A stretch of 64,000 nt of DNA, taken from NCBI GenBank assembly GCA_963747235.1, contig CAVVEU010000025.1:28209-92208 (forward strand), in the 5' to 3' direction. Source of the DNA: an uncultured Candidatus Rokubacteria bacterium. GTDB taxonomy: Bacteria; Methylomirabilota; Methylomirabilia; Rokubacteriales; CSP1-6. The stretch's first letter is position 1. The number at the start of each line of letters is the position of its first letter. This document shows, in pieces, positions 1 through 64,000 of the stretch. Under the pieces are notes generated by a model, which saw only the letters and a program-made list of their open reading frames with translations, was not told the origin of the DNA and ran no database searches. The position numbers and the translations under genes were made by a program.

Positions 1-273
1 GATGCCGCGGATGTGCCCGCCCGCCACCCCCGCGATCACCGACTGGATCTCCACGCCCGCCATCTCCTCGGCCTCCGCGACGGCGTGCTTGATGGACTCG
101 ACGGTGGAGTCGATGTTCACCACCACGCCCTTGCGCAGCCCGCGCGACGGGCTCATCCCGACGCCGATGATGTCGAGATTGCCGATCGGTGACCAGTCGG
201 CGATGACGCAGCAGATCTTGGTCGTCCCCACGTCCAGTCCGGCGATGACCTGACGCACTCGGGATCTGGCCAT
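1..273 (-). CDS. ftsA: Cell division protein FtsA (N-terminal part, truncated by window edge)
   Basis: Manual translation from ATG at 273: MARSRVRQVIAGLDVGTTKICCVIA...SRGLRKGVVVNIDSTVESIKHAVAEAEEMAG, the FtsA N-terminal signature; directly downstream of ftsQ. Confidence 0.96.
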   Translation of the reverse strand, partial: MARSRVRQVIAGLDVGTTKICCVIADWSPIGNLDIIGVGMSPSRGLRKGVVVNIDSTVESIKHAVAEAEEMAGVEIQSVIAGVAGGHIRGI

Positions 274-281
274 TCCCCTCC

Positions 282-1070
282 TCACCTCGCCACGGTCTTG
301 AGAACCACCTGATCGCGGAAGCGCAGATCGATCGCGCTGACCGGCTCGCCTCCCGCGCGTACCTGCGCCAGCACGCCCTGCAGCCGGCCGAGCCGGGCCT
401 CCCAGTCCTCCGCGCCCAGGCGCACCTCGACGCCCTCCACCGTGTAGAGCACGGGGCCGTCCGGCCGGCTGACGTCGATCTCCGAGATCTGCCGCAGCAG
501 CGCGGTCTCGGAGCGCAGCAGCACCCGCAGCAGCGAGATCCCGGCGGCCACCCGCGGGGCCGGCGTGCCGTCGCCCGTCGCGAGATCGGCGGGGCTCAGC
601 CCGGTGATGACCGGCGCCTGCGGCACCACCGCGCGCGTCTCCGCGCCCAGGCTCACGCCCTGCTCGTCGATCCAGTGCAGCCGGCCCGCGTGGGCCAGCG
701 TGAAGGGCCGCCGCTCTTCCACCGCCACCGTGACCCGGTTGGGGAAGCGCCGCACCACGTCGGCGCGCCGCACGAGCGGCAGGCCTTCGAGGCGCGCCAC
801 CACCGCGCTCCGGTCGAGCCGGAAGAGATTGATGCCCGGGCCGATGCCGGAGGCGGCCACGATCTCCTCCGGGGTGAGCCGGCTCGCCCCCACCACCGCG
901 ACCTCGGTGATCGCGAAGCGCGGCGACGTGAGCAGCCAGCCGACCGCGACGCCCCCCGCGCCGAGCACCGCGAGCGACACCCCGATCGGCACGATGCGCG
1001 CGGCGATCCACCGCGCGCGCCGGCTCACCCGCCGCGCGAGCCGCACCCGCGACACGCGCTGCCGCGCCAT
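282..1070 (-). CDS. ftsQ: Cell division protein FtsQ/DivIB (POTRA)
   Basis: N-terminal TM helix, POTRA (VVRRFPNRVTVAVEERRP), C-terminal IDLRF; dcw position. True start may be further upstream (~1162) behind an indel. Confidence 0.92.
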   Translation of the reverse strand: MARQRVSRVRLARRVSRRARWIAARIVPIGVSLAVLGAGGVAVGWLLTSPRFAITEVAVVGASRLTPEEIVAASGIGPGINLFRLDRSAVVARLEGLPLVRRADVVRRFPNRVTVAVEERRPFTLAHAGRLHWIDEQGVSLGAETRAVVPQAPVITGLSPADLATGDGTPAPRVAAGISLLRVLLRSETALLRQISEIDVSRPDGPVLYTVEGVEVRLGAEDWEARLGRLQGVLAQVRAGGEPVSAIDLRFRDQVVLKTVAR

Positions 1071-1158
1071 GCGCCCGGCCCTGCTCGGCCAGATCCTCGA
1101 CCCGGCCTCGCCCGCCGCGCGGTGCGAGATCGGATTCGCACGGAGCTCAGTGTCGCTC

Positions 1159-2043
1159 TCAAATCTCCCCCATGGTCTTCATCTCGGGCTCGAGCGTGAT
1201 GCCGAAGTGGTTGCGCACCCGATCCAGCGTGAGCTGCATGAGCGCCTTGATGTCGGCGGACGCGGCGCCGCCGCGATTGACGATGAAGTTGGCGTGCTTG
1301 GCCGAGATCTCCGCGCCGTTCAGCCGCTTGCCCTTGAGGCCCACCTTCTCGATGAGCCGGGTCGCGGTCTCGCCCGGCGGGTTCTTCCACACGCACCCCA
1401 CCGAGGCCAGGGCCAGCGGCTGGGTGGACTTCTTCTGCTTGAGCCGCTGCTTGATGTCCTTCTGGATCTCCGCGAAGGGCCGCCGGTGAAGCTGCAGGCG
1501 GGCGCCGATCAGCACCGACCCGGCCGGCGCGGTGAACACGTCGTAGGTGAACGCACCGCCCGCCCCCGGCTTGAACTCCCCGAGGGTGCCGTCGGGGTAC
1601 AGGAAGTACACCGCGGAGATGAAGTCCGCGATGCCGCCGTCCGGGGTGCCCGCGTTCATGGCCACCGCGCCGCCCACCGTGGCGGGCACGCCGACCAGGC
1701 ACTCGATGCCGCCCAGGTTGAGCGCGGCCGCCTCGCGGATCAGCGCGGAGAGGCTCACCCCCGCGCCGGCCACCGCCTCCTCGCCGTTGAACTCGGCGCG
1801 GCCGAGGCAGCCCTCGAGCTTGAGCACGACGCCGCGCACTCCGCGGTCGCTCACGAGCAGGTTGTTGCCGCCGCCGATCACGTCGAGCGAGAGCTGCTCC
1901 CGCTCCGCGAACGACAGCGCGAGCCGGATGTCCTCCACGTCCTGCGGGACGATGAAGATGTCCGCGGGCCCTCCGATGCGCAAGGAGGTGTGAAAGCTGA
2001 GGGGTTCCTTGAACCGGACCTCGCCTCGAATCTCTCCCAGCAT
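1159..2043 (-). CDS. murB: UDP-N-acetylmuramate dehydrogenase MurB
   Basis: HTSLRIGGPA, IGGGNNLLV, VGGAVAMNAG, ISAKHANFIVN motifs. Confidence 0.96.
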   Translation of the reverse strand: MLGEIRGEVRFKEPLSFHTSLRIGGPADIFIVPQDVEDIRLALSFAEREQLSLDVIGGGNNLLVSDRGVRGVVLKLEGCLGRAEFNGEEAVAGAGVSLSALIREAAALNLGGIECLVGVPATVGGAVAMNAGTPDGGIADFISAVYFLYPDGTLGEFKPGAGGAFTYDVFTAPAGSVLIGARLQLHRRPFAEIQKDIKQRLKQKKSTQPLALASVGCVWKNPPGETATRLIEKVGLKGKRLNGAEISAKHANFIVNRGGAASADIKALMQLTLDRVRNHFGITLEPEMKTMGEI

Positions 2044-2045
2044 GT

Positions 2046-3448
2046 CTATCTCCTCTTGGACGTCGTCCCGGGGTCCGGACCGAGGCGCTCGAGCAGTTCC
2101 CCGCCCAGCCGCCCCACGTCGCCCGCCCCGAGAGTGAGCACGAGATCACCCGCTCTGGTGGATTCGTACAGGTAGTCGACGATGGCCGCGCGGTCGCCGC
2201 CCAGGTAGAGCACCTCCCGGTGCCCGTGGGCCGCGATGCCGTCGGCAAGATCGCGCGCGTGGACGCCGGAAATCGGCGCCTCGCCCGCCGCATAGATGTC
2301 CATGACGATGAGGACGTCGGACTGGTAGAACGCGGTCAGGAAGTCGTTCCACAGATGCTGCGTCCGCGAATAGCGGTGCGGCTGGAACACCGTGATCACA
2401 CGACGGTCGAACCCCGCCTTGGCGGCGGCGAGGGTCGCCCGGATCTCGGCCGGGTGATGGCCGTAGTCGTCCACCACGAGCACGCCCTGGGCCTCACCCT
2501 TGATCTGGAACCGGCGCTGGACGCCCGCGAAGGAGGCGAGCGCGGTCTGGATCTTGTCGAACGGCATCTCGAGATCGAGGCCCACCGCGGCGGCGGCGAG
2601 CGCGTTCAGCACGTTGTGCCGTCCCGGGCACCTGCAGGATCACCGGCCCGAGCGACTTGCCGCGATGCACCGCCTCGAACTCCGACCGCATCCCGGCGAA
2701 CGAGAGCCGCCGGGCCATCAGGTCGGCGCCCGCCTCGAGGCCGTAGGTCACCACGCGCTTCTCGATCCTCGGGATCATCCGCTGGATGTTGGGATCGTCG
2801 AGGCAGACCACCGCCGCGCCGTAGAACGGCACCTTGTTCACGAAGGTGAGGAACGCGCTCACGATCGCGTCGAGGTCGGCGTAGTGGTCCAGGTGCTCCG
2901 CGTCCACCGTGGTCACCACCGCGATGGTCGGCGAGAGCTTGAGGAACGAGCCGTCGGACTCGTCGGCCTCGGCGACCAGGAACTCGCCCTGGCCGAGCCG
3001 CGCGTTGGCGCCGAGCCCGTGCACGCGCCCGCCCACCACCACGGTGGGATCGAAGCCGCCCGCGCCCAGCACCGCCGCCACCATCGAGGTGGTCGTGGTC
3101 TTGCCGTGGGTGCCCGCGATCGCGATGCCGTACTTGAGCCGCATGAGCTCGGCGAGCATCTCGGCCCGTCCGATCACCGGAATGCCGCGCTGACGCGCGG
3201 CCGCTACTTCCACGTTGTCGCGCGCCACCGCCGAGGAGTAGACGACGACGTGCGCGCCTTCGACGTGGCGCGGCCTCGTGGCCGAGATACACCTTGGCCC
3301 CCAGCCGCTCGAGCCGCTCCACCGTGTCGCTCCGCCGCGCGTCGGAGCCGGTCACGCGGTAGCCGAGCGTGAGCAGCACCTCCGCGATGCCGCTCATGCC
3401 GACGCCGCCGATGCCCACGAAGTGGATGTGCTGGTACTTCTTGAACAT
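2046..3448 (-). CDS. murC: UDP-N-acetylmuramate--L-alanine ligase MurC (two apparent frameshifts, ~3270 and ~2625)
   Basis: [22 protein letters not shown] start at 3448; [33 protein letters not shown] spread over three frames. Confidence 0.94.
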
Positions 3449-4548
3449 CAGGCGGTTCTCCCATGCTGGGAGATGTTGAGGAGCACGCCCGCCGAGAACA
3501 GCGTCATCACGAGCGCCGAGCCCCCGAAGGAGATGAACGGCAGCGGCAGGCCCTTGGTCGGCAGCGCGCCCGTCACCACGCCCAGGTTCACGAGGGTCTG
3601 GGTCGCGAGCATGATGGTGAGCCCGAGCCCCAGGTAGGCGCCGAAGGCGTCGGGGGCGCGCAGGCCGACCCGCAGGCCGCGCCAGATCAGGAGCGCGAAG
3701 AGCGCGACGATCGCGGTGGCGCCCACCAGCCCCAGCTCCTCGCCGATGATCGCGAAGATGAAGTCGGTGTAGGGCTCCGGCAGGTAGAAGAGCTTCTGCT
3801 TGGAGTCGCCGAGCCCCACCCCGAGCCAGCCGCCCGAGCCCAGGGCCAGGAACGACTGGATGATCTGGAACCCGCTGCCCTGCGGATCGTCCCACGGGTT
3901 CATGAACGCGACCATGCGGCGCCACCGGTAGGGCTTCATCGCGATGGCCGCGATCACCACCGGCAGCGCGCAGCCCGCGATCGCGGCCATGTGCTGCACG
4001 CGGGCGCCCGCCATGTAGGCCAGCGCGAGCGTCAGGATGATGAGGGCCAGGCTATTGCCCAGATCCGGCTGCAGCAGGGTGAGCGCGGCCATGCCGCCCG
4101 CCACCAGGAGGATCGGGAGCAGGCCCTCGGTGAAGCGCGCGATGACCTCCTGCCGCCGGGTGAGGAACGAGGCCAGGTAGAGCACGAGCGAGAACTTGGC
4201 CAGCTCCACCGGCTGGAAGGAGACCGGCCCCACGTGGAACCAGCGCCGCGTGCCGTTGATGGACTGGCCGAACGGCGGCACCAGCACCAGCACGAGCAGA
4301 GCGAACGAGAGGACGAGCAGCGGGATCACGAGCCGCTCGAGCCAGCGGTAGTCGAGCAGCATCCCGGCCCAGAGGCAGCCGAGCCCGAGCACCGCCCAGA
4401 AGAGCTGCTTCTTGAGGAAGAAGAACGGATCGTGGAAGCGGTCCGCGGCCACGATCGCGCTCGCGGAGTAGACCATGACCACGCCCACGCACACGAGGGT
4501 CACCACCACCCCGAAGAGCGGCAGGTCGGGCGTGAGCTTGCGGGGCAT
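3448..4548 (-). CDS. ftsW: SEDS peptidoglycan glycosyltransferase FtsW
   Basis: MPRKLTPD start; [47 protein letters not shown]. Confidence 0.96.
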
Positions 4549-6000
4549 CAGCCGAGCAGCGCCCGCACCACGGACTTGAAGACGTCGCCGCGGTGCTCGA
4601 AGTTGCGGAACATGTCGAACGACGCGCACGCGGGCGAGAGCAGCACCACGTCGCCCACCTGGGCCGCCTCGCGCGCGCGGCGGACCGCGTCGTCCATGGA
4701 CTCCGCGTCCTCCGCGGGAATCCCGGCGGGCTCGAGCGCGGCGCGGATCCGGACGCGGTCCTGGCCGATGAGGATCGCGCGGCGCACCCGGCCGCGGGCC
4801 GCCTCCGCGAGCGGGCCGAAGTCCTGGCCCTTGCCCTTGCCGCCCGCGATCAGGATCACCGGCTCGGTGAAGCTCTCGAGCGCCTTGATCGTCGAGTCCA
4901 CGTTGGTGCCCTTGGAGTCGTTGTAGTAGACGACCCCGCGGTCGTCGTGCACCCGCTCGATGCGGTGGGGCACCCCGCGGAAGGCCGCGATGCCGCGCCG
5001 GATCGAGGACGGCGACATGCCGGTCCAGAGCGCGCACGCGGTGGCCGCGAGCACGTTCTCCACGTTGTGCTGGCCGCGCAGCGTGATCTCGGTGACCGGG
5101 CAGATGCGCTCGGTGCTGCCGTTGAGCTTGGCCACGATCCAGCCGTCGTAGATGAAGACGCCGTGGCTATTGGTCAGGGTGGTGAGCCGGCTGAACCAGA
5201 TCACCCGCCCGCGCGCGCGGCTCCCGAGCCCGGCGGTGACCGGGTCGTCCGCGTTCAGCACCACGCAGTCGGTGGGCGGTCTGGTTGGCGAAGATCCGCG
5301 CCTTGGCGTCCACGTAGCGCTCGAAGGTCCCGTGCCGGTCCAGGTGGTCGGGCGTGATGTTCAGGATCGCGGCGACGCGCGGGCGGAAGCGGTCGACCGC
5401 GTCGAGCTGAAAGCTCGACACCTCCGCTATGACGATGCCGTCGCCCGGGAACTCGAGCGCGTGCTCGGCGAGGGGCGTCCCGATGTTGCCGCCCACCAGC
5501 ACCGGGCGCACCTGGGTGCGCAGCAGCTCGCCGGTCAGCGCGGTGGTCGTGGTCTTGCCGTTGGTGCCGGTGATCGCGATGACGTCGGCCTCCATCACCC
5601 GCCACGCCAGCTCGAGCTCGCCGATGATGGGCACCCCGCGGGCGCGCATCGCGACGAGCGCGGGCAGCTCGAGCGGCACCCCCGGGCTCACCACCACCAG
5701 CTCCGCCCCGAGAAACGCGGCGTCGGGATGGCCGCCCGTCCAGAGCGCGCACCCGAGCTGCTCGAGCCCGCGGGCGTCCAGGGGCAGCGCCTCGAGCGGG
5801 CTCGAGTCGGAGGCGAGCACGCGGCCGCCGAGGCGGCGGATCAGCCGGGCCGCCGCCACCCCGCTCTTGGCCAGCCCCACCACCGAGACGGTCTTCTCGG
5901 CAAGCGACCGCCGGTAGATTGCGCCCCGCTCGCCGTTACCGCTCACGAAGATTCCAGTGGGATACGGAACGTCCCGTCGCAACGTGATCGTGATGGCCAT
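4548..6000 (-). CDS. murD: UDP-MurNAc-L-Ala--D-glutamate ligase MurD (frameshift ~5275)
   Basis: VVGLAKSG, TGTNGKTTT, EVSSFQL, DHLDRH, YNDSKGTN, LLSPACASFD; start codon uncertain. Confidence 0.94.
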
Positions 6001-6011
6001 TGCATGTCACC

Positions 6012-7095
6012 CTAGCGGAGCTTGAGGGTGGTGAGCGCCAGCAACGCGAGCATGAACGACAGGATCCAGAAGCGGACGATGATCTTGGGCTCCGCCCAGC
6101 CCTTGATCTCGTAGTGATGGTGTAACGGCGCCATCTTGAAGACCCGCTTCCCGGTCAGCTTGAACGAGCCCACCTGGATGATGACCGACGCCGCCTCCAC
6201 CACGTAGATGCCGCCGATGAGCGGCAGCAGGAGCTCCGACTTGGTGAGCACCGCGAGCGTCCCGATGGCCCCGCCCAGCGCCAGCGAGCCCACGTCGCCC
6301 ATGAACACCTGCGCCGGGTAGCTGTTGAACCAGAGGAAGCCGAGCGCCGCGCCCACCAGGGCGCCGCAGAAGATCGTCAGCTCGCCGGTGCCCTTGACGT
6401 TGAGGATGCGCAGGTACTCGGCGGCCCGGAAGTTGCCGGTGAGGTACGCGATCACCGCGAAGGCCCCGCCCGCGGTCACGATCGGGCCGATGGCGAGGCC
6501 GTCGAGCCCGTCGGTCAGGTTCACCGCGTTGGAGGCCCCCACGATCACCAGGATCGCGAAGGGGATCCACAGCCAGCCGAACGTGAGGAGCCAGCCCTTG
6601 AAGAACGGGATCACGACGCTGGTGGTGAAGCCGTCGGCCGGCCACCAGTAGAGAAATCGCCATCAGGGCCCCCACCAGCACGATCTGGGCGCCGAACTTC
6701 TCCTTCGCCGAGATGCCCCGCCGGGTCTTGAGCTTCTTCCAGTCGTCCTTCAGCCCGATCAGGCCCAGGCCCACGGTGGCCAGCATCAGCACCCACATGT
6801 AGCGGTTGCGCAGGTTGGCCCACAGGAGCGTCGACACCAGGATCGCCACCAGGATCCCGATGCCGCCCATGGTGGGCGTGCCCGCCTTGGTCTTCTGGTG
6901 CCGCTCCGGCGTGTCCTCGCGGACCGAGCTCTCCCCGTGCTGCATCTGGCGCAGCCGGTTGATCAGCCACGGCCCCAGCAGGAAGGAGATCACCAGGGCG
7001 GTGACCGTCGCCATCGCGGTCCGGAAGGTGATGTACCGGAACACGTTGAACGCGGTGTTGTACTTCGCGAGCGGCACGAGGAGCTCGTAGAGCAC
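6012..7095 (-). CDS. mraY: Phospho-MurNAc-pentapeptide transferase MraY (frameshift ~6645)
   Basis: [51 protein letters not shown]; GTG start overlaps murF stop. Confidence 0.95.
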
Positions 7096-8486
7096 TAGCC
7101 ACTCACTCCTCCGAAGCGCGCCACGAGCGCGTCCACGACGCGCTCCATGCGCATGCCCCGGGAACCCTTGACGAGCACCGCGTCGCCGGGCGCGAGCCGC
7201 TTGAGCAGCAGCGCCACCGTATCCTCGAACGTGGTCACGTGATGGCTCTCCGCGAGCCCGGCCTGCCGCGCCGCCTCCACCGCGGTCTGCGCCCAGCGCC
7301 CCATCCCGACGAACTCGGCCGCGCCCGACGCGGCGACCGCGCGGCCCATGTCGCGATGCGCGGCCTCGCTGATCTCGCCCAGCTCGAGCATGTCGCCCAG
7401 CACCACCACCCGCCGCCGCGCGTCGGTGGCGGCGCCCAGCGTGGCCAGCGCCGCGCTCACCGAGCTCGGGTTGGCGTTGTAGGTGTCGTCGAGGATGCGC
7501 AGCGCCCCCGCGCGCCGCCAGACGCAGCGGCCCTTGGCCGGGCGCGCGGCCTCGAGCCCGCGGGCGACCTGCTCGAGGGTGAGGCCCAGCGCGAGGCCGA
7601 TCCCGGCCGCGGCGAGCGCGTTGATCACGTTGTGCCGCCCCGCGAAGTGCAGCCGCACCGGCCGCTTGGCGGTGCCGGCGCCGAGCGTGAAGCGCAGCCC
7701 GTCGCCGTCGTCCGCGGCCGGCCCCACCGCGAAGACGTCGGCCCCGGGACGCGTGCCGAAGTAGAGCACCCGCGCCCGGCTCTGCGTGTGCATGGCGAGC
7801 ACCCGCGGGTCGTCGGCGTTGAGCACGACCGCGCCGTCGGGCGGGATCGCGCGCACCAGCGCGCTCTTCTCCTCGGCCACGCCGTCGAGCGAGCCGAAGA
7901 ACTCCATGTGGGCGCTCGAGACCACCGTGACCGCGCCCACCGTGGGCCGGCAGATCGCGGCGAGCGAGGCGATCTCGCCCGGCGTGTTCGCCCCCAGCTC
8001 CAGCGCGAGCGCCTTGTGCTCCGGCCCCAGGCGCAGCAGCGTCAACGGCAATCCCCACTGATTGTTGAAGCTGCCCTCCGGCTTGAGCACCGGGCCGAGC
8101 GCGCCCAGGACCGCCGCCATCATCTCCTTGGTCGTGGTCTTGCCGTTGCTGCCCGTCACCGCGGCCACCGGCACCGTGAAGCGCGCCCGGTGATAGGCGG
8201 CCAGCCGTCCCAGCGCGCGCGTGGTGTCGTCCACCAGGATGGTGGGCACCGAGGGCGGCAGATCATCCGGCAGGTTGTGGACGACCAGGCACGCCGCGCC
8301 CCGCGCCGCCGCGTCGCGCAGGAAGCCGTGGCCGTCGCGGTTCGGGCCGCGGATGGCGAAGAAGGCCTCGCCGATGGCCAGGTGGCGGCTGTCGATGCTG
8401 ACGCCGGTGACGGGCACGCCGAGGTCGCCCGCCACGAGGGCGCCCTGGGTGCCGCGGACCACGTCCTCGATGCTCAGCCCCGCCAC
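7095..8486 (-). CDS. murF: UDP-MurNAc-tripeptide--D-Ala-D-Ala ligase MurF
   Basis: GTG at 8486 with GGGAGGG RBS; SIDSR, TGSNGKTTTKEM, DDTYNANP, LGDMLELG, LVKGSRG. Confidence 0.94.
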   Translation of the reverse strand: MAGLSIEDVVRGTQGALVAGDLGVPVTGVSIDSRHLAIGEAFFAIRGPNRDGHGFLRDAAARGAACLVVHNLPDDLPPSVPTILVDDTTRALGRLAAYHRARFTVPVAAVTGSNGKTTTKEMMAAVLGALGPVLKPEGSFNNQWGLPLTLLRLGPEHKALALELGANTPGEIASLAAICRPTVGAVTVVSSAHMEFFGSLDGVAEEKSALVRAIPPDGAVVLNADDPRVLAMHTQSRARVLYFGTRPGADVFAVGPAADDGDGLRFTLGAGTAKRPVRLHFAGRHNVINALAAAGIGLALGLTLEQVARGLEAARPAKGRCVWRRAGALRILDDTYNANPSSVSAALATLGAATDARRRVVVLGDMLELGEISEAAHRDMGRAVAASGAAEFVGMGRWAQTAVEAARQAGLAESHHVTTFEDTVALLLKRLAPGDAVLVKGSRGMRMERVVDALVARFGGVSG

Positions 8487-10010
8487 GCCTGCCCTCCCGC
8501 TCCCCCGCGCGCCCGCAGCGCGGTCCGCGCCACCTCGCGGTCGTCGAAGTCGTGCGACTCGGTGCCGATGATCTGGTAGGTCTCGTGCCCCTTCCCCGCG
8601 ATCACCACCACGTCGCCCTCGCGCCCCCAGGCGACCGCGGCCTCGATGGCGCGGCGGCGATCGGCCATGGACTCGTGCCGCCCCGCGGCCGCGGCCGGGA
8701 TGCCGGTCTCGATCTCGGCCAGGATCGCCTCGGGCCGCTCGGTGCGCGGGTTGTCGGAGGTCACCCAGGCGAAGTCGCCCAGGCGCGCCGCGATGCCGCC
8801 CATGATCGGGCGCTTGCCGCGGTCGCGGTCGCCGCCGCAGCCGAAGACCACGCCGAGGCGCCCGCCCGGACGCAGCAGCTTGCGCGCCGTCGTGAGCACG
8901 CGCTCCAGCGCGTCGGGCGTGTGCGCGTAGTCCACCACCACCAGGAAGGGCTGGCCGGCTTCCACGCGCTCGAACCGGCCGGGCACCGTCGCCACCCGGG
9001 AGAGCGTCTCGCCGATCCGTCGCGGCTCCATGTCCAGAGCGAGTCCGACGCCGATGGCCCCCAGGAGATTCATCACGTTGTGCTCGCCCACGAGGGGCGA
9101 GACGATCTCGATGGGCCCCTTGGACGACACGACCTCGAGGCGGATGCCGTCCATGCCGGATTCCCAGCGGCGCGGCCGCAGCTAGGGCCTGGCCGTGCAG
9201 GCCGAAGGTGATCGGCCGCACGCGCGGATCGGCGGCCGCCGCGGCCAGCATGGCCGCGCCCGCCGGATCGTCCGTGTTCACCACCGCGGCGCGATAGGGC
9301 TTGCGGCTTCCCGCCAGCAGGGTGAAGAGCCGGGCCTTGGCGTCGCGGTAGGCCTCGAGCGTGCGGTGGAAGTCGAGGTGGTCCTGGGTCAGGTTGGTGA
9401 AGACGGCCACGTCGAACTCGATCCCGTCCACGCGGGAGAGCGCCAGGGCGTGCGAGGAGACCTCCATCGCGGCGCCGCCGACGCCGACGCGCACCATGCG
9501 CGCCAGCAGCGACTGCAGCTCGAGGGCCTCGGGCGTGGTCTGGCTGGCCGTCTCGGCCTGGTCGCCGACGCGATACTGGATCGTGCCGATGACGCCGGTG
9601 GGCCGCCCGCCCGCGCCCAGCAGGGCCTCCACGAGCAGCGACGTGGTGGTCTTGCCGTTCGTGCCGGTGATGGCGACCACGGTGAGCCGCCGCGAGGGAT
9701 GGCCGTGGTAGGCATCCGCCAGCCGCGCGAGGGCCTCGCGCGACGACGGCACGATGATGCGTGGCGTCGCGCTGCCCGGCAGCGGGTCGGCGCCCTCCGC
9801 GACGACCACGGCCGCGCCCCGCCCGACCGCGTCGGCGGCGAAGCGCCGACCGTCCTGCTTGAAGCCGGAGATGGCCACGAAGAGCTCGCCCGGCGCGACT
9901 TTACGAGAATCGTACGCGACACCCGTCACGCGGCCGGGCAGGGTGCCCAGTACCGTCTTGTCCGGCAGCGCCTCGAGCAGCGTGGTGGTGGGCACGGCGG
10001 CGTCGCTCAT
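8474..10010 (-). CDS. murE: UDP-MurNAc-dipeptide--meso-DAP ligase MurE (frameshift ~9183)
   Basis: TGTNGKTT, MEVSSHAL, TNLTQDHLDFH, DYAHTPDAL, FGCGGDRD, DNPR (mDAP specificity), AGKGHE. Confidence 0.94.
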
Positions 10011-10014
10011 GTCC

Positions 10015-12081
10015 TCACGGCTGGAGGCTCGCGGCCAGCGTGGCATGGCCGGCGTGGCCCGCGCGCCCGGCCGGGGGCGCGAGCTGGAGCCGGCACATCG
10101 CGCCCGAGGCGAGCGGGGCGCCGGGCAGCGGCGTCTGGCCGGTCACGACGCCGCGGCCCGTGATCTCGAGGCGCACGTCGAAGGGCGCAAGGGCTTCCAT
10201 GGCCTGGCGGAGCGAGAGGCCGGCCAGGCGCGGCATCACGGCCTGGGCGTCGCCCATCGGGGCGGGCGGCTCCGGAGCCAGGCCGACTGCCAGAGCGGGA
10301 GCGCCGGGCTCCGCGGATGCACCGGCGGCGCGCGGGCCGGCGGGCGTGGAGGCGACGATCTCGCCGCGCACGATCGGCACCGGGCTGCTGTCGCGCGGGG
10401 GCACGTTGAGGTAGCGCAGGGCCTCGCGGCCGATCGCGGCGAACATGGGCGCGGCCGCCTCGCTACCCCACTTCTCGTTCTTGGGCTCGTCGAGCAGGAC
10501 GATCATGGTGAGCCGCGGGTCGTCGGCGGGCACGAACCCCACGAAGGAGAGCACACCGGGCGCGCGCGAGTAGCGCTTGGTCGCCGGGTCCATCTTCTGG
10601 GCGGTGCCGGTCTTGCCCGCCACGTCGTAGCCGGGGATCGCCGCGTGGCGACCGGTCCCGTTGGCCACCACGTTCACCATCATCTCGGTCAGCGTGCGCG
10701 CGGTCTCCGGGCTGATGACCTGGCGCACCGTCTTGGGCTCGAAGGAGCGGATCTCGCGCCCCTGCGCGTCCACCACCGCGCGGATGATCTGCGGCTGCAT
10801 GAGCCGGCCGCCGTTGGCCACCGCGGAGAACGCGGCGATCATCTGCACCGCGGTCACCGAGATCTCCTGGCCGATGGACATGGTGGCGAGCGAGAGGCCC
10901 GACCACTGCGCGGGCGGGCGGAGCTGGCCGCGGCTCTCGCCGGGCAGGCCCAGGTTGGTGGGCGCCCCGAAGCCGAACGCGGTCATGTACTTGTAGTACC
11001 GCTCCTTGCCGATCTGCATGCCGACCTTGATCGAGCCCACGTTGGAGGAGTTCTGGAGCACCTCGGTGAAGGTGAGCCAGCCGTACTTCTTCCAGTCGTG
11101 GATGGTCGCGTTGGCGATCGTGATCGCCCCGTTCTCGCCGAAGATCCGGTCGGTGGGACGGACGACGCCTTCTTCCAGCGCGGAGGCGGCCATGATCACC
11201 TTGAAGGTGGAGCCGGGCTCGAACGGGTCGGTGACCGCGCGGACGCGCCGGTCGTCGTCGGTGGCGGCCGCGAAGGCGTTCGGGTTGTAGGTGGGGCGGA
11301 TCGCCATCGCGAGGATCTCACCGGTGCGCGGGTCCATCGCCACCGCCATCGCCGACTTGGCCCGCGTGCGCCGCCACGCCGCGTCCACTTCCTTCTCGGC
11401 CAGGTACTGCAGCGTGGCGTCGATGGTGAGCATGATCCCCTGCCCCGCCACCGACGGCTTGAGCACGATGGGCGCGCCGGTCACCTCGCGGCCGAGCGCG
11501 TCGCGCTCGACGACCGCGCGGCCCTCGACACCGGCCAGGTGCCCGTCCCACATCTGCTCCATGCCCGCGAGCCCCTTGCCCTCCGCGCCCTCGAAGCCGA
11601 TGAGCTGCGCGGCGAGCTCGCGGTTCGGGTAGAGGCGCAGGCTGTCTTCCACCAGCGTGAGCGAGGGGTCCTTCAGGTCGCGCACCGCGCGCGCCATGTC
11701 CGGGGTGAGGCGGCGCCGCACCGGGGCGAACTTCTTCGACACCGTGAGCTTGCGGGCGATGTCACGCGCGGGCTCGCCCAGGATCGGGGCCAGGCGCGCC
11801 GCGAGACGCCCCGCGTCTTCCACCTTCCCCGGCGCGACGTAGAGGGCGTCGGCGCGGGAGGAGACCGCGAGGGCCTGGCCGCCGCGGTCGAGGATCGGCC
11901 CGCGCTTGGGCCGGAGCGGCACCGTCTTGGCGTGCTGGTTCTCCGCGAGGCGCGCGTACTCGTCGTGCTTCCAGACTTGCAGATAGGCCAGGCGGCCGAG
12001 GATGCCGATGAAGGCGAGGGCCAGGCACGCCGCGAAGATCAGCGTCCGGGTTCTCAGGCCCTCGATGCGGATCTCGGTCAT
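10015..12081 (-). CDS. ftsI: Class B penicillin-binding protein FtsI (PBP3) with C-terminal PASTA-like domain
   Basis: RGPILDR, EPGSTFK (SxxK), SSN, GKTGTAQ. Confidence 0.95.
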   Translation of the reverse strand: MTEIRIEGLRTRTLIFAACLALAFIGILGRLAYLQVWKHDEYARLAENQHAKTVPLRPKRGPILDRGGQALAVSSRADALYVAPGKVEDAGRLAARLAPILGEPARDIARKLTVSKKFAPVRRRLTPDMARAVRDLKDPSLTLVEDSLRLYPNRELAAQLIGFEGAEGKGLAGMEQMWDGHLAGVEGRAVVERDALGREVTGAPIVLKPSVAGQGIMLTIDATLQYLAEKEVDAAWRRTRAKSAMAVAMDPRTGEILAMAIRPTYNPNAFAAATDDDRRVRAVTDPFEPGSTFKVIMAASALEEGVVRPTDRIFGENGAITIANATIHDWKKYGWLTFTEVLQNSSNVGSIKVGMQIGKERYYKYMTAFGFGAPTNLGLPGESRGQLRPPAQWSGLSLATMSIGQEISVTAVQMIAAFSAVANGGRLMQPQIIRAVVDAQGREIRSFEPKTVRQVISPETARTLTEMMVNVVANGTGRHAAIPGYDVAGKTGTAQKMDPATKRYSRAPGVLSFVGFVPADDPRLTMIVLLDEPKNEKWGSEAAAPMFAAIGREALRYLNVPPRDSSPVPIVRGEIVASTPAGPRAAGASAEPGAPALAVGLAPEPPAPMGDAQAVMPRLAGLSLRQAMEALAPFDVRLEITGRGVVTGQTPLPGAPLASGAMCRLQLAPPAGRAGHAGHATLAASLQP

Positions 12082-12090
12082 GCGGTCCCG

Positions 12091-12552
12091 CTAGCGCACT
12101 CCGACGTCACGCGGTACGGGGCGCTCGGCCACCACCGACGGCCGGTCGAGCGCGGTCGCGCCCCGGCCGCCCGGGACGAACTCGCGGGCGAGGCGAACCT
12201 GGTCGCGCGCGGGCGCCACCATGCCGAGCTCGGTGCGGGCCTTGCCCTCGATGCGCGCGAGCGACTTGAGCGTGGCCATCTCCACCCGCAGCCGGCGATT
12301 GAGCTCCTCGGCCTCGGTCCGGCTGCCGCGGAGCGCGTCCAGCCGGTAGGACAGACGCACCTGCTGCACGCGCAGCCCCACCACGCCCAGGATCAGCACC
12401 ACGGCCAGGCCCGCGCCGACCACCGCGGTGGCCATCGAGCGGAGCCGGCGCCGGTCGTTCTGGCGATGACGCCGCACCGCCTCCGGCTGCCGGGCGCGGT
12501 GCTCGCGCCCCCACGCGGACTGGGGCACGCTGCGGGCCGCCCGGGCGCTCAT
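12091..12552 (-). CDS. ftsL: Cell division protein FtsL
   Basis: TM helix then coiled coil (LRVEMATLKSLARIEGKARTELGM) between rsmH and ftsI; ATG overlaps rsmH stop. Confidence 0.85.
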   Translation of the reverse strand: MSARAARSVPQSAWGREHRARQPEAVRRHRQNDRRRLRSMATAVVGAGLAVVLILGVVGLRVQQVRLSYRLDALRGSRTEAEELNRRLRVEMATLKSLARIEGKARTELGMVAPARDQVRLAREFVPGGRGATALDRPSVVAERPVPRDVGVR

Positions 12553-13592
12553 GCCGCCTCCCGGCGCGCGAGCACGCGCAGCTTGGCGCTGCGGGCGCGC
12601 GGATTCAGGGCGGTCTCCTCGCGGCCCGCGGTGACCGGCGAGGGCTCGAGCTCCACGAAGCCCGAATCCTCGAGCGAGCGGAACGCGCGCTTCACCACCC
12701 GGTCGTCGCCCGAGTGGAACGAGATGACGCCGAGGCGGCCGCCGTTCTCCAGGAGCGCGGCGGCCTGCGGCAGCGCCTCCGCGAGCGCGCCGGGCTCGTC
12801 GTTGACCGCCATGCGCACCGCCTGGAAGGTGCGGGTCGCCACGTGGGTGCGCTTCGACCACGCGGCGCGCGGCACCGCGCGCTTCACCACCGAGACCAGA
12901 TCGGCGGCGGTCCGCAGCGGGCTGCGGCGGCGCTGCTCCACGAGCACGCGCGCGATGCGCCGGGCGTGCCGCTCCTCGCCATACTCGGCGAGCAGGACCT
13001 CGATCTCGTCGGCGGCCAGGCGGCCGAGCAGCTCCGCCGCGGTGTCGCCCTCGCTCGGATCGAAGCGCATGTCGAGTGGCTCCTCTCCCTGGAATGAGAA
13101 CCCGCGACCGGACTCGTCCAGTTGATACGACGAGAGTCCGAGGTCCAGCAGCACCGCGGCCGCGCGCTCCACGCCCGCGTCCGTCGCGATCGCGCGAAGG
13201 TGGCGGAAGCTGCCGCGCACCAGCACCACGCGGGCGCCGAAGCGCTCCAGGCGGCGCGCCGCGCGCGCGAGGGCTTCGGGGTCGCGATCGATTCCGAGCA
13301 GGCGGCTCTCGCCACCCGACGTCTCCAGCAGCTGCTCCGCGTGTCCGCCCATGCCGATTGTCCCGTCCACCACCCAGCCCCCACGACGGGGGCGCAAGAG
13401 GAATGTCACCTCGTCGAGCAGGACCGGGATGTGGGCGGCCGCTGCGTGTTCGGGCTCTTCCCTGCTGCCACCGGAAGCTTCTCTTTCAAATGCGCTCGGC
13501 TCGCCTTCGGCTTCACCTCGCCCTGCCACTGCTCCGCGGTCATGCCGTTGGTGTGTCGTGCGTTCTTGCCGTTGCCGTTGCTTCTTGCGCAT
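12549..13592 (-). CDS. rsmH: 16S rRNA m4C1402 methyltransferase RsmH, with an N-terminal extension
   Basis: HIPVLL, DGTIGMGGH, DLGLSSYQL, PLDMR, TRTFQAVRMAVN, NPRARSAKLR. Confidence 0.95.
   Translation of the reverse strand: MRKKQRQRQERTTHQRHDRGAVAGRGEAEGEPSAFEREASGGSREEPEHAAAAHIPVLLDEVTFLLRPRRGGWVVDGTIGMGGHAEQLLETSGGESRLLGIDRDPEALARAARRLERFGARVVLVRGSFRHLRAIATDAGVERAAAVLLDLGLSSYQLDESGRGFSFQGEEPLDMRFDPSEGDTAAELLGRLAADEIEVLLAEYGEERHARRIARVLVEQRRRSPLRTAADLVSVVKRAVPRAAWSKRTHVATRTFQAVRMAVNDEPGALAEALPQAAALLENGGRLGVISFHSGDDRVVKRAFRSLEDSGFVELEPSPVTAGREETALNPRARSAKLRVLARREAA
13494..13524. repeat. 31-bp dispersed repeat, copy 1 (inside the rsmH 5' extension)
   Basis: gctcggctcgccttcggcttcacctcgccct, 28/31 identical to 17270-17300. 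Confidence 0.7.
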
Positions 13593-13594
13593 TC

Positions 13595-14035
13595 CTAGAC
13601 GCCCTTCTGGGCGAGGCGGTCGCGCAGGTTGTCGAGCGGGCCCGCGTTCTCGCGCTGATAATGCGACCAGCGATCCTCGTCCCAGATCTCGAAGTGATCC
13701 ATCATCCCGATGATCACCACGTTCTTCGCGAGCGCGCCGCGCTCGCGGTAGTCCTGCAGGATCTGGATGCGGCCGTGCGGATCGAGCACGACGTCGAGCC
13801 CCGCGGAGAGGTACACGTGCTGGAAGAGGCGGCGATCCGGGTCGAGCTTGGCCAGCTTGTTCACGCTCTCTTCGAGCTCGCGCCACTTGTCGTCGGGGTA
13901 CACGTCGAGCGACGTGCCGTTGGGCGCCATCACCAGGCGGTCGCTGCCGCCCTCCCGCAGCACGTCCCGGAACTTCGCCGGGATGCTGAGGCGCCCCTTC
14001 GGGTCGATCGTGTGCCTGAAATGCCCCCGAAACAC
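13595..14035 (-). CDS. mraZ: dcw transcriptional repressor MraZ
   Basis: FRGHFRHTIDPKGRLSIPAKFR and second DPHGRI motif, FEIWD; GTG start at 14035. Confidence 0.95.
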   Translation of the reverse strand: MFRGHFRHTIDPKGRLSIPAKFRDVLREGGSDRLVMAPNGTSLDVYPDDKWRELEESVNKLAKLDPDRRLFQHVYLSAGLDVVLDPHGRIQILQDYRERGALAKNVVIIGMMDHFEIWDEDRWSHYQRENAGPLDNLRDRLAQKGV

Positions 14036-14090
14036 TGTCCCCCCCACCGGGGCCCAACCGCCCCCGGAGCCGTCCTGAAATGACTTCTTA

Positions 14091-14120
14091 ATGACACTTC
14101 ATGGGATTTCATCCCACTTC
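14091..14120 (-). promoter_or_regulatory. Putative MraZ operator (dcw box): three 10-bp-period repeats
   Basis: Minus strand GAAGTGGGAT-GAAATCCCAT-GAAGTGTCAT just downstream of the promoter; MraZ is known to bind GTGGG-type repeats at 10-bp spacing. Confidence 0.7.
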
Positions 14121-14128
14121 CGGGGACC

Positions 14129-14157
14129 ATCCTAGAAGGGGTCGCTAGGGGTGTCAA
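14129..14157 (-). promoter_or_regulatory. sigma70-type promoter of the dcw operon
   Basis: TTGACA-N17-TAGGAT upstream of mraZ. Confidence 0.8.
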
Positions 14158-14269
14158 GGGAAAACTCCAAGATTTTCAAGGCCATTCAGACCCACCCCCT
14201 GGCCCATGGGTTGGGGGTGGCCAGGCCGGCGCTACAGCAGGTAGAGGACCGGGGGCCGGGCGCCGGACC

Positions 14270-15055
14270 CTAGCGGGCCGGGCGGTAGTACGTGAGGGCC
14301 TCCGGCAGCCAGCCCTCGATCTGCTGGATCCGGGTGGCCTCGGAGGGGTGCGTCGAGAGGAACTCGGGGGGCCGCTGGCCCTTGGAGGCCTCGGCCATGC
14401 GCTTCCACAGCTCGAGCGACGCGCGCGGATCGTAGCCGGCCTTGGCCATCAGGATCAGGCCCAGGTGGTCGGCCTCCGACTCCTGCGCGCGGCCCCACGG
14501 CAGCAGCACGCCGACCGAGGCGCCCGCGCCGAGGGCGGCGCTCACGAGCTGCACGGTGGCCGGATTGCTGCTCGCCATGCCCGCCAGCACCTGCGTCACC
14601 GTCTGCACGCCCATCTGCTGGCTCACCCGCTCGCCGCCGTGGCGCGCGAGCACGTGGCCGATCTCGTGCGCCAGCACCGCGGCCAGGCCGGCCTCGTCAC
14701 GCGTGATCGGTAGCATGCCGGTGTAGACCGCCACCTTGCCGCCCGGCAGCGCGAAGGCGTTGGCCTGCTTGTCGTCCTGGATGACGCGGAACTCCCACTG
14801 GTAGCCCAGATCGGTCACCGCCGCGATCCGGCTGCCCACGCGCTGGACCATCGCATTGGCCTGCGCGTCGGTGGACAGGGTCGCCTTCCCGACGATCTCC
14901 TTGAAGGACTGCACGCCCATCTGCGCTTCTTCGCTCGGCGAGACGAGCTGGATCTGCCGGCGGCCCGTGTAGGGCACGGTCTCGCAGCCCATGGGGGCGG
15001 CCAGAACCAGGAGGAGGAGCGTGGCGAAGACGTACCGGCGAGACACGGCGGTCAT
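14270..15055 (-). CDS. M48 family zinc metallopeptidase, probable lipoprotein
   Basis: Lipobox-like MGC, NAFALPGGK, HEIGH (HExxH), ESEAD, FLSTHP. May start at GTG 15046. Confidence 0.9.
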   Translation of the reverse strand: MTAVSRRYVFATLLLLVLAAPMGCETVPYTGRRQIQLVSPSEEAQMGVQSFKEIVGKATLSTDAQANAMVQRVGSRIAAVTDLGYQWEFRVIQDDKQANAFALPGGKVAVYTGMLPITRDEAGLAAVLAHEIGHVLARHGGERVSQQMGVQTVTQVLAGMASSNPATVQLVSAALGAGASVGVLLPWGRAQESEADHLGLILMAKAGYDPRASLELWKRMAEASKGQRPPEFLSTHPSEATRIQQIEGWLPEALTYYRPAR

Positions 15056-15056
15056 T

Positions 15057-15605
15057 CTACCAGAGCCGATTGCGGAGCGTGGCCTGCGTCTCCATGAGCA
15101 CGCCCGTCCCGGCGCTGCCGACCTCGAGCTGCACCCGCACCGCGATCACCGCCGCGGGATCGGTGGTCTCCGCGCCCGCGCGATCGAGGTAGCGCAGGCG
15201 CAGCGCGCGCACGCCGTTGATCACCGGCTGCGCCCCGCCCCCCGCGTCCCGCCGCAGGATGGACTCCCCCGCCCGCAGCACGTAGGTCACGCGCTCGCGG
15301 GTGGGATCGATGACGCCGTTGCCGTTCATGTCCCGCTGGAATTCGATGCGGGCGGGCTCGGCCACCACGACGGGGGCGATGCCGGCCGCGGTGGGATCGT
15401 ACCCGGCCTCGCGCAGCTCGCTCGCCATGCGCTCGAGCGCGTAGCGCACCGACTGCTGCGCCTCGACCCGCGCGGCGCCCCAGACCCAGGCGTGGAGTCC
15501 CAGGTGCAGCAGGGTGGCGGTGGCGGCCAGCATCCCGCCGCCGACCGCAAGCGCCACCAGCAGGTCCACCAGCGAGTACCCACGATCCGCGCGCCGCCGG
15601 TCCAC
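15057..15605 (-). CDS. Prepilin-type protein, PilW/PulJ-like minor pilin
   Basis: RG|YSLVDLLVALAV class III signal, ELREAGY, C-terminal LRN; start codon uncertain. Confidence 0.75.
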   Translation of the reverse strand: MDRRRADRGYSLVDLLVALAVGGGMLAATATLLHLGLHAWVWGAARVEAQQSVRYALERMASELREAGYDPTAAGIAPVVVAEPARIEFQRDMNGNGVIDPTRERVTYVLRAGESILRRDAGGGAQPVINGVRALRLRYLDRAGAETTDPAAVIAVRVQLEVGSAGTGVLMETQATLRNRLW

Positions 15606-15829
15606 CCACCAACACTCGCCGTCGACGCCGAGCACCCGCAACGCCCACATTTCGGAACGTCCAATCTTAGATACAGCGCGCTCAAAAAACACCGGCGGCG
15701 CGAGCCGCCTACCTTACAGAGGTCGCCCCTTGGGGCGACCGTAAGATCAAATGCACTACCGCAGACCCAAGTAAGCTGACCGGGTGCCCTACCGGCGCGG
15801 GCTGTCCGCCGGCCGCGACGCGCCCGCGA

Positions 15830-17244
15830 CTAGACCGGCGGCCGCAGATGCGCCCAGGGCGCGATCTGCTCGAACGCGGCCGAGGCCCGCAGCACGGTGG
15901 CGTCCTCGAAGCGCCGGCCCAGGATCTGCAGCCCGATGGGCAGCTTGTCGCTCGTGAACCCGCAGGGCACCGAGGCGCCCGGATGGCCGGTCATGTTGAA
16001 CGGATACGTGAACGGGATCCAGTCGTAGATCCCGGTCGGCGTGCCCGCGATCTCGCTGGGGCCGTCGAGGCCGACCTTGAAGGCCGCGCACGCGATGGTC
16101 GGCGTCAGCAGCAGGTCGTAGCGCTCGAAGAGCCGGCGCGGGTGCTCTTCCCAGGCGAGCCGGTCGAACCAGGCCTGGACGAACTGGGTGGGGCTCCAGC
16201 CCCGCGTCTCGTCGGCGATCGCGACCAGCCCCGCGTCGATGTCGTCGCGCCGCTCGCGCAGCGCGGGCCCGAGGCGGGCGGCGATGCCGCCCAGGAACAT
16301 GGTCCGCCACGCGGCCTGCGGGCTCGGCCACTTCGGCGCGACCTCCTCCACGCGACAGCCCAAGTCGCGGAACCGTCGCGCCGCGCGCTCGCAGGCCGCC
16401 TTCACCTCGGGGTCCACCGCCTTGGCGAAGCCCAGATCGGCGGTCCACGCCACCCGCAGGCCCTTCACCCCGCCCTTGAGCGCCTTGACGTAGTCCACCC
16501 GCGGGCCCGGCAGCGAGAAGGGGTCGCGGGCGTCGGGCCCCGCCGCCGCGTTCAGCATCAGCGCGGCGTCCGCCACCGTGCGCGTCATCGGGCCGATGTG
16601 CGAGAGGCCCCACGCGGCGCTGAACGGATAGATCGGCACGAGGCCGAACGTGGGCTTGATGCCGTAGATGCCGGCCAGCGACGACGGGATGCGGATCGAG
16701 CCGCCGCCGTCGGTGCCGATGGCGAGCGGGCCCATCCCGGCGGCCACCGCCGCGCTGGCGCCGCCGCTCGAGCCGCCCGGCGTGCGATCGAGGTTCCACG
16801 GGTTGCGCGTGATGCCGAAGAGCAGGTTATGCGTCGCGCCGATCCAGCCCATCATCGGCGTGTTGGTCTTGCCGAGCTGGATGGCGCCGGCGGCCCGCAT
16901 GCGCTCCACCATCGGCGCGTCCTCGGCCGGCACGTTGTCGGCGAAGAGTCGCGTGCCGAACGTGGTGCGGATGCCCTTGGTGATCACGAGGTCCTTGGTG
17001 GAGAACGGCACGCCGTGGAGCGGGCCGAGCTTGGCGCCCTTCTTCATCACCGCGCGCTCGGCGGCCCGCGCGTCCTTGAGCGCCTGGTCCGCGGTCAGCG
17101 TGACGAAGGCGTTGAGCGCGGATTGAGGCGCTCGATGCGGGCGAGCACCGCCTTCATCACCTCGACCGGGGAGAGCTTGCGGCGCTTGATGGCCGGGGCC
17201 ATCTCGGACGCGGGGAGCCAGCAGAGGTCGTCGGACGTTGCCAT
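15830..17244 (-). CDS. Amidase signature family enzyme (frameshift ~17125)
   Basis: GPLHGVPFSTKD, GKTNTP, TPGGSSGG, GTDGGGSIRIP; N-terminus MATSDDLCWLPA in another frame. Confidence 0.92.
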
Positions 17245-17251
17245 GGAGAGC

Positions 17252-17326
17252 CCCCTCACTTTCTGGGCTGCTCGCCTCGCCTTCGGCTGCAGCTCGCCCT
17301 ACCGCCCTCTCCCCAGAGGAGAGGGG
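17252..17326. repeat. Composite REP-like element: CCCCTCAC...CCCTCTCCCC-GAGAGGG unit interrupted by copy 2 of the 31-bp repeat
   Basis: Matches the elements at 36331 and 39294; the internal 17270-17300 matches 13494-13524. Confidence 0.65.
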
Positions 17327-17335
17327 TCTCGAGAT

Positions 17336-18238
17336 TTAGGCGCCGCGGAGACGCGGGTCGAGCGTGTCGCGGAGCGCGTCGCCGAGCAGGTTGGAGCCGA
17401 AGACGGCGAGGCTGATGGCCAGGCCCGGGAACAGCACGAGCCAGGGCGCCTTCTGCGCGTATTCCGCCGCGGAGACCGAGAGCATCCGGCCCCACGAGGG
17501 ATAGGGCTCGGGCACGCCCAGGCCCAGGAACGACAGCGCGGCCTCCACCAGGATGGCGCTGCCGAGCTGCGCGGTGCACAGCACGATGAACGGTCCCATG
17601 GTATTGGGCAGGACGTGGCGGAAGGCGATGCGCAGGTGCCGGAGGCCGACCGCGCGCGCCGCCTCCACGTACTGCATCTCGCGGATCGACAGCACGCTCG
17701 CCCGGATGACCCGCGCCGCCCGCGGGATGATCGGGATCGAGATCGCGAGGACCACGTTCGGGATGGAGGGCCCGAGCGCGGCCGACATCACGAGGGCCAG
17801 CACGAGCAGCGGCAATCCCTGCAGGATGTCCATGACTCGCTGGGTGATGAGGTCGGTGTTGCCGCCGATGTAGCCGGACAGGAGCCCGATGAATCCGCCC
17901 AGCACCGAGCCCATCAGCGTGGAGGCCAGGCCCACGATGAGCGAGACCCGCGCCCCGTGCACGACGCGCGAGTAGATGTCGCGGCCGAGGTGATCGGAGC
18001 CCAGCCAGTGGTCGGCGCCGGGCCGGGCGAGGCTCTGCCCGGCGTCGGTGGCGATGGGGTCGTAGGTCGCGAGCTGGTTGGCGAAGACCGCGGTCAGGAA
18101 CATCACGACCATAAGCATTCCGCCGATCGCCCCCAGCGGCTTCTTGCGGCAGAAGCGGCCGAGCACGGTCCACGCCCCGGGCCGGCGCAGGCCGATGCTC
18201 ACCTGCGGCACCTCGACCCCGAGCGGTCTAGTGGCCAT
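17336..18238 (-). CDS. Peptide/nickel ABC transporter permease (DppC/OppC-like)
   Basis: HWLGSDHLGRDIYSR, YVEAARAVG (EAA loop), EAALSFLGLG. Confidence 0.92.
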   Translation of the reverse strand: MATRPLGVEVPQVSIGLRRPGAWTVLGRFCRKKPLGAIGGMLMVVMFLTAVFANQLATYDPIATDAGQSLARPGADHWLGSDHLGRDIYSRVVHGARVSLIVGLASTLMGSVLGGFIGLLSGYIGGNTDLITQRVMDILQGLPLLVLALVMSAALGPSIPNVVLAISIPIIPRAARVIRASVLSIREMQYVEAARAVGLRHLRIAFRHVLPNTMGPFIVLCTAQLGSAILVEAALSFLGLGVPEPYPSWGRMLSVSAAEYAQKAPWLVLFPGLAISLAVFGSNLLGDALRDTLDPRLRGA

Positions 18239-19181
18239 AGCGGACGCGCGGGTCGAGGAAGCCGTAGAGCATGTCCACCACCAGGTTCGAGACGATGACC
18301 ACGATGGCGATGAACATGACCAGGTTCTGGACGATCGGGTAGTCCCGCCAGAGGATCGCCTCCACCAGGAAGCGCGCGAGGCCGGGCAGGTTGAAGACGG
18401 TCTCGGTCACCACGAGCCCGCCGATGAGGAACGCGAACTCGATGCCGATGACGGTGACCACGGGCAGGATCGCGTTCTGCAGCGCGTGGCGCCAGATCAC
18501 GACGCTGCCGGACTGGCCCTTGGCCCGCGCGGTGCGGATGTAGTCCTCGCGCATCACCTCGAGCAGCGACGAGCGGGTGATGCGCATGATGAGCGCGGAC
18601 GAGCGGTAGCCCACCGCGAGCGACGGCAGCGCGAACTGCACCGCGTGGAGCCAGAAGTTCTCGGACGGCGACACGTAGGTCACCGGCGGGATCCACCCGA
18701 TCCACGCCACCAGCCCGAGGATGATGACCATGCCCAGCCAGAACGAGGGCATGCTGAGGCCGGCGAGGCTGAAGACCCGCAGCGCGTAGTCGAGCGGGGT
18801 ATCCTGACGGACCGCGCTGATCACGCCGAACGGCACGCCGAGGGCCACCGAGACGATCAGCGACAGCACCGCCAGCTCGAGCGTCACCGGGATGAGCGGG
18901 CGGATGATCTCCCACGCGGGCAGATCGTAGCGGTACGACTTGCCCAGATCCCCGGTCATGATCTGGCGCATCCACTCGAGGTACTGCACCCACACCGGCC
19001 GATCGAGCCCGAGCTCCTTCTCGATGGCCACCCGCTCCACCGGGTTCACGTAGCCCCCGGTGGAGAAGAGGATGTCGACGATGTCGCCCGGGGCCAGCCG
19101 CAGCATGCCGAAGATCACGATCGACATGCCGAGCAGGGTCAGGAGACCGATGCCCACGCGCTGAGCGATGTACGTCTTCAC
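18228..19181 (-). CDS. Peptide/nickel ABC transporter permease (DppB/OppB-like)
   Basis: GDLGKS, DYIRTARAKG, VTETVFNLPGL, RDYPIVQ. Confidence 0.92.
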   Translation of the reverse strand: MKTYIAQRVGIGLLTLLGMSIVIFGMLRLAPGDIVDILFSTGGYVNPVERVAIEKELGLDRPVWVQYLEWMRQIMTGDLGKSYRYDLPAWEIIRPLIPVTLELAVLSLIVSVALGVPFGVISAVRQDTPLDYALRVFSLAGLSMPSFWLGMVIILGLVAWIGWIPPVTYVSPSENFWLHAVQFALPSLAVGYRSSALIMRITRSSLLEVMREDYIRTARAKGQSGSVVIWRHALQNAILPVVTVIGIEFAFLIGGLVVTETVFNLPGLARFLVEAILWRDYPIVQNLVMFIAIVVIVSNLVVDMLYGFLDPRVRYGH

Positions 19182-19209
19182 GGTTCGAGCCGGAGTCGCG
19201 GGGGTCTCG

Positions 19210-20823
19210 TTACTTGTCCCGCCACACGTCGGCCATGCGGCCGAAGTTGTAGATGTTGTCGTGCGGGACCAGCCCCTTCACGTGCGGCCAGAACGTGAAG
19301 TAGTCGAGCCTCCAGTCGAGGATCGGGCGCGCCGCGTCCTCCTCGATCTTGCGCTGCATCCCCGCGAGCAGCAGCAGCCGCTTCTGCGGGTTGAGCTCCT
19401 GGGACTGTTGCTCGACCAGCTTCATCACTTCCTCGCTGCAGTACTGGCTGTAGTTCCGCGGCGAGCCGCAGGCGTAGTTCTCGTAGTAGTTGGCGTCCGG
19501 CTCGTCGACGCCGAGGCCGGTGAGGTTGGCCCCGATCTGGTAGTCGCCGCGGGTCGCCATCGCGTGCCACTGCGCGGTCTCCACCTGCTTGAGGCTGGCC
19601 TCGATGCCGACCTGCTTCAGCTCGTTGATGACGAAGGAGGCCATGTCCACGTAGATCGGGATGGCCCGGGTGGCCATTTCCACGCGCAGCGGATTCTGCG
19701 GCGTGATGCCCGCCTCGGCCAGCAGCTTCCGGGCGCGCGCCTTCATGTCCTCCGGCTTGCCGTATCCGGGCAGGCCGCCCAGGTCCTTCTCGGGCAGCCC
19801 CCAGACGCCGTACGGCTTCGGCTGCATCGAGGCGCCCAGCACCGCGCCGCCCTGGTGCACGGCCTGGATGAGCGCGCGCCGGTCGATCGCGTAGCTGACC
19901 GCCTGCCGCACCTTGGGATTGTCGAACGGCGCCTTCTTCGTGTTCATGATGATGTTGTCGCTCACCGCCTGCGGCCACCGGCGTGATCACGAGCTGCGGG
20001 ACGGCCTTCTTGAGCTGCTCGGCCGCGGTCTTGGTGGTCTCACCCGGGAACGAGACGTCGAGCTGCCCCGACTGCAGCGCCGCGATCCGGGTGCCGCGCT
20101 CCTTGATGATCACGTAGCGGAGGCTGTCGAGGTAGGGACGCCCCTTCACGAAGTAGTCCGGGTTCTTCACGTAGTCCACGAACTCGCCCTTCCGCCACTC
20201 CTTCACCTTGAAGGGACCGGTGCCGATGCAGCCCGTGCGATACGTGGCGGGATTGACGTGGGCCGCGTAGATGGGCGTGTAGCCGGAGGCCAGCATGTTC
20301 AGCAGGCCCGGCTGCGGGCGCTTGAGGCGGAAGACCACCGTGTGCGGATCCGCCGCCTCGACGGCCTCGAGGTTCGCGTACCAGTCCTTGCGCGGGATTG
20401 ATCCGGAGCTTCGCGGTGGCTTCGGGCGCCTCGCGCAGCATGTCGAAGGTGAACTTCACGTCCTTCGACGTGAACGGCTGGCCGTCGTGCCACTTGACGT
20501 TCTTGCGCAGGAAGAAGACCAGGTTGCGGTAGTTGTCCTGCCAGGACCATTTCTCGGCGAGCTCGCCCACGATGTTCTCGGGGGTCTCGGGCCGCTTCAG
20601 ACTGGTCGAAGACCACGAGGTTGTTGAAGCACGGCATCGACGGGAACGAGGTGGAGATCGTCGAGGACTCGTGCACCGCGAATCCCGGCGACAGGTCCTC
20701 CCGGAGCATGATGTTCAGATGCCCGCCCGACTTCGGCGTCTGCGCCGCGGCGAGCGTGACGCCCAGGCTGAGGACCAGCAGGGCGAGAACTGGCACCAGG
20801 ACCTTACAGCGGGAACGCCTCAT
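19210..20823 (-). CDS. ABC transporter substrate-binding protein, family 5 (about 3 frameshifts)
   Basis: Signal peptide; ELAEKWS, LRKNVKWHDGQPFT, GTGPFK, PFDNPKVRQA spread over four ORF pieces. Confidence 0.9.
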
Positions 20824-20891
20824 TGTGTCCCTCCCATTCGCGAGAACGCCGGGGCGGTCGCGGGTGAAGCCGGAGTCGGTAAGTGCTGAAG

Positions 20892-20920
20892 AATATACGA
20901 CAACGCTCCGATTCCGACAA
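20892..20920 (-). promoter_or_regulatory. sigma70-type promoter for the ABC/amidase operon
   Basis: TTGTCG-N17-TATATT. Confidence 0.6.
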
Positions 20921-20976
20921 CTGCTACCGACCCGGCCCGCGCCGCGTCCCGGGGGACCGAGGCCTCGGCCGGCCGC

Positions 20977-21489
20977 CTAGACCGCGGCGTGCGGCTCCCG
21001 GAGGCCCCGCCGCACGTCGCGGCGCGTGAGCAGCTCCTCGAGGGCGATCGTGCGGGCCCCGCCCCGCCGCCGCAGCTCGGGCCGCGCCAGGATCGGGCGC
21101 TGGCGGATGCGCGAGGCCAGCCCGTTCCGCACCGCGCGGTCGGCGTAGAGGCGCCGGAGCGCGCGACACATGAGTGGCCGGCCCCGGTTGTACCCGAAGC
21201 GCCGCTTGTACTCGTCGGCCGTCAACGCGTGGCTCCGCAGGTGGGTGTTCGTGAGCTGACGGAAGACACCGCCACAGACGAGGCAGTGGATCGCGTCCTC
21301 CTGCACGGCCTGGCGCGGATCGGCGCGCAGTCCGGACAGTGTGCGACGACTCCCGGTCGATCCCGCGAAGAGGCTCGCGCGCCGAACCGCCGTCGCGGCG
21401 CGGACCCGATCGCCGTGGATTGCCGGGCCGCCATTCCTGGGCGTGCGCAGCCGAAGCGGAGCGTAAGAGGACGTAGCGGTCGCGGGCAT
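20977..21489 (-). CDS. Ros/MucR-family zinc-finger DNA-binding protein
   Basis: IHCLVCGGVFRQLTNTHLRSHALTADEYKRRFGY (C-x2-C-x10-H-x3-H plus TxxEYxxxF/W), then PLM; AGGAGG RBS before ATG 21489. Confidence 0.85.
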   Translation of the reverse strand: MPATATSSYAPLRLRTPRNGGPAIHGDRVRAATAVRRASLFAGSTGSRRTLSGLRADPRQAVQEDAIHCLVCGGVFRQLTNTHLRSHALTADEYKRRFGYNRGRPLMCRALRRLYADRAVRNGLASRIRQRPILARPELRRRGGARTIALEELLTRRDVRRGLREPHAAV

Positions 21490-21549
21490 GTCGGCCTCCT
21501 TCGAGCGATGAGGAACAGGAACGAAGAGAAGAAACATGTCCCTACACAT

Positions 21550-21565
21550 CGCAAACCAAATGCCA
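21550..21565 (-). promoter_or_regulatory. sigma54 (-24/-12) promoter driving the MucR-like gene
   Basis: TGGCAT-TTGGT-TTGCG, exact GG-N10-GC spacing. Confidence 0.8.
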
Positions 21566-21581
21566 CTAAAATAGCTAATAT

Positions 21582-21594
21582 AATCAGTATCTTG
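21582..21594 (+). promoter_or_regulatory. Putative IHF binding site
   Basis: AATCAGTATCTTG matches WATCARNNNNTTR, with an AT-rich 5' flank, between promoter and UAS. Confidence 0.65.
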
Positions 21595-21624
21595 TGTAAA
21601 TAAGGTATTAACGGTCGATGTTCG

Positions 21625-21657
21625 ACTGGTAAAAATCTTACCAGTGACTTGACCAGT
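21625..21657. promoter_or_regulatory. Putative upstream activator sequence for the sigma54 activator
   Basis: Perfect palindrome ACTGGTAA-N5-TTACCAGT (21625-21645) plus a third half-site TGACCAGT (21650-21657), ~95 bp upstream of the predicted TSS. Confidence 0.65.
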
Positions 21658-21686
21658 AAGGGCTTCTAGGTAATCCTTACCGGGCG

Positions 21687-24600
21687 ATGGATCCCTGGAG
21701 CGAGCTCCTGGGTCGGAGCACCGCGATGGAAGCCGTACGCGAGACCGTCCGGCGGCTGCCCGGGCGCCAGCACGTCGGCCGGCGGCTGCCGGCGATCCTC
21801 CTGCAAGGCGAGACCGGGACGGGCAAGGGTCTCGTCGCCCGCCTCATCCACCGCCTGGGGCCGCGCGCCACCGGCGAGTTCGTGGACGTCAACTGCGCGG
21901 CAATTCCCGAGACACTGCTCGAGGCCGAGCTGTTCGGCTTCGAGCGTGGCGCATTCACCGACGCCCGCAAGGCCAAGCCCGGCCTCTTCCAGACCGCGCA
22001 TCACGGCAGCATCTTCCTGGACGAGATCGGATCGACCCCCGAGGCGCTACAGGCGAAGCTGCTGACCGTCATCGAGGAGCGCGTGGTGCGACGGCTCGGC
22101 GGCACGCGTCCCGAGCCCGCGGACGCCTGGATCATCAGCGCGACGAACACGGATCTCCTCGGGAGCGTCCGCGAGCGCCGATTCCGGGAGGACCTCTACC
22201 ATCGGCTCGCGGTGCTGACGCTGCGCCTGCCTCCGCTCCGGGAGCGCGGCCAGGACGTCCTGTTCCTCGCCGAGCGCTTCCTCGTGCGCGTCTGCGCGGA
22301 CTACGGCCTGCCGGTGAAGATCCTGGCCGCCGATGCGCGCGATCGGCTGATGGCCTATCCGTGGCCCGGCAACGTGCGCGAGCTGTCGAACGTGATCGAG
22401 CGGGTCGCGCTCCTGACCGAGGAGACCGTGATCACGGCCGAGCACCTGGGGCTGGGCGACGCAAGCTCGGCGCCGGGACCCGTGCCGGCCGACGCGGGCA
22501 GCGCCGCGGCTCCGCCCCCGATCTCGTTCGGGGACGCCATGCGCGCGCACCTGCGCGCCACACTCGATCAGACCGGCTGGAACATTTCTCGCACCGCCGC
22601 CATCCTCAACATCTCCCGCAATACCGTGCGCGCGCGCATGGAGAAGACTGGGGCTGCGCGAAGGCACCGCGGTCGCGGTGAAGCGCGACGCGCGCGCGCC
22701 GAGCGGCGCCCGCCCGGCCCCTCCGCCGCCGCCGAACGGGTCCGCATCCGGGCCGCCGTCGCGCCCCGCGCTCCCCACGGTCCGCTGGGAGCGCCGGCCC
22801 ATCGCTCTGATGCGCGTGGCGCTCGTGGTGCCGGAGACCGGCGACGTCCTCTCGGACGCCGCGCGCGCGCTCGAGACGCTGATCGAGAAGGTCCAGAGCT
22901 TCGGCGGACGCGTCGAGGCGCTCGGGCAGCGCGCCCTGGACGCCGCCTTCGGCGTGGAGCCCATCGAGGACGCGCCGCGGCGCGCGGCGCACGCCGCGAT
23001 GGCGATGCAGCGGGCCGTCGAGCGGATCCGCGGAGACTCCCCCGCCCCGCTCGCGACGCGGATCGCCATTCACGCGGCCCAGGTCCTCGTGGCGCAGGCC
23101 GGCCGCATGATCCAGATCGACCAGGAGGCGAAGGAGCAGGGCGCCTTCGTGCTCGATGACCTGATCGCGGCCGCCGAGCCCGGCGGCATCCTCGCCAGCC
23201 CGGCCGCCGGCGCGCTGCTCGAGCGCCGGTTCGAGCTGATCCCCCTCGACGGGACGGACGAGTCTCCGACCGCGTTCCGCCTCGTCGGGCGCGAAGGGCC
23301 GGGGCTGAGCGCGGCCGGGCGCATGGCGAGCTTCGTCGGCCGGCATCAGGAGATGGCGGTGCTGCACAGCCGGCTGCTCGCCGCCCTCCGTGGTCGGGGA
23401 CAGCTCGTCAGCATCGTCGGGGACGCCGGGATCGGGAAGTCCCGCCTGCTCTACGAGTTCAGCCAGAGCGTGAGCGCCGAGCAGGCGACCTACATCGAGG
23501 GACGCTGCCTGTCCTACGGGAGCACGATCCCCTACCTGCCGGTGCTCGACCTGATTCGCGGGCTCTGCCACATCACCGAGGCCGACGACGCGGCGGGCGC
23601 GGGCGAGAAGATCCGGCAGACGCTCGGGCGGGCGGGCATGGACGCGTCCAAGCTCACTCCTCACGTGCTCGATCTCCTGGGATACCGAGACGGCATCGAG
23701 GGGCTCGATCTCGTTCCACCCGACGCGATCAAGGTCGGCATCTCGGAGGCCCTCCGCCAGATCACGCTGGGCGCCAGCCATCGCCAGCCCCTGCTCGTCG
23801 TGATCGAGGATCTCCACTGGATCGACCAGGCGTCGGAGGAGCTGCTCGCGTCCATGGTGGACGGGCTGCCCGGCGCGGCGGTGCTCTTCGTCGTGACGTA
23901 CCGCCCCGGGTACGAGCCGCCGTGGGCCAACCGGTCGTTCGCCACCCAGCTCTCGCTGCCTCCGCTGTCGAACGAGGACAGCCTCACGGTCACGCGCTCG
24001 GTGCTGCCCGCGGTGGCGCTGCCTCACGCGGTCGCCGAGGTGATCCTGAGCCGCGCGGAGGGCAATCCCTTCTTCCTGGAGGAGCTCGCGCTGTCCATCC
24101 AGGATCGCGGCGGCCTGGCCGGCGATCTCGCGGTGCCCGACACGGTGCAGGGCGTCCTGCTGAGCCGGATCGGACACCTCGCCGAGACCGAGCAGGCCCT
24201 GCTCCAGTCCGCGGCGGTCATCGGCAAGGACGTCCCGCTTCCGGTCCTGGCCGCGGTGACCGAGCTCCCCGAGGAGCCGCTCGCCCAGGCGCTCCGCCAC
24301 CTGAGCGCGGCGGAGTTCCTCTACGAGGTCAGCAGCTTCCCGGAGGTCAAGTACCGCTTCCGGCACGCGCTCACCCACGAGGTCGCCTACGAGAGCCTCC
24401 GGCCGGAGCGCCGCCGGCAGCTCCACGCCCGCATCGTCCTCGCCATCGAGGCCAGTCACTCCGACCGCCTGCTCGAGGACGTCGGGCGGCTCGCCCATCA
24501 CGCGACGCGAGGGGAGCTCTGGGAGAAGGCGGTGGCGTACGCGCGTCAGGCCGGCGCCAAGGCCGCCGCGCGCTCCGCCCACCTGCAGGCGGTCGCGTAT

Positions 24601-25806
24601 CTCGACCAGGCGCTCGACGCCCTCGCGCATCTGCCCGAGGATCGCGCGCAGGTCGAGCAGGCCATCGATGTGCGGCTCGACCTCCGCAACTCGCTGCACC
24701 CGCTGGGAGACCCCGAGCGCATCCTCGCGCGGCTGCGGGAGGCCGAAGCGCTCGCCCGGACGATCGACGATCCTCGACGGCTCGCCCGGGTCTTCTCGTT
24801 CATGACGCAGTACTTCCGGCTGATCGGACATCTCGATCTCGCGGTGGAATCGGCGGAGCGCGCCCTCGCGCTCGCCGACCGGATGCGGGACACGCCCTTC
24901 TGGATCGTCGCCAACACGTTCCTGGGCACCGCCTACGATGCCCAGGGCGAGTACCGCAAGGCGGCCGACGTCCTCCGGAAGAGCGTGGAGGCCTTGCCCG
25001 GCATCTCGATCGGCCAGGACGTGCGCGTCGCCGGCCTCGTCTCGGTCTTCTCGCGCATCTATCTGGTCTACTGCCTCGCCGACATGGGTGACTTCCGCGA
25101 GGGGCTCGCGTATGGCGACGAGGGCACGCGGCTCGCCGAGGCCGCCGATGACGCCTACAGCCTGATCTTCGCCTCGTGCGGCATCGGCACGCTCCACCTC
25201 CTGAAGGGCGATCTGGAGCCGGCGATCCACACTCTGGAGCGCGCGCTCACCCTCTGCCGGACGTTGACGGTGCCGGTGGCGCTGCCCCTGATCGCGTGCG
25301 CGCTGGGCGCCGCCTACTCGCTGTCGGGGCGCTCGCGCGACGCGATCGCCCTGCTGGAGGAGGGAAACCGGGAAGGCCTCGCGATCGGACGGATGGGCGG
25401 GCACTCGCTGGTCGTCGTGCGCCTGGGCGAGGCCTATCTCCGCGCCGGCCGCCTCGACGAGGCCGACGAGACGGCCCGACGGGCGCTGCTGATGGCCCGC
25501 GAGAAGAGTGAGCGCGGGCACGAAGCCTACGCCCTGCACCTCCTGGGCGAGGTGGTGGCGCGACGGACACCCGGCGACGCGGGCGCCGCCGAGGCCGCGT
25601 TCCGACAGGCCTCGGCCCTCGCCGAGGAGCTCTCGATGCGCCCGCTCCTCGCGCATTGCCACGTGAGCCGCGCCCGGCTCGAGTGCCGGGCGGGCCGCAC
25701 CGCGAGCGCCCGTCAGCTCTTCGGCGCGGCCACCGCGGCCTTCCGCGAGCTGGAGATGCCCTTCTGGCTCGAGCGCGCGGAGGCCGAGGCCCGCTCCCTA
25801 GCCTGA
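21687..25806 (+). CDS. sigma54 enhancer-binding AAA+/Fis-HTH fused to degenerate class III cyclase, STAND ATPase and TPR repeats (one extra base at ~22647)
   Basis: GETGTGKG, ELFGFERGAFTDA, FLDEIG, FREDLYHRL, WPGNVREL, HTH; then cyclase-like GGRVE..AFG..EDAPRRAAHAA, GDAGIGKS, VIEDLHWID, GNPFFLEE, YRFRHAL, helical repeats. Deleting one base joins ORFs 21687 and 22678 into 1372 aa. Confidence 0.88.
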
Positions 25807-26010
25807 CGTCCCCTTCCCGCGCGTCTCCACCCGCACCTCGACGAGGTCCAGGCCGCACGCCCGGGCCAGCCGCCTGATCTCCAGGCGAACCGCCTCCAGC
25901 GTGTGGGAGCCGATGGGGCCGTCCAGCTCGATGCTACCGACGACGGCGGCGTCCGGCCTTGGCGGCCCGCTTCTTGGCGGCGGCGGCGTGCGCCTTCCAC
26001 TTCTTTTCAA
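25798..26010 (-). CDS. Small hypothetical protein (start uncertain)
   Basis: Protein-like segment SIELDGPIGSHTLEAVRLEIRRLARACGLDLVEVRVE fills the gap between the basic ORF and the activator stop; could be a frameshifted continuation of the upstream ORF. Confidence 0.4.
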   Translation of the reverse strand: MKRSGRRTPPPPRSGPPRPDAAVVGSIELDGPIGSHTLEAVRLEIRRLARACGLDLVEVRVETRGKGTSG

Positions 26011-26131
26011 TGGCCCTCACTCCCTTCTTGAACTGCGCGAGGAGCGCCCGCGTCTGGGCGCTCTTGGGCGTGGCCGCGATCCGGATCGTGGTACGGCCCT
26101 TGCTCGTCGTCTGGCTCACCTGGATCATCAT
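25934..26131 (-). CDS. 65-aa Lys/Arg/Ala-rich basic protein
   Basis: MMIQVSQTTSKGRTTIRIAATPKSAQTRALLAQFKKGVRAIEKKWKAHAAAAKKRAAKAGRRRRR; AAG-rich codons unlike shadow ORFs; follows the ATP-grasp gene. Confidence 0.6.
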   Translation of the reverse strand: MMIQVSQTTSKGRTTIRIAATPKSAQTRALLAQFKKGVRAIEKKWKAHAAAAKKRAAKAGRRRRR

Positions 26132-26186
26132 GGCGTCGTGCCGTGCGTCGGCTCCTCTGGGTGTCGGTTGCCGCGTTGCGCCCGCC

Positions 26187-27260
26187 TTAGCGGCGGGCGT
26201 CCTGCACTCCGTCGAAGAACTCATCGGCGTGAAACACGCGCGGGGCCGCGTCGAGGTCCCGCAGCATGTAGTGATCATCGGTCCCCTCGTACTCCTCGTG
26301 GAGATCCACCGACTCGCCCCGGGCGAGATCGAGGTACACCGCGGTCATGTTGTGCTTGCCGGTCAGGTCGAGGAGATTGGTGCTGGACGTGAAGCGGCCC
26401 GCGTTGATCTCGGTGACGCGCGGAACCCCGCCCGAGTCCTCCTTCAGGTCCACCGCGAACACGCCCGAGGCCTTGCGATCCACCGCGCGGATCGCCCGGA
26501 CCGCGATCTCGAGCACGCCCGGCTCGTGCACGGTCTTGGTGAGCGCGCCCACCGCCGACACCTCGCTCGGCTGGCTGGCGCTGCCGAGGTAGGACAGCCG
26601 CTCGTAGGTCTTCGCGAGCGCCAGGCGGCCGTCCTTCCACACGCTCTGGCAGCCGAAATCGCGGCCCGGCAGGTACTCGGACAGGGTGAACGCGGAGACC
26701 GGCACCCCGCGCATGTCGCGCCAGTACGCGATCCAGCTCCGCGCCTGCTCCGGCCCCGCGACCGGCGCCGCGCCCCGCGAGCCCGCGCCCGCGCGGATGC
26801 GACACCACGCGCGGGCCGGATTGCCCAGGCGCGCGAAGATGCGGTCGAGCCGCCGCAGGTCCGTCACCCGATACGTCGCGGGCGCGGGAACGCCGCGCGC
26901 CCGCAGCCATTCGGTGAGCGCGTACTTGTCGCCGCAGCGCTCCACCGTGGCGGCCCGGGGAAGGAAGAGGCGCCCGCCGAGCGCGCCCCGCGCGCGCGAG
27001 AGCGCGGCGACGTCGCCGTCGCTGGCCGGGATGACGAGGTCGATCCGCTCCGTCTCCACGATCCGGCGCAGCGAGCGGCGCCAGCCCGGATGCGCGAGCG
27101 GCGGGAGGAGGTAGTTGCGGTCCGCGGTGGAGTTCTTGAGGATGAACTGGTCATCGTGGCAGCCCACGATGGTGAGCGAAGCATTCCCCGCCCGGAGGCT
27201 CCGCACGAGGTTGCCGCTCGCCCCGCTGCCCGCGCTCGTAACGAGCAACCGCGCGTTCAT
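26187..27260 (-). CDS. ATP-grasp ligase (CarB/PylC-like, single domain)
   Basis: LLVTSAG, IDLVIPASD, CGDKY, GAGSRG, SEYLPG, VDLKED..PRVTEINAGRF. Confidence 0.85.
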   Translation of the reverse strand: MNARLLVTSAGSGASGNLVRSLRAGNASLTIVGCHDDQFILKNSTADRNYLLPPLAHPGWRRSLRRIVETERIDLVIPASDGDVAALSRARGALGGRLFLPRAATVERCGDKYALTEWLRARGVPAPATYRVTDLRRLDRIFARLGNPARAWCRIRAGAGSRGAAPVAGPEQARSWIAYWRDMRGVPVSAFTLSEYLPGRDFGCQSVWKDGRLALAKTYERLSYLGSASQPSEVSAVGALTKTVHEPGVLEIAVRAIRAVDRKASGVFAVDLKEDSGGVPRVTEINAGRFTSSTNLLDLTGKHNMTAVYLDLARGESVDLHEEYEGTDDHYMLRDLDAAPRVFHADEFFDGVQDARR

Positions 27261-27268
27261 CCGCGCGG

Positions 27269-27297
27269 AGCCTAGACGATATCCGGCGCCATCGCAA
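27269..27297 (-). promoter_or_regulatory. sigma70-type promoter, probably leaderless, for the ATP-grasp gene
   Basis: TTGCGA-N17-TAGGCT, then 8 nt to ATG, no SD. Confidence 0.6.
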
Positions 27298-27383
27298 GTT
27301 TCGCGCGGGGCCCGCGACGCCCGCTGTGCTTACTGGGTCCGCCCACTTGCGCGAATCACTTCACGTGCTTCAGGGCCCGCCGG

Positions 27384-27418
27384 AAAAGAAAACGGGCCGG
27401 GTCCCAGGACCCGGCCCG
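27384..27418 (-). terminator. Rho-independent terminator after sodC
   Basis: GC hairpin CGGGCCGGGTCC/GGACCCGGCCCG followed by TTTTCTTTT on the minus strand. Confidence 0.8.
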
Positions 27419-27442
27419 CGTGGTCTTCGCGGCGGCCCGCGA

Positions 27443-27964
27443 CTACTTCGTGATGACCCCGCAGGCGATGCGCCCGCCGCTGTTGCCGGTGGGATCGGTC
27501 TTGTCGTCGTCGGGATTGGCGTGCACGACGAGCGCGGTCGGCTTGTCGCCGAGCACCGAGTTGGGCCCGGGGCTCAGCGTGATGGCCTTCGTGGTGACGT
27601 CGATGCCGCCCTCACCCGAGGCCGCGACCACCAGGTTGGGCAGGTCGCCCGCGTGCGCGCCCGCCGGATTCATGCGGCCGTGCTGCTTGCTGCCCGGGTT
27701 GAAGTGCGCGCCCGCCGACGTGAACTCGGGCGGCTCGCACAGCCCCACCGCGTGGATGTGCAGCCCGTGCCCGCCCGGCGGAAGCCGGTAGCCGGTCACC
27801 GCCAGCCGCACGCCTTCCGCGGTCTCGATGAGCGTCGCCACGCCCACCTGCTTGCCATCCTTGTCCTTGAGGGTCGCCTCGGCCGACAGCGGTCCCCGGT
27901 CGGCCGGCGCGCTCGCGCATCCGGCCAGCATTGCGGCCACACCGAGCAGCAGTAGTGGTCTCAC
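27443..27964 (-). CDS. sodC: Cu/Zn superoxide dismutase family lipoprotein
   Basis: LAGC lipobox; HGLHIH, HFNP, HG, HAGDLPN, VVH, GNSGGRIACG (metal ligands present). Confidence 0.92.
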   Translation of the reverse strand: MRPLLLLGVAAMLAGCASAPADRGPLSAEATLKDKDGKQVGVATLIETAEGVRLAVTGYRLPPGGHGLHIHAVGLCEPPEFTSAGAHFNPGSKQHGRMNPAGAHAGDLPNLVVAASGEGGIDVTTKAITLSPGPNSVLGDKPTALVVHANPDDDKTDPTGNSGGRIACGVITK

Positions 27965-27982
27965 CGTTGAGTGCCCTCCCGT

Positions 27983-30900
27983 TCAGTTGAGCTGCGCAAT
28001 GAGCTGCTTGGCCTTCTCCCGGAACCGGGCCACGCCTTCGAGCTTGATGTGCTCGTAGCCGCGGATCTCGTCGGGCAGCTCGGCCAGGGTCACCGCCGCG
28101 CCGTGGGTGACCGGGCTGAGCCGCACGAGCGCGGTCTCGATGAGCTGGCGGTACTCGCCGATCAGCTCCCGCTCCACCTTCCGCACCTCCGCGTAGCCGA
28201 AGGGATCGAACGCGGTGCCCCGCAGCCCCTTCATGGCCTTCAATATCTGGAAGGCGGGGGCGAACCAGGCCCCGAGCCGGATCTTCTTCTTGAGGCCCAG
28301 CGCGCGGAGCAGCGGCGGGTGCAGGTGCCAGTAGGTCCGGATCTTCTGGCCGAACTTCGCCTGGAGCTGCGCGGCCATCGCCGCGTCGAGATGCAGGCGC
28401 GCCACCTCGTACTCGTCCTTGTAGGCCATGAGCTTGTGGAGATGCCGCGCGACGGATTCCGCGAGCCCCACGCTGCCCGGGGCGCGCTCCGCCTCCACCT
28501 GGGCCACGCGGTGGACGAAGTCCACGTACTCGCCCGCGTAGGCCGCGTTCTGGTACGCGATCAGCTCGGGCACCCGGATCTCGAGCAGACGCCGCAGCTC
28601 CCCCGACGCCTCCACGCGATCCACCAGCGCGCGCGCCTCCGCGCTCAGCACGCGCGGCGCCTCGACGGCCTGCGCGGTGGCCTGGGCGACCGCCGCCTCC
28701 ACCTGCTTGCGGTCCACCACCGCCATCCGGCCCCACCGGAAGGCGAGCACGTTCATGTCCACCGAGACGCCGTTGATGCGGATGGCGCGCTCGATGGCCG
28801 CGGCCGAGATCGGCAGCGCGCCCGCCTGGTAGGCCGCCCCGAGCATGATCGGGTTCACCGCCATGTGGTCCCCGAAGAGCGCCTCCGCGATGGCCTGGGC
28901 GTCGAGGTAGACGTTCGGATCCTTCCGCGTCACCCGGTCGATGCTCATCAGCATGCTGCTGAGCTCGGGGAAGTGCACCGCGGTGTCCACCACCATCTGG
29001 CCGGTGGGAATCTGGCTCGTGGACACCACCGCGATCGTGCGGCCCGATTCGGCCTTGTCCAGGTTGACCGGATCGGTGGCCACCAGGAGGTCGAAGCCCA
29101 GGTAGAGATCGGAGGCCCCCGCGGAGACCTTGTTGGCGCGCTCGATCGGCTCGGAGCCGATCTTGAGGTCGGAGACCACCGGCCCGCCCTTCTGGCTGAG
29201 CCCGGTCTGGTCGAGCCCGCGCACGTGCCGGCCGTCGAGCATGGCCGCGGTGCCGAGGATCTGGTTCATGGTGACGACGCCGGTGCCGCCGATGCCCATC
29301 ATGTGGAGCGCGAAGCCCTCGCTCGGCACCTTCAGCGCGGGCTCGGGCAGCTCGGCCTCGAGCGGGGTCACCTTCCGCTCCCGTTTGGGCGCCGTCCCGG
29401 CCCCCTCGATGGTGAGGAACGACGGGCAGTCGCCGAGCAGGCACGAGTAGTCCTTGTTGCAGGAGGACTGGTGGATCGCGGTCTTCCGCCCGAACTCGGT
29501 GTCGATCGGCTGCACCGACAGGCAGTTCGACTTCTTGCCGCAGTCGCCGCACCCCTCGCACACGCGCTCGTTGATGAAGACGCGGGTCATCGGGTCGATC
29601 ATCTTGCCGCGCTTGCGCAGCCGCCGCTTCTCCGCCGCGCAGTGCTGGTCGTGGATCAGCACGGTGACGCCGCTGATGGCCGCGAGCAGCGACTGCGCCT
29701 CCAGCAGCCGGTCGCGATGCCAGACCTCCGCGTTGCCCGCGATCGAGACCCCCGAGTACTTGGCGGGATCGTCGCTCGTGATGATGATGCGCTTGACGCC
29801 CTCGGCCTCGAGGCGCCGGCTGAGCGCGGGGATGGGCAGGGCCCCCGCCGCGTTCTGGCCGCCGGTCATCGCGACCGCGCCGTTGTAGAGGATCTTGTAG
29901 GTGATGTTCACGCCGGAGGCCACCGCGTAGTTCAGCGCGAGGCCGCCGGAGTGGAAGAACGTCCCGTCGCCGATGTTCTGGAAGAGGTGCGGCGTCTCGG
30001 TGAACGGCGCGATGCCGACCCACTGCGCGCCCTCCGCGCCCATGTGGGTGACCCCGATGATGCCGCGGTCCATCCCCATCGCCATGCCGTGGCAGCCGAT
30101 GCCCGCGGCGGCCACGCTGCCCTCGGGCACCACGGTGGAGCGGTTGTGCGGGCAGCCCGAGCAGAAGAAGGCGGAGCGGGCCAGGGTCAGCGTCTTGGGC
30201 CGGCGCTTGAGCTCGTCGAGGTGCTGGATGCGCGCCTCCACCGAGTCGATCTTGACGCGACGGGCGAGGCGCCGGGCGATGGCCCGCGCGATGCAGGTCG
30301 GAGTCGAGCTCGCCGACCGGCGACAGCAGCGGCCGGTCCTCCTCGTCGAGCTTGCCCACCACCTGCGGCCGGTCCGCCTGGCCGTAGAGCACGTCCTTGC
30401 AGAACATCTCGACGAACGAGCGCTTCTCCTCGACGACGAGGATCTCCTGCAGGCCGCGCCCGAACTCGCGCACGATGCGCGGCTCCATCGGGAACAGCAT
30501 GCCGATCTTGAGGATGCGGATGCCGTAGCGGCGCAGCGCGCCGTCGTCGAGCCCGAGCTCGGCGAGGGCCTGGCGGACGTCGTAGTAGGTCTTGCCGCTC
30601 GTGACGATGCCGAACCACGCGTTCGGCGACGGCACCGTGATGCGGTTGAGCTTGTTCTCGTACGCGTAGCGCCGGGCCAGCTCGAGGCGCGCGCCGTGAA
30701 GCGTGCGCTCCATGTCGAGGCCGTAGGGCGGGATCAGGTTCACGTTGATCTGGTGCTGGAAGGGCTTGCCGTCCAGCTCGACCACCGGGATGATCGGGTT
30801 CACGCGATCCGGATCCACCTCGGCGGTGCCCGCCTCGTCCGCCACGTTCGTGACGATCTTGGCGCCCACCCAGAGCCCGGACGTGCGCGAGAGCATGAAG

Positions 30901-31464
30901 CCGTGCAGGCCGAGATCGAGGATCTCCTGCACGTTGCCCGGGTAGATCGTGGGCATCAGCGCGTCGTAGAGCGCGACCTCGGAGTGGCTCGGCAAGCGTC
31001 GACGATTTGGACAGCGGATCGTCCCCGGCCAGCGCGAGCACGCCGCCGTTCTTGCCCACGCCCGCGTAGTTGGCGTGCTTGAAGACGTCGCCGGTGCGGT
31101 CCACGCCCGGCGCCTTGCCGTACCACATGCCGAGCACGCCGTCGTACCGGGGGTTCGGGAAGAGCCCCGCCATCTGGCTGCCGTACACCGCGGTGGCGCC
31201 CAGGTCCTCGTTGAGGCCGGAGGAGAACACCACGTCGTGCGCGCGGAGCAGCGTGGTCATGCGCTCGAGCGTCTGGTCGAGCCCGCCGAGGGGCGAGCCG
31301 CGGTAGCCCGAGATGAAGGTCGCCGTCTTGAGGCCTCGCCGGATGTCGGCGCGATGCTGATCGAGGGGGAGCCGGACCAGCGCCTGTATGCCGGACAGGT
31401 ACACGCGTCCGCGCTCCTGGGTGTACTTGTCCTCGAGCGAAAACTCTCCGGTCGGTGTGGTCAT
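27983..31464 (-). CDS. Indolepyruvate:ferredoxin oxidoreductase family protein, fused alpha/beta (frameshifts ~30993, ~30295)
   Basis: SGYRGSPLGG, WYGKAPGVDR, FCSGCPHN, GDGTFFHSG, CEGCGDC, GLSQKGG, AYKDEYEVARL. Confidence 0.93.
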
Positions 31465-31510
31465 GAGCTCCCCTTGGGGGTGGCGACGTTAGACATCAAA
31501 CGACGGCCAT

Positions 31511-31539
31511 ATAGTAGTCGGGAAAGGCATTTCGAGCAA
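31511..31539 (-). promoter_or_regulatory. sigma70-type promoter for IOR-sodC
   Basis: TTGCTC-N17-TACTAT. Confidence 0.6.
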
Positions 31540-31676
31540 GCAAGGCGGACGGCGAACGCCCGATTCACGGTTGACCGCAAGTCCGAAACGGTTGTCCGCG
31601 GACTGGGGGAGTGCGGGGGCCATTTCTGGGCCCCCGCATTCAATAGAGCTTGAAGAACTAGACGGTTGTCCGCCGG

Positions 31677-32312
31677 CTACTTTCGCAGCAGCGGTACCAG
31701 GAACTGCCACAGATGCTCGACCACGAGCGCATAGCCCTCGGCGGTCGGATGAATCCCGTCGGCCTGGTTCAGCCGCGGAATCGCGCCGACGCCTTCGAGG
31801 AAGAACGGCAGATACGGCGCGTTGCGCACGCGCGCCACCTCGCTGAAGAGCCGGTAGAAGTCGTCGGCGTAGGGAGTGCCGTAGTTCGGGGGCAGGCGCA
31901 TGCCCGCCACGAGCACGCGGGCGCCGGCGGCCTGGAAGCGCGCCACGAGCTGATCCAGGTTGGCGCGCACCGAGGCCAGGTTCTGGCCGCGGAGGGCGTC
32001 GTTGACGCCCAGCTCCAGGATCACGATCTCGGGCTTGAGGCGCAGCGCCCAGTCCACGCGCCGGAGCCCGCCCGCGGTGGTGTCGCCCGACACGCCCGCG
32101 TTGACGACCTTGTACGCGTAGCCCTCGCGCCGGAGCCGCTCGCCCAGCAGCGCGGGATAGGTCTGATCGGCCGGCACGCCGAGCCCCGAGGTGAGGCTGT
32201 CGCCGAAGGCGACGATCACGCGGTCCGGCGCCTGCGCGGCGGCCGGCGCGGGCGCGCACGCGAACACCGCGAGCTGGACCAGCAGGAGGAGCCGCCCGAG
32301 CAGCGCGCGCAT
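31677..32312 (-). CDS. tesA: Arylesterase / acyl-CoA thioesterase I (GDSL)
   Basis: FGDSLT, NAGVSGDTT, ELGVND, DGIHP; signal peptide; divergent from ybbA as in E. coli. Confidence 0.9.
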   Translation of the reverse strand: MRALLGRLLLLVQLAVFACAPAPAAAQAPDRVIVAFGDSLTSGLGVPADQTYPALLGERLRREGYAYKVVNAGVSGDTTAGGLRRVDWALRLKPEIVILELGVNDALRGQNLASVRANLDQLVARFQAAGARVLVAGMRLPPNYGTPYADDFYRLFSEVARVRNAPYLPFFLEGVGAIPRLNQADGIHPTAEGYALVVEHLWQFLVPLLRK

Positions 32313-32326
32313 GTCGCTAGTGTAGT

Positions 32327-33000
<674 letters not shown>

Positions 33001-33004
<4 letters not shown>

Positions 33005-35504
33005 GCCGCTTCGTCTTCCGGCTCGCCTGGCGGGAGACGCGGGGCGCGTGGCGGCACTTCGGCTACTTCTTCGCCTGCATCACCCTGGGCGTCAGCGCGC
33101 TGGTCGGGGTGGGCAGCTTCGCGGACAGCCTCGAGCGCACCGTCGCCCGCTCGGCCCGAGTCGCTGATGGGCGGCGACGTGGAGGTCCGCGGCACGCAGC
33201 CCCTGCCCGCGGACGCGGCGCCTCTCGTGGCGCCCCTGCTCGCGGACGTCGCGACCACGCGCGTGCGCGAGATGGTGGCCATGGCGCAGGCGGGCCCGTC
33301 GCAGAGCCACATCGTCGAGCTCAAGGCGGTGGAGCCGGGCTATCCCTTCTACGGCACGCTCGTGACCGAGCCGGCGCGCCCGCTCGAGACGCTGATCGGC
33401 GGCGGCCGCGCGCTCGTGCACGACTCGTTTCTCGCCCGCTTCGGGCTCCGGGTCGGCGACCGCTTCCGCGTGGGCGACCTCGAGCTGACCATCACCGGCG
33501 TCATCCAGAAGGAGCCGGACCGCGCGATCGGCGTCTTCTCGCTGGGCCCGCGGGTGCTGATCGCCGGCGACGATCTCGAGCGCACCGGGCTGATCCGCCC
33601 GGGCAGCCGCGTGCGCTACCGCACGCTCGTGCGCCTGCCCGAGGGCCGCGACGCCCAGGCCTTCCGCGACCGGCTCGCGGCCGCGCTGCCCGCCGGCCAG
33701 CGCGTGTCGACCTACGGCCAGGCCCAGCCCGGCCTGCGGCGCTTCTGGGACCAGCTCACGATGTATCTGGGGCTCACCGGCCTCGTGGCGCTGATGGTGG
33801 GCGGCATCGGGGTCGCGGTGAGCGTGAACGCGTTCGTGCGGCAGAAGCTGGCCTCGATCGCCATCCTGAAGGCGCTCGGCGCGGGCTGGCGGCCGCTGCT
33901 CGCCGCGTACCTGCTGCAGACCGCCCTGCTCGGGCTGGGCGGCAGCGCGCTCGGCGCGCTCCTGGGCAGCGCGGTGCAGCCGCTGCTCGCGCCCACCCTC
34001 ACGCGGCTGCTGCCGATCGAGCTCACGCTGTCCTTCTCGCTCCGCGCGGTGCTGAGCGGCCTCGCGATGGGCGTGGGCGTGACCCTGCTCTACGCGCTCT
34101 GGCCGCTGCTGCAGATCCGCCACGTGCCCCCGGCGCTCATCCTCCGAATGGACGTCGAGCCGCGGCTGCGCGGCCGCCGCCCGTGGGCGGCCGCGGTCCC
34201 GCTCGCGGCCGGCCTTGCCGGGCTCGCGCTCTGGCAGGCCGGCTCCTGGAAGATCGGCGCGCTGTTCGCGGGCGGCCTCGCCGCGGCGCTGATCCTCCTG
34301 GCCCTCGGCGCCCGCCTCGTCATCGCGCTGGCCCGCCGCGTGCGCTGGCGGTCGCCCGCCTGGCGGCAGGGCGCGGCCAATCTCCACCGCCCCGGCAGCC
34401 ACGCGGGGCCGGTGCTGGTCTCGCTCGGCCTGGCCGTGATGCTGATCGTCTCCATCGCCCTGCTCGACCGGAGCCTGCGCGCGCAGCTCGTGGACCGCGC
34501 CCCCGGCAGCGCGCCCGCGTTCTTCTTCATCGACATCCAGACCGATCAGGCCGAGCCCTTCGCGCGGCTCGTGGCGGCCCAGGGCGCGACCACGCCCGCG
34601 GAGCTGACGCCGGTGGTGCGCTCGCGCCTGGCCGCGGTCAACGGCGCCTCGATCGCGCAGGACGAGCGCGCGCGACGGGAAGACGCGTGGTATCTCACGC
34701 GCGAGTACGTGCTGACCTGGGCCAAGGAGCCGCCCGGGCACAACACCGTCGTGGCCGGCCGCTGGTGGACGCCCGAGGAAGCGGCCCGCGAGCCCCTGAT
34801 CTCGGTGGAGGAGGAGATCGCGCGCCAGCTCGGGGTGAAGCTCGGCGACACGCCTCACCTTCGACATCCAGGGCGTGCCGGTGAGCGCGCGGGTGACGAG
34901 CCTGCGCCACGTGGACTGGCGCTCGCTCACCTCCAACTTCTTCGTGATCTTCTCGCCGGGCGCGCTGGACGGCGCGCCGAGCACCTTCATCGCCACCGTC
35001 GGCGCGCGACCCGAGCAGGAGACCCAGCTCCAGTCCGCGGTGGTGGCCGCGTTCCCGAACATCACCGCGATCCCGATCCGCGAAGTGCTCGAGCGCGTCA
35101 GCGCCATGCTCGACCAGATCGCGCTCGCGGTGCGCCTGGTCGCCGCGTTCAGCATCGGGGCCGGGCTCATCGTGATGGCGGGCGCGCTCGCCATCACCCG
35201 GCAGCAGCGGCTCTACCAGTCCGTGATCCTGAAGGCGCTCGGCGCCACGCGCGGCTTCGTCTCCCGCGTGTTCGCGGTGGAGTACGCGCTCCTCGGCGCC
35301 GCCGCCGGGCTGGCGGGCAGCGCGCTGGCCGCGCTCCTGGCCTGGGCGGTGCTCCGCTGGGCGCTCGAGGTGCCCTGGCGCTGGGCCCCCGGCACGCTGC
35401 TGGCCGGCGTGGCGACCGCCACCGCGCTCGCGCTGCTGGTGGGCTTCCTCGGCACCCGGCGCCTGCTCGGCCGCCGCCCGCTCGGCGTGCTCCGAAGCGA
35501 GTGA
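33001..35504 (+). CDS. ybbP: ABC permease with two FtsX domains, YbbP-like (frameshifts ~33160, ~34855)
   Basis: [43 protein letters not shown]. Confidence 0.85.
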
Positions 35505-36309
35505 CGCTGCTCGAGCGGCTGCGCGCGCTCTACCCGGAGGCCTCGGGCCGGAGCCTCAAGCAGTGGCTCGAGGCGGGGCGCGTGGAGGTCAACGGGCAGC
35601 CCACGCGAGACGGCCGCCTCGCGCTGGCCGCCGCCGACACCGTCGCGCTCGCCGCGCGCCGGGCCGCACCCTTCCCGCGCGGCCTCTCGCTCGTGCACGA
35701 GGACGACGCGATCCTCGTCGTGGTCAAGCCGTCCGGCCTCCTCTCGATCGCCACCGATCGCGAGCGGGAGCGCACCGCGTACCGCCTGCTCTGGGACTAC
35801 CTCGCGGCCAAGCGGCAGCGGCCGTTCATCGTCCATCGGCTCGATCGCGAGACGTCCGGGCTGCTCGTCTTCGCCAAGTCCGAGGAGACGAAGCGGCGCG
35901 CTCCAGGCGCAGTTCGAGGCGCGCAACGTCGAGCGCGTGTACCTGGCGCTGGTCGAGGGCGGCGGCCCGCCCGACGAGCGGGGCACGCTCGAGAGCAAGC
36001 TCGCGGAAGATCGCATGCTGCGGGTGCGCTCGGCCGAGAAGGGCCGCCAGGCCATCACCCACTATCGCGTGCTGAGGCGACGCCGCGAGGGCTGCCTGCT
36101 CGAGCTGCGCCTCGGCACCGGGCGCCGGCACCAGATCCGCGTGCAGCTCGCCGAGGCGGGCTGGCCGATCGTCGGCGACGTCGACCCACGGCGGCGCCCG
36201 GGGCAGCGTGGGGCGGCTGTGCCTGCACGCCACGCGGCTCGGCTTCGTGCATCCGGCGACGCAGCGGCAGGTCGTCTTCGAGAGCGCGCCGCCCGCCGAC
36301 TGGGTATAA
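35501..36309 (+). CDS. RluA-family pseudouridine synthase with S4 domain (2 frameshifts)
   Basis: VVKPSGL, VHRLDRETSGLLVFAK, GTGRRHQIRVQL, GWPIVGD, LCLHA. Confidence 0.9.
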
Positions 36310-36330
36310 TCCGCGCGGTCGCGAAGCATT

Positions 36331-36365
36331 CCCCTCACCCTGCCCTCTCCCCAGGGGGGAGAGGG
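36331..36365. repeat. REP/boxC-like hairpin element
   Basis: CCCCTCACCCTGCCCTCTCCCC-AGG-GGGGAGAGGG; same 22-mer as 39294. Confidence 0.75.
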
Positions 36366-36379
36366 TGTCCGGAGGCCCC

Positions 36380-37180
36380 ATGGCCGCGTCGCCGTTTTCG
36401 ATCGAGGACAAGGTCGCCATCGTCACCGGCGGCGGAGTCGGCATCGGCAAGTCCATCGCGCTCGAGTTCGCCCGCGCGGGCGCCGACGTGGTGATCGCGA
36501 GCCGCAAGCTCGAGAACCTCGAGCCGGTCACCGCCGAGATCCAGAAGCTGGGCCGCCGCTCCTTCTGCGTGGCCGCTCGACGTCCGCCAGGAGGATCAGG
36601 TCAAGGGCCTGGTCGAGCGCACCGTGAAGGAGATGGGGCGCCTCGACGTCATGATCAACAACGCGGGCGCCTCGTTCCGCGCCAAGGTCGAGGACATCTC
36701 GGCCAACGGCTGGAACACGGTGGTCGGCATCAACCTGAACGGCACCTTCTTCGGCTGCAAGTGGGCGGCGCAAGCAGATGATGGACCAGCCGAGCGGCGG
36801 CTCCATCATCAACATCTCGTCCATCGCGGGCGTCTACGGCTCGACCATGATGTCGCACTACGGCGCCTCCAAGGCCGCGGTGATCAACTTCACCCGCGCC
36901 CTCGGCATGGCGTGGGGGCGCAAGGGCGTGCGGGTGAACTGCATCGCGCCCGGGCCCGGTCGAGACCGAGGGCTACCTGGGCGTGCTCACCAAGCAGGAC
37001 CCGGCCGCGGCCAAGAAGGCCTACGACACGGTGGCCAGTCGCGTGGGCATGGGCCGCTGGGGCAAGGTGGAGGAGATCGCGTATCCGTGCATCTTCCTCG
37101 CCTCCGCCGCGTCCTCGTTCATGACCGGCGAGACCATCGTGATCGACGGCGGGCCCGCGCCCCAGCTCGGCGACGGCTGA
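36380..37180 (+). CDS. Short-chain dehydrogenase/reductase (about 3 frameshifts)
   Basis: TGGGVGIG, NNAG, YGASK, VRVNCIAPG, MTGETIVIDGG. Confidence 0.9.
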
Positions 37181-37197
37181 TCGCCGGCTGATCAGAC

Positions 37198-38045
37198 ATG
37201 CCCGAGCTGCCCGAGGTCGAGGCGGCGCGCCGCGCGGCCCACACCGTCGCGGTGGGCCGCCGCATCGTCGACGCGTACGTCGCCGACGATCCGATCGTCT
37301 TCGAGGGCGTCGCGCCCGCCCGCTTTCGCCGGGCCCTCGTCGGCCGCCGCGTGAAGGCGGTGCGCCGCCACGGCAAGCATCTCTGGCTCGAGCTCGACCG
37401 GCGGCCGTGGCCGTGCCTGCACTTCGGCATGACCGGCGGCATTCATGTCCCGGCGGGCCGCGCGGTGGGCTCGTGTCCGACGGACGACGTGAACCGGTCG
37501 GACTGGCCGCCCCGCTTCACCAAGCTCCACCTGCGCTTCGCGGGCGGCGGCGAGCTGGCCCTGGCCGACGGCCGGCGGCTCGGCCGCATCCGGCTGCGCC
37601 AGGACCCGCCCACCGAGCCGCCGATCAACGCGCTCGGCTTCGACGCCTGGCAGGCCATGCCCACGGCCGCCACGCTTCCACGCGATGCTCCGCGAGCGGA
37701 AGTCGCCGATCAAGGCGGTGCTGCTCGACCAGTCCTTCGCGGCGGGCATCGGCAACTGGATCGCCGACGAGGTGCTCTACCAGGCCGGGATCGCACCCAA
37801 GCGCCGCGCCAGCACGCTCTCCGCCGCGGAGGCCGGGCGGCTGCGGACCCGGATCCGGTCCGTGATCGGCGGGGCGGTGCGGGCGGGATCTGATAGTCGA
37901 TCGCTTCCCGCGCTGGTGGCTCTTCCACCGCCGCTGGGGCCACCGCCGCGGGGGCCCGTCCGCCACCACGGTGCGGGGCGAGCACATCCGCCACGAGACG
38001 GTCGGGGGCCGCACCACGGCCTGGGTGCCCTCGGCGCAGCGCTGA
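37198..38045 (+). CDS. mutM: Fpg/Nei DNA glycosylase, zincless-finger type (2 frameshifts)
   Basis: MPELPEVE, GKHL, HFGMTG, LLDQ..AGIGNWIADEVLY; C-terminus FPRWWLFHRRW...VGGRTTAWVPSAQR with no Cys. Confidence 0.88.
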
Positions 38046-38087
38046 GGTATACTCCTCCCCAGCTTTCCCCCTTCGAAAGGAGCCCCT

Positions 38088-39275
38088 ATGAGAGAGGCTG
38101 TCGTCGTCGCCAGCTCCCGCACCCCGCTCGCCAAGTCCCATCGCGGGTCGTTCAACATCACCCGCCCGGATGACCTGGCCGCCCACTGCATCAAGGACGT
38201 GCTCGGCAAGGCCCCGCAGCTCGATCCCGCCGAGATCGAGGACGTGATCCTCGGCTGCGCCCAGCCCAACGGCCCCCAGGGCAGCAACGTCGCGCGCGTG
38301 GCCCTGGTCCGCGCGGGCCTGCCCGTCTCGGTCGCGGGCACGACGGTCAACCGCTTCTGCTCCTCCGGGCTGCAGGCCATCGCCATGGCCGCCCACCAGA
38401 TCATCCTGGGCGGCGCGGACGCGGCCATCGGCGGCGGCCTCGAATCCATCAGCATGATGAAGCGCGACGGCGACCCGAACCCGTGGGTGAAGGAGAAGAA
38501 GCCCGGCATCTACATGGTGATGGGCGACACCGCCGAGGTGGTGGCCAAGCGCTACAACGTCACCCGCCAGATGCAGGACGAGTACTCCCTGGTGAGCCAG
38601 CAGCGCACCGCGCGGGCCCAGCAGGAGGGCTTCTTCAAGGAAGAGATGGCGCCGATGCAGGTCGTGCGCGGCATCGTGGACAAGAAGACCGGCGAGATCA
38701 CCGGCAAGGAAGACGGCTACGTGGACAAGGACGAGTGCAACCGTCCCGACACCACGCTGGAAGCCCTGATGTCGCTGCAGCCGCACTTCGACAAGACGAG
38801 CGGCCAGGGCAGCGTCACCGCGGGCAACTCCTCGCAGCTCTCCGACGGCGCCTCCGCCACGCTGCTGATGTCGGCGGACCGCGCCAAGGCGCTCGGCATC
38901 AAGCCCAAGCTCATCTTCCGCGGCTTCGCGGTCGCGGGCTGCGAGCCGGACGAGATGGGCATCGGGCCGATCTACGCGGTGCCGAAGCTGCTCAAGCGCA
39001 ACGGCCTCAAGATGGACGACATCGACGTGTGGGAGCTGAACGAGGCCTTCGCCTCGCAGGTGGTCTACTGCCGCGACAAGCTGGGCATCCCGATGGAGAA
39101 GCTGAACCCGAACGGCGGCTCGATCTCGATCGGCCACCCGTTCGGCATGACCGGCTCGCGCATGGTGGGCACCATCGCCAACGAGATGCTGCGGCGCAAG
39201 GCGCGCTACGGCGTCGTGACGATGTGCATCGGCGGCGGCCAGGGCGCCGCGGGCCTCTTCGAGTCCTGTCTCTAA
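38088..39275 (+). CDS. Acetyl-CoA C-acyltransferase (thiolase)
   Basis: NRFCSSG, NEAF, GHPFGMTG, CIGGGQG. Confidence 0.95.
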   Translation: MREAVVVASSRTPLAKSHRGSFNITRPDDLAAHCIKDVLGKAPQLDPAEIEDVILGCAQPNGPQGSNVARVALVRAGLPVSVAGTTVNRFCSSGLQAIAMAAHQIILGGADAAIGGGLESISMMKRDGDPNPWVKEKKPGIYMVMGDTAEVVAKRYNVTRQMQDEYSLVSQQRTARAQQEGFFKEEMAPMQVVRGIVDKKTGEITGKEDGYVDKDECNRPDTTLEALMSLQPHFDKTSGQGSVTAGNSSQLSDGASATLLMSADRAKALGIKPKLIFRGFAVAGCEPDEMGIGPIYAVPKLLKRNGLKMDDIDVWELNEAFASQVVYCRDKLGIPMEKLNPNGGSISIGHPFGMTGSRMVGTIANEMLRRKARYGVVTMCIGGGQGAAGLFESCL

Positions 39276-39293
39276 TCTCTCGCGCTGAAATCT

Positions 39294-39364
39294 CCCCTCA
39301 CCCTGCCCTCTCCCCTCCGGGGGAGGGTCGCGTCTCCCCTCCGGGGAGAGGGCAGGGTGAGGGG
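39294..39364. repeat. Two inverted REP/boxC-like units forming a long hairpin
   Basis: Perfect 22-bp inverted repeat 39294-39315 / 39343-39364. Confidence 0.8.
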
Positions 39365-39389
39365 TCACGCGTTCCCCGGGTGACCTGAC

Positions 39390-40547
39390 ATGGCCTACGA
39401 CTTCGACCGCGTCATCGAGCGCCGCGCCACCGCCAGCAACAAGTGGCGGAAGTATCCCGCCGACGTCCTCCCGCTCTGGGTCGCGGACATGGACTTCGCC
39501 TCGCCCGAGCCGGTGGTGCGCGCGCTGCGCGAGCGGGTCGAGCACGGCGTCTACGGCTACGGCTTCGAGGAGCCGGAGTTCGCCCAGGTGTTCGTGGACC
39601 GCCTGCAGAAGCGCTATGGCTGGACGGTGTCTCCGGAGGCGGTGGTCATGATCCCGGGCGTGATCCCCGGCTTCAACGTGGCCTGCCGCACCCTCACGAA
39701 GCCGGGCGACGGGCTCCTGATGCAGGTGCCGGTCTATCCCCCGATCCTCCGCTCGCCGGGCAATCACGAGCTCACCCGCGACGAGGCCCCGCTCGCCCGC
39801 GACCGCGAGGGCCGCTACGCGGCGGATCTCGACGCGTTCCGCGCCGCCATCCACGCCCGCACGCGCGCCTTCCTGCTCTGCAATCCGCACAATCCCGTGG
39901 GGCGCGTCTTCACTCGAGCCGAGCTCGCGGGCATGGCGCAGATCTGCCTCGAGCGCGATCTGCCGATCATCGCCGACGAGATCCACTGCGATCTGCTCTA
40001 CCAGGGCCAGCGCCACGTCCCGATCGCCTCCCTCGGCCCCGAGATCGAGCAGCGCACGATCACCCTGATGGCGCCCAGCAAGACGTTCAACCTGGCCGGG
40101 CTCAAGGTCTCGGTGGCGGTCATCCCGAACGCTCCGCTGCGCGAGCGCTTCATGGCCGCGCGCGGCGACTACGTGCAGACCCAGGTCAACGTGCTCGGCT
40201 ACGCCGCGGCCTTCGCCGCGTATCGCGACGGCGATGCGTGGCTCGGCGAGCTGCTGCGCTATCTCGAGGCCAACCGGGACTACCTGGCCGACTACGTGGG
40301 CCGGCATCTGCCCGGCGTCACGATGACGCCGCCGGAGGGCACGTACCTCGCCTGGCTGGATTGTCGGGGCGCGGGCGTCGCCGCGGCAGACCCCTTCACG
40401 TTCTTCCTCGAGCGCGCGAAGGTGGCGTTCAACGACGGAGCGCTCTTCGGCCCGGGGGGCCAGGGCTTCGTCCGTCTCAACTTCGGCTCGCCCCGGTCCA
40501 TCCTGACCGAGGGGCTGGAGCGGATGCGCCGGGCCCTCGCCGGCTGA
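39390..40547 (+). CDS. PatB/MalY-family PLP C-S lyase (cystathionine beta-lyase)
   Basis: PLWVADMDF, LCNPHNPVGR, DEIH, APSKTFNLAG, GTYLAWLD, VRLNFG. Confidence 0.92.
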   Translation: MAYDFDRVIERRATASNKWRKYPADVLPLWVADMDFASPEPVVRALRERVEHGVYGYGFEEPEFAQVFVDRLQKRYGWTVSPEAVVMIPGVIPGFNVACRTLTKPGDGLLMQVPVYPPILRSPGNHELTRDEAPLARDREGRYAADLDAFRAAIHARTRAFLLCNPHNPVGRVFTRAELAGMAQICLERDLPIIADEIHCDLLYQGQRHVPIASLGPEIEQRTITLMAPSKTFNLAGLKVSVAVIPNAPLRERFMAARGDYVQTQVNVLGYAAAFAAYRDGDAWLGELLRYLEANRDYLADYVGRHLPGVTMTPPEGTYLAWLDCRGAGVAAADPFTFFLERAKVAFNDGALFGPGGQGFVRLNFGSPRSILTEGLERMRRALAG

Positions 40548-40698
40548 GCCTCGACGGGCCTTAGACGCGGCCCGCCCCGCGGTCGTTTACACCCGCCGTA
40601 CACTGGATCTGGCCGTCGTTTCTACCCGAATGTCCCCCGACGGCCCTCGTCTGACTCTCTGTAACCCGGACCCCTAGCCAGCAGCCCAGGAGATCGCG

Positions 40699-41013
40699 AT
40701 GCGTGGAGGATGGAGCGTGACGGCGGTGGCGGCGACGATACTCTGCGCGGGCTGCGCGACCGCGCCCGCGGGCCCGAGCGTGATGGTCCTGCCGGGCACC
40801 GGCCGGCCCTTCGACCAGTTCCAGGCCGACGTGAACGTCTGCCGCGACTGGGCCGCGAAGCAGGTGAAGGGCGCCTTCATGGACGCGCCGTCGTTTGAAG
40901 TCCAGCGCCGCTACGACAACGCCTATATCCAGTGCATGTACGCCAAGGGGCATCAGGTGCCGGGGCGCGACCTTCCCGCCCGGACACCGGCCCCGCCGAC
41001 GCCACCCAAGTGA
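40699..41013 (+). CDS. Small lipoprotein with paired cysteines
   Basis: AGGAG RBS; CAGC lipobox; PSVMVLPG..FDQF..D...C and RYDNAYIQCMYAKGHQVP. Confidence 0.75.
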   Translation: MRGGWSVTAVAATILCAGCATAPAGPSVMVLPGTGRPFDQFQADVNVCRDWAAKQVKGAFMDAPSFEVQRRYDNAYIQCMYAKGHQVPGRDLPARTPAPPTPPK

Positions 41014-41035
41014 CGCCCAAGTGATGGAGACCACC

Positions 41036-43294
41036 ATGAGCAGCATCTTCAAGCGACTGATCGCCAGCCTCCTGGCGTTGATTCTGTTCGCGGGGGCCGC
41101 GCCGCTGGCGCGCGCCGCCTCGCCCACCGTTCCCGCTCCGCCCGCGCCACCGGCCGCCGCCACGTCAGAAGACGGCGAGGCCGACGATAGCCAGAACCCC
41201 GCGCCGACACCGCCGCGGCTCAGCTACATCAACGGTGAGGTCTCGTTCTGGCGCCCCGGCGGCGAGGACTGGGCGCCCGCGCAGGTGAACACCCCGCTGG
41301 CCCCCGGCGACCAGCTCTATACCGGCAATCGCGGCAACCTCGAGGTGCAGATCGACTCGCGGAGCTTCGTGCGGGCCTGGGGCGACAGCCAGCTCGGCAT
41401 CGAGAACCACGAGCCCGATTTCCTCCAGATCAAGGTGGCGGCCGGCCACGTCACGCTCGACCTGCGCGCGCTGGACGGCGGGCGCACGGTGGAGCTCGAC
41501 ACGCCCGCCGCCGCGTTCACCATCGAGCGGCCGGGCTACTACCGCGTGGACGTGGCGCCCGATCGCACGTCGTTCGTCACCCGGCGCGGCGGCACCGCGA
41601 GCATGACGCCGGCCGGCGGCCAGGCGGTCGGCATCGCGGCCAGCGAGCAGGTGGTATTGACCGGCGCCGGCACGGCCGCGGTGCAGACCTTCGTCGCGCC
41701 CGAGCAGGACGTGTGGGACCGCTGGAACTACGCGCGCACCGAGGCCCTCGTGGACACCGTGAGCGCGCGCTACGTGCCGCCGACGGTCTCCGGCGTGGAC
41801 GATCTCGATCAGCACGGCAACTGGCGCGTGGTGCCGGAGTACGGCTCGGTCTGGGTGCCGGAGGGCGTCGCAACGGACTGGGCCCCCTACACCACCGGCC
41901 GCTGGGTCTGGGATCCGCGCTTCGGGTGGAGCTGGGTGGACACGGCGCCCTGGGGCTGGGCGCCCTATCACTACGGCCGCTGGGTGCATCTCGATCGCGT
42001 CTGGGCCTGGGCGCCCGGACCCGTGGTCGTGCGTCCCGTGTACGCGCCGGCGCTCGTGGCCTTCTTCGGCGCGCCCGGCATCCGCGTCTCCATCGGCGCG
42101 CCCTTCGTGAGCTGGGTCGCGCTCGGCTGGGGCGAGCCGTGCGTGCCGTGGTGGGGCCGCCCGGGTTTCGTCGGCCGCGCCTGGTGGGGCGGCTGGGGTG
42201 GGCCGCGCGTGGTCAACAACGTGGTCATCAACCGGACCACGGTGGTGAACGTGACCAACATCAACGTGTACCGGAACGTCAACGTGCAGAACGCGGTGGT
42301 CGCGGTGCGGCCGGATCGCTTCGGGCGTGGGCCCGTCGGGGAGGCGCGCATCCGTCAGGTGGACACGCGCCAGCTCCAGCCGGTACGCGGCGCGGTGGAC
42401 GTCCGGCCGGACCGCTCGAGCTTCGCGGCCGCGAGCGGCCGCGGCATCCGTCCGCCGGAGAACGTGCTGGATCGCGGCGTGGTCGCGACGCGGGCGCCGG
42501 TGACCCGGGCCCTGCCGCGCGAGCCGGAAGGCCGCGGGCCCGCGCCCCGCATCGTGCCGGCGCCGAGGGCCAACGAGGTGGGTGAAGCGCGGCCGCCGCT
42601 CGGCCAGAGCCGTCTGGAGCGGGCGCGCCCGCCGCGGGCGCCACGCTTGGAGAGCGACCAGCGCCCGAACGCCACGCCGCCCGCGGCGCGGCGTGAGGAT
42701 CCGGCGGCACAGGAGCGTGGCCGGCGACCCGAGGGCCAGCGCGCGCCCGATCCGCAGCGTGCGCCCGAATCGCCGCAGGTCCAGCAGCCGCAACGGGTAC
42801 CGGAGGTACCGCGTGGGCCCGAGCCCCAGCGCGCGCCGAAGGTCCAGCAAGCGCCGCAGGTGCAACAGGCGCCACCGGTCCAGCCAGCGCCGCAGATCCA
42901 GCGCCCGCCACAGGTCCAGCGCGCGCCGGAAGCACCGGTCGAGCGTCGCGCGCCCGCGGACGTCCCGCGCCAGCCGCGACGTGAGACGCGGACCAGCCCC
43001 GCGCCGCGGACCGGCCACGGCGCCCGTGCCGCAGCCGCGCCCGATCGAGCGCCCGGCCGCACCCGCGCCACAGCCGCGTCAGGGGAGCGGCCCGCCGCGC
43101 CACAGCCGCGAACCGAGACGCCGCGCCAGCCGCAACGCGTGCTGCCCGGTGAGCCGGCGAACCGGCTCTATCCTGGTGGTCGTGTGGAAGCCCCTAAGCC
43201 CCGGGGGCCCGAGTCACGGCCGGTAGCCCGTCCGCGCCCGACCCCGGAACAGAACGGCGGTCGAGAGCGGGGGCCGGCGCGCGAGCAGCGCTAG
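41036..43294 (+). CDS. Secreted FecR-like / DUF6600 protein with Pro/Gln/Arg-rich tail
   Basis: Signal peptide; RLSYINGEVS..W..AQVNTPLAPGD (FecR-like); Trp-rich DWAPYTTGRW..PWGWAPYHYGRW; VVINRTTVVNV; low-complexity tail. Confidence 0.8.
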   Translation: MSSIFKRLIASLLALILFAGAAPLARAASPTVPAPPAPPAAATSEDGEADDSQNPAPTPPRLSYINGEVSFWRPGGEDWAPAQVNTPLAPGDQLYTGNRGNLEVQIDSRSFVRAWGDSQLGIENHEPDFLQIKVAAGHVTLDLRALDGGRTVELDTPAAAFTIERPGYYRVDVAPDRTSFVTRRGGTASMTPAGGQAVGIAASEQVVLTGAGTAAVQTFVAPEQDVWDRWNYARTEALVDTVSARYVPPTVSGVDDLDQHGNWRVVPEYGSVWVPEGVATDWAPYTTGRWVWDPRFGWSWVDTAPWGWAPYHYGRWVHLDRVWAWAPGPVVVRPVYAPALVAFFGAPGIRVSIGAPFVSWVALGWGEPCVPWWGRPGFVGRAWWGGWGGPRVVNNVVINRTTVVNVTNINVYRNVNVQNAVVAVRPDRFGRGPVGEARIRQVDTRQLQPVRGAVDVRPDRSSFAAASGRGIRPPENVLDRGVVATRAPVTRALPREPEGRGPAPRIVPAPRANEVGEARPPLGQSRLERARPPRAPRLESDQRPNATPPAARREDPAAQERGRRPEGQRAPDPQRAPESPQVQQPQRVPEVPRGPEPQRAPKVQQAPQVQQAPPVQPAPQIQRPPQVQRAPEAPVERRAPADVPRQPRRETRTSPAPRTGHGARAAAAPDRAPGRTRATAASGERPAAPQPRTETPRQPQRVLPGEPANRLYPGGRVEAPKPRGPESRPVARPRPTPEQNGGRERGPAREQR

Positions 43295-43321
43295 CTTAGC
43301 TATAAGTAGAAGGTGAGCCGG

Positions 43322-43711
43322 CTACGGCACGCTGACCGAGGTGCCGTCGCCGGAGCTGGTGATCCGGTACGTACCCGCGCTGGCGGTCTGCGTATAGGCA
43401 TAGGCGACCCAGCCGGAGGGGCCGCTGGGAATGGACGCCATGAACGGGCCGGACCGCCCGCCCTGGGAATTGGTGGCCACCGAGGTGAGCTGGGTCAGCG
43501 CGGTAGGCAGCGTCCCCATATGTGCTCCGTAGATGGCAACCGCGGTCGCCAGCGTCCGGGAATCGGCCTGCGCCTTGGCCAGCCGGGCGCGCGCCTGAAT
43601 GTTGGCATAAAGCGGCATCGCGATCGAAGCCAGAATGCCGATGATCGCGACGACGATCATCAACTCGATGAGCGTGAACCCTCTTGGGTGGTGCTGGACT
43701 ATTCGCATCAT
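43322..43711 (-). CDS. Type IV pilin / GspG-like (pseudo)pilin
   Basis: GAAAGGA RBS, MMRIVQHHPRG|FTLIELMIVVAIIGILASIAMP; GspG-like GPF..IP, YRITSSGDG. Confidence 0.9.
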   Translation of the reverse strand: MMRIVQHHPRGFTLIELMIVVAIIGILASIAMPLYANIQARARLAKAQADSRTLATAVAIYGAHMGTLPTALTQLTSVATNSQGGRSGPFMASIPSGPSGWVAYAYTQTASAGTYRITSSGDGTSVSVP

Positions 43712-43748
43712 CTGGGAAATCCTTTCCATTGCGGGAGCGCTTATTACA

Positions 43749-43764
43749 CGCAAGCGTCGAGCCA
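43749..43764 (-). promoter_or_regulatory. sigma54 promoter of the pilin gene
   Basis: TGGCTC-GACGC-TTGCG (GG-N10-GC), ~40 bp upstream of the pilin ATG; major pilins are often sigma54-dependent. Confidence 0.7.
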
Positions 43765-43858
43765 GCGTCACCTCCGTCGTTGATCCTGCTGGAGTGGGCT
43801 ATCGGGTACTTCTGCGGGCTCTGGGCGGTCGGCGCGCGGCAATCCGGCCCGAAAAGGG

Positions 43859-44134
43859 TCACTTGCGCGCACTCAGGGGTAGACGGGTCGGTCGTCCACC
43901 GTCCGCATCCGGCCGCGGCCCTCGCATGCCGCCGAGCGCGGGGAGGTGCGCGTAGCCGATCCCGACGGCCTCCAGGCACGACACGAGGGCGGCGCCATCG
44001 AACTGAGGATTGTGGCGCGGGCGGGGCACGCTGCGCACGTCGACGAGCGTCACGATCCCGTGCGTCCGCAACAGGCCGGTGAAGACGTCGGCCGGGTGCG
44101 TCGAGTGCCCGATGGTGTGGAGCGTGCGCATCAT
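43859..44134 (-). pseudogene. DUF488-family N-terminal remnant
   Basis: LHTIGHSTH, LVDVRSVP..RHNPQF, GIGYAHLPALGG, then similarity ends at about half the usual length; no C-terminal half seen in other frames. Confidence 0.6.
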
Positions 44135-44236
44135 GGTTGCCGTGAAGACTAGCGCAGCGGCGCGCCCGCGTAAAACCAGCCGGGCACGGGGCTGGGTCCC
44201 GTGCCCGGTCGTGGAAACGTCGGCGCGCGGCCGGTG

Positions 44237-45702
44237 CTACAAAGCCATGGCCACGTAGAGGTTCGTGCCGTCGCGGGTGATCATGACGACGACCGGCGCG
44301 CCCCTGGGGTGCGTCCCCAGCGCCAGCTTCATCTGGGCCGCGTCGGCCACCGCCTTGTGGTTCACCTCGGTGATGACGTCACCGGCCCGGATGCCCGCGG
44401 TCTCGGCCGGGCTGCCGCTGCGCACGCCGCGCACGACCACGCCGCGCGCCTCGGACAGCTTGAGATCCCGGGCCATGCTCGGGGTCACCGTCTCGACCAT
44501 CAGGCCGAGCGGGCCCTTTCCCTCCTCGGCCCGCGCCACCACCGCCGGTCCGGGCTCATCCATCTGCTCGATCGTGACGTTCAGCGCCACCGTCTTGCCC
44601 TCGCGGACCACGGTGACGGGAGCCTGGCGGCCCACCGCGGTGGCGGCCACGAGCTTGGGGAGATCCGCCGACGTCCCGACTTTCCGGCCGTCGTACTGCG
44701 TGATGATGTCACCGGCCTTGATGCCCGCCCGCGCCGCCGGCGAGTTGCCCTGCACGCCGGCGACGAGCGCGCCGGTGCTCTCCGTCACGTTGAAGCCCTT
44801 CGCGAGCTCCGCGGTGAGCGGCTGGATGGTCACGCCGAGCCAGCCCCGCGTCACCTTGCCGGACGCGACGAGCTGGGTCACCACCGACTTGGCCTGGTTG
44901 ACCGGGATGGCGAAGCCGATGCCCACCGAGCCGCCGGTCTGGCTGAAGATGGCGGCGTTGATGCCGACCGCCTGGCCGCGCGCGTTGATGAGCGGCCCAC
45001 CGCTGTTGCCGGGATTGATCGAGGCGTCGGTCTGGATGAAGTCGTCGTACGGCCCCTGGCCGATGACCCGGCCGGTGGCGCTGACGATGCCGGTGGTCAC
45101 GGTCCGCTCGAGGCCGAACGGGTTGCCGATGGCCATCACCGGCTCGCCGACCTGGAGCTGGGCCGAATCACCCAGCGGGATCACGGGCAGGCCGGTCGCC
45201 TCGACCTTGAGGAGCGCGAGATCGGTCTTGGGATCGCGCCCCACGACCTTGCCGGCCATCTCGCGGCCGTCGTCGATCTTGACGCGGATATCGGTGGCGC
45301 CCTCCACCACGTGGTTGTTGGTCACGATGTAGCCGGCCGGGTTGATGATGAAGCCCGAGCCCATGCTGCGCACGGTGCGGCGGGGCGGCGGCTGCTCGCC
45401 GAACCGTTTGAAGAACTGCTGCAGCGGCTCGTTGTCCCCGAACGGGCTCTGGAGCTGGACGCTCTCTTCCACGCGCCTGGTGCTGATGTTGACGACCGCC
45501 GGCTTCAGCGCCCGGGTCAGCTCGACCCAGCTCGCCTGCGGGCACCACCGCCGCGGGCGCGATCGGCACCGGCCGCTCGCTCCACAGCGCCCCGGGGGTG
45601 TTGGTGTGGCCGAGATGCGGCGCGAGCGCCACGAGGCCGACGACGGCGGCCGCCACGACCCCCATCCAGGACGGCGCGAGTTCTGGTGACGAATCGATTC
45701 AT
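44237..45702 (-). CDS. DegP/HtrA (Do family) serine protease with two PDZ domains (5' frameshifts)
   Basis: GSGFII, TNNHVV, DLAL, IQTDASINPGNSGGPL, two PDZ; GAAGGAG RBS before ATG 45702. Confidence 0.93.
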
Positions 45703-45758
45703 GGACGTCTCCTTCTCTTCACAGGATCGAACAGGCTGATGCAACCATAGCCCGGCCG

Positions 45759-45787
45759 GATGAGAGCCGGGTGAGGCCCAGATGAGA
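45759..45787 (-). promoter_or_regulatory. Tandem 11-bp-period boxes (OmpR/PhoB-type) upstream of degP
   Basis: Minus strand TCTCATC/CCTCACC/TCTCATC at 11-bp period, in place of a -35, followed by -10 TATGGT (45744-45749). Confidence 0.6.
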
Positions 45788-45793
45788 ATTCGC

Positions 45794-47197
45794 TTAGGCG
45801 GCGGGGGCGAGCGGGAGGCGGAGGACGAAGCGACTGCCCGCGCCGGGCCGACTCTCCACCGAGAGCGTGCCGCCGTGCGCGACCGCGATGGAGCGGGCGA
45901 TGGCCAGCCCGAGCCCGGCGCCGCCCGTGTCGCGGGCTCGGGCCGCGTCGAGCCGCACGAAGGGCTCGAAGATCCGATCCGCGTCGGCCGGATCCAGGCC
46001 GATGCCGGTGTCGGACACCGTGACCACCGCCATGCCGTTCCCGGTGGCCAGGCCGAGCTCGACCTTGCCGCCCGGCGGCGTGTACTTGATCGCGTTCTCG
46101 ACCAGGTTCAGCAGGGCCCGGCGCAGCGCGGTCGCGTCGCCACGCACCGTCGCGGGCGCCATGGTGTCGGTGCGCACGCTCACCCCGGCGGCCAGGCCCA
46201 GCCGCGCGCCCACGTCGAACACCTCGAGGAGCTGCGGCTCCAGGTCAACCGGCGCGCGCGTCACGTCCGGCCCCGCGCTCGAGCGCGAGAGCAGGAGCAG
46301 GTCCTCGGCCAGCCGGATCAGGCGCTCCACCTCCTCGAGGCTCGAGCCGAGCACGCGCCGGTACTCCTCGGGCGGGCGCTCGGCCCGCAGGGCCACCTCG
46401 ATCCCGCCGCGGAGCGCGGCGAGCGGCGTCCGCAGCTCGTGGGCCGCGTCGGCCGCGAAGCGACGCGTCTGGGTGAAGGCCGCCTCGAGGCGCGCGAGCA
46501 TGCCGTTCAGCGTCTCGGCCAGCCGTTCCATCTCGTCGCCGGTGCCCGGCCGCTCCACCCGGCGGCTCAGGTCCTCGGCGGTGATACGCCGGGCAGCCCG
46601 GGTCATCTCGTCCACCGGGCGGAGCGCGACGCGCGCGATGACGGCCCCGCCGAGCGCGGCGAGCCCGACGCCGAGCGGGATCAGCACGAGCAGGGTCTGC
46701 AGGTAGCGATCGAGCAGCGCCTCGGCGCGGCGGACCGACGTCCCCACCTGGACGATGTCCACCATGCGCCCGTTTCGGACGATCGGCATCGTGAACACGC
46801 GCAGCGCCTCCGCGCCGGGGCCGGCGGCCACGGTCTCGAGCGTGCTCTCGCCGCGCGCGGCGCGCGCCCGGGCCACCGTCGACAGCGGCAGGGCGCCGCC
46901 GCGCGGACGGCTCCCGAACGGGTACGGCCGCCCTTCGGGATCCAGCAGGCGGAAGAACTTGTCGTAGAGCTCGGGCCCGAGCATCTCGCGGAGCACCGCC
47001 TCGACCTCGCTCTCGGGCCGGTCGGGCGCGCCGGTGTCCCGGATGGCCAGCGCGACCGCGAGCAGGGAGGCGTCGAGGTCCTGGTGCACGGTGCGGCGCA
47101 GCCAGGAGTAGGACAGCGCGCCGATCGCCACCAGGATCACGAGCAGGAGCCCGCTGTACCAGAGCGTGAGCCGGGTGCGGATGGACAGCGCGCTCAC
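45794..47197 (-). CDS. HAMP sensor histidine kinase (CusS/CpxA/MprB-like)
   Basis: Two TM helices, HAMP, AHELRTPL, NLVENAIKY, DTGIG, GAGLGLAIA. Confidence 0.93.
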   Translation of the reverse strand: MSALSIRTRLTLWYSGLLLVILVAIGALSYSWLRRTVHQDLDASLLAVALAIRDTGAPDRPESEVEAVLREMLGPELYDKFFRLLDPEGRPYPFGSRPRGGALPLSTVARARAARGESTLETVAAGPGAEALRVFTMPIVRNGRMVDIVQVGTSVRRAEALLDRYLQTLLVLIPLGVGLAALGGAVIARVALRPVDEMTRAARRITAEDLSRRVERPGTGDEMERLAETLNGMLARLEAAFTQTRRFAADAAHELRTPLAALRGGIEVALRAERPPEEYRRVLGSSLEEVERLIRLAEDLLLLSRSSAGPDVTRAPVDLEPQLLEVFDVGARLGLAAGVSVRTDTMAPATVRGDATALRRALLNLVENAIKYTPPGGKVELGLATGNGMAVVTVSDTGIGLDPADADRIFEPFVRLDAARARDTGGAGLGLAIARSIAVAHGGTLSVESRPGAGSRFVLRLPLAPAA

Positions 47198-47871
47198 GGC
47201 TCGGCGCTCAGCGAGTAGCCCGCGCCGCGCACCGTCTGCACCAGCCGGGGCTCGCCGACCGCGTCGATCTTGCGGCGCAGGTAGCCCACGTACACGTCCA
47301 CGATATTGCTCTCCGGGTCGAAGTCCATGCCCCAGACGTGCTGGGTGATCATGGGCCGCGTGAGCACGCGGCCGGGGTTGCGCAGGAAGTACTCCAGCAG
47401 CGCATACTCGCGCGCGGTGAGCGCGATGCGGCGCGGGCCCCGCGTCACGATTCGCGTGGCGGGATCCAGGGAGAGGTCCGCCAGCCGGAGCACCGGCAGG
47501 GCACCGCCGCGCCCGCGACGGAGCAGCGCGCGCACACGCGCGAGGAGCTCCTCGAAGGCGAAGGGCTTGGCCAGGTAGTCGTCGGCCCCCGCGTCGAGCC
47601 CGGCGACCGTGTCGGCCACGCCGTCCCGGGCGGTCAGGAGCAGCACGGGGGCCTGCACCCGGCTCGCCCGGAAGGCCTTGAGCACGCTCAGGCCGTCCCG
47701 CTTGGGCAGCATCACGTCGAGGATGACGAGATCGTACGGCGGGCCCGCCGCCACCGCGTCCAGCGCGGCCTCGCCGTCGGGCGCCACCTCGACCACGTGG
47801 CCTTCCTCCACGAGCCCCTGGCGGACGAAGGCCGCGACCTTCCGTTCGTCTTCGACGACGAGGATGCGCAT
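47194..47871 (-). CDS. OmpR/PhoB-family response regulator
   Basis: LVVEDE, LDVMLP, GADDYLAKPF, LTAREY, QTVRGAGY. Confidence 0.95.
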   Translation of the reverse strand: MRILVVEDERKVAAFVRQGLVEEGHVVEVAPDGEAALDAVAAGPPYDLVILDVMLPKRDGLSVLKAFRASRVQAPVLLLTARDGVADTVAGLDAGADDYLAKPFAFEELLARVRALLRRGRGGALPVLRLADLSLDPATRIVTRGPRRIALTAREYALLEYFLRNPGRVLTRPMITQHVWGMDFDPESNIVDVYVGYLRRKIDAVGEPRLVQTVRGAGYSLSAEP

Positions 47872-47948
47872 TCCGGATGTAGAATCGCACCGGGCAGGAG
47901 GGCCCGCAACGCCATGCCCGAGACGACCAGGACAACGGAGGCGCCATC

Positions 47949-48980
47949 GTGATCGATCTCTACAGCGACACCCTGACCAGGCCCACCCCCGACATGCGCC
48001 GGTTCATGTGCGAGGCCGAGGTGGGCGACGAGCAGAAGGGCGAGGACCCGACCGTGAACCTGCTGCAGGAGATGGTGGCCGACCTCCTCGGCAAGGAGGC
48101 GGCGGTCTTCCTCCCCTCCGGCACCATGTGCAACGAGATCGCGGTCAAGGTGCACACGCGGCCCGGCGACGAGGTGCTGGCCGACCGCACCTCGCACCTG
48201 ATCCACTTCGAGGGCGGCGGCCCCGGCCTGCTCTCGGGCGTGCTGATGGGCTCGCTCGACGGCGAGCGCGGCGTCTTCACGGGCGCGCAGGTGCGCGCTG
48301 CCACGCACCCGCGCTCGCGCTACGCGCCGCCGACGCGCCTGGTCTCGGTGGAGAACACCAGCAACTTGGGTGGCGGCCGGGTGTGGTCCCTCGCCCAGGT
48401 GGAGGACGTGAGCCGTGCCGCGCGCGGGCTCGGCCTCGCCACCCACATGGACGGGGCCCGGCTGCTCAACGCGGTGGTGGCCGGGGGCACGCCCGCGCGC
48501 GCCTATGCCGCGCAGGTGGACTCGCTCTGGATCGACTTCAGCAAGGGGCTCGGCGCGCCGGTGGGCGCCTGCCTGGCCGGCTCCCGCGCCTTCATCGAGG
48601 AGGCGTGGCGCTACAAGCAGGCGCTGGGCGGCGCCATGCGGCAGGCCGGCATCATCGCGGCGGGCGGCGTCTACGCGCTCCGCCACCACGTGAGCCGGCT
48701 CGCGGAGGACCACGACAACGCGAAGGCCTTCGCGCGCGGCATCGCGGGCCTGCGCGGGATCGCGCTCGACCCGGCGCACGTCGAGACCAACATCGTGATC
48801 TTCGACGTGGCGGGCACCGGCCTCACCGCCCAGGCCCTGGCCGACCGGCTGCTCGCCACCCCTGCGAACGTGCGGTTCAGCGTGATGGGCGAGAGCCGCC
48901 TGCGCGCGGTCACGCACCTCGACGTGTCGCGCAAGCAGATCGACGCCGCGGTCGAGGCCATGGCGACCGTCACCGCTTGA
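47949..48980 (+). CDS. ltaE: Low-specificity L-threonine aldolase
   Basis: DLYSDTLTRPT, FLPSGTMCN, VENT, HMDGARL, FSKGLGAPVG, MRQAG. Confidence 0.9.
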   Translation: MIDLYSDTLTRPTPDMRRFMCEAEVGDEQKGEDPTVNLLQEMVADLLGKEAAVFLPSGTMCNEIAVKVHTRPGDEVLADRTSHLIHFEGGGPGLLSGVLMGSLDGERGVFTGAQVRAATHPRSRYAPPTRLVSVENTSNLGGGRVWSLAQVEDVSRAARGLGLATHMDGARLLNAVVAGGTPARAYAAQVDSLWIDFSKGLGAPVGACLAGSRAFIEEAWRYKQALGGAMRQAGIIAAGGVYALRHHVSRLAEDHDNAKAFARGIAGLRGIALDPAHVETNIVIFDVAGTGLTAQALADRLLATPANVRFSVMGESRLRAVTHLDVSRKQIDAAVEAMATVTA

Positions 48981-49006
48981 CAGACGGCAGGCGCCGCGTT
49001 TAGCGT
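48977..49006 (+). promoter_or_regulatory. sigma70-type promoter, probably leaderless, for the sulfur cluster
   Basis: TTGACA-N18-TAGCGT, then 7 nt to ATG 49014. Confidence 0.65.
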
Positions 49007-49013
49007 CCGAGAG

Positions 49014-50627
49014 ATGACCGCCGCCGCGATCTCCCCCGCGCAGCTCGCCACGCTCCTCGAGCAGCCGTCCCCGCACGCCCTGCTGGACGTGCGCGAGCGC
49101 GCCGCCTTCGAGCGGGGCCACATCTACCGCGCGACCCCGCTGCCCCGGCGGCTCATCGAGCTGCGGCTGCCCGCGCTGGTGACCGCGCCCGGGACGCTGA
49201 TCGTCCTCTACGATGACGACGGGAGCCTCTCCACGCTCGCCGCCGCCACGCTGGCCGAGATGGGCTATACCGAGGTCTTCGTCCTGGCCGGCGGCCTCGA
49301 GGCCTGGCGGCACGCCGGCCAGCCGGTGGTCCAGGGCCTCAACGTGCCGAGCAAGGTCTTCGGCGAGCGGGTGCTCCACGACTTCAAGACGCCCGAGATC
49401 ACGTGCCTCGAGCTCTCCGCGCAGATGGCGGAAGGCCGCGACATGGTCATCGTGGACACGCGCACCCCGGAGGAGTATTCGCGCGGCTGCCTGCCGGGCG
49501 CGTGGAGCATGCCCGGCGGCGAGCTCGTGCTCCGCATCGGCGAGCTGGTGGCGAGCCCGGAGCAGACCATCGTCGTGCACTGTGGCGGGCGGACCCGCTC
49601 CTACCTGGGCGCCGAGTCGCTCCGCCGCATGGGGCTGCCCAACCCCATCGTGGCGGTGAAGAACGGCACGATGGGCTGGCAGCTCGACGGCCTCGAGCTC
49701 GAGCGCGGCGCGACGCGCTGGCCGCCCGCGCCGACGGAGAAGGGCCGCGCGCGCGCGGTCGAGATCGCCACCCGCGTGGCCGCGGAGGACGGCACCCCGC
49801 TCGTGTCGGCGGACGCGGTCGCGGATCGCTGGAGCCGGCGCAGCCGCGAGAACGTGACGATGTTCGACGTACGGACGCGGGAGGAGTACGACGCCGGGCA
49901 CGTGCCCGGCTCGAGCTGGGTGCCGGGCGGCCAGGCGGTGCAGGCCACCGACGACAACATGGCGGTGCGCGCGGGCTGGCTGGTCCTGATCTGCGACGGC
50001 TTCGGCCGCTCGATCATGACCGCGGGCTGGCTCAAGCGCATGGGCTTCCCCCACGTGGCGGTGCTGGAGGGCGGGGTGCCGGCATGGCAGCGCTCCGGCC
50101 GCCCGCTCGAGACCGGCGAGCCGGCCGTCACGCCGTTCGGCTTCGACGCGGCCCGCCGCGTGGTCGAGCAGGTCTCGCCCGGACCGGTCGGCGACGCGAT
50201 GGTGCTGAGCGTGGATCCGAGCGACGTCTACCAGCGCGGGCACCTGCCCGGCGCGCGGTGGATCGGACGCGGTCGGCTCGAGCTCCTCATCGGCGGCGCG
50301 GCGCCCGATACGCGCGCCGCCGTGCTCGTCACCTGCGCCGACGGCGTGCAGTCCACGCTGGCCGCGGCCACGCTGAGGCGCATGGGCTACGCCGCCGCCC
50401 GCGTGCTGGACGGCGGGCTCGCGGCCTGGAAGGCGGCCGGGCTCCCGGTGGAGACCGGAACCGGCGGCATGCTCGACGAGACGGACGACGTCGTGCAGAA
50501 GCCCTACGAGCGGGGGCGCGCCGCGATGGAGGCCTATCTCCGCTGGGAAGAAGCGCTCGACCAGCGCGGGGTGAGCCCGCACGAGCTCCTGCCCCCGCGC
50601 CCCGCGAATCCGGGAGGGAGCCGATGA
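49014..50627 (+). CDS. Four-domain rhodanese (sulfurtransferase)
   Basis: Four DVR/GH...L.GG..AW repeats; active-type VHCGGRTRS in domain 2; C-terminal PY...AMEAYLRWE. Confidence 0.9.
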   Translation: MTAAAISPAQLATLLEQPSPHALLDVRERAAFERGHIYRATPLPRRLIELRLPALVTAPGTLIVLYDDDGSLSTLAAATLAEMGYTEVFVLAGGLEAWRHAGQPVVQGLNVPSKVFGERVLHDFKTPEITCLELSAQMAEGRDMVIVDTRTPEEYSRGCLPGAWSMPGGELVLRIGELVASPEQTIVVHCGGRTRSYLGAESLRRMGLPNPIVAVKNGTMGWQLDGLELERGATRWPPAPTEKGRARAVEIATRVAAEDGTPLVSADAVADRWSRRSRENVTMFDVRTREEYDAGHVPGSSWVPGGQAVQATDDNMAVRAGWLVLICDGFGRSIMTAGWLKRMGFPHVAVLEGGVPAWQRSGRPLETGEPAVTPFGFDAARRVVEQVSPGPVGDAMVLSVDPSDVYQRGHLPGARWIGRGRLELLIGGAAPDTRAAVLVTCADGVQSTLAAATLRRMGYAAARVLDGGLAAWKAAGLPVETGTGGMLDETDDVVQKPYERGRAAMEAYLRWEEALDQRGVSPHELLPPRPANPGGSR

Positions 50628-51475
50628 CGTCGTTCGCGCAGGATCCGCTGGTGAGCACCGAGTGGCTGGCCGTCCACCTGGGCGAGCCCGACCTCAAGGT
50701 GGTGGACGCCACCTTCTACCTCCCGCACCTCAAGCGCGACGCGCGCGCCGAGTTCGAGCAGGCGCACCTGCCCGGCGCCGTCTTCTTCGACATCGAGACC
50801 ATCTCGGATCACGCGAACCCGCTCCCGCACATGCTGCCGGAGCCGCGGGCCTTCGCCGACGCGGTGGGCGCGCTCGGCATCGCGACCGGTGACCGCGTGG
50901 TGGCCTACGGCGGACGCGGGCTGATCGCCTCCGCGCGCGTGTGGTGGACGTTCCGCGTGTTCGGCCACGAGCGGGTGGCGGTGCTCGACGGCGGCGCGGC
51001 CAAGTGGAAGCAGGAAGGCCGGCCGGTCGAGTCGGGCACGCCCGTCCCGGCCCCGCGGCCGTTCGCGGCCACGCTCCACAAGGAGCTGGTGGCCGATCTC
51101 GACCGCGTGCTCGCCACGCTCGAGCGGCGCGACGCGCAGATCATCGACGCGCGCTCACGCGGGCGCTTCGCGGCCACCGAGCCCGAGATCCGGCCCGGCC
51201 TCCGGGGCGGCCACATTCCCGGGAGCCTGAACCTGCCGTATAACGAGCTGTTCTCGCCCGACGACGACGTGCTGCGCCCGGAGGCGGACGTGCGCGGCGC
51301 CTTCCAGGGCGCGGGCCTCGACCTGGCGCGCCCGGTGGTCGCCACCTGCGGCTCCGGCGTGAGCGCGGCGGTGCTGGCGCTCGCGATGTACCGGCTGGGC
51401 CGGCGCGACGCGGCGGTGTACGACGGCTCGTGGACCGAGTGGGGCGGCCGCCGCGACACGCCCGTCGCGCCCTGA
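50624..51475 (+). CDS. sseA: 3-mercaptopyruvate sulfurtransferase
   Basis: LVSTEWL, HLPGAVFFD, LPHMLP, GHIPGS, CGSGVSA, YDGSWTEW. Confidence 0.92.
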   Translation: MTSFAQDPLVSTEWLAVHLGEPDLKVVDATFYLPHLKRDARAEFEQAHLPGAVFFDIETISDHANPLPHMLPEPRAFADAVGALGIATGDRVVAYGGRGLIASARVWWTFRVFGHERVAVLDGGAAKWKQEGRPVESGTPVPAPRPFAATLHKELVADLDRVLATLERRDAQIIDARSRGRFAATEPEIRPGLRGGHIPGSLNLPYNELFSPDDDVLRPEADVRGAFQGAGLDLARPVVATCGSGVSAAVLALAMYRLGRRDAAVYDGSWTEWGGRRDTPVAP

Positions 51476-51500
51476 CCGCCCACCGACTGGAGAATCGACG

Positions 51501-52064
51501 ATGACGTCCGAGACCTATACGCTCGAGCAGTTCGTGGCGGACCTCGACCACATCACCACGCGCGAGACCGCGCCCGAGGCCATCACCACCCAGATCGCGC
51601 CCCTGCTCGGCCGATTGGTGGCGAACCCCGACGCGATCCCCGCCCGGTTCCGCGGGCGAGCCCCGGACGGCGGGCGCGGGCGCTTCATGCTCCACCGCGC
51701 CCCCCGCTTCAACGTCACCGCGGTGGTGTGGCGGCCCGGCGACCGCGCGGCCGCCCACAACCACGAGACGTGGGGCGTGATCGGGGTCATCGACAACGAG
51801 ATCGAGGAGACGCGCTATCGCGTGACCGAGCACGCGGGCGGCAACGCCACGGTCGCCGTCACGAGCGTGACTCGCCACGGGGCCGGCGCGGTGTCGCGCC
51901 TGGTGCCGCCGACCGACGAGGTGCACGGCATGCACAACCCGACCACGCGCGACACGGTGGAGATCCACGTGTACGGGCGTGATCTCTACGGGCTGCAGCG
52001 GAAGACGTGGGCCGCCGACGGCCGTGTCTCGCCGCTCGTCAGTGCGAGATACGCCAACTGCTGA
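51501..52064 (+). CDS. Cysteine/thiol dioxygenase family cupin
   Basis: VWRPG...HNHETWG, EVHGMHN, EIHVYG (3-His metal site). Confidence 0.85.
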   Translation: MTSETYTLEQFVADLDHITTRETAPEAITTQIAPLLGRLVANPDAIPARFRGRAPDGGRGRFMLHRAPRFNVTAVVWRPGDRAAAHNHETWGVIGVIDNEIEETRYRVTEHAGGNATVAVTSVTRHGAGAVSRLVPPTDEVHGMHNPTTRDTVEIHVYGRDLYGLQRKTWAADGRVSPLVSARYANC

Positions 52065-52095
52065 CCCACCCACCACTCATCAGGAGGACCACCAC

Positions 52096-52731
52096 ATGTC
52101 GCTGAGACTCGGAGACACCGCGCCCGATTTCACCGCCGAGACCACCCAGGGACCGGTCAAGTTCCACGACTGGATCGGGGACGGCTGGGCGATCCTCTTC
52201 TCCCACCCGCGCGACTACACCCCGGTGTGCACCACCGAGCTGGGCTACGTGGCGCGGCTCGCGGGCGAGTTCGCCAAGCGGAACGTCAAGTGCATCGGGC
52301 TCTCGATCGACCCGCTGGACTCGCACAAGGGCTGGATGGCCGACATCAAGGAGACGCAGGGCCACGAGCCCAAGTTCCCAGTAATAGCCGATCCTTCAAA
52401 ACAAATCGCGAACCTCTACGGCATGATGCACCCCGCGCACGACGAGGTGTACACCGTGCGCACCGTGTTCGTGATCGACCCCAAGAAGAAGATCCGGCTG
52501 ATGATCACGTATCCCCAGACCACCGGCCGCAACTTCGACGAGATCCTGCGCGTGATCGACTCGCTCCAGCTCACCGACGGCTACCGCGTGGCCACCCCGG
52601 TGAACTGGAAGCCGGGCGAGGACGTGATCATCGTGCCCGCGGTCACCGACGAGGAGGCCAAGGCCAAGTTCCCCAAGGGCTGGAAGGCGCTCAAGCCCTA
52701 CCTGCGCCTCACCCCGCAGCCGAACAAGTAG
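52096..52731 (+). CDS. 1-Cys peroxiredoxin (Prx6/LsfA type)
   Basis: AGGAGG RBS; FSHPRDYTPVCTTE, GRNFDEILR, ATPVNW. Confidence 0.94.
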   Translation: MSLRLGDTAPDFTAETTQGPVKFHDWIGDGWAILFSHPRDYTPVCTTELGYVARLAGEFAKRNVKCIGLSIDPLDSHKGWMADIKETQGHEPKFPVIADPSKQIANLYGMMHPAHDEVYTVRTVFVIDPKKKIRLMITYPQTTGRNFDEILRVIDSLQLTDGYRVATPVNWKPGEDVIIVPAVTDEEAKAKFPKGWKALKPYLRLTPQPNK

Positions 52732-52753
52732 CGGCCTCGGGTCGCGTCTCCCG

Positions 52754-53875
52754 ATGAATGGCGCCGACGTCCTCGTGGTCGGAGCGGGGTGCGTCGGCGC
52801 CAACGTGGCCTATCGCCTGGCCGAGCGCGGGGCCACCGTGACCGTGCTCGACGCGGGCGCTCCCGGCGGTGGCACGTCCGGGGCGAGCTTCGCGTGGACG
52901 AACTCCTTCAACAAGACGCCGCGCGACTACCACGATCTCAACGTCGCGAGTATGGACGAGCACGCCGGCCTCGCCAAGGAGCTGGGCGGCGGCGGCTGGC
53001 TCCACCAGGACGGCGCGCTCGCGTGGGAGGAAGGGCCGGTCGGCCTCGCCCGGCTCGGGCAGGCCGTCGAGCGCCTCACCGGCTGGGGCTACGCGGTCGA
53101 GCGGATCTCGCCGCGGCAGGCGCGCGAGATCGAGCCGGATCTCCACATCGCGCCGGTGGTCGAGCAGGTGGTGTGGACCCCGGGCGAAGGCTACGTGGAG
53201 GTGGTCCCCTTCATCGGCGCGCTGCTCGCCGAGGCCACGCGGCGGCGCGCCCGCGTGCTCCCCGGCCGGCGCGTGACCGCGGTGACCCGCTCGGGCGCGC
53301 GCGTGCGCGGCGTGACCACCGAGCGCGGCGAGCGCTTCGAGGCCGACTGGGTGGTGGCCTGCGCGGGCGCGGCCATGGACGAGATCGCCCGCCTGGCCGG
53401 CGTGGCGATCCCGATCGATCGCGTCCCCGGCCGGCTGATCTACACCGCGCCGGTGGCCACCACGCTCCGGCGCCCGATCCACGCACCCGGCTGCCACTTC
53501 CGCCCGGACGGGGGCGGCCGCATCGTGCTCGCGGAGGGCGCGCACGACCAGGTCTGGGCCGAGGCCGCCCCGCCCTGGCCGCCCGAGCTCTCGCTCGCGA
53601 CGGTGGCGGCGCACCTGCCCGCGCTGGAGGGCGCGCGGGTCGAGGCCACGCGCATCGGCGTGCGCCCGATGCCGCGCGACGAGCGCCCGATGGTCGGCGG
53701 CATCCCCGGCCTCGACGGCTTCTACGTGGTCGCCTCGCACAGTGGCGTCACGCTCGGCCCCCTCTGGGGCCGTGTCGTCGCCGCCGAGCTCCTCGACGGC
53801 GCCCTCGACCCGCGCCTCGGCCCCTACCGCCCCGCCCGCTTCCTGCAGGAGATCGGACGCTCCGCGACGTCTTGA
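52754..53875 (+). CDS. FAD-dependent oxidoreductase, DAO/glycine oxidase family
   Basis: VVGAGCVGA, GTSGASFAW, GVRPMPRDERP, HSGVTLGP. Confidence 0.88.
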   Translation: MNGADVLVVGAGCVGANVAYRLAERGATVTVLDAGAPGGGTSGASFAWTNSFNKTPRDYHDLNVASMDEHAGLAKELGGGGWLHQDGALAWEEGPVGLARLGQAVERLTGWGYAVERISPRQAREIEPDLHIAPVVEQVVWTPGEGYVEVVPFIGALLAEATRRRARVLPGRRVTAVTRSGARVRGVTTERGERFEADWVVACAGAAMDEIARLAGVAIPIDRVPGRLIYTAPVATTLRRPIHAPGCHFRPDGGGRIVLAEGAHDQVWAEAAPPWPPELSLATVAAHLPALEGARVEATRIGVRPMPRDERPMVGGIPGLDGFYVVASHSGVTLGPLWGRVVAAELLDGALDPRLGPYRPARFLQEIGRSATS

Positions 53876-53975
53876 GGTATTCTTCCGCGCGAAGACCGCC
53901 GCCCCTCGCGCATCGGGCGCGCCTGGCGGCGACCCCCGATCCCGCCCCGAAGCGTCGACCGAAAAGGAGCTGACC

Positions 53976-55097
53976 ATGCGCGTCGGCATCCGAACGACTC
54001 TCGCCCTCCTGCTCGTCCTGGCCTTCGTGCCGCTCACGGCCCACGCCTGGGACCGCAGGAACGTGGAGACCTTCGCGACGCTGCCGGCGGGCGAACGTCA
54101 CCCCGAGGGCATCACCGCGGACAAGCGCGGCAACATCTACGTCACCACGTTCGACATCGCTCGCGCCGGCACGGCGGGCGAGGTCGGCCATCTCTTCGTC
54201 TACCGGAACGACGGGCGATTGCTCCGGAAGGTCCTGGTCCAGAACTCGAGCCCGCTCCTCCTCGATCTCGCCTTCTCGCCGACTGATCCTCGGGCGCTCC
54301 TCGTCATCGATTTCGGCGGCGCCAAGGTTCTGAAGGTCGATTCCATGACCGGCGCCTCGGAGGTGTTCGCGACCATCCCCGACGACCCCAGCATTCCGGG
54401 CGCGCCGGGGCCCAATGTCCTCACCTTCGACGACGCGGGGAACGTGTACATCTCGGACTCCTTCCAGGGCGCCATCTGGCGGACGGGGCCGGTCGGAGGC
54501 ATCGCCGGACCGGGCGGCAAGGACGCGGCGCTGTGGGTCGCGAACGCGCTGCTGAAGACGACCGGAGTACCCGGGTTCGGCGCCAACGGTCTCGCGTTCA
54601 ACAACGCCCAGACCGCGCTCTTCGTCGCCAACACGGGCAACGACACGATTGTGAAGATCCCGGTCACGCCGAGCCCAACGGGTCCGGTGGCGGGCACGCC
54701 GGCGGTGTTCGTCAACAGCGTCAACGGAGCCGACGGCCTGATCATCGACAAGCACGACAATCTCTGGGTCGCCGCCAACCAGTCCGACGAGATCGTGGTC
54801 ATCAACTCGTCGGGCCGCGCGGTCGCCAAGCTCGGCGACTTCGACGGGATCGACCACGCGGGACGGCCCAAGGGACTGCTCTTCCCCGCGAGCCTCGTGC
54901 GCCACGGCGACTTCATCTACGTCACGAACCTCGCCATCGACCTCCGGGCGTTCGACACTCCGGGCGCGCAGACGAACGGGACGATCGCCTCCCAGTGGGC
55001 GGCCGAGGTGACCATCCACACGATCTCGAGGATCCGCGCCCGCGTTCCCCGCATCGACGGTCTCCCGAAGGCCGGCGACATGGACGACGACGACTGA
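53976..55097 (+). CDS. Secreted SMP-30/gluconolactonase/LRE-like beta-propeller
   Basis: AAGGAG RBS, signal peptide ending AHA; PEGI, PNVLTFD, ANGLAF, ADGLIID. Confidence 0.82.
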   Translation: MRVGIRTTLALLLVLAFVPLTAHAWDRRNVETFATLPAGERHPEGITADKRGNIYVTTFDIARAGTAGEVGHLFVYRNDGRLLRKVLVQNSSPLLLDLAFSPTDPRALLVIDFGGAKVLKVDSMTGASEVFATIPDDPSIPGAPGPNVLTFDDAGNVYISDSFQGAIWRTGPVGGIAGPGGKDAALWVANALLKTTGVPGFGANGLAFNNAQTALFVANTGNDTIVKIPVTPSPTGPVAGTPAVFVNSVNGADGLIIDKHDNLWVAANQSDEIVVINSSGRAVAKLGDFDGIDHAGRPKGLLFPASLVRHGDFIYVTNLAIDLRAFDTPGAQTNGTIASQWAAEVTIHTISRIRARVPRIDGLPKAGDMDDDD

Positions 55098-55116
55098 TCG
55101 TCTTGCGCGATCCGGT

Positions 55117-56748
55117 GTGACGACTTCCGCCCGGCCGGCGGCGGGCCCCATCGAGCCGCGCCACCCGCGGGCCTGGCTCCTCGCGCTCTGCGTGGCCCTG
55201 CTGGCCATCGCGTGGACGAATCGCTTTCTCCAGGACGACGCGTACATCGTGCTCCGGTATGCCCGACACCTGGCCGCCGGGCAGGGCCTGGTGTGGAACG
55301 TCGGCGAGCGGGTCGAGGGGTATTCGAGCTTCCTCCATACGGTGCTGATGGCGACCCCGTACCTGCTCGGGGTCGACCCGGTCGCGGCGGCCCACGCGCT
55401 CGGCCTCGCCTGCTTCGCGGGCGCGCTGGTCGCGACGTTCGCCGCCGCCCGATGGACCTTCGGGTCCGAGGGATCGGGACTCCTCACCGTCGCGCTGCTC
55501 GGGACGAACTACACGTTCAGCACGTTCGCGACCGGCGGCCTCGAGACCTCCCTGCACGCCTTGCTCATCTGCGTCGGCCTGTGGCTGGTGGCGCGCGGCC
55601 AGGCGCGGGGATGGACCCCTCCCGCGCTCCTCCTGCTCTCCGTCGTCACGGGGCTGCTCATGCTCACGCGCCCCGATTCCGCGGTGCCCGGCGCGCTCCT
55701 GATCGGGGTGGCCCTGTGGCGCCTGCGCCGCGGCGCCGCGCTGGGGTGGCGCTCCGCGACCGCGCTGGCCCTGCCCGCCGCGGCGATGGTCGGCGCCTGG
55801 CTCGCCTGGAAAGTGTCGTACTACGGCGAGCTCCTGCCCAACACCTACTATGTCAAGGTCGCGTCCCCCACGTCGCTCTACAACGGCGCGCGCTATCTCT
55901 ATCTCTTCGGCCTGTCCTACGGATTGCTGCCGCTGGCGCTGCTCGCCATCCCCCTCGCGCCGCGCCTCCGCCGCGATTCGCGGGACGCGCTCATCGTCTC
56001 GATCGGGTTCGCCATCCTGTGGCTCGCCTACATCCTCCGGATCGGCGGGGATTTCATGGAGTTCCGGTTCCTGGTGCCGATCCTGCCCTCGCTGATGCTG
56101 CTCGTGGTGTGGACGATCCTGGCGATCCCGGCCGGCCCCGTGGTCCGCCTGGGGCTCGTCGCGCTCGTGCTGGTCGGGAGCCTGCATCACGCGCTGGTGT
56201 TCGACCGCTGGCCGCGCGGCCAGGGCCCGGAATCCCGGCGCGATCTCGAAGGCCACCTGATCGCGCCGGATCAGAACTGGGTCGGAATTGGCAAGGCATT
56301 GGCCGCCGGGGTGGGCGCAGACCGATCGGTGATGATCGCGGTCAGCCCGGCGGGCGCCATCCCGTACTACTCCGGACTGCCCGCCATCGACATGATCGGG
56401 CTCACCGACTCGTGGGTCGCGCGTCACGGTGACCGCATGGGGACCTGGCCCGGTCACCAGCGCGTGGCGCCGTATCACTATCTCGCCCGACGTGGGGTCA
56501 ATCTGCTCATCGGCCATCCCGTGCTGCGCCACACGAGCCTCCCGCGCGTCGCGGCGTACCCCTTCGAGTACGTCCGGGGGCTCATGCTGCCCGGCGCCGA
56601 CCCTCAGACGCTGCCGGTCACGACCCGGGTCGTCGAGATGCCGGTCGAGCACGGATACTATCTCCCGATGCTCTACGTCCGGTCCCATCCGGTCATCGAG
56701 GAGCTCCTGGCCGGTGGCGCGTGGCGCGAGGCCCGTCTGGCGCGCTAG
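55117..56748 (+). CDS. GT-C fold polytopic glycosyltransferase (AftB-like)
   Basis: QDDAYI..RYA...GQGLVWNVGERVEGYSS, GLET, TRPD, YYGELLPNTYYVK, GGDFMEFRFL. Confidence 0.78.
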   Translation: MTTSARPAAGPIEPRHPRAWLLALCVALLAIAWTNRFLQDDAYIVLRYARHLAAGQGLVWNVGERVEGYSSFLHTVLMATPYLLGVDPVAAAHALGLACFAGALVATFAAARWTFGSEGSGLLTVALLGTNYTFSTFATGGLETSLHALLICVGLWLVARGQARGWTPPALLLLSVVTGLLMLTRPDSAVPGALLIGVALWRLRRGAALGWRSATALALPAAAMVGAWLAWKVSYYGELLPNTYYVKVASPTSLYNGARYLYLFGLSYGLLPLALLAIPLAPRLRRDSRDALIVSIGFAILWLAYILRIGGDFMEFRFLVPILPSLMLLVVWTILAIPAGPVVRLGLVALVLVGSLHHALVFDRWPRGQGPESRRDLEGHLIAPDQNWVGIGKALAAGVGADRSVMIAVSPAGAIPYYSGLPAIDMIGLTDSWVARHGDRMGTWPGHQRVAPYHYLARRGVNLLIGHPVLRHTSLPRVAAYPFEYVRGLMLPGADPQTLPVTTRVVEMPVEHGYYLPMLYVRSHPVIEELLAGGAWREARLAR

Positions 56749-56756
56749 CTCCACGT

Positions 56757-56785
56757 TTGACCTGCCCCGGACGATCTGGCAGGAT
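56757..56785 (+). promoter_or_regulatory. Promoter with overlapping palindromic operator for the TRAP-UbiD operon
   Basis: TTGACC-N17-CAGGAT (TG-extended) overlapped by CCTGCC-N11-GGCAGG. Confidence 0.55.
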
Positions 56786-56835
56786 CACGCGATGGCCCTG
56801 CCCCCCGAAGGAGCACCGGCCAAAGGAGAGACCGA

Positions 56836-57819
56836 ATGAAAGTGCTGCTCGCGCTGATGCTCGTCCTGGCGGTCGGGGTGTCGGCGGTGCCGGCCCAGGC
56901 GCCGGCGCAGGTCAATCTCGCCTTCGCCACACTGGATACCGGCAGCGCCTGGTACGTCTACGGCGCCACCATGGCCGAGCTCCTGCGCAAGACCCTGCCG
57001 CCCGGCTCGAACATCGACGTCAAGCCACGCGCCGGCGGCGTCGGCAACCCGCGCCTGGTGGCCAAGAACGAGACGCCGCTCGGCCTGTCCTTCACGGTGA
57101 CCAACCGCTGGGCGCTGGAAGGCAAGGAGGCCTACACCGAGAAGCTCGAGAACATCCGCGCTCTCGTGGGCGGCTTCGACACCTACTATCTCGTCGCGAT
57201 GGCCACGAAGAAGCTCGGGATCACCTCGGTGCGAGAGATCCGCGAGAAGAAGCTGCCGATCCGCGTCTACACCCAGCCGGTCGGGTCGCTCGGCGAGTTC
57301 GCCGGGCGCCAGGTGCTGCGCGCGGCCGGCCTCGGCTACGCCGAGATCAAGGGCTTCGGCGGCTCCACGCAGCACGTGGGCTACAACGTCATCATCGACG
57401 CCTTCAAGGACGGCCGCGCCGACGTCCTGTTCGCGGTGGTGACCCCCAAGCATCCGTCGGTGAGCGAGATCGTGTCCTCGGTGGACGTGGAGTTCCTCGG
57501 CCTCGACGCGGACACCGCGAAGGCGCTGCTGCCGCTCGGCTACACCGCGGCCACCATGCCGCCCGAGACCTTCAAGAACCAGTCGAAGCCGGTGAGCACG
57601 GTGGGCTTCCCCACGGTGCTGATCACCAACAAGGAGCTGCCGGAGCCGATCGCCTACACGGTGACGAAGACGGTCCTGGAGAACAAGGACGCGCTCGTGC
57701 GCGGCCACGCCGGGCTGGCCGAGTTCGAGCCGCGGACGGCGTGGCAGCCCGACAAGGTCGGCATCCCCCTGCATCCGGGTGCCGAGCGGGCGTACCGCGA
57801 GAAGGGGTGGATGAAATAG
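56836..57819 (+). CDS. TAXI-family TRAP transporter solute-binding protein
   Basis: Signal peptide; TLDTGSAWY, GGVGN, GSLGE, IPLHPGAERAYREKG. Confidence 0.9.
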   Translation: MKVLLALMLVLAVGVSAVPAQAPAQVNLAFATLDTGSAWYVYGATMAELLRKTLPPGSNIDVKPRAGGVGNPRLVAKNETPLGLSFTVTNRWALEGKEAYTEKLENIRALVGGFDTYYLVAMATKKLGITSVREIREKKLPIRVYTQPVGSLGEFAGRQVLRAAGLGYAEIKGFGGSTQHVGYNVIIDAFKDGRADVLFAVVTPKHPSVSEIVSSVDVEFLGLDADTAKALLPLGYTAATMPPETFKNQSKPVSTVGFPTVLITNKELPEPIAYTVTKTVLENKDALVRGHAGLAEFEPRTAWQPDKVGIPLHPGAERAYREKGWMK

Positions 57820-59474
57820 CCGACGGCCTCGTCCTCGTCAACGGCCGCATCCGGACCCTCGACCCGCGGCGCCCCGTCGTGGCCGCGCTCGCCATCGCCG
57901 GCGGGCGCGTCGTGGCCACGGGTGGGCGCGGGGAGGTCGAGCGCCGGCGCGACCGCCGCACGCGGGTGATCGATCTGCGGGGGGCGACCGTGATCCCCGG
58001 GCTGGTCGACGCCCACGCCCACCTCGACCGCGAGGGGCTCAAGCTCATCTACCCCTCGCTCGCCCGCTGCCGCTCGATCGCCGATATTCAACGGCTCATC
58101 CGGGCGCACGCGGCCCGCCGGAAGGCGGGCGAGTGGATCGTCACGATGCCGATCGGCGCCCCGCCGTTCTACCAGGGCGTGCCCGACTGCCTGGCCGAGC
58201 GGCGCTGGCCGACGCGCGCGGACCTCGACGCCGCCGCGCCCGACCATCCGGTCTACATCCGCGGCATCTGGGGCTACTGGAACCGCCCGCCGGTCTACTC
58301 GGTGGCGAACAGCCGGGCCCTCGCGCTGGCCGGAATCACCCGTGAAACGTCGTCGCCGCCGGGCGTGGAGATCGGCAAGGACGCCGCCGGCCAGCCCACC
58401 GGCGTGTTCGTCGAGCACAATCTCATCCAGGTGCTCGAGTTCACCCTGATGCGCGCGGCGCCGCGCTTCACGCCCGAGGACCGCCTGCGCGCGCTCCGCG
58501 CCTCGCAGCGCCGCTACGCGGCCCGCGGCGTCACCGCGGTGTACGAGGGCCACGGCATCGCGCCCGAGGTGCTGGCCGCCTACCGGGAGAGCCACGCGCG
58601 GGGCGAGCTGCGCCTGCGCTGCACGCTGGCGGTCAGCCCGACGTGGGACGCGGCCGAGGCCGCGCGCGCCATCCCGCCACTGGCGGCATGGGCCGGCGGG
58701 CGCGGGCTCGGCGACGATCGCCTGCGCGTGGGCGGCGTCTGTCTGCACCACGGCGGTGACGCCGGCGTCGCCCGAATCCTGCACGCCTCGCAGCCCTACA
58801 CGGGATGGGCGGGGTTCGTGGAGAGTGCCAACGACCCCGCGGCCTATCTCGAGCAGGCCGAGCTGGCCGCGCGCCACGGGCTGCGGGTCAACACGCTGGT
58901 GACGCGCTGCCTGCCGGAGGTGCTCGACGCGTGGGAGGACGTGGCGCGGCGCCACCCGATCCGCGACCTGCGCTGGGTGCTCGTACATCTCAACGCGGCC
59001 ACCCCCGAGCAGCTCACGCGCATCCGCCGGCTCGGCGCCGTCGCCACCACCAATCCCATCTCGTATCTCTACCGCTCGGCCGGTGACGAGGTGGCGAAGC
59101 TCGGCGGCGCCGCAGACCAGCTCCTGCCCCACCGGAGCCTGGCCCGCCACCGCATCCCGTTCGGTATCGCCACCGACAACAAGCCCGCCGACCCGTGGGT
59201 CGCCTTCGCCGCGGTGGTGGCCCGCCGCGACATGCGCACCGGCGTCGTCGTGGGCCCACGCGAGCGGCTCACGCGCGCCCAGGCGCTCGTCGCGCTCACG
59301 CACGGCGGCGCCTGGGTCACGTTCGCCGAGCGCGAGCGCGGCCGGCTGGCCCCGGGCTGGGCGGCCGATCTCGCGGTGCTCGAGCACGATCCGCTGACCG
59401 CGCCGCTCGAGGCGCTGGTCGGCCAGACGGCGCGCCTCACCGTGGTCGGTGGCGAGATCGTCCACGATGCCTGA
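57807..59474 (+). CDS. Amidohydrolase-3 (YtcJ-like) family protein
   Basis: NGRIRT, IDLRGATVIPGLVDAHAH, PTRADLD, NSRAL, GRLAPGWAADLAVL, TVVGG. Confidence 0.85.
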   Translation: MDEIADGLVLVNGRIRTLDPRRPVVAALAIAGGRVVATGGRGEVERRRDRRTRVIDLRGATVIPGLVDAHAHLDREGLKLIYPSLARCRSIADIQRLIRAHAARRKAGEWIVTMPIGAPPFYQGVPDCLAERRWPTRADLDAAAPDHPVYIRGIWGYWNRPPVYSVANSRALALAGITRETSSPPGVEIGKDAAGQPTGVFVEHNLIQVLEFTLMRAAPRFTPEDRLRALRASQRRYAARGVTAVYEGHGIAPEVLAAYRESHARGELRLRCTLAVSPTWDAAEAARAIPPLAAWAGGRGLGDDRLRVGGVCLHHGGDAGVARILHASQPYTGWAGFVESANDPAAYLEQAELAARHGLRVNTLVTRCLPEVLDAWEDVARRHPIRDLRWVLVHLNAATPEQLTRIRRLGAVATTNPISYLYRSAGDEVAKLGGAADQLLPHRSLARHRIPFGIATDNKPADPWVAFAAVVARRDMRTGVVVGPRERLTRAQALVALTHGGAWVTFAERERGRLAPGWAADLAVLEHDPLTAPLEALVGQTARLTVVGGEIVHDA

Positions 59475-61353
59475 TCTGCGCTCGCCGCGGGTGTGGCTGG
59501 CGATGGCCTGGTCCACCTTCCAGCTCTACACCGCCTACGCCGGCCTCTACGACCTGCTGATCCAGCTCCCGGTGCACGTGGCGTTCGCCATCGCGCTCGG
59601 GTTCCTGACCGAGCCGACCCCCGACTCGCCCGAGGCCGCGGCCCGGCTGGCCGCGCAGCATCCCCGGCGCTGGCTCGACGGCGCCCTGGCCCTGCTGGCC
59701 TTGCTGTGCGCGGCGCATTTCATCTGGCACAACGAGCGGCTGGCGAGCCGGATGGCCATGGTGGACGATCCCGAGCGCCTGGACGTCGTCGTCGGCGTGC
59801 TCTTCACGGTGCTGCTGCTGGAAGCGTCGCGGCGTCACATCGGTCCCGCCCTGGTCATTCTGGCGCTCGTCTTCGTCGTCTACGCGTTTGTCGGCCCGTG
59901 GTTGCCCGGCTTCGTCGGCCACGGCGGCGAGACGTTTCTGAAGCTGGTGGACCAGCAGACGCTGACCACGCAGGGGATCTTCGGGATCCCGACGCTGGTC
60001 TCGGCCACGTTCATCTTCCTGTTCGTGGTCTTCGGCAGCGTAATGTCCCACGGGGGCCTGCTGCGCTTCTTCACCGATGGCGCCCTCGCGGTGGCCGGCG
60101 GCAGCCGGGGCGGCGCGGGAAAGGTCGCGGTGATCGCGAGCGGCCTGTTCGGGACGGTCAATGGCAGCGCGATCGCCAACGCGGTCACCACCGGCGCCTT
60201 CACCATCCCGCTGATGAAGCGCGCCGGCTACCGGCCGGAGTTCGCCGCCGGGGTCGAGGCCTGCGCCTCGATGGGCGGCCAGCTCATCCCGCCCGTCATG
60301 GGCGCGGCCGCCTTCATCATGGCCGAGACGCTGCAGGTGTCGTACGCCTCGATCGCGGTGGCGGCGACGATCCCCGGCATCCTCTACTTCGTGGCGGTGG
60401 GGGTGATGGTGCACTTCGAGGCCGCCCGTCGGGGTCTGCCGGTGCTGGACCGCAGCGCGCTGCCGCGGCTGGGCGCCGTCCTGCGGCGTGACCTGCACCT
60501 GCTGGGGGGGCCGGCCGTGCTCGTGTACTTCCTGGTCGACGGCCGCTCACCGCTGTTCGCCGGCTTCTGGGGGCTGGTCGCGGCGCTCGCGCTGTCGTGG
60601 GTGCGGCGGGACACCCGGATCGGGTTGGCGCGGAGCCTGGCGATCATGAGCGACAGCGCCCAGGCCGCGATGCCGGTGGCGCTCGCGTGCGCGACCGTGG
60701 GCATCGTGGTCGGCGTCGTGAGCACCACCGGGCTCGGGCTCAAGCTCGCCACCGGAATCGTCGGCCTGGCCGGGGGTAGCCTCCTCCTCACCCTGATCCT
60801 GACGATGGTCGCCGCGCTCGTGCTCGGCACCGGGCTGCCGACCTCCGCCACCTACATCATCACCTCGATCATGGCCGCTCCCGCGCTGGTCGAGCTGGGC
60901 GTCCCCAAGCTGGTCGCCCACATGTTCGTGTTCTACTTCGGGATTCTGGCCGACCTCACCCCGCCCACCGCGATCTCGACCTACGCGACCTCGTCGATCG
61001 CGGGCGCCGACGTGTGGCGCACGCAGTGGCTCGGCATGATGCTGGCGCTGTCCGGCTTCATCATTCCGTTCTCGTTCGCCTACGACCCGGCGCTGCTGCT
61101 GATCAACGCCTCCGTGCCGCACATCGTCCTGCGCACGCTGGCGGCCGCGCTGGGAATCGTCATGCTGGGTGCCGGCCTCATCGGGTACTTCCGGGCGTCG
61201 ACGCGTCTCTGGGAGCGCGCGCTCCTGCTGGCCGGCTCCCTCCTCCTGATCTTCCCCGGCTGGTGGAGCGACACCGCCGGACTTCTCTGCTTCATCGTGG
61301 TGGTCGTCTCACAGCGCGCCGCGCGTCCGGTCGGCGCCAGGGAGGGGGCGTGA
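59467..61353 (+). CDS. TRAP transporter fused 4TM/12TM permease (TAXI type)
   Basis: GIFGIP, GGAGKVAV, GSAIANAVTTG, GGQLIPPVMGAAAF, GLPTSATY, ADLTPP. Confidence 0.93.
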   Translation: MPDLRSPRVWLAMAWSTFQLYTAYAGLYDLLIQLPVHVAFAIALGFLTEPTPDSPEAAARLAAQHPRRWLDGALALLALLCAAHFIWHNERLASRMAMVDDPERLDVVVGVLFTVLLLEASRRHIGPALVILALVFVVYAFVGPWLPGFVGHGGETFLKLVDQQTLTTQGIFGIPTLVSATFIFLFVVFGSVMSHGGLLRFFTDGALAVAGGSRGGAGKVAVIASGLFGTVNGSAIANAVTTGAFTIPLMKRAGYRPEFAAGVEACASMGGQLIPPVMGAAAFIMAETLQVSYASIAVAATIPGILYFVAVGVMVHFEAARRGLPVLDRSALPRLGAVLRRDLHLLGGPAVLVYFLVDGRSPLFAGFWGLVAALALSWVRRDTRIGLARSLAIMSDSAQAAMPVALACATVGIVVGVVSTTGLGLKLATGIVGLAGGSLLLTLILTMVAALVLGTGLPTSATYIITSIMAAPALVELGVPKLVAHMFVFYFGILADLTPPTAISTYATSSIAGADVWRTQWLGMMLALSGFIIPFSFAYDPALLLINASVPHIVLRTLAAALGIVMLGAGLIGYFRASTRLWERALLLAGSLLLIFPGWWSDTAGLLCFIVVVVSQRAARPVGAREGA

Positions 61354-62723
61354 TGGCACAGGGCATCCGGGACTTCGTGGCCGGCTACGAGGGCGCCTTT
61401 CCGGGCGAGGTCGTGCGCGTGACCGATGAGGTCACGACCGAGCTCGACGTCATGGCGCTCGTGCTCGAGTACGAGCGGCGGCGGCGCTGGCCGATCCTCC
61501 TGTTCGAGAAGGTCGCCGGCGCCGACATGCCGATCATCGCCAACGTCGTGGCGAGCCGCAAGGCGCTCGCGTGGGCCCTCGGGGTGCCCGAGGCGCGCCT
61601 GGCGCAGGAATACGCGCGGCGCATCAAGGACACCATCAAGCCCACCGTCGTCGCGCGCGCGCCCTTCCACGAGCGCGTGCTGACCGGCGCCGAGCTGGAC
61701 CTCGGCCGGCTGCCGATCCCGACCTACTTCCCCGGTGACGCGGGCCGCTACCTGACCGCCGGCATGCTGGTCGCGCGCGATCCCGAGACGGGCGTGGAGA
61801 CGGAGGGCTATCACCGCTTCCAGGTCAAGGGGCGCGACCGCATGGGCGTGAGCCTCCACTCGCGCCGGCGCATGTTCGAGTACCAGCGCCGGGCCGAGGC
61901 GCGCGGCCAGGCCCTGCCGTGCGCGGTCGCGCTCGGCCTGCACCCGCTCGTGTCGATGGGCTCGCTCGCCTATCCGCCCGCCGAGGTCGGCAAGTTCGAG
62001 GTGGTCGGCGGGCTCTTCGGCGAGCCCCTGGAGGTCGCGCGGTGCACCGCGATCGACCTCACCGTCCCCGCGGCCGCCGAGATCGTGATCGAGGGCGAGA
62101 TCCTCCCCGGGGTGCGCGAGCCCGAGGGGCCGTTCGGCGAGTTCACCGGCTACTTCTCGCGCCGCTCCACCGAGCACGTCTTCCAGGCGAAGGCGATCTC
62201 GATGCGGGCCGCCCCGTGGTTCCAGTCCATCGGCTCCGGCCGCGCGGGCGACCACATCACGACGCTGGCGCTCGTGCGCGAGGCGGAGATCTGGAACGCG
62301 CTCCAGCGCGTGATCCCCAACGTGACCGGCGTCCACGTGCCGCTCTCCGGCACGTCGTCCTTCAGCGCCTACGTCGCCATCAAGCAGGGCCGCCCGGGCG
62401 AGGCCAAGCACGTGATCCCGATCGTGCTCGGGGTGGATCACTATCTCAAGCTCGTGATCGTGGTCGACGAGGACATCGACGTGTTCGACGAGTCCGACGT
62501 CATGTGGGCGGTCGCCACCCGGATGCAGGCCGACCGCGACCTCGTCACCATCGGTGGCAGCCTCGGCGCCCTGCTCGACCCGAGCGCCGACGAGCGCGGG
62601 GTGACCGCCAAGCTCGGCATCGACGCCACGCGGCCGTTCGGGGAGCCCTTCGCGGAGAAGCTCGTGATGGATCCCGCGAAGATGGCGTGGGCGCGCGCGC
62701 TGGTCGATCGCCTCGGGGGCTGA
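61353..62723 (+). CDS. UbiD-family prFMN-dependent (de)carboxylase
   Basis: LPIP...DAGRY, GYHR, AEIVIEG, EGPFGEFTGY, VVDEDIDVFD, KLGIDAT. Confidence 0.93.
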   Translation: MAQGIRDFVAGYEGAFPGEVVRVTDEVTTELDVMALVLEYERRRRWPILLFEKVAGADMPIIANVVASRKALAWALGVPEARLAQEYARRIKDTIKPTVVARAPFHERVLTGAELDLGRLPIPTYFPGDAGRYLTAGMLVARDPETGVETEGYHRFQVKGRDRMGVSLHSRRRMFEYQRRAEARGQALPCAVALGLHPLVSMGSLAYPPAEVGKFEVVGGLFGEPLEVARCTAIDLTVPAAAEIVIEGEILPGVREPEGPFGEFTGYFSRRSTEHVFQAKAISMRAAPWFQSIGSGRAGDHITTLALVREAEIWNALQRVIPNVTGVHVPLSGTSSFSAYVAIKQGRPGEAKHVIPIVLGVDHYLKLVIVVDEDIDVFDESDVMWAVATRMQADRDLVTIGGSLGALLDPSADERGVTAKLGIDATRPFGEPFAEKLVMDPAKMAWARALVDRLGG

Positions 62724-62774
62724 CCCGCGGCCGCCCCCGTGACGAGCCGATTCCACACCTCCAGGAGGTTCCTC

Positions 62775-64000
62775 ATGACCACGCCCCGCCGCATCAATGT
62801 CTCCTCCGGCCGGACCCTCGAAGAGACGGCCCACTACTCGCGCGCGGTCCGCGTCGGCGACACGGTGTTGCAAGCCGGCACGACCGCGATCGACCGGAAG
62901 GGCGACGTGCGCGGCGTCGGCGACGTCGTGAAGCAGGTCGAGACGATCATGGCCATCGCCGAGTGGAGCATGGGGAAGGCCGGCGGCCGACTCGATGACG
63001 TGGTGCGTTCCCGGATCTACGTCACCGACATGAAGGTCGCGGACCAGGCGGCGCGCGCCATCGTCCGGCGCTTCCGTGACGTCCGGCCGGCCTCCACGCT
63101 GGTCGAAGTCCGAGGGCTCGCGCGCCCGGAACAGCTCGTCGAGATCGAGCTCGAGGCCGTCGACGGCGCCGGCAAGAGCGCCCGGCGCATCGGCTCGGGA
63201 CGGTCCATCGAGGACCAGTACGCGTACTCGCGCGCGCTCCGGGTGGGCGACCGCGTGTTCATCTCCGGCAGCACCGCCCTCAACGCCGGGGTGGAATCGA
63301 CGGGCCCGGCGACATGTACCACCAGACCCGAAGCACCCTCGACACGATCTTCGCGGCACTGGCCGAGGCCGGCGGCACGCCCGCCGATCTCGTCTACACG
63401 AAGAGCTTCTTCACCGATCTCGCGCACATGGCCGATTACACGCGCGCGTGGCTGGAGGCGTTCGGCGACGTGCGGCCGACGTCCACGACGCTCGGCATCC
63501 CGGCGCTGCTGCGTCCGGAGATGCTGGTCGAGATCGAGGCGGAAGCGATCATCGGCGCCGCGAGGACACGGCGCGACGTCTACACGCAGCAGCAGCGCGA
63601 GAAGCCCCGGGGCTATGCGCGGCTCGTGGAAATAGGTGAGCGGATCTATATGAGCGGTTGCACCGACCTCGATGCGGCCGGCCAGCTCCAGGCGCCGAAC
63701 GACTGGGCGGCCCAGTACGACCACGCCCTCGAGACCGTGCGCTGGTCGCTGGATCAGGTCGGCGCCTCCCTCGACGACGTCGTCCGGCGCCAGACGTTCA
63801 CCGTCGATCGCGCGCAGGTGAATCGTCCGCCCGGTCAGGGCCCGGCGTACTTTGCCGGCAGCCGACCCGCGTCGATGGGCTGTCGCATCATGGGCCTCGG
63901 GCGGCCGGAGCTGCTCGTCGAGGTCGAGGTGATGGCCGTGAAGGGCGCCGGCACCGGGATCGAAGCGATCGGTCCGGATCCGGTGGATCCGGTCGATCGC
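62775..64000 (+). CDS. Rid (YjgF/YER057c/UK114) protein with three tandem domains (frameshift ~63295; runs to window end)
   Basis: Three repeats of YSRA.RVGD...GTT / RP.S / LVEIE.EA; AGGAGG RBS. Confidence 0.85.

Follow-up and report, generated by a model that had tools for sequence, protein, structure and literature searches.

A STAND-TPR sensor fused to a putative sigma-54 activator and linked to an ATP-grasp/mini-protein cassette in Rokubacteria

The window, a stretch of 64,000 nucleotides from an uncultured soil bacterium of the Rokubacteria, carries a giant gene for a predicted sigma-54 activator (bEBP) that faces a divergent MucR-type gene and is met at its 3' end by a convergent cassette of three genes. 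The following features were identified.

20977..21489, minus strand (longest ORF 20977..21549): MucR/Ros-type zinc-finger gene (PF05443, E 1.5e-14).
21550..21565, minus strand: putative sigma-54 -24/-12 promoter, TGGCATTTGGTTTGCG, assigned by position and conservation.
21582..21594, plus strand: IHF-like site, AATCAGTATCTTG, between enhancer and promoter, read by eye.
21625..21682, no strand assigned: presumed enhancer (UAS) palindromes ACTGGTAA-N5-TTACCAGT, TTGACCAGTAAGG and GGTAA-TCC-TTACC, read by eye.
21687..22646, plus strand: N-terminal bEBP output part of the activator (sigma-54 AAA+ at aa 8-179, lid, HTH_8 at aa 287-320).
22647, plus strand: extra base breaking the activator reading frame, seen by comparison with orthologues and soil contigs.
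22795..23322, plus strand: pseudocyclase, a degenerate class III cyclase homology domain (weak PF00211 match, alignment A5).
23332..23889, plus strand: STAND nucleotide-binding oligomerisation module AAA_16 (PF13191, E 1e-24).
24775..25806, plus strand: C-terminal TPR sensor region (TPR_12 and TPR_MalT in Pfam), ending at the stop codon.
About 25798..25944, minus strand: mini-protein B, with a GTG start and a length of about 48 aa (third-position GC 0.87-0.97).
25934..26131, minus strand: mini-protein A, 65 aa (third-position GC 0.90-0.97, homologues).
26187..27260, minus strand: ATP-grasp ligase, 357 aa, first gene of the cassette operon (Pfam and NCBIfam matches below cut-off, fold model).
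27392..27419, minus strand: intrinsic terminator of the Cu/Zn superoxide dismutase (SOD) gene that lies upstream, separating that gene from the cassette.

The output domain of the giant gene matched PF00158 (Sigma54_activat, E 6e-57), and AAA_lid_14 and HTH_8 were also matched. Both Walker A (GETGTGK) and Walker B (IFLDEI) are present and conserved in 46 of 47 distinct relatives. The canonical sigma-54 contact loop of bEBPs is GAFTGA; the activator has GAFTDA, as found in 46/47 distinct relatives, with Thr retained and a non-canonical fifth residue. As in STAND proteins, a P-loop NOD is followed by a C-terminal repeat sensor (TPR_12, E 1.9e-22; TPR_MalT, PF17874, E 8.4e-12), the N-terminal effector being here the bEBP module. 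The intervening domain scored 11.7 bits against PF00211 (E 0.19; cut-off 21.9) and is 25-27% identical to the live cyclase domains of the cyclase-type partners described below. Catalysis in class III cyclases relies on two metal-binding Asp and on Asn/Arg transition-state residues. In alignment A5 with these live relatives, neither the metal-binding motifs FAD and GDG nor the motif AARME was kept. Judged by its sequence, this domain is homologous to class III cyclases but dead. The bEBP-pseudocyclase-STAND-TPR fusion described in an earlier note on this DNA is real, all of its domains being found and fused forms of 1355-1380 aa predominating among the homologues detected; the activator is a member of a large Rokubacteria family. 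One extra base splits the gene here.

As printed, the window holds no single ORF for the giant gene, the bEBP frame (from 21687) and the STAND frame (to 25806) being one base apart. The presence of this base could mean that the activator is a real pseudogene and the system dead in this particular genome, but we regard such a reading as very improbable. Because base 22647 is missing from the five orthologues compared with the window and from the contigs of all three soil-metagenome runs that cover the position (X1-X3, 97-98% alike; run X4 does not cover it), it is most likely, on these alignments, an assembly error. Nearly identical populations carry the gene unbroken. At least seven frame changes relative to intact orthologues were counted in three conserved genes of the same 16-kb stretch, for which reason the assembly was judged to be indel-prone. 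Both halves of the split gene also retain coding composition, with a third-position GC of 0.93 in the STAND frame, which argues against decay.

The MucR ATG follows the promoter TGGCATTTGGTTTGCG at a distance of about 60 nt, and the activator ATG is 121 nt away on the other side. The claim of a sigma-54 control region between the divergent genes was borne out by comparison: of 47 non-duplicate relatives, 36 have an equivalent -24/-12 element on the divergent strand and only 4 on the same strand, and in nearly all carriers it lies 104-132 nt from the activator ATG. Across the window 10 sigma-54 matches were found against 17 expected, a count that alone is not above chance, and the significance of this match therefore comes from its position and conservation. 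The consensus for IHF is WATCAANNNNTTR, and strings resembling it were noted by eye, and so carry no statistical score, at the matching relative place in many relatives. The presumed enhancer palindromes are situated 5-60 nt ahead of the activator ATG, and two heptamers, TGGTCAA and CTTGACC, are each shared by 23-26 of 37 relatives in their upstream regions. The assignment as a bEBP is accompanied by rpoN in the genome (G000:C8, 210 bits), a candidate -24/-12 promoter and upstream palindromes.

The MucR-type gene more likely starts at the ATG at 21489, which is preceded by AGGAGG and gives a protein of 170 aa, than at the longest-ORF start, 21549. The protein scored 54.5 bits against PF05443 (cut-off 25.4) over profile positions 53-122 of 123, that is, the C-terminal zinc-finger DNA-binding half of Ros/MucR was matched, with a readable CxxC...HxxxH pattern. 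Since profile positions 1-52, the N-terminal oligomerisation half, remained unaligned in the Pfam comparison, the nucleoid-protein role suggested for it earlier is unsupported; its N-terminus is rich in Arg/Ala/Pro. Orthologues at the corresponding place are 79-85% identical, and the gene is presumed to be the target of the sigma-54 promoter in this genus. On the divergent side of 46 distinct bEBP-type loci, MucR-like genes were found in 14, genes for the unrelated small proteins T1/T2 in 22, and neither in 12; among cyclase-type Bradyrhizobium loci MucR was absent. As a proposed module member, MucR is therefore present here and in a minority of bEBP-type loci but not constant, indicating that the core of the module is the sensor plus the cassette, the sigma-54/MucR branch being one of at least two outputs.

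On the other side, the ATP-grasp gene, the short basic ORF and the further small ORF were all found converging on the activator 3' end, as first described. The structure model of the ATP-grasp protein (pLDDT 92.5) shows the three-domain ATP-grasp fold, with 2pn1, biotin carboxylase, PylC, PurD and L-amino-acid ligases as the closest folds (Z 25-29; for the first four, over 288-339 residues). Among solved structures, those of LysX-type enzymes are nearest by sequence (3vpd, E 1e-7; 1uc8, E 4e-6). Residues E284 and N286 hardly vary, and invariant columns occur within the EYLPGR block; we take these to be the motifs usual for Mg binding and for the hinge. For this clade, no model of Pfam or NCBIfam scored above cut-off: Pfam ATP-grasp_3 was below, TIGR02144 gave 31 bits (cut-off 275.6) and rimK_fam 17.6 (cut-off 143.4). 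Graspetide (microviridin-type) clusters combine an MdnB/C-type ATP-grasp with a precursor peptide bearing a Thr/Ser/Lys-Asp/Glu core. No graspetide model was among the NCBIfam hits, and the available part of PMC8939145 does not describe the present gene neighbourhood. The modelled fold would allow a protein or a small molecule alike as substrate of the ligase.

Mini-protein A contains, by direct count, 20 K/R and 1 acidic residue (net charge +19). Its homologues are net positive in 56 of 58 distinct cases (median +16), and the Bradyrhizobium copies are 50-60% identical. Mini-protein B, characterized by the motif G-x-LD..AEAL.LEIRRLA, has a stop codon overlapping that of the activator, and was detected in 79 of 107 loci with an HMM of alignment A2. 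Neither mini-protein was matched by any Pfam or NCBIfam model, and the C-terminal tails of both are not conserved.

The linkage between sensor and cassette was examined from both ends. Starting from the sensor, the ATP-grasp gene was found downstream in 4/5 orthologues, 13/15 next relatives and 9/20 more distant fused paralogues, 26/40 in total. The cassette is lacking in 14 of the 40 sampled fused activators (one at a contig end), several of which retain the sigma-54 promoter and T1/T2 genes, indicating that this sensor type can work without the cassette. Starting from the ATP-grasp alone, a convergent STAND-TPR gene was present in 43 of 46 loci of the genome_contigs set, two of the other three being contig ends. 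A STAND gene was found within 4 kb of 68 of the 81 distinct ATP-grasp genes. Of the others, 9 are less than 900 nt away from the end of their contig, and 4, in three loci (L085 with two, L089 and L110), have no STAND gene nearby. Both mini-proteins are linked as tightly as the ATP-grasp itself. Of the neighbourhood proposed in the earlier note, linkage of the ATP-grasp and both small ORFs to STAND-TPR genes holds across two phyla, and that of MucR, with its 14/46, does not.

About 19 of the loci found from the ATP-grasp belong to Alphaproteobacteria, mostly Bradyrhizobium, including cultured strains, in which the partner has a live cyclase domain and is without the sigma-54 activator. The output of the partner thus changes while the cassette stays, as in the DZR-cyclase-AAA_16-TPR proteins of locus L071 and of Bradyrhizobium, and the output types interleave on the ATP-grasp tree. 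The divergence of the ATP-grasp correlated with that of the TPR region at r 0.88 (partial 0.70 given NOD), with that of the NOD at r 0.77 (partial 0.30 given TPR) and with that of the bEBP at r 0.71. The TPR region is the most divergent part of the activator among relatives (mean distance 0.55), and in the mosaic L121 the values are 80% for bEBP, 67% for NOD and 37% for TPR. Since the TPR-coding 3' end adjoins the cassette, the two may have diverged together by being transferred as a single DNA block, and not by co-adaptation.

At one SOD-to-MucR site, the STAND proteins are 40-89% identical while SOD is 83-97% identical. Such replacement, together with the locally GC-poor DNA (0.58-0.60) around the Bradyrhizobium copies and the occurrence of related cassettes in two phyla, would be consistent with an arms race, in which an NLR-like receptor senses an invader, and effector, toxin or immunity functions fall to the ATP-grasp, the very basic mini-protein and a variable metalloprotease. 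We consider a role in conflict quite improbable, as a transcription activator or a cyclase, rather than a nuclease or pore former, serves as output, and the gene is mostly single-copy, with housekeeping genes as flanks in the genus of the window. In addition, no family of PADLOC-DB 2.0 matched the ATP-grasp, either mini-protein, X431 or MucR, and the STAND protein had a weak TPR match alone (E 5.7e-4).

We tentatively propose, at somewhat below an even chance, that an NLR-like STAND sensor with interchangeable output, here sigma-54 activation of a MucR-type gene, receives its input from the cassette. The first part would be the STAND receptor, composed of the AAA_16 oligomerisation module and the C-terminal TPR sensor; its N-terminal output in this lineage would be the sigma-54 activator (bEBP AAA+, HTH_8), with the dead cyclase domain as spacer or dimeriser. 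The second part would be the convergent and separately transcribed operon for the ATP-grasp, basic mini-protein A and mini-protein B. The input read by the TPR domain would be one of two things: the two mini-proteins together, possibly after ligation or extension by the ATP-grasp, or else a small amide that this enzyme produces. The STAND module would then oligomerise and gather the bEBP domains on the palindromic enhancer beside the activator start, and the assembled bEBP, with IHF-type bending, would open the divergent -24/-12 promoter, which in this genus would drive the MucR-type zinc-finger gene. That signalling runs from cassette to sensor is inferred, as are binding, oligomerisation and the chemistry of the ligase.

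The linkage data by themselves give no direction, and TPR domains are general protein-binding scaffolds, so that the STAND-TPR protein might instead control or scaffold effectors encoded by the cassette, the transcription or cyclic-nucleotide output being a parallel branch. This reverse order appears distinctly improbable: the cassette is without a sigma-54 promoter, only 2 of 84 upstream regions scoring at least 6, and STAND proteins sense with their C-terminal repeats and act through the N-terminus, as established for MalT, AfsR, Apaf-1 and Avs.

As to the nature of the input, MalT and GutR bind small molecules. These STAND regulators, cited in the available part of PMC13581612, offer a precedent for a dipeptide-like amide made by the ATP-grasp as the TPR ligand, with the mini-proteins acting, for instance, as sensor chaperone or inhibitor, and the L-amino-acid ligases RizA, BL00235 and YwfE/BacD as well as PylC fit the ATP-grasp model at Z 25-27.5. 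This is unlikely, however, in view of the tight linkage of the mini-proteins and of the LysX-type nearest solved sequence relatives, which act on a small carrier protein. Possible, if still doubtful, is an endogenous, enzyme-made protein ligand, the ATP-grasp modifying or joining the mini-proteins, that would be read by a co-diversifying TPR domain in a unit plugged into a sigma-54 or a cyclic-nucleotide output. If so, exchange of sensor and cassette, in the manner of alleles, at one chromosomal site would produce strain-specific signal-receptor types.

No published description of the sensor plus ATP-grasp/mini-protein module was found in the literature searched. Control of sigma-54 activators is generally ascribed to an N-terminal domain or to action in trans. 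The location of about 1040 residues of NLR-type machinery behind the DNA-binding domain suggests that one ATPase, the STAND module, is induced to oligomerise and thereby assembles another, the bEBP ring. The sensor and cassette with a live cyclase in cultured Bradyrhizobium indicate a unit that is modular, common to two phyla and genetically testable now. It provides a first functional handle on three uncharacterised families, the ATP-grasp clade and mini-proteins A and B, and may shed light on the numerous cyclase-AAA_16-TPR proteins found in soil bacteria, none of which has a ligand known to us.

Among known systems, the Ros/MucR family shares with the MucR-type protein the zinc-finger half; the unmatched N-terminal half, with its Arg/Ala/Pro-rich start, and the location of the gene behind a sigma-54 promoter set it apart. 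The small-protein ligases LysX and RimK are ATP-grasp enzymes acting on the C-termini of LysW and S6, which are acidic. As in LysX-LysW and RimK-S6, the ATP-grasp gene adjoins genes for very small proteins, and LysX is the nearest by sequence. Unlike these pairs, the match is weak (E 1e-7), the folds PylC, 2pn1, biotin carboxylase and PurD rank equal or higher, and the mini-proteins lack a conserved acidic C-terminus. With bEBPs of the NtrC/PspF/NorR class the activator shares Sigma54_activat, Walker A/B and HTH_8, along with a divergent -24/-12 promoter, palindromes and an IHF-like site. It differs from them in the GAFTDA loop and in having the sensor residues after the HTH and no N-terminal regulatory domain, so that control would come from the C-terminal side.

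To our knowledge, no ATP-grasp plus mini-protein partner has been described for MalT, GutR or AfsR. These are cited as non-immune STAND regulators in the available part of PMC13581612. As in these proteins, a P-loop oligomerisation module followed by TPR-like sensor repeats is joined to a DNA-binding output; unlike their LuxR-, SARP- or similar sigma-70-type outputs, the output here comprises a second ATPase, the bEBP AAA+ with HTH_8, and a dead cyclase. The class III cyclase-AAA_16-TPR architecture is reportedly known from surveys of Rhizobiales and Actinobacteria. Proteins of this type are direct relatives, 36-44% identical from residue 65 on and with the cassette adjoining too; compared with them, the cyclase domain in the window has lost its catalytic motifs, and the bEBP-HTH part replaces the N-terminal zinc ribbon.

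The system is genuine and conserved. At its core are the STAND sensor and the convergent cassette (an ATP-grasp gene, the basic mini-protein A and mini-protein B), and the MucR-like gene is a lineage-specific output. The interpretation of an earlier note, which had proposed a STAND/TPR-gated sigma-54 activator linked with a MucR-type gene, a basic microprotein and an ATP-grasp ligase, is partly supported. The G+C content of the region is about 70%, and the names of close homologues point to Rokubacteria/Methylomirabilota. With the true reading frames picked by third-position GC, the MucR-type gene, the activator domains, the ATP-grasp gene, the basic 65-aa ORF and the further small ORF were all found as placed:

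20977..21489, minus strand: MucR-type gene (PF05443, E 1.5e-14)
Between the MucR-type gene and the activator start: AT-rich spacer, 197 bp
21550..21565, minus strand: sigma-54 element, TGGCATTTGGTTTGCG
Start at 21687: sigma-54 activator frame (Sigma54_activat E 6e-57, AAA_lid_14, HTH_8)
End at 25806: STAND frame (AAA_16 E 1e-24, TPR_12, TPR_MalT)
About 25798..25944, minus strand: mini-protein B, converging on the activator stop
25934..26131, minus strand: mini-protein A, 65 aa with 20 K/R and 1 E
26187..27260, minus strand: ATP-grasp gene, converging on the activator stop with mini-proteins B and A

A terminator was located 3' of the superoxide dismutase (SOD) gene, upstream of the cassette, and the three cassette genes therefore form a separate transcription unit.

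The giant gene, previously described as one gene, is printed as two frames one base apart, and on that evidence the activator could be taken for a real pseudogene in this genome. Its homologue list consists predominantly of fused proteins of 1355-1380 aa. In five orthologues from the same genus the frame stays open over 1377-1382 aa, and DNA alignment with these five showed that the window carries one additional base, at 22647. The same base was omitted by contigs of all three independent soil-metagenome runs spanning the site, the fourth run being without coverage. Comparison with intact orthologues detected at least seven frame changes across three genes within the same 16 kb (three in the indolepyruvate oxidoreductase gene, three in the peptide-binding protein gene and one in the activator). 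From these alignments the giant gene is presumably unbroken in the organism itself, with the break introduced by faulty assembly; a real pseudogene is very improbable. The assembly looks indel-prone throughout the window, so that other split genes there need caution; about three frame changes each were noted for the genes of the peptide-binding protein (window 19200..20830) and of indolepyruvate oxidoreductase (27980..31550). Between the HTH and AAA_16, the intact chain carries a domain matched by Pfam Guanylate_cyc only at E 0.19, which aligns with the live cyclase domains of relatives at 25-27% identity and has lost their FAD, GDG and AARME motifs. The term 'pseudocyclase' used at first reading is apt.

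Linkage of the cassette to the STAND gene was surveyed from both sides. Starting from the sensor, a downstream, convergent ATP-grasp gene was observed for 4 of 5 orthologues, 13 of 15 next relatives (45-52% identical) and 9 of 20 more distant fused paralogues, or 26 of all 40 sampled activators. Starting from the enzyme, a pattern scan of the genomes of 185,579 species yielded 46 ATP-grasp loci, which make up the unbiased set; a convergent STAND gene was present in 43 of these, two end at a contig edge, and one (L110) has none within 2984 nt. Among 81 distinct ATP-grasp genes fetched, a pool partly picked via the sensor, a STAND gene lies within 4 kb for 68, for nine the contig ends less than 900 nt away, and four are without STAND (L085 twice, L089 and L110). 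Within the phylum, the ATP-grasp gene was found in 58 of 151 sampled genomes, the unpublished G058 and G101 included, mostly as a single copy. With HMMs of alignments A1 and A2, mini-protein A was detected in 69 and mini-protein B in 79 of 107 loci. A is extremely basic, with a median net charge of +16 and a positive value for 56 of the 58 distinct sequences; B is near neutral. Both mini-proteins travel with the ATP-grasp enzyme, and the neighbourhood survey bears out the proposed linkage of ATP-grasp gene and basic small ORF to the STAND-TPR gene.

Several loci depart from this layout. L035 (genome G033), a syntenic orthologue with 81% identity in STAND, keeps mini-protein B but has lost ATP-grasp together with most of A, so that part of the cassette is naturally deleted there. 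L085 carries two tandem ATP-grasp paralogues (8007-10081), each preceded by a sigma-54-like element, with mini-protein B 1.4 kb off and no adjoining STAND gene. In L114, from an alphaproteobacterial MAG, A and B lie in a single continuous ORF (8130-8471), which may represent either a natural fusion or an indel of a long-read MAG; if real, the fusion would argue for joint action of A and B.

The STAND partner is not always an activator. For many Rokubacteria and every one of the approximately 19 alphaproteobacterial loci, ten of them from cultured Bradyrhizobium isolates, the partner is alignable only from residue 52-65 on, and no bEBP module was found in these cyclase-type partners. Carriers in culture include Bradyrhizobium sp. 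AS23.2, NAS80.1 and LjRoot220 and Bradyrhizobium genosp. A BDV5028. One such partner (L071; about 1120 aa), scanned against Pfam, consists of zinc-ribbon, live cyclase, AAA_16 and TPR; the Bradyrhizobium partner ORFs are of 1117-1121 aa, and their live cyclase motifs are kept. In the ATP-grasp tree, bEBP- and cyclase-type partners interleave, although some cyclase labels are contig truncations and the number of switches is overestimated, and the Bradyrhizobium loci form a clade (100/100 support) nested next to that of the window. As judged from these sequences, the output domain of the sensor appears to be interchangeable. In two Bradyrhizobium loci (L107 and L104, about 7000-12400), the G+C of the module is 0.58-0.60, and the flanking kilobases of L104 are at 0.64-0.68. 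The lower G+C suggests an acquired island.

We then consider the sigma-54 control region and its targets. By bare count the sigma-54 pattern does not stand out in the window (10 observed against 17 expected by chance), and the weight of the element lies in its position and conservation. For 47 non-duplicate activator upstream regions, scored by demanding GG and GC plus no fewer than 6 of the 7 remaining consensus positions, a divergent-strand element was detected in 36, nearly all at 104-132 nt from the activator ATG, and a same-strand element in four. The divergent sigma-54 control region recognized at first reading is thus a conserved feature. IHF-like strings and repeated half-sites of TGGTCA/TGACCA type (TGGTAA/TTACCA in the window) lie between promoter and activator start in relatives. 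Walker A, Walker B and the GAFTDA loop are kept in 46 of 47 activator domains, and rpoN was found in the genome of the window. As to the genes on the divergent side, 46 distinct bEBP-type loci were tallied (49 rows minus 3 duplicates). A MucR-like gene was present in 14, and T1/T2, one or two paralogous proteins of 160-195 aa, in 22; two loci, counted in both figures, carry both, and 12 carry neither, two of these with less than 800 nt of upstream sequence. These counts do not uphold MucR, a part of the system in the earlier note, as a fixed partner. The match of the MucR-like protein is limited to the zinc-finger half of the Pfam model; T1/T2 have no family match in Pfam or NCBIfam, and ESM Atlas returned only their own unnamed clusters. 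A peptide ABC transporter was rejected as a member of the system, since in other genera its genes face the activator gene and do not lie along the sigma-54 transcript. The genome of the window (G000) contains 16 bEBP-type AAA+ matches, 15 STAND-TPR match segments (about 13 genes) and a second MucR-like zinc-finger gene (C27:44915-45136; 64% identical over 74 aa). Only two fused bEBP-STAND genes were found there, that of the window and C40:303429-307511, the latter without cassette and without a clear sigma-54 element.

A sigma-54-like element was detected at the same threshold in only 2 of 84 cassette upstream regions, both in the odd locus L085; judging from promoter sequence, the cassette is probably an input rather than a target of the sensor. 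For 31 loci, pairwise divergence of ATP-grasp correlated with that of TPR at r 0.88, as against 0.77 for NOD (AAA_16) and 0.71 for bEBP; the partial correlation was 0.70 for TPR given NOD and 0.30 for NOD given TPR. This pattern agrees with co-adaptation of TPR and ATP-grasp, and is explained equally well by co-transfer of one DNA block, because the TPR-coding end abuts the cassette. In the mosaic locus L121, identity to the window is 80% for bEBP, 67% for NOD, 37% for TPR and 57% for ATP-grasp; at one SOD-to-MucR site, STAND identity ranges from 40 to 89% and SOD identity from 83 to 97%. Same-genus orthologues share a block CTTGCGAT..N..TCTAGGCTCC (window 27261..27300, minus strand), which lies some 10 nt 5' of the ATP-grasp start codon and may be a promoter yielding nearly leaderless mRNA, but the consensus scan did not list it. 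A sigma-70 promoter noted by eye before the ATP-grasp gene (TTGCGA-17-TAGGCT, conserved in orthologues) was absent from the consensus-scan output and is not claimed.

The model of the ATP-grasp enzyme from an 88-row alignment (pLDDT 92.5) is a compact three-domain ATP-grasp fold; a first model from 12 sequences was poor (pLDDT 52.8) and was set aside. The best structural matches, 2pn1 (Z 28.9), biotin carboxylase, PylC (Z 27.5), PurD and L-amino-acid ligases, span only about 3 Z units, and the nearest solved relative by sequence is LysX (E 1e-7). Complex prediction for A and B with alignments A1 and A2 scored 0.29 against a mark of 0.32, and, run without controls, is uninformative either way; hhalign of A against B gave a probability of just 51%, too low for homology of the two to be claimed. 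X431, a HExxH protein of 400-430 aa, is encoded directly upstream of ATP-grasp in many loci. PDB profile searches with A, B and X431 gave nothing significant (best, SpoIIAA residues 9-29 for B, E 0.003). Pfam and NCBIfam gave no match for A and B and only a sub-threshold Peptidase_M4 match for X431 (E 0.0073), and ESM Atlas returned just the own unnamed clusters of each family. Between ATP-grasp and mini-protein A, five loci (L040, L057, L066, L068 and L090) encode a protein of 300 aa that has a hydrophobic N-terminus and an HExxHxxxxxH motif, which we read as a putative secreted metzincin-type protease. The window locus carries neither this protein nor X431.

PADLOC gave no match, and in the literature searched, outside supplements, neither the fusion nor the four-gene module was described, in line with the earlier note, which knew of no such pathway. 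The link of cassette to sensor offers a real chance of a new signalling principle. By domain tests the activator belongs to both the bEBP and STAND families, in a new arrangement: the sensor follows the HTH, and one chain contains two ATPase modules. Its closest functional analogues are MalT, GutR and AfsR, cited as the non-immune STAND regulators in PMC13581612.
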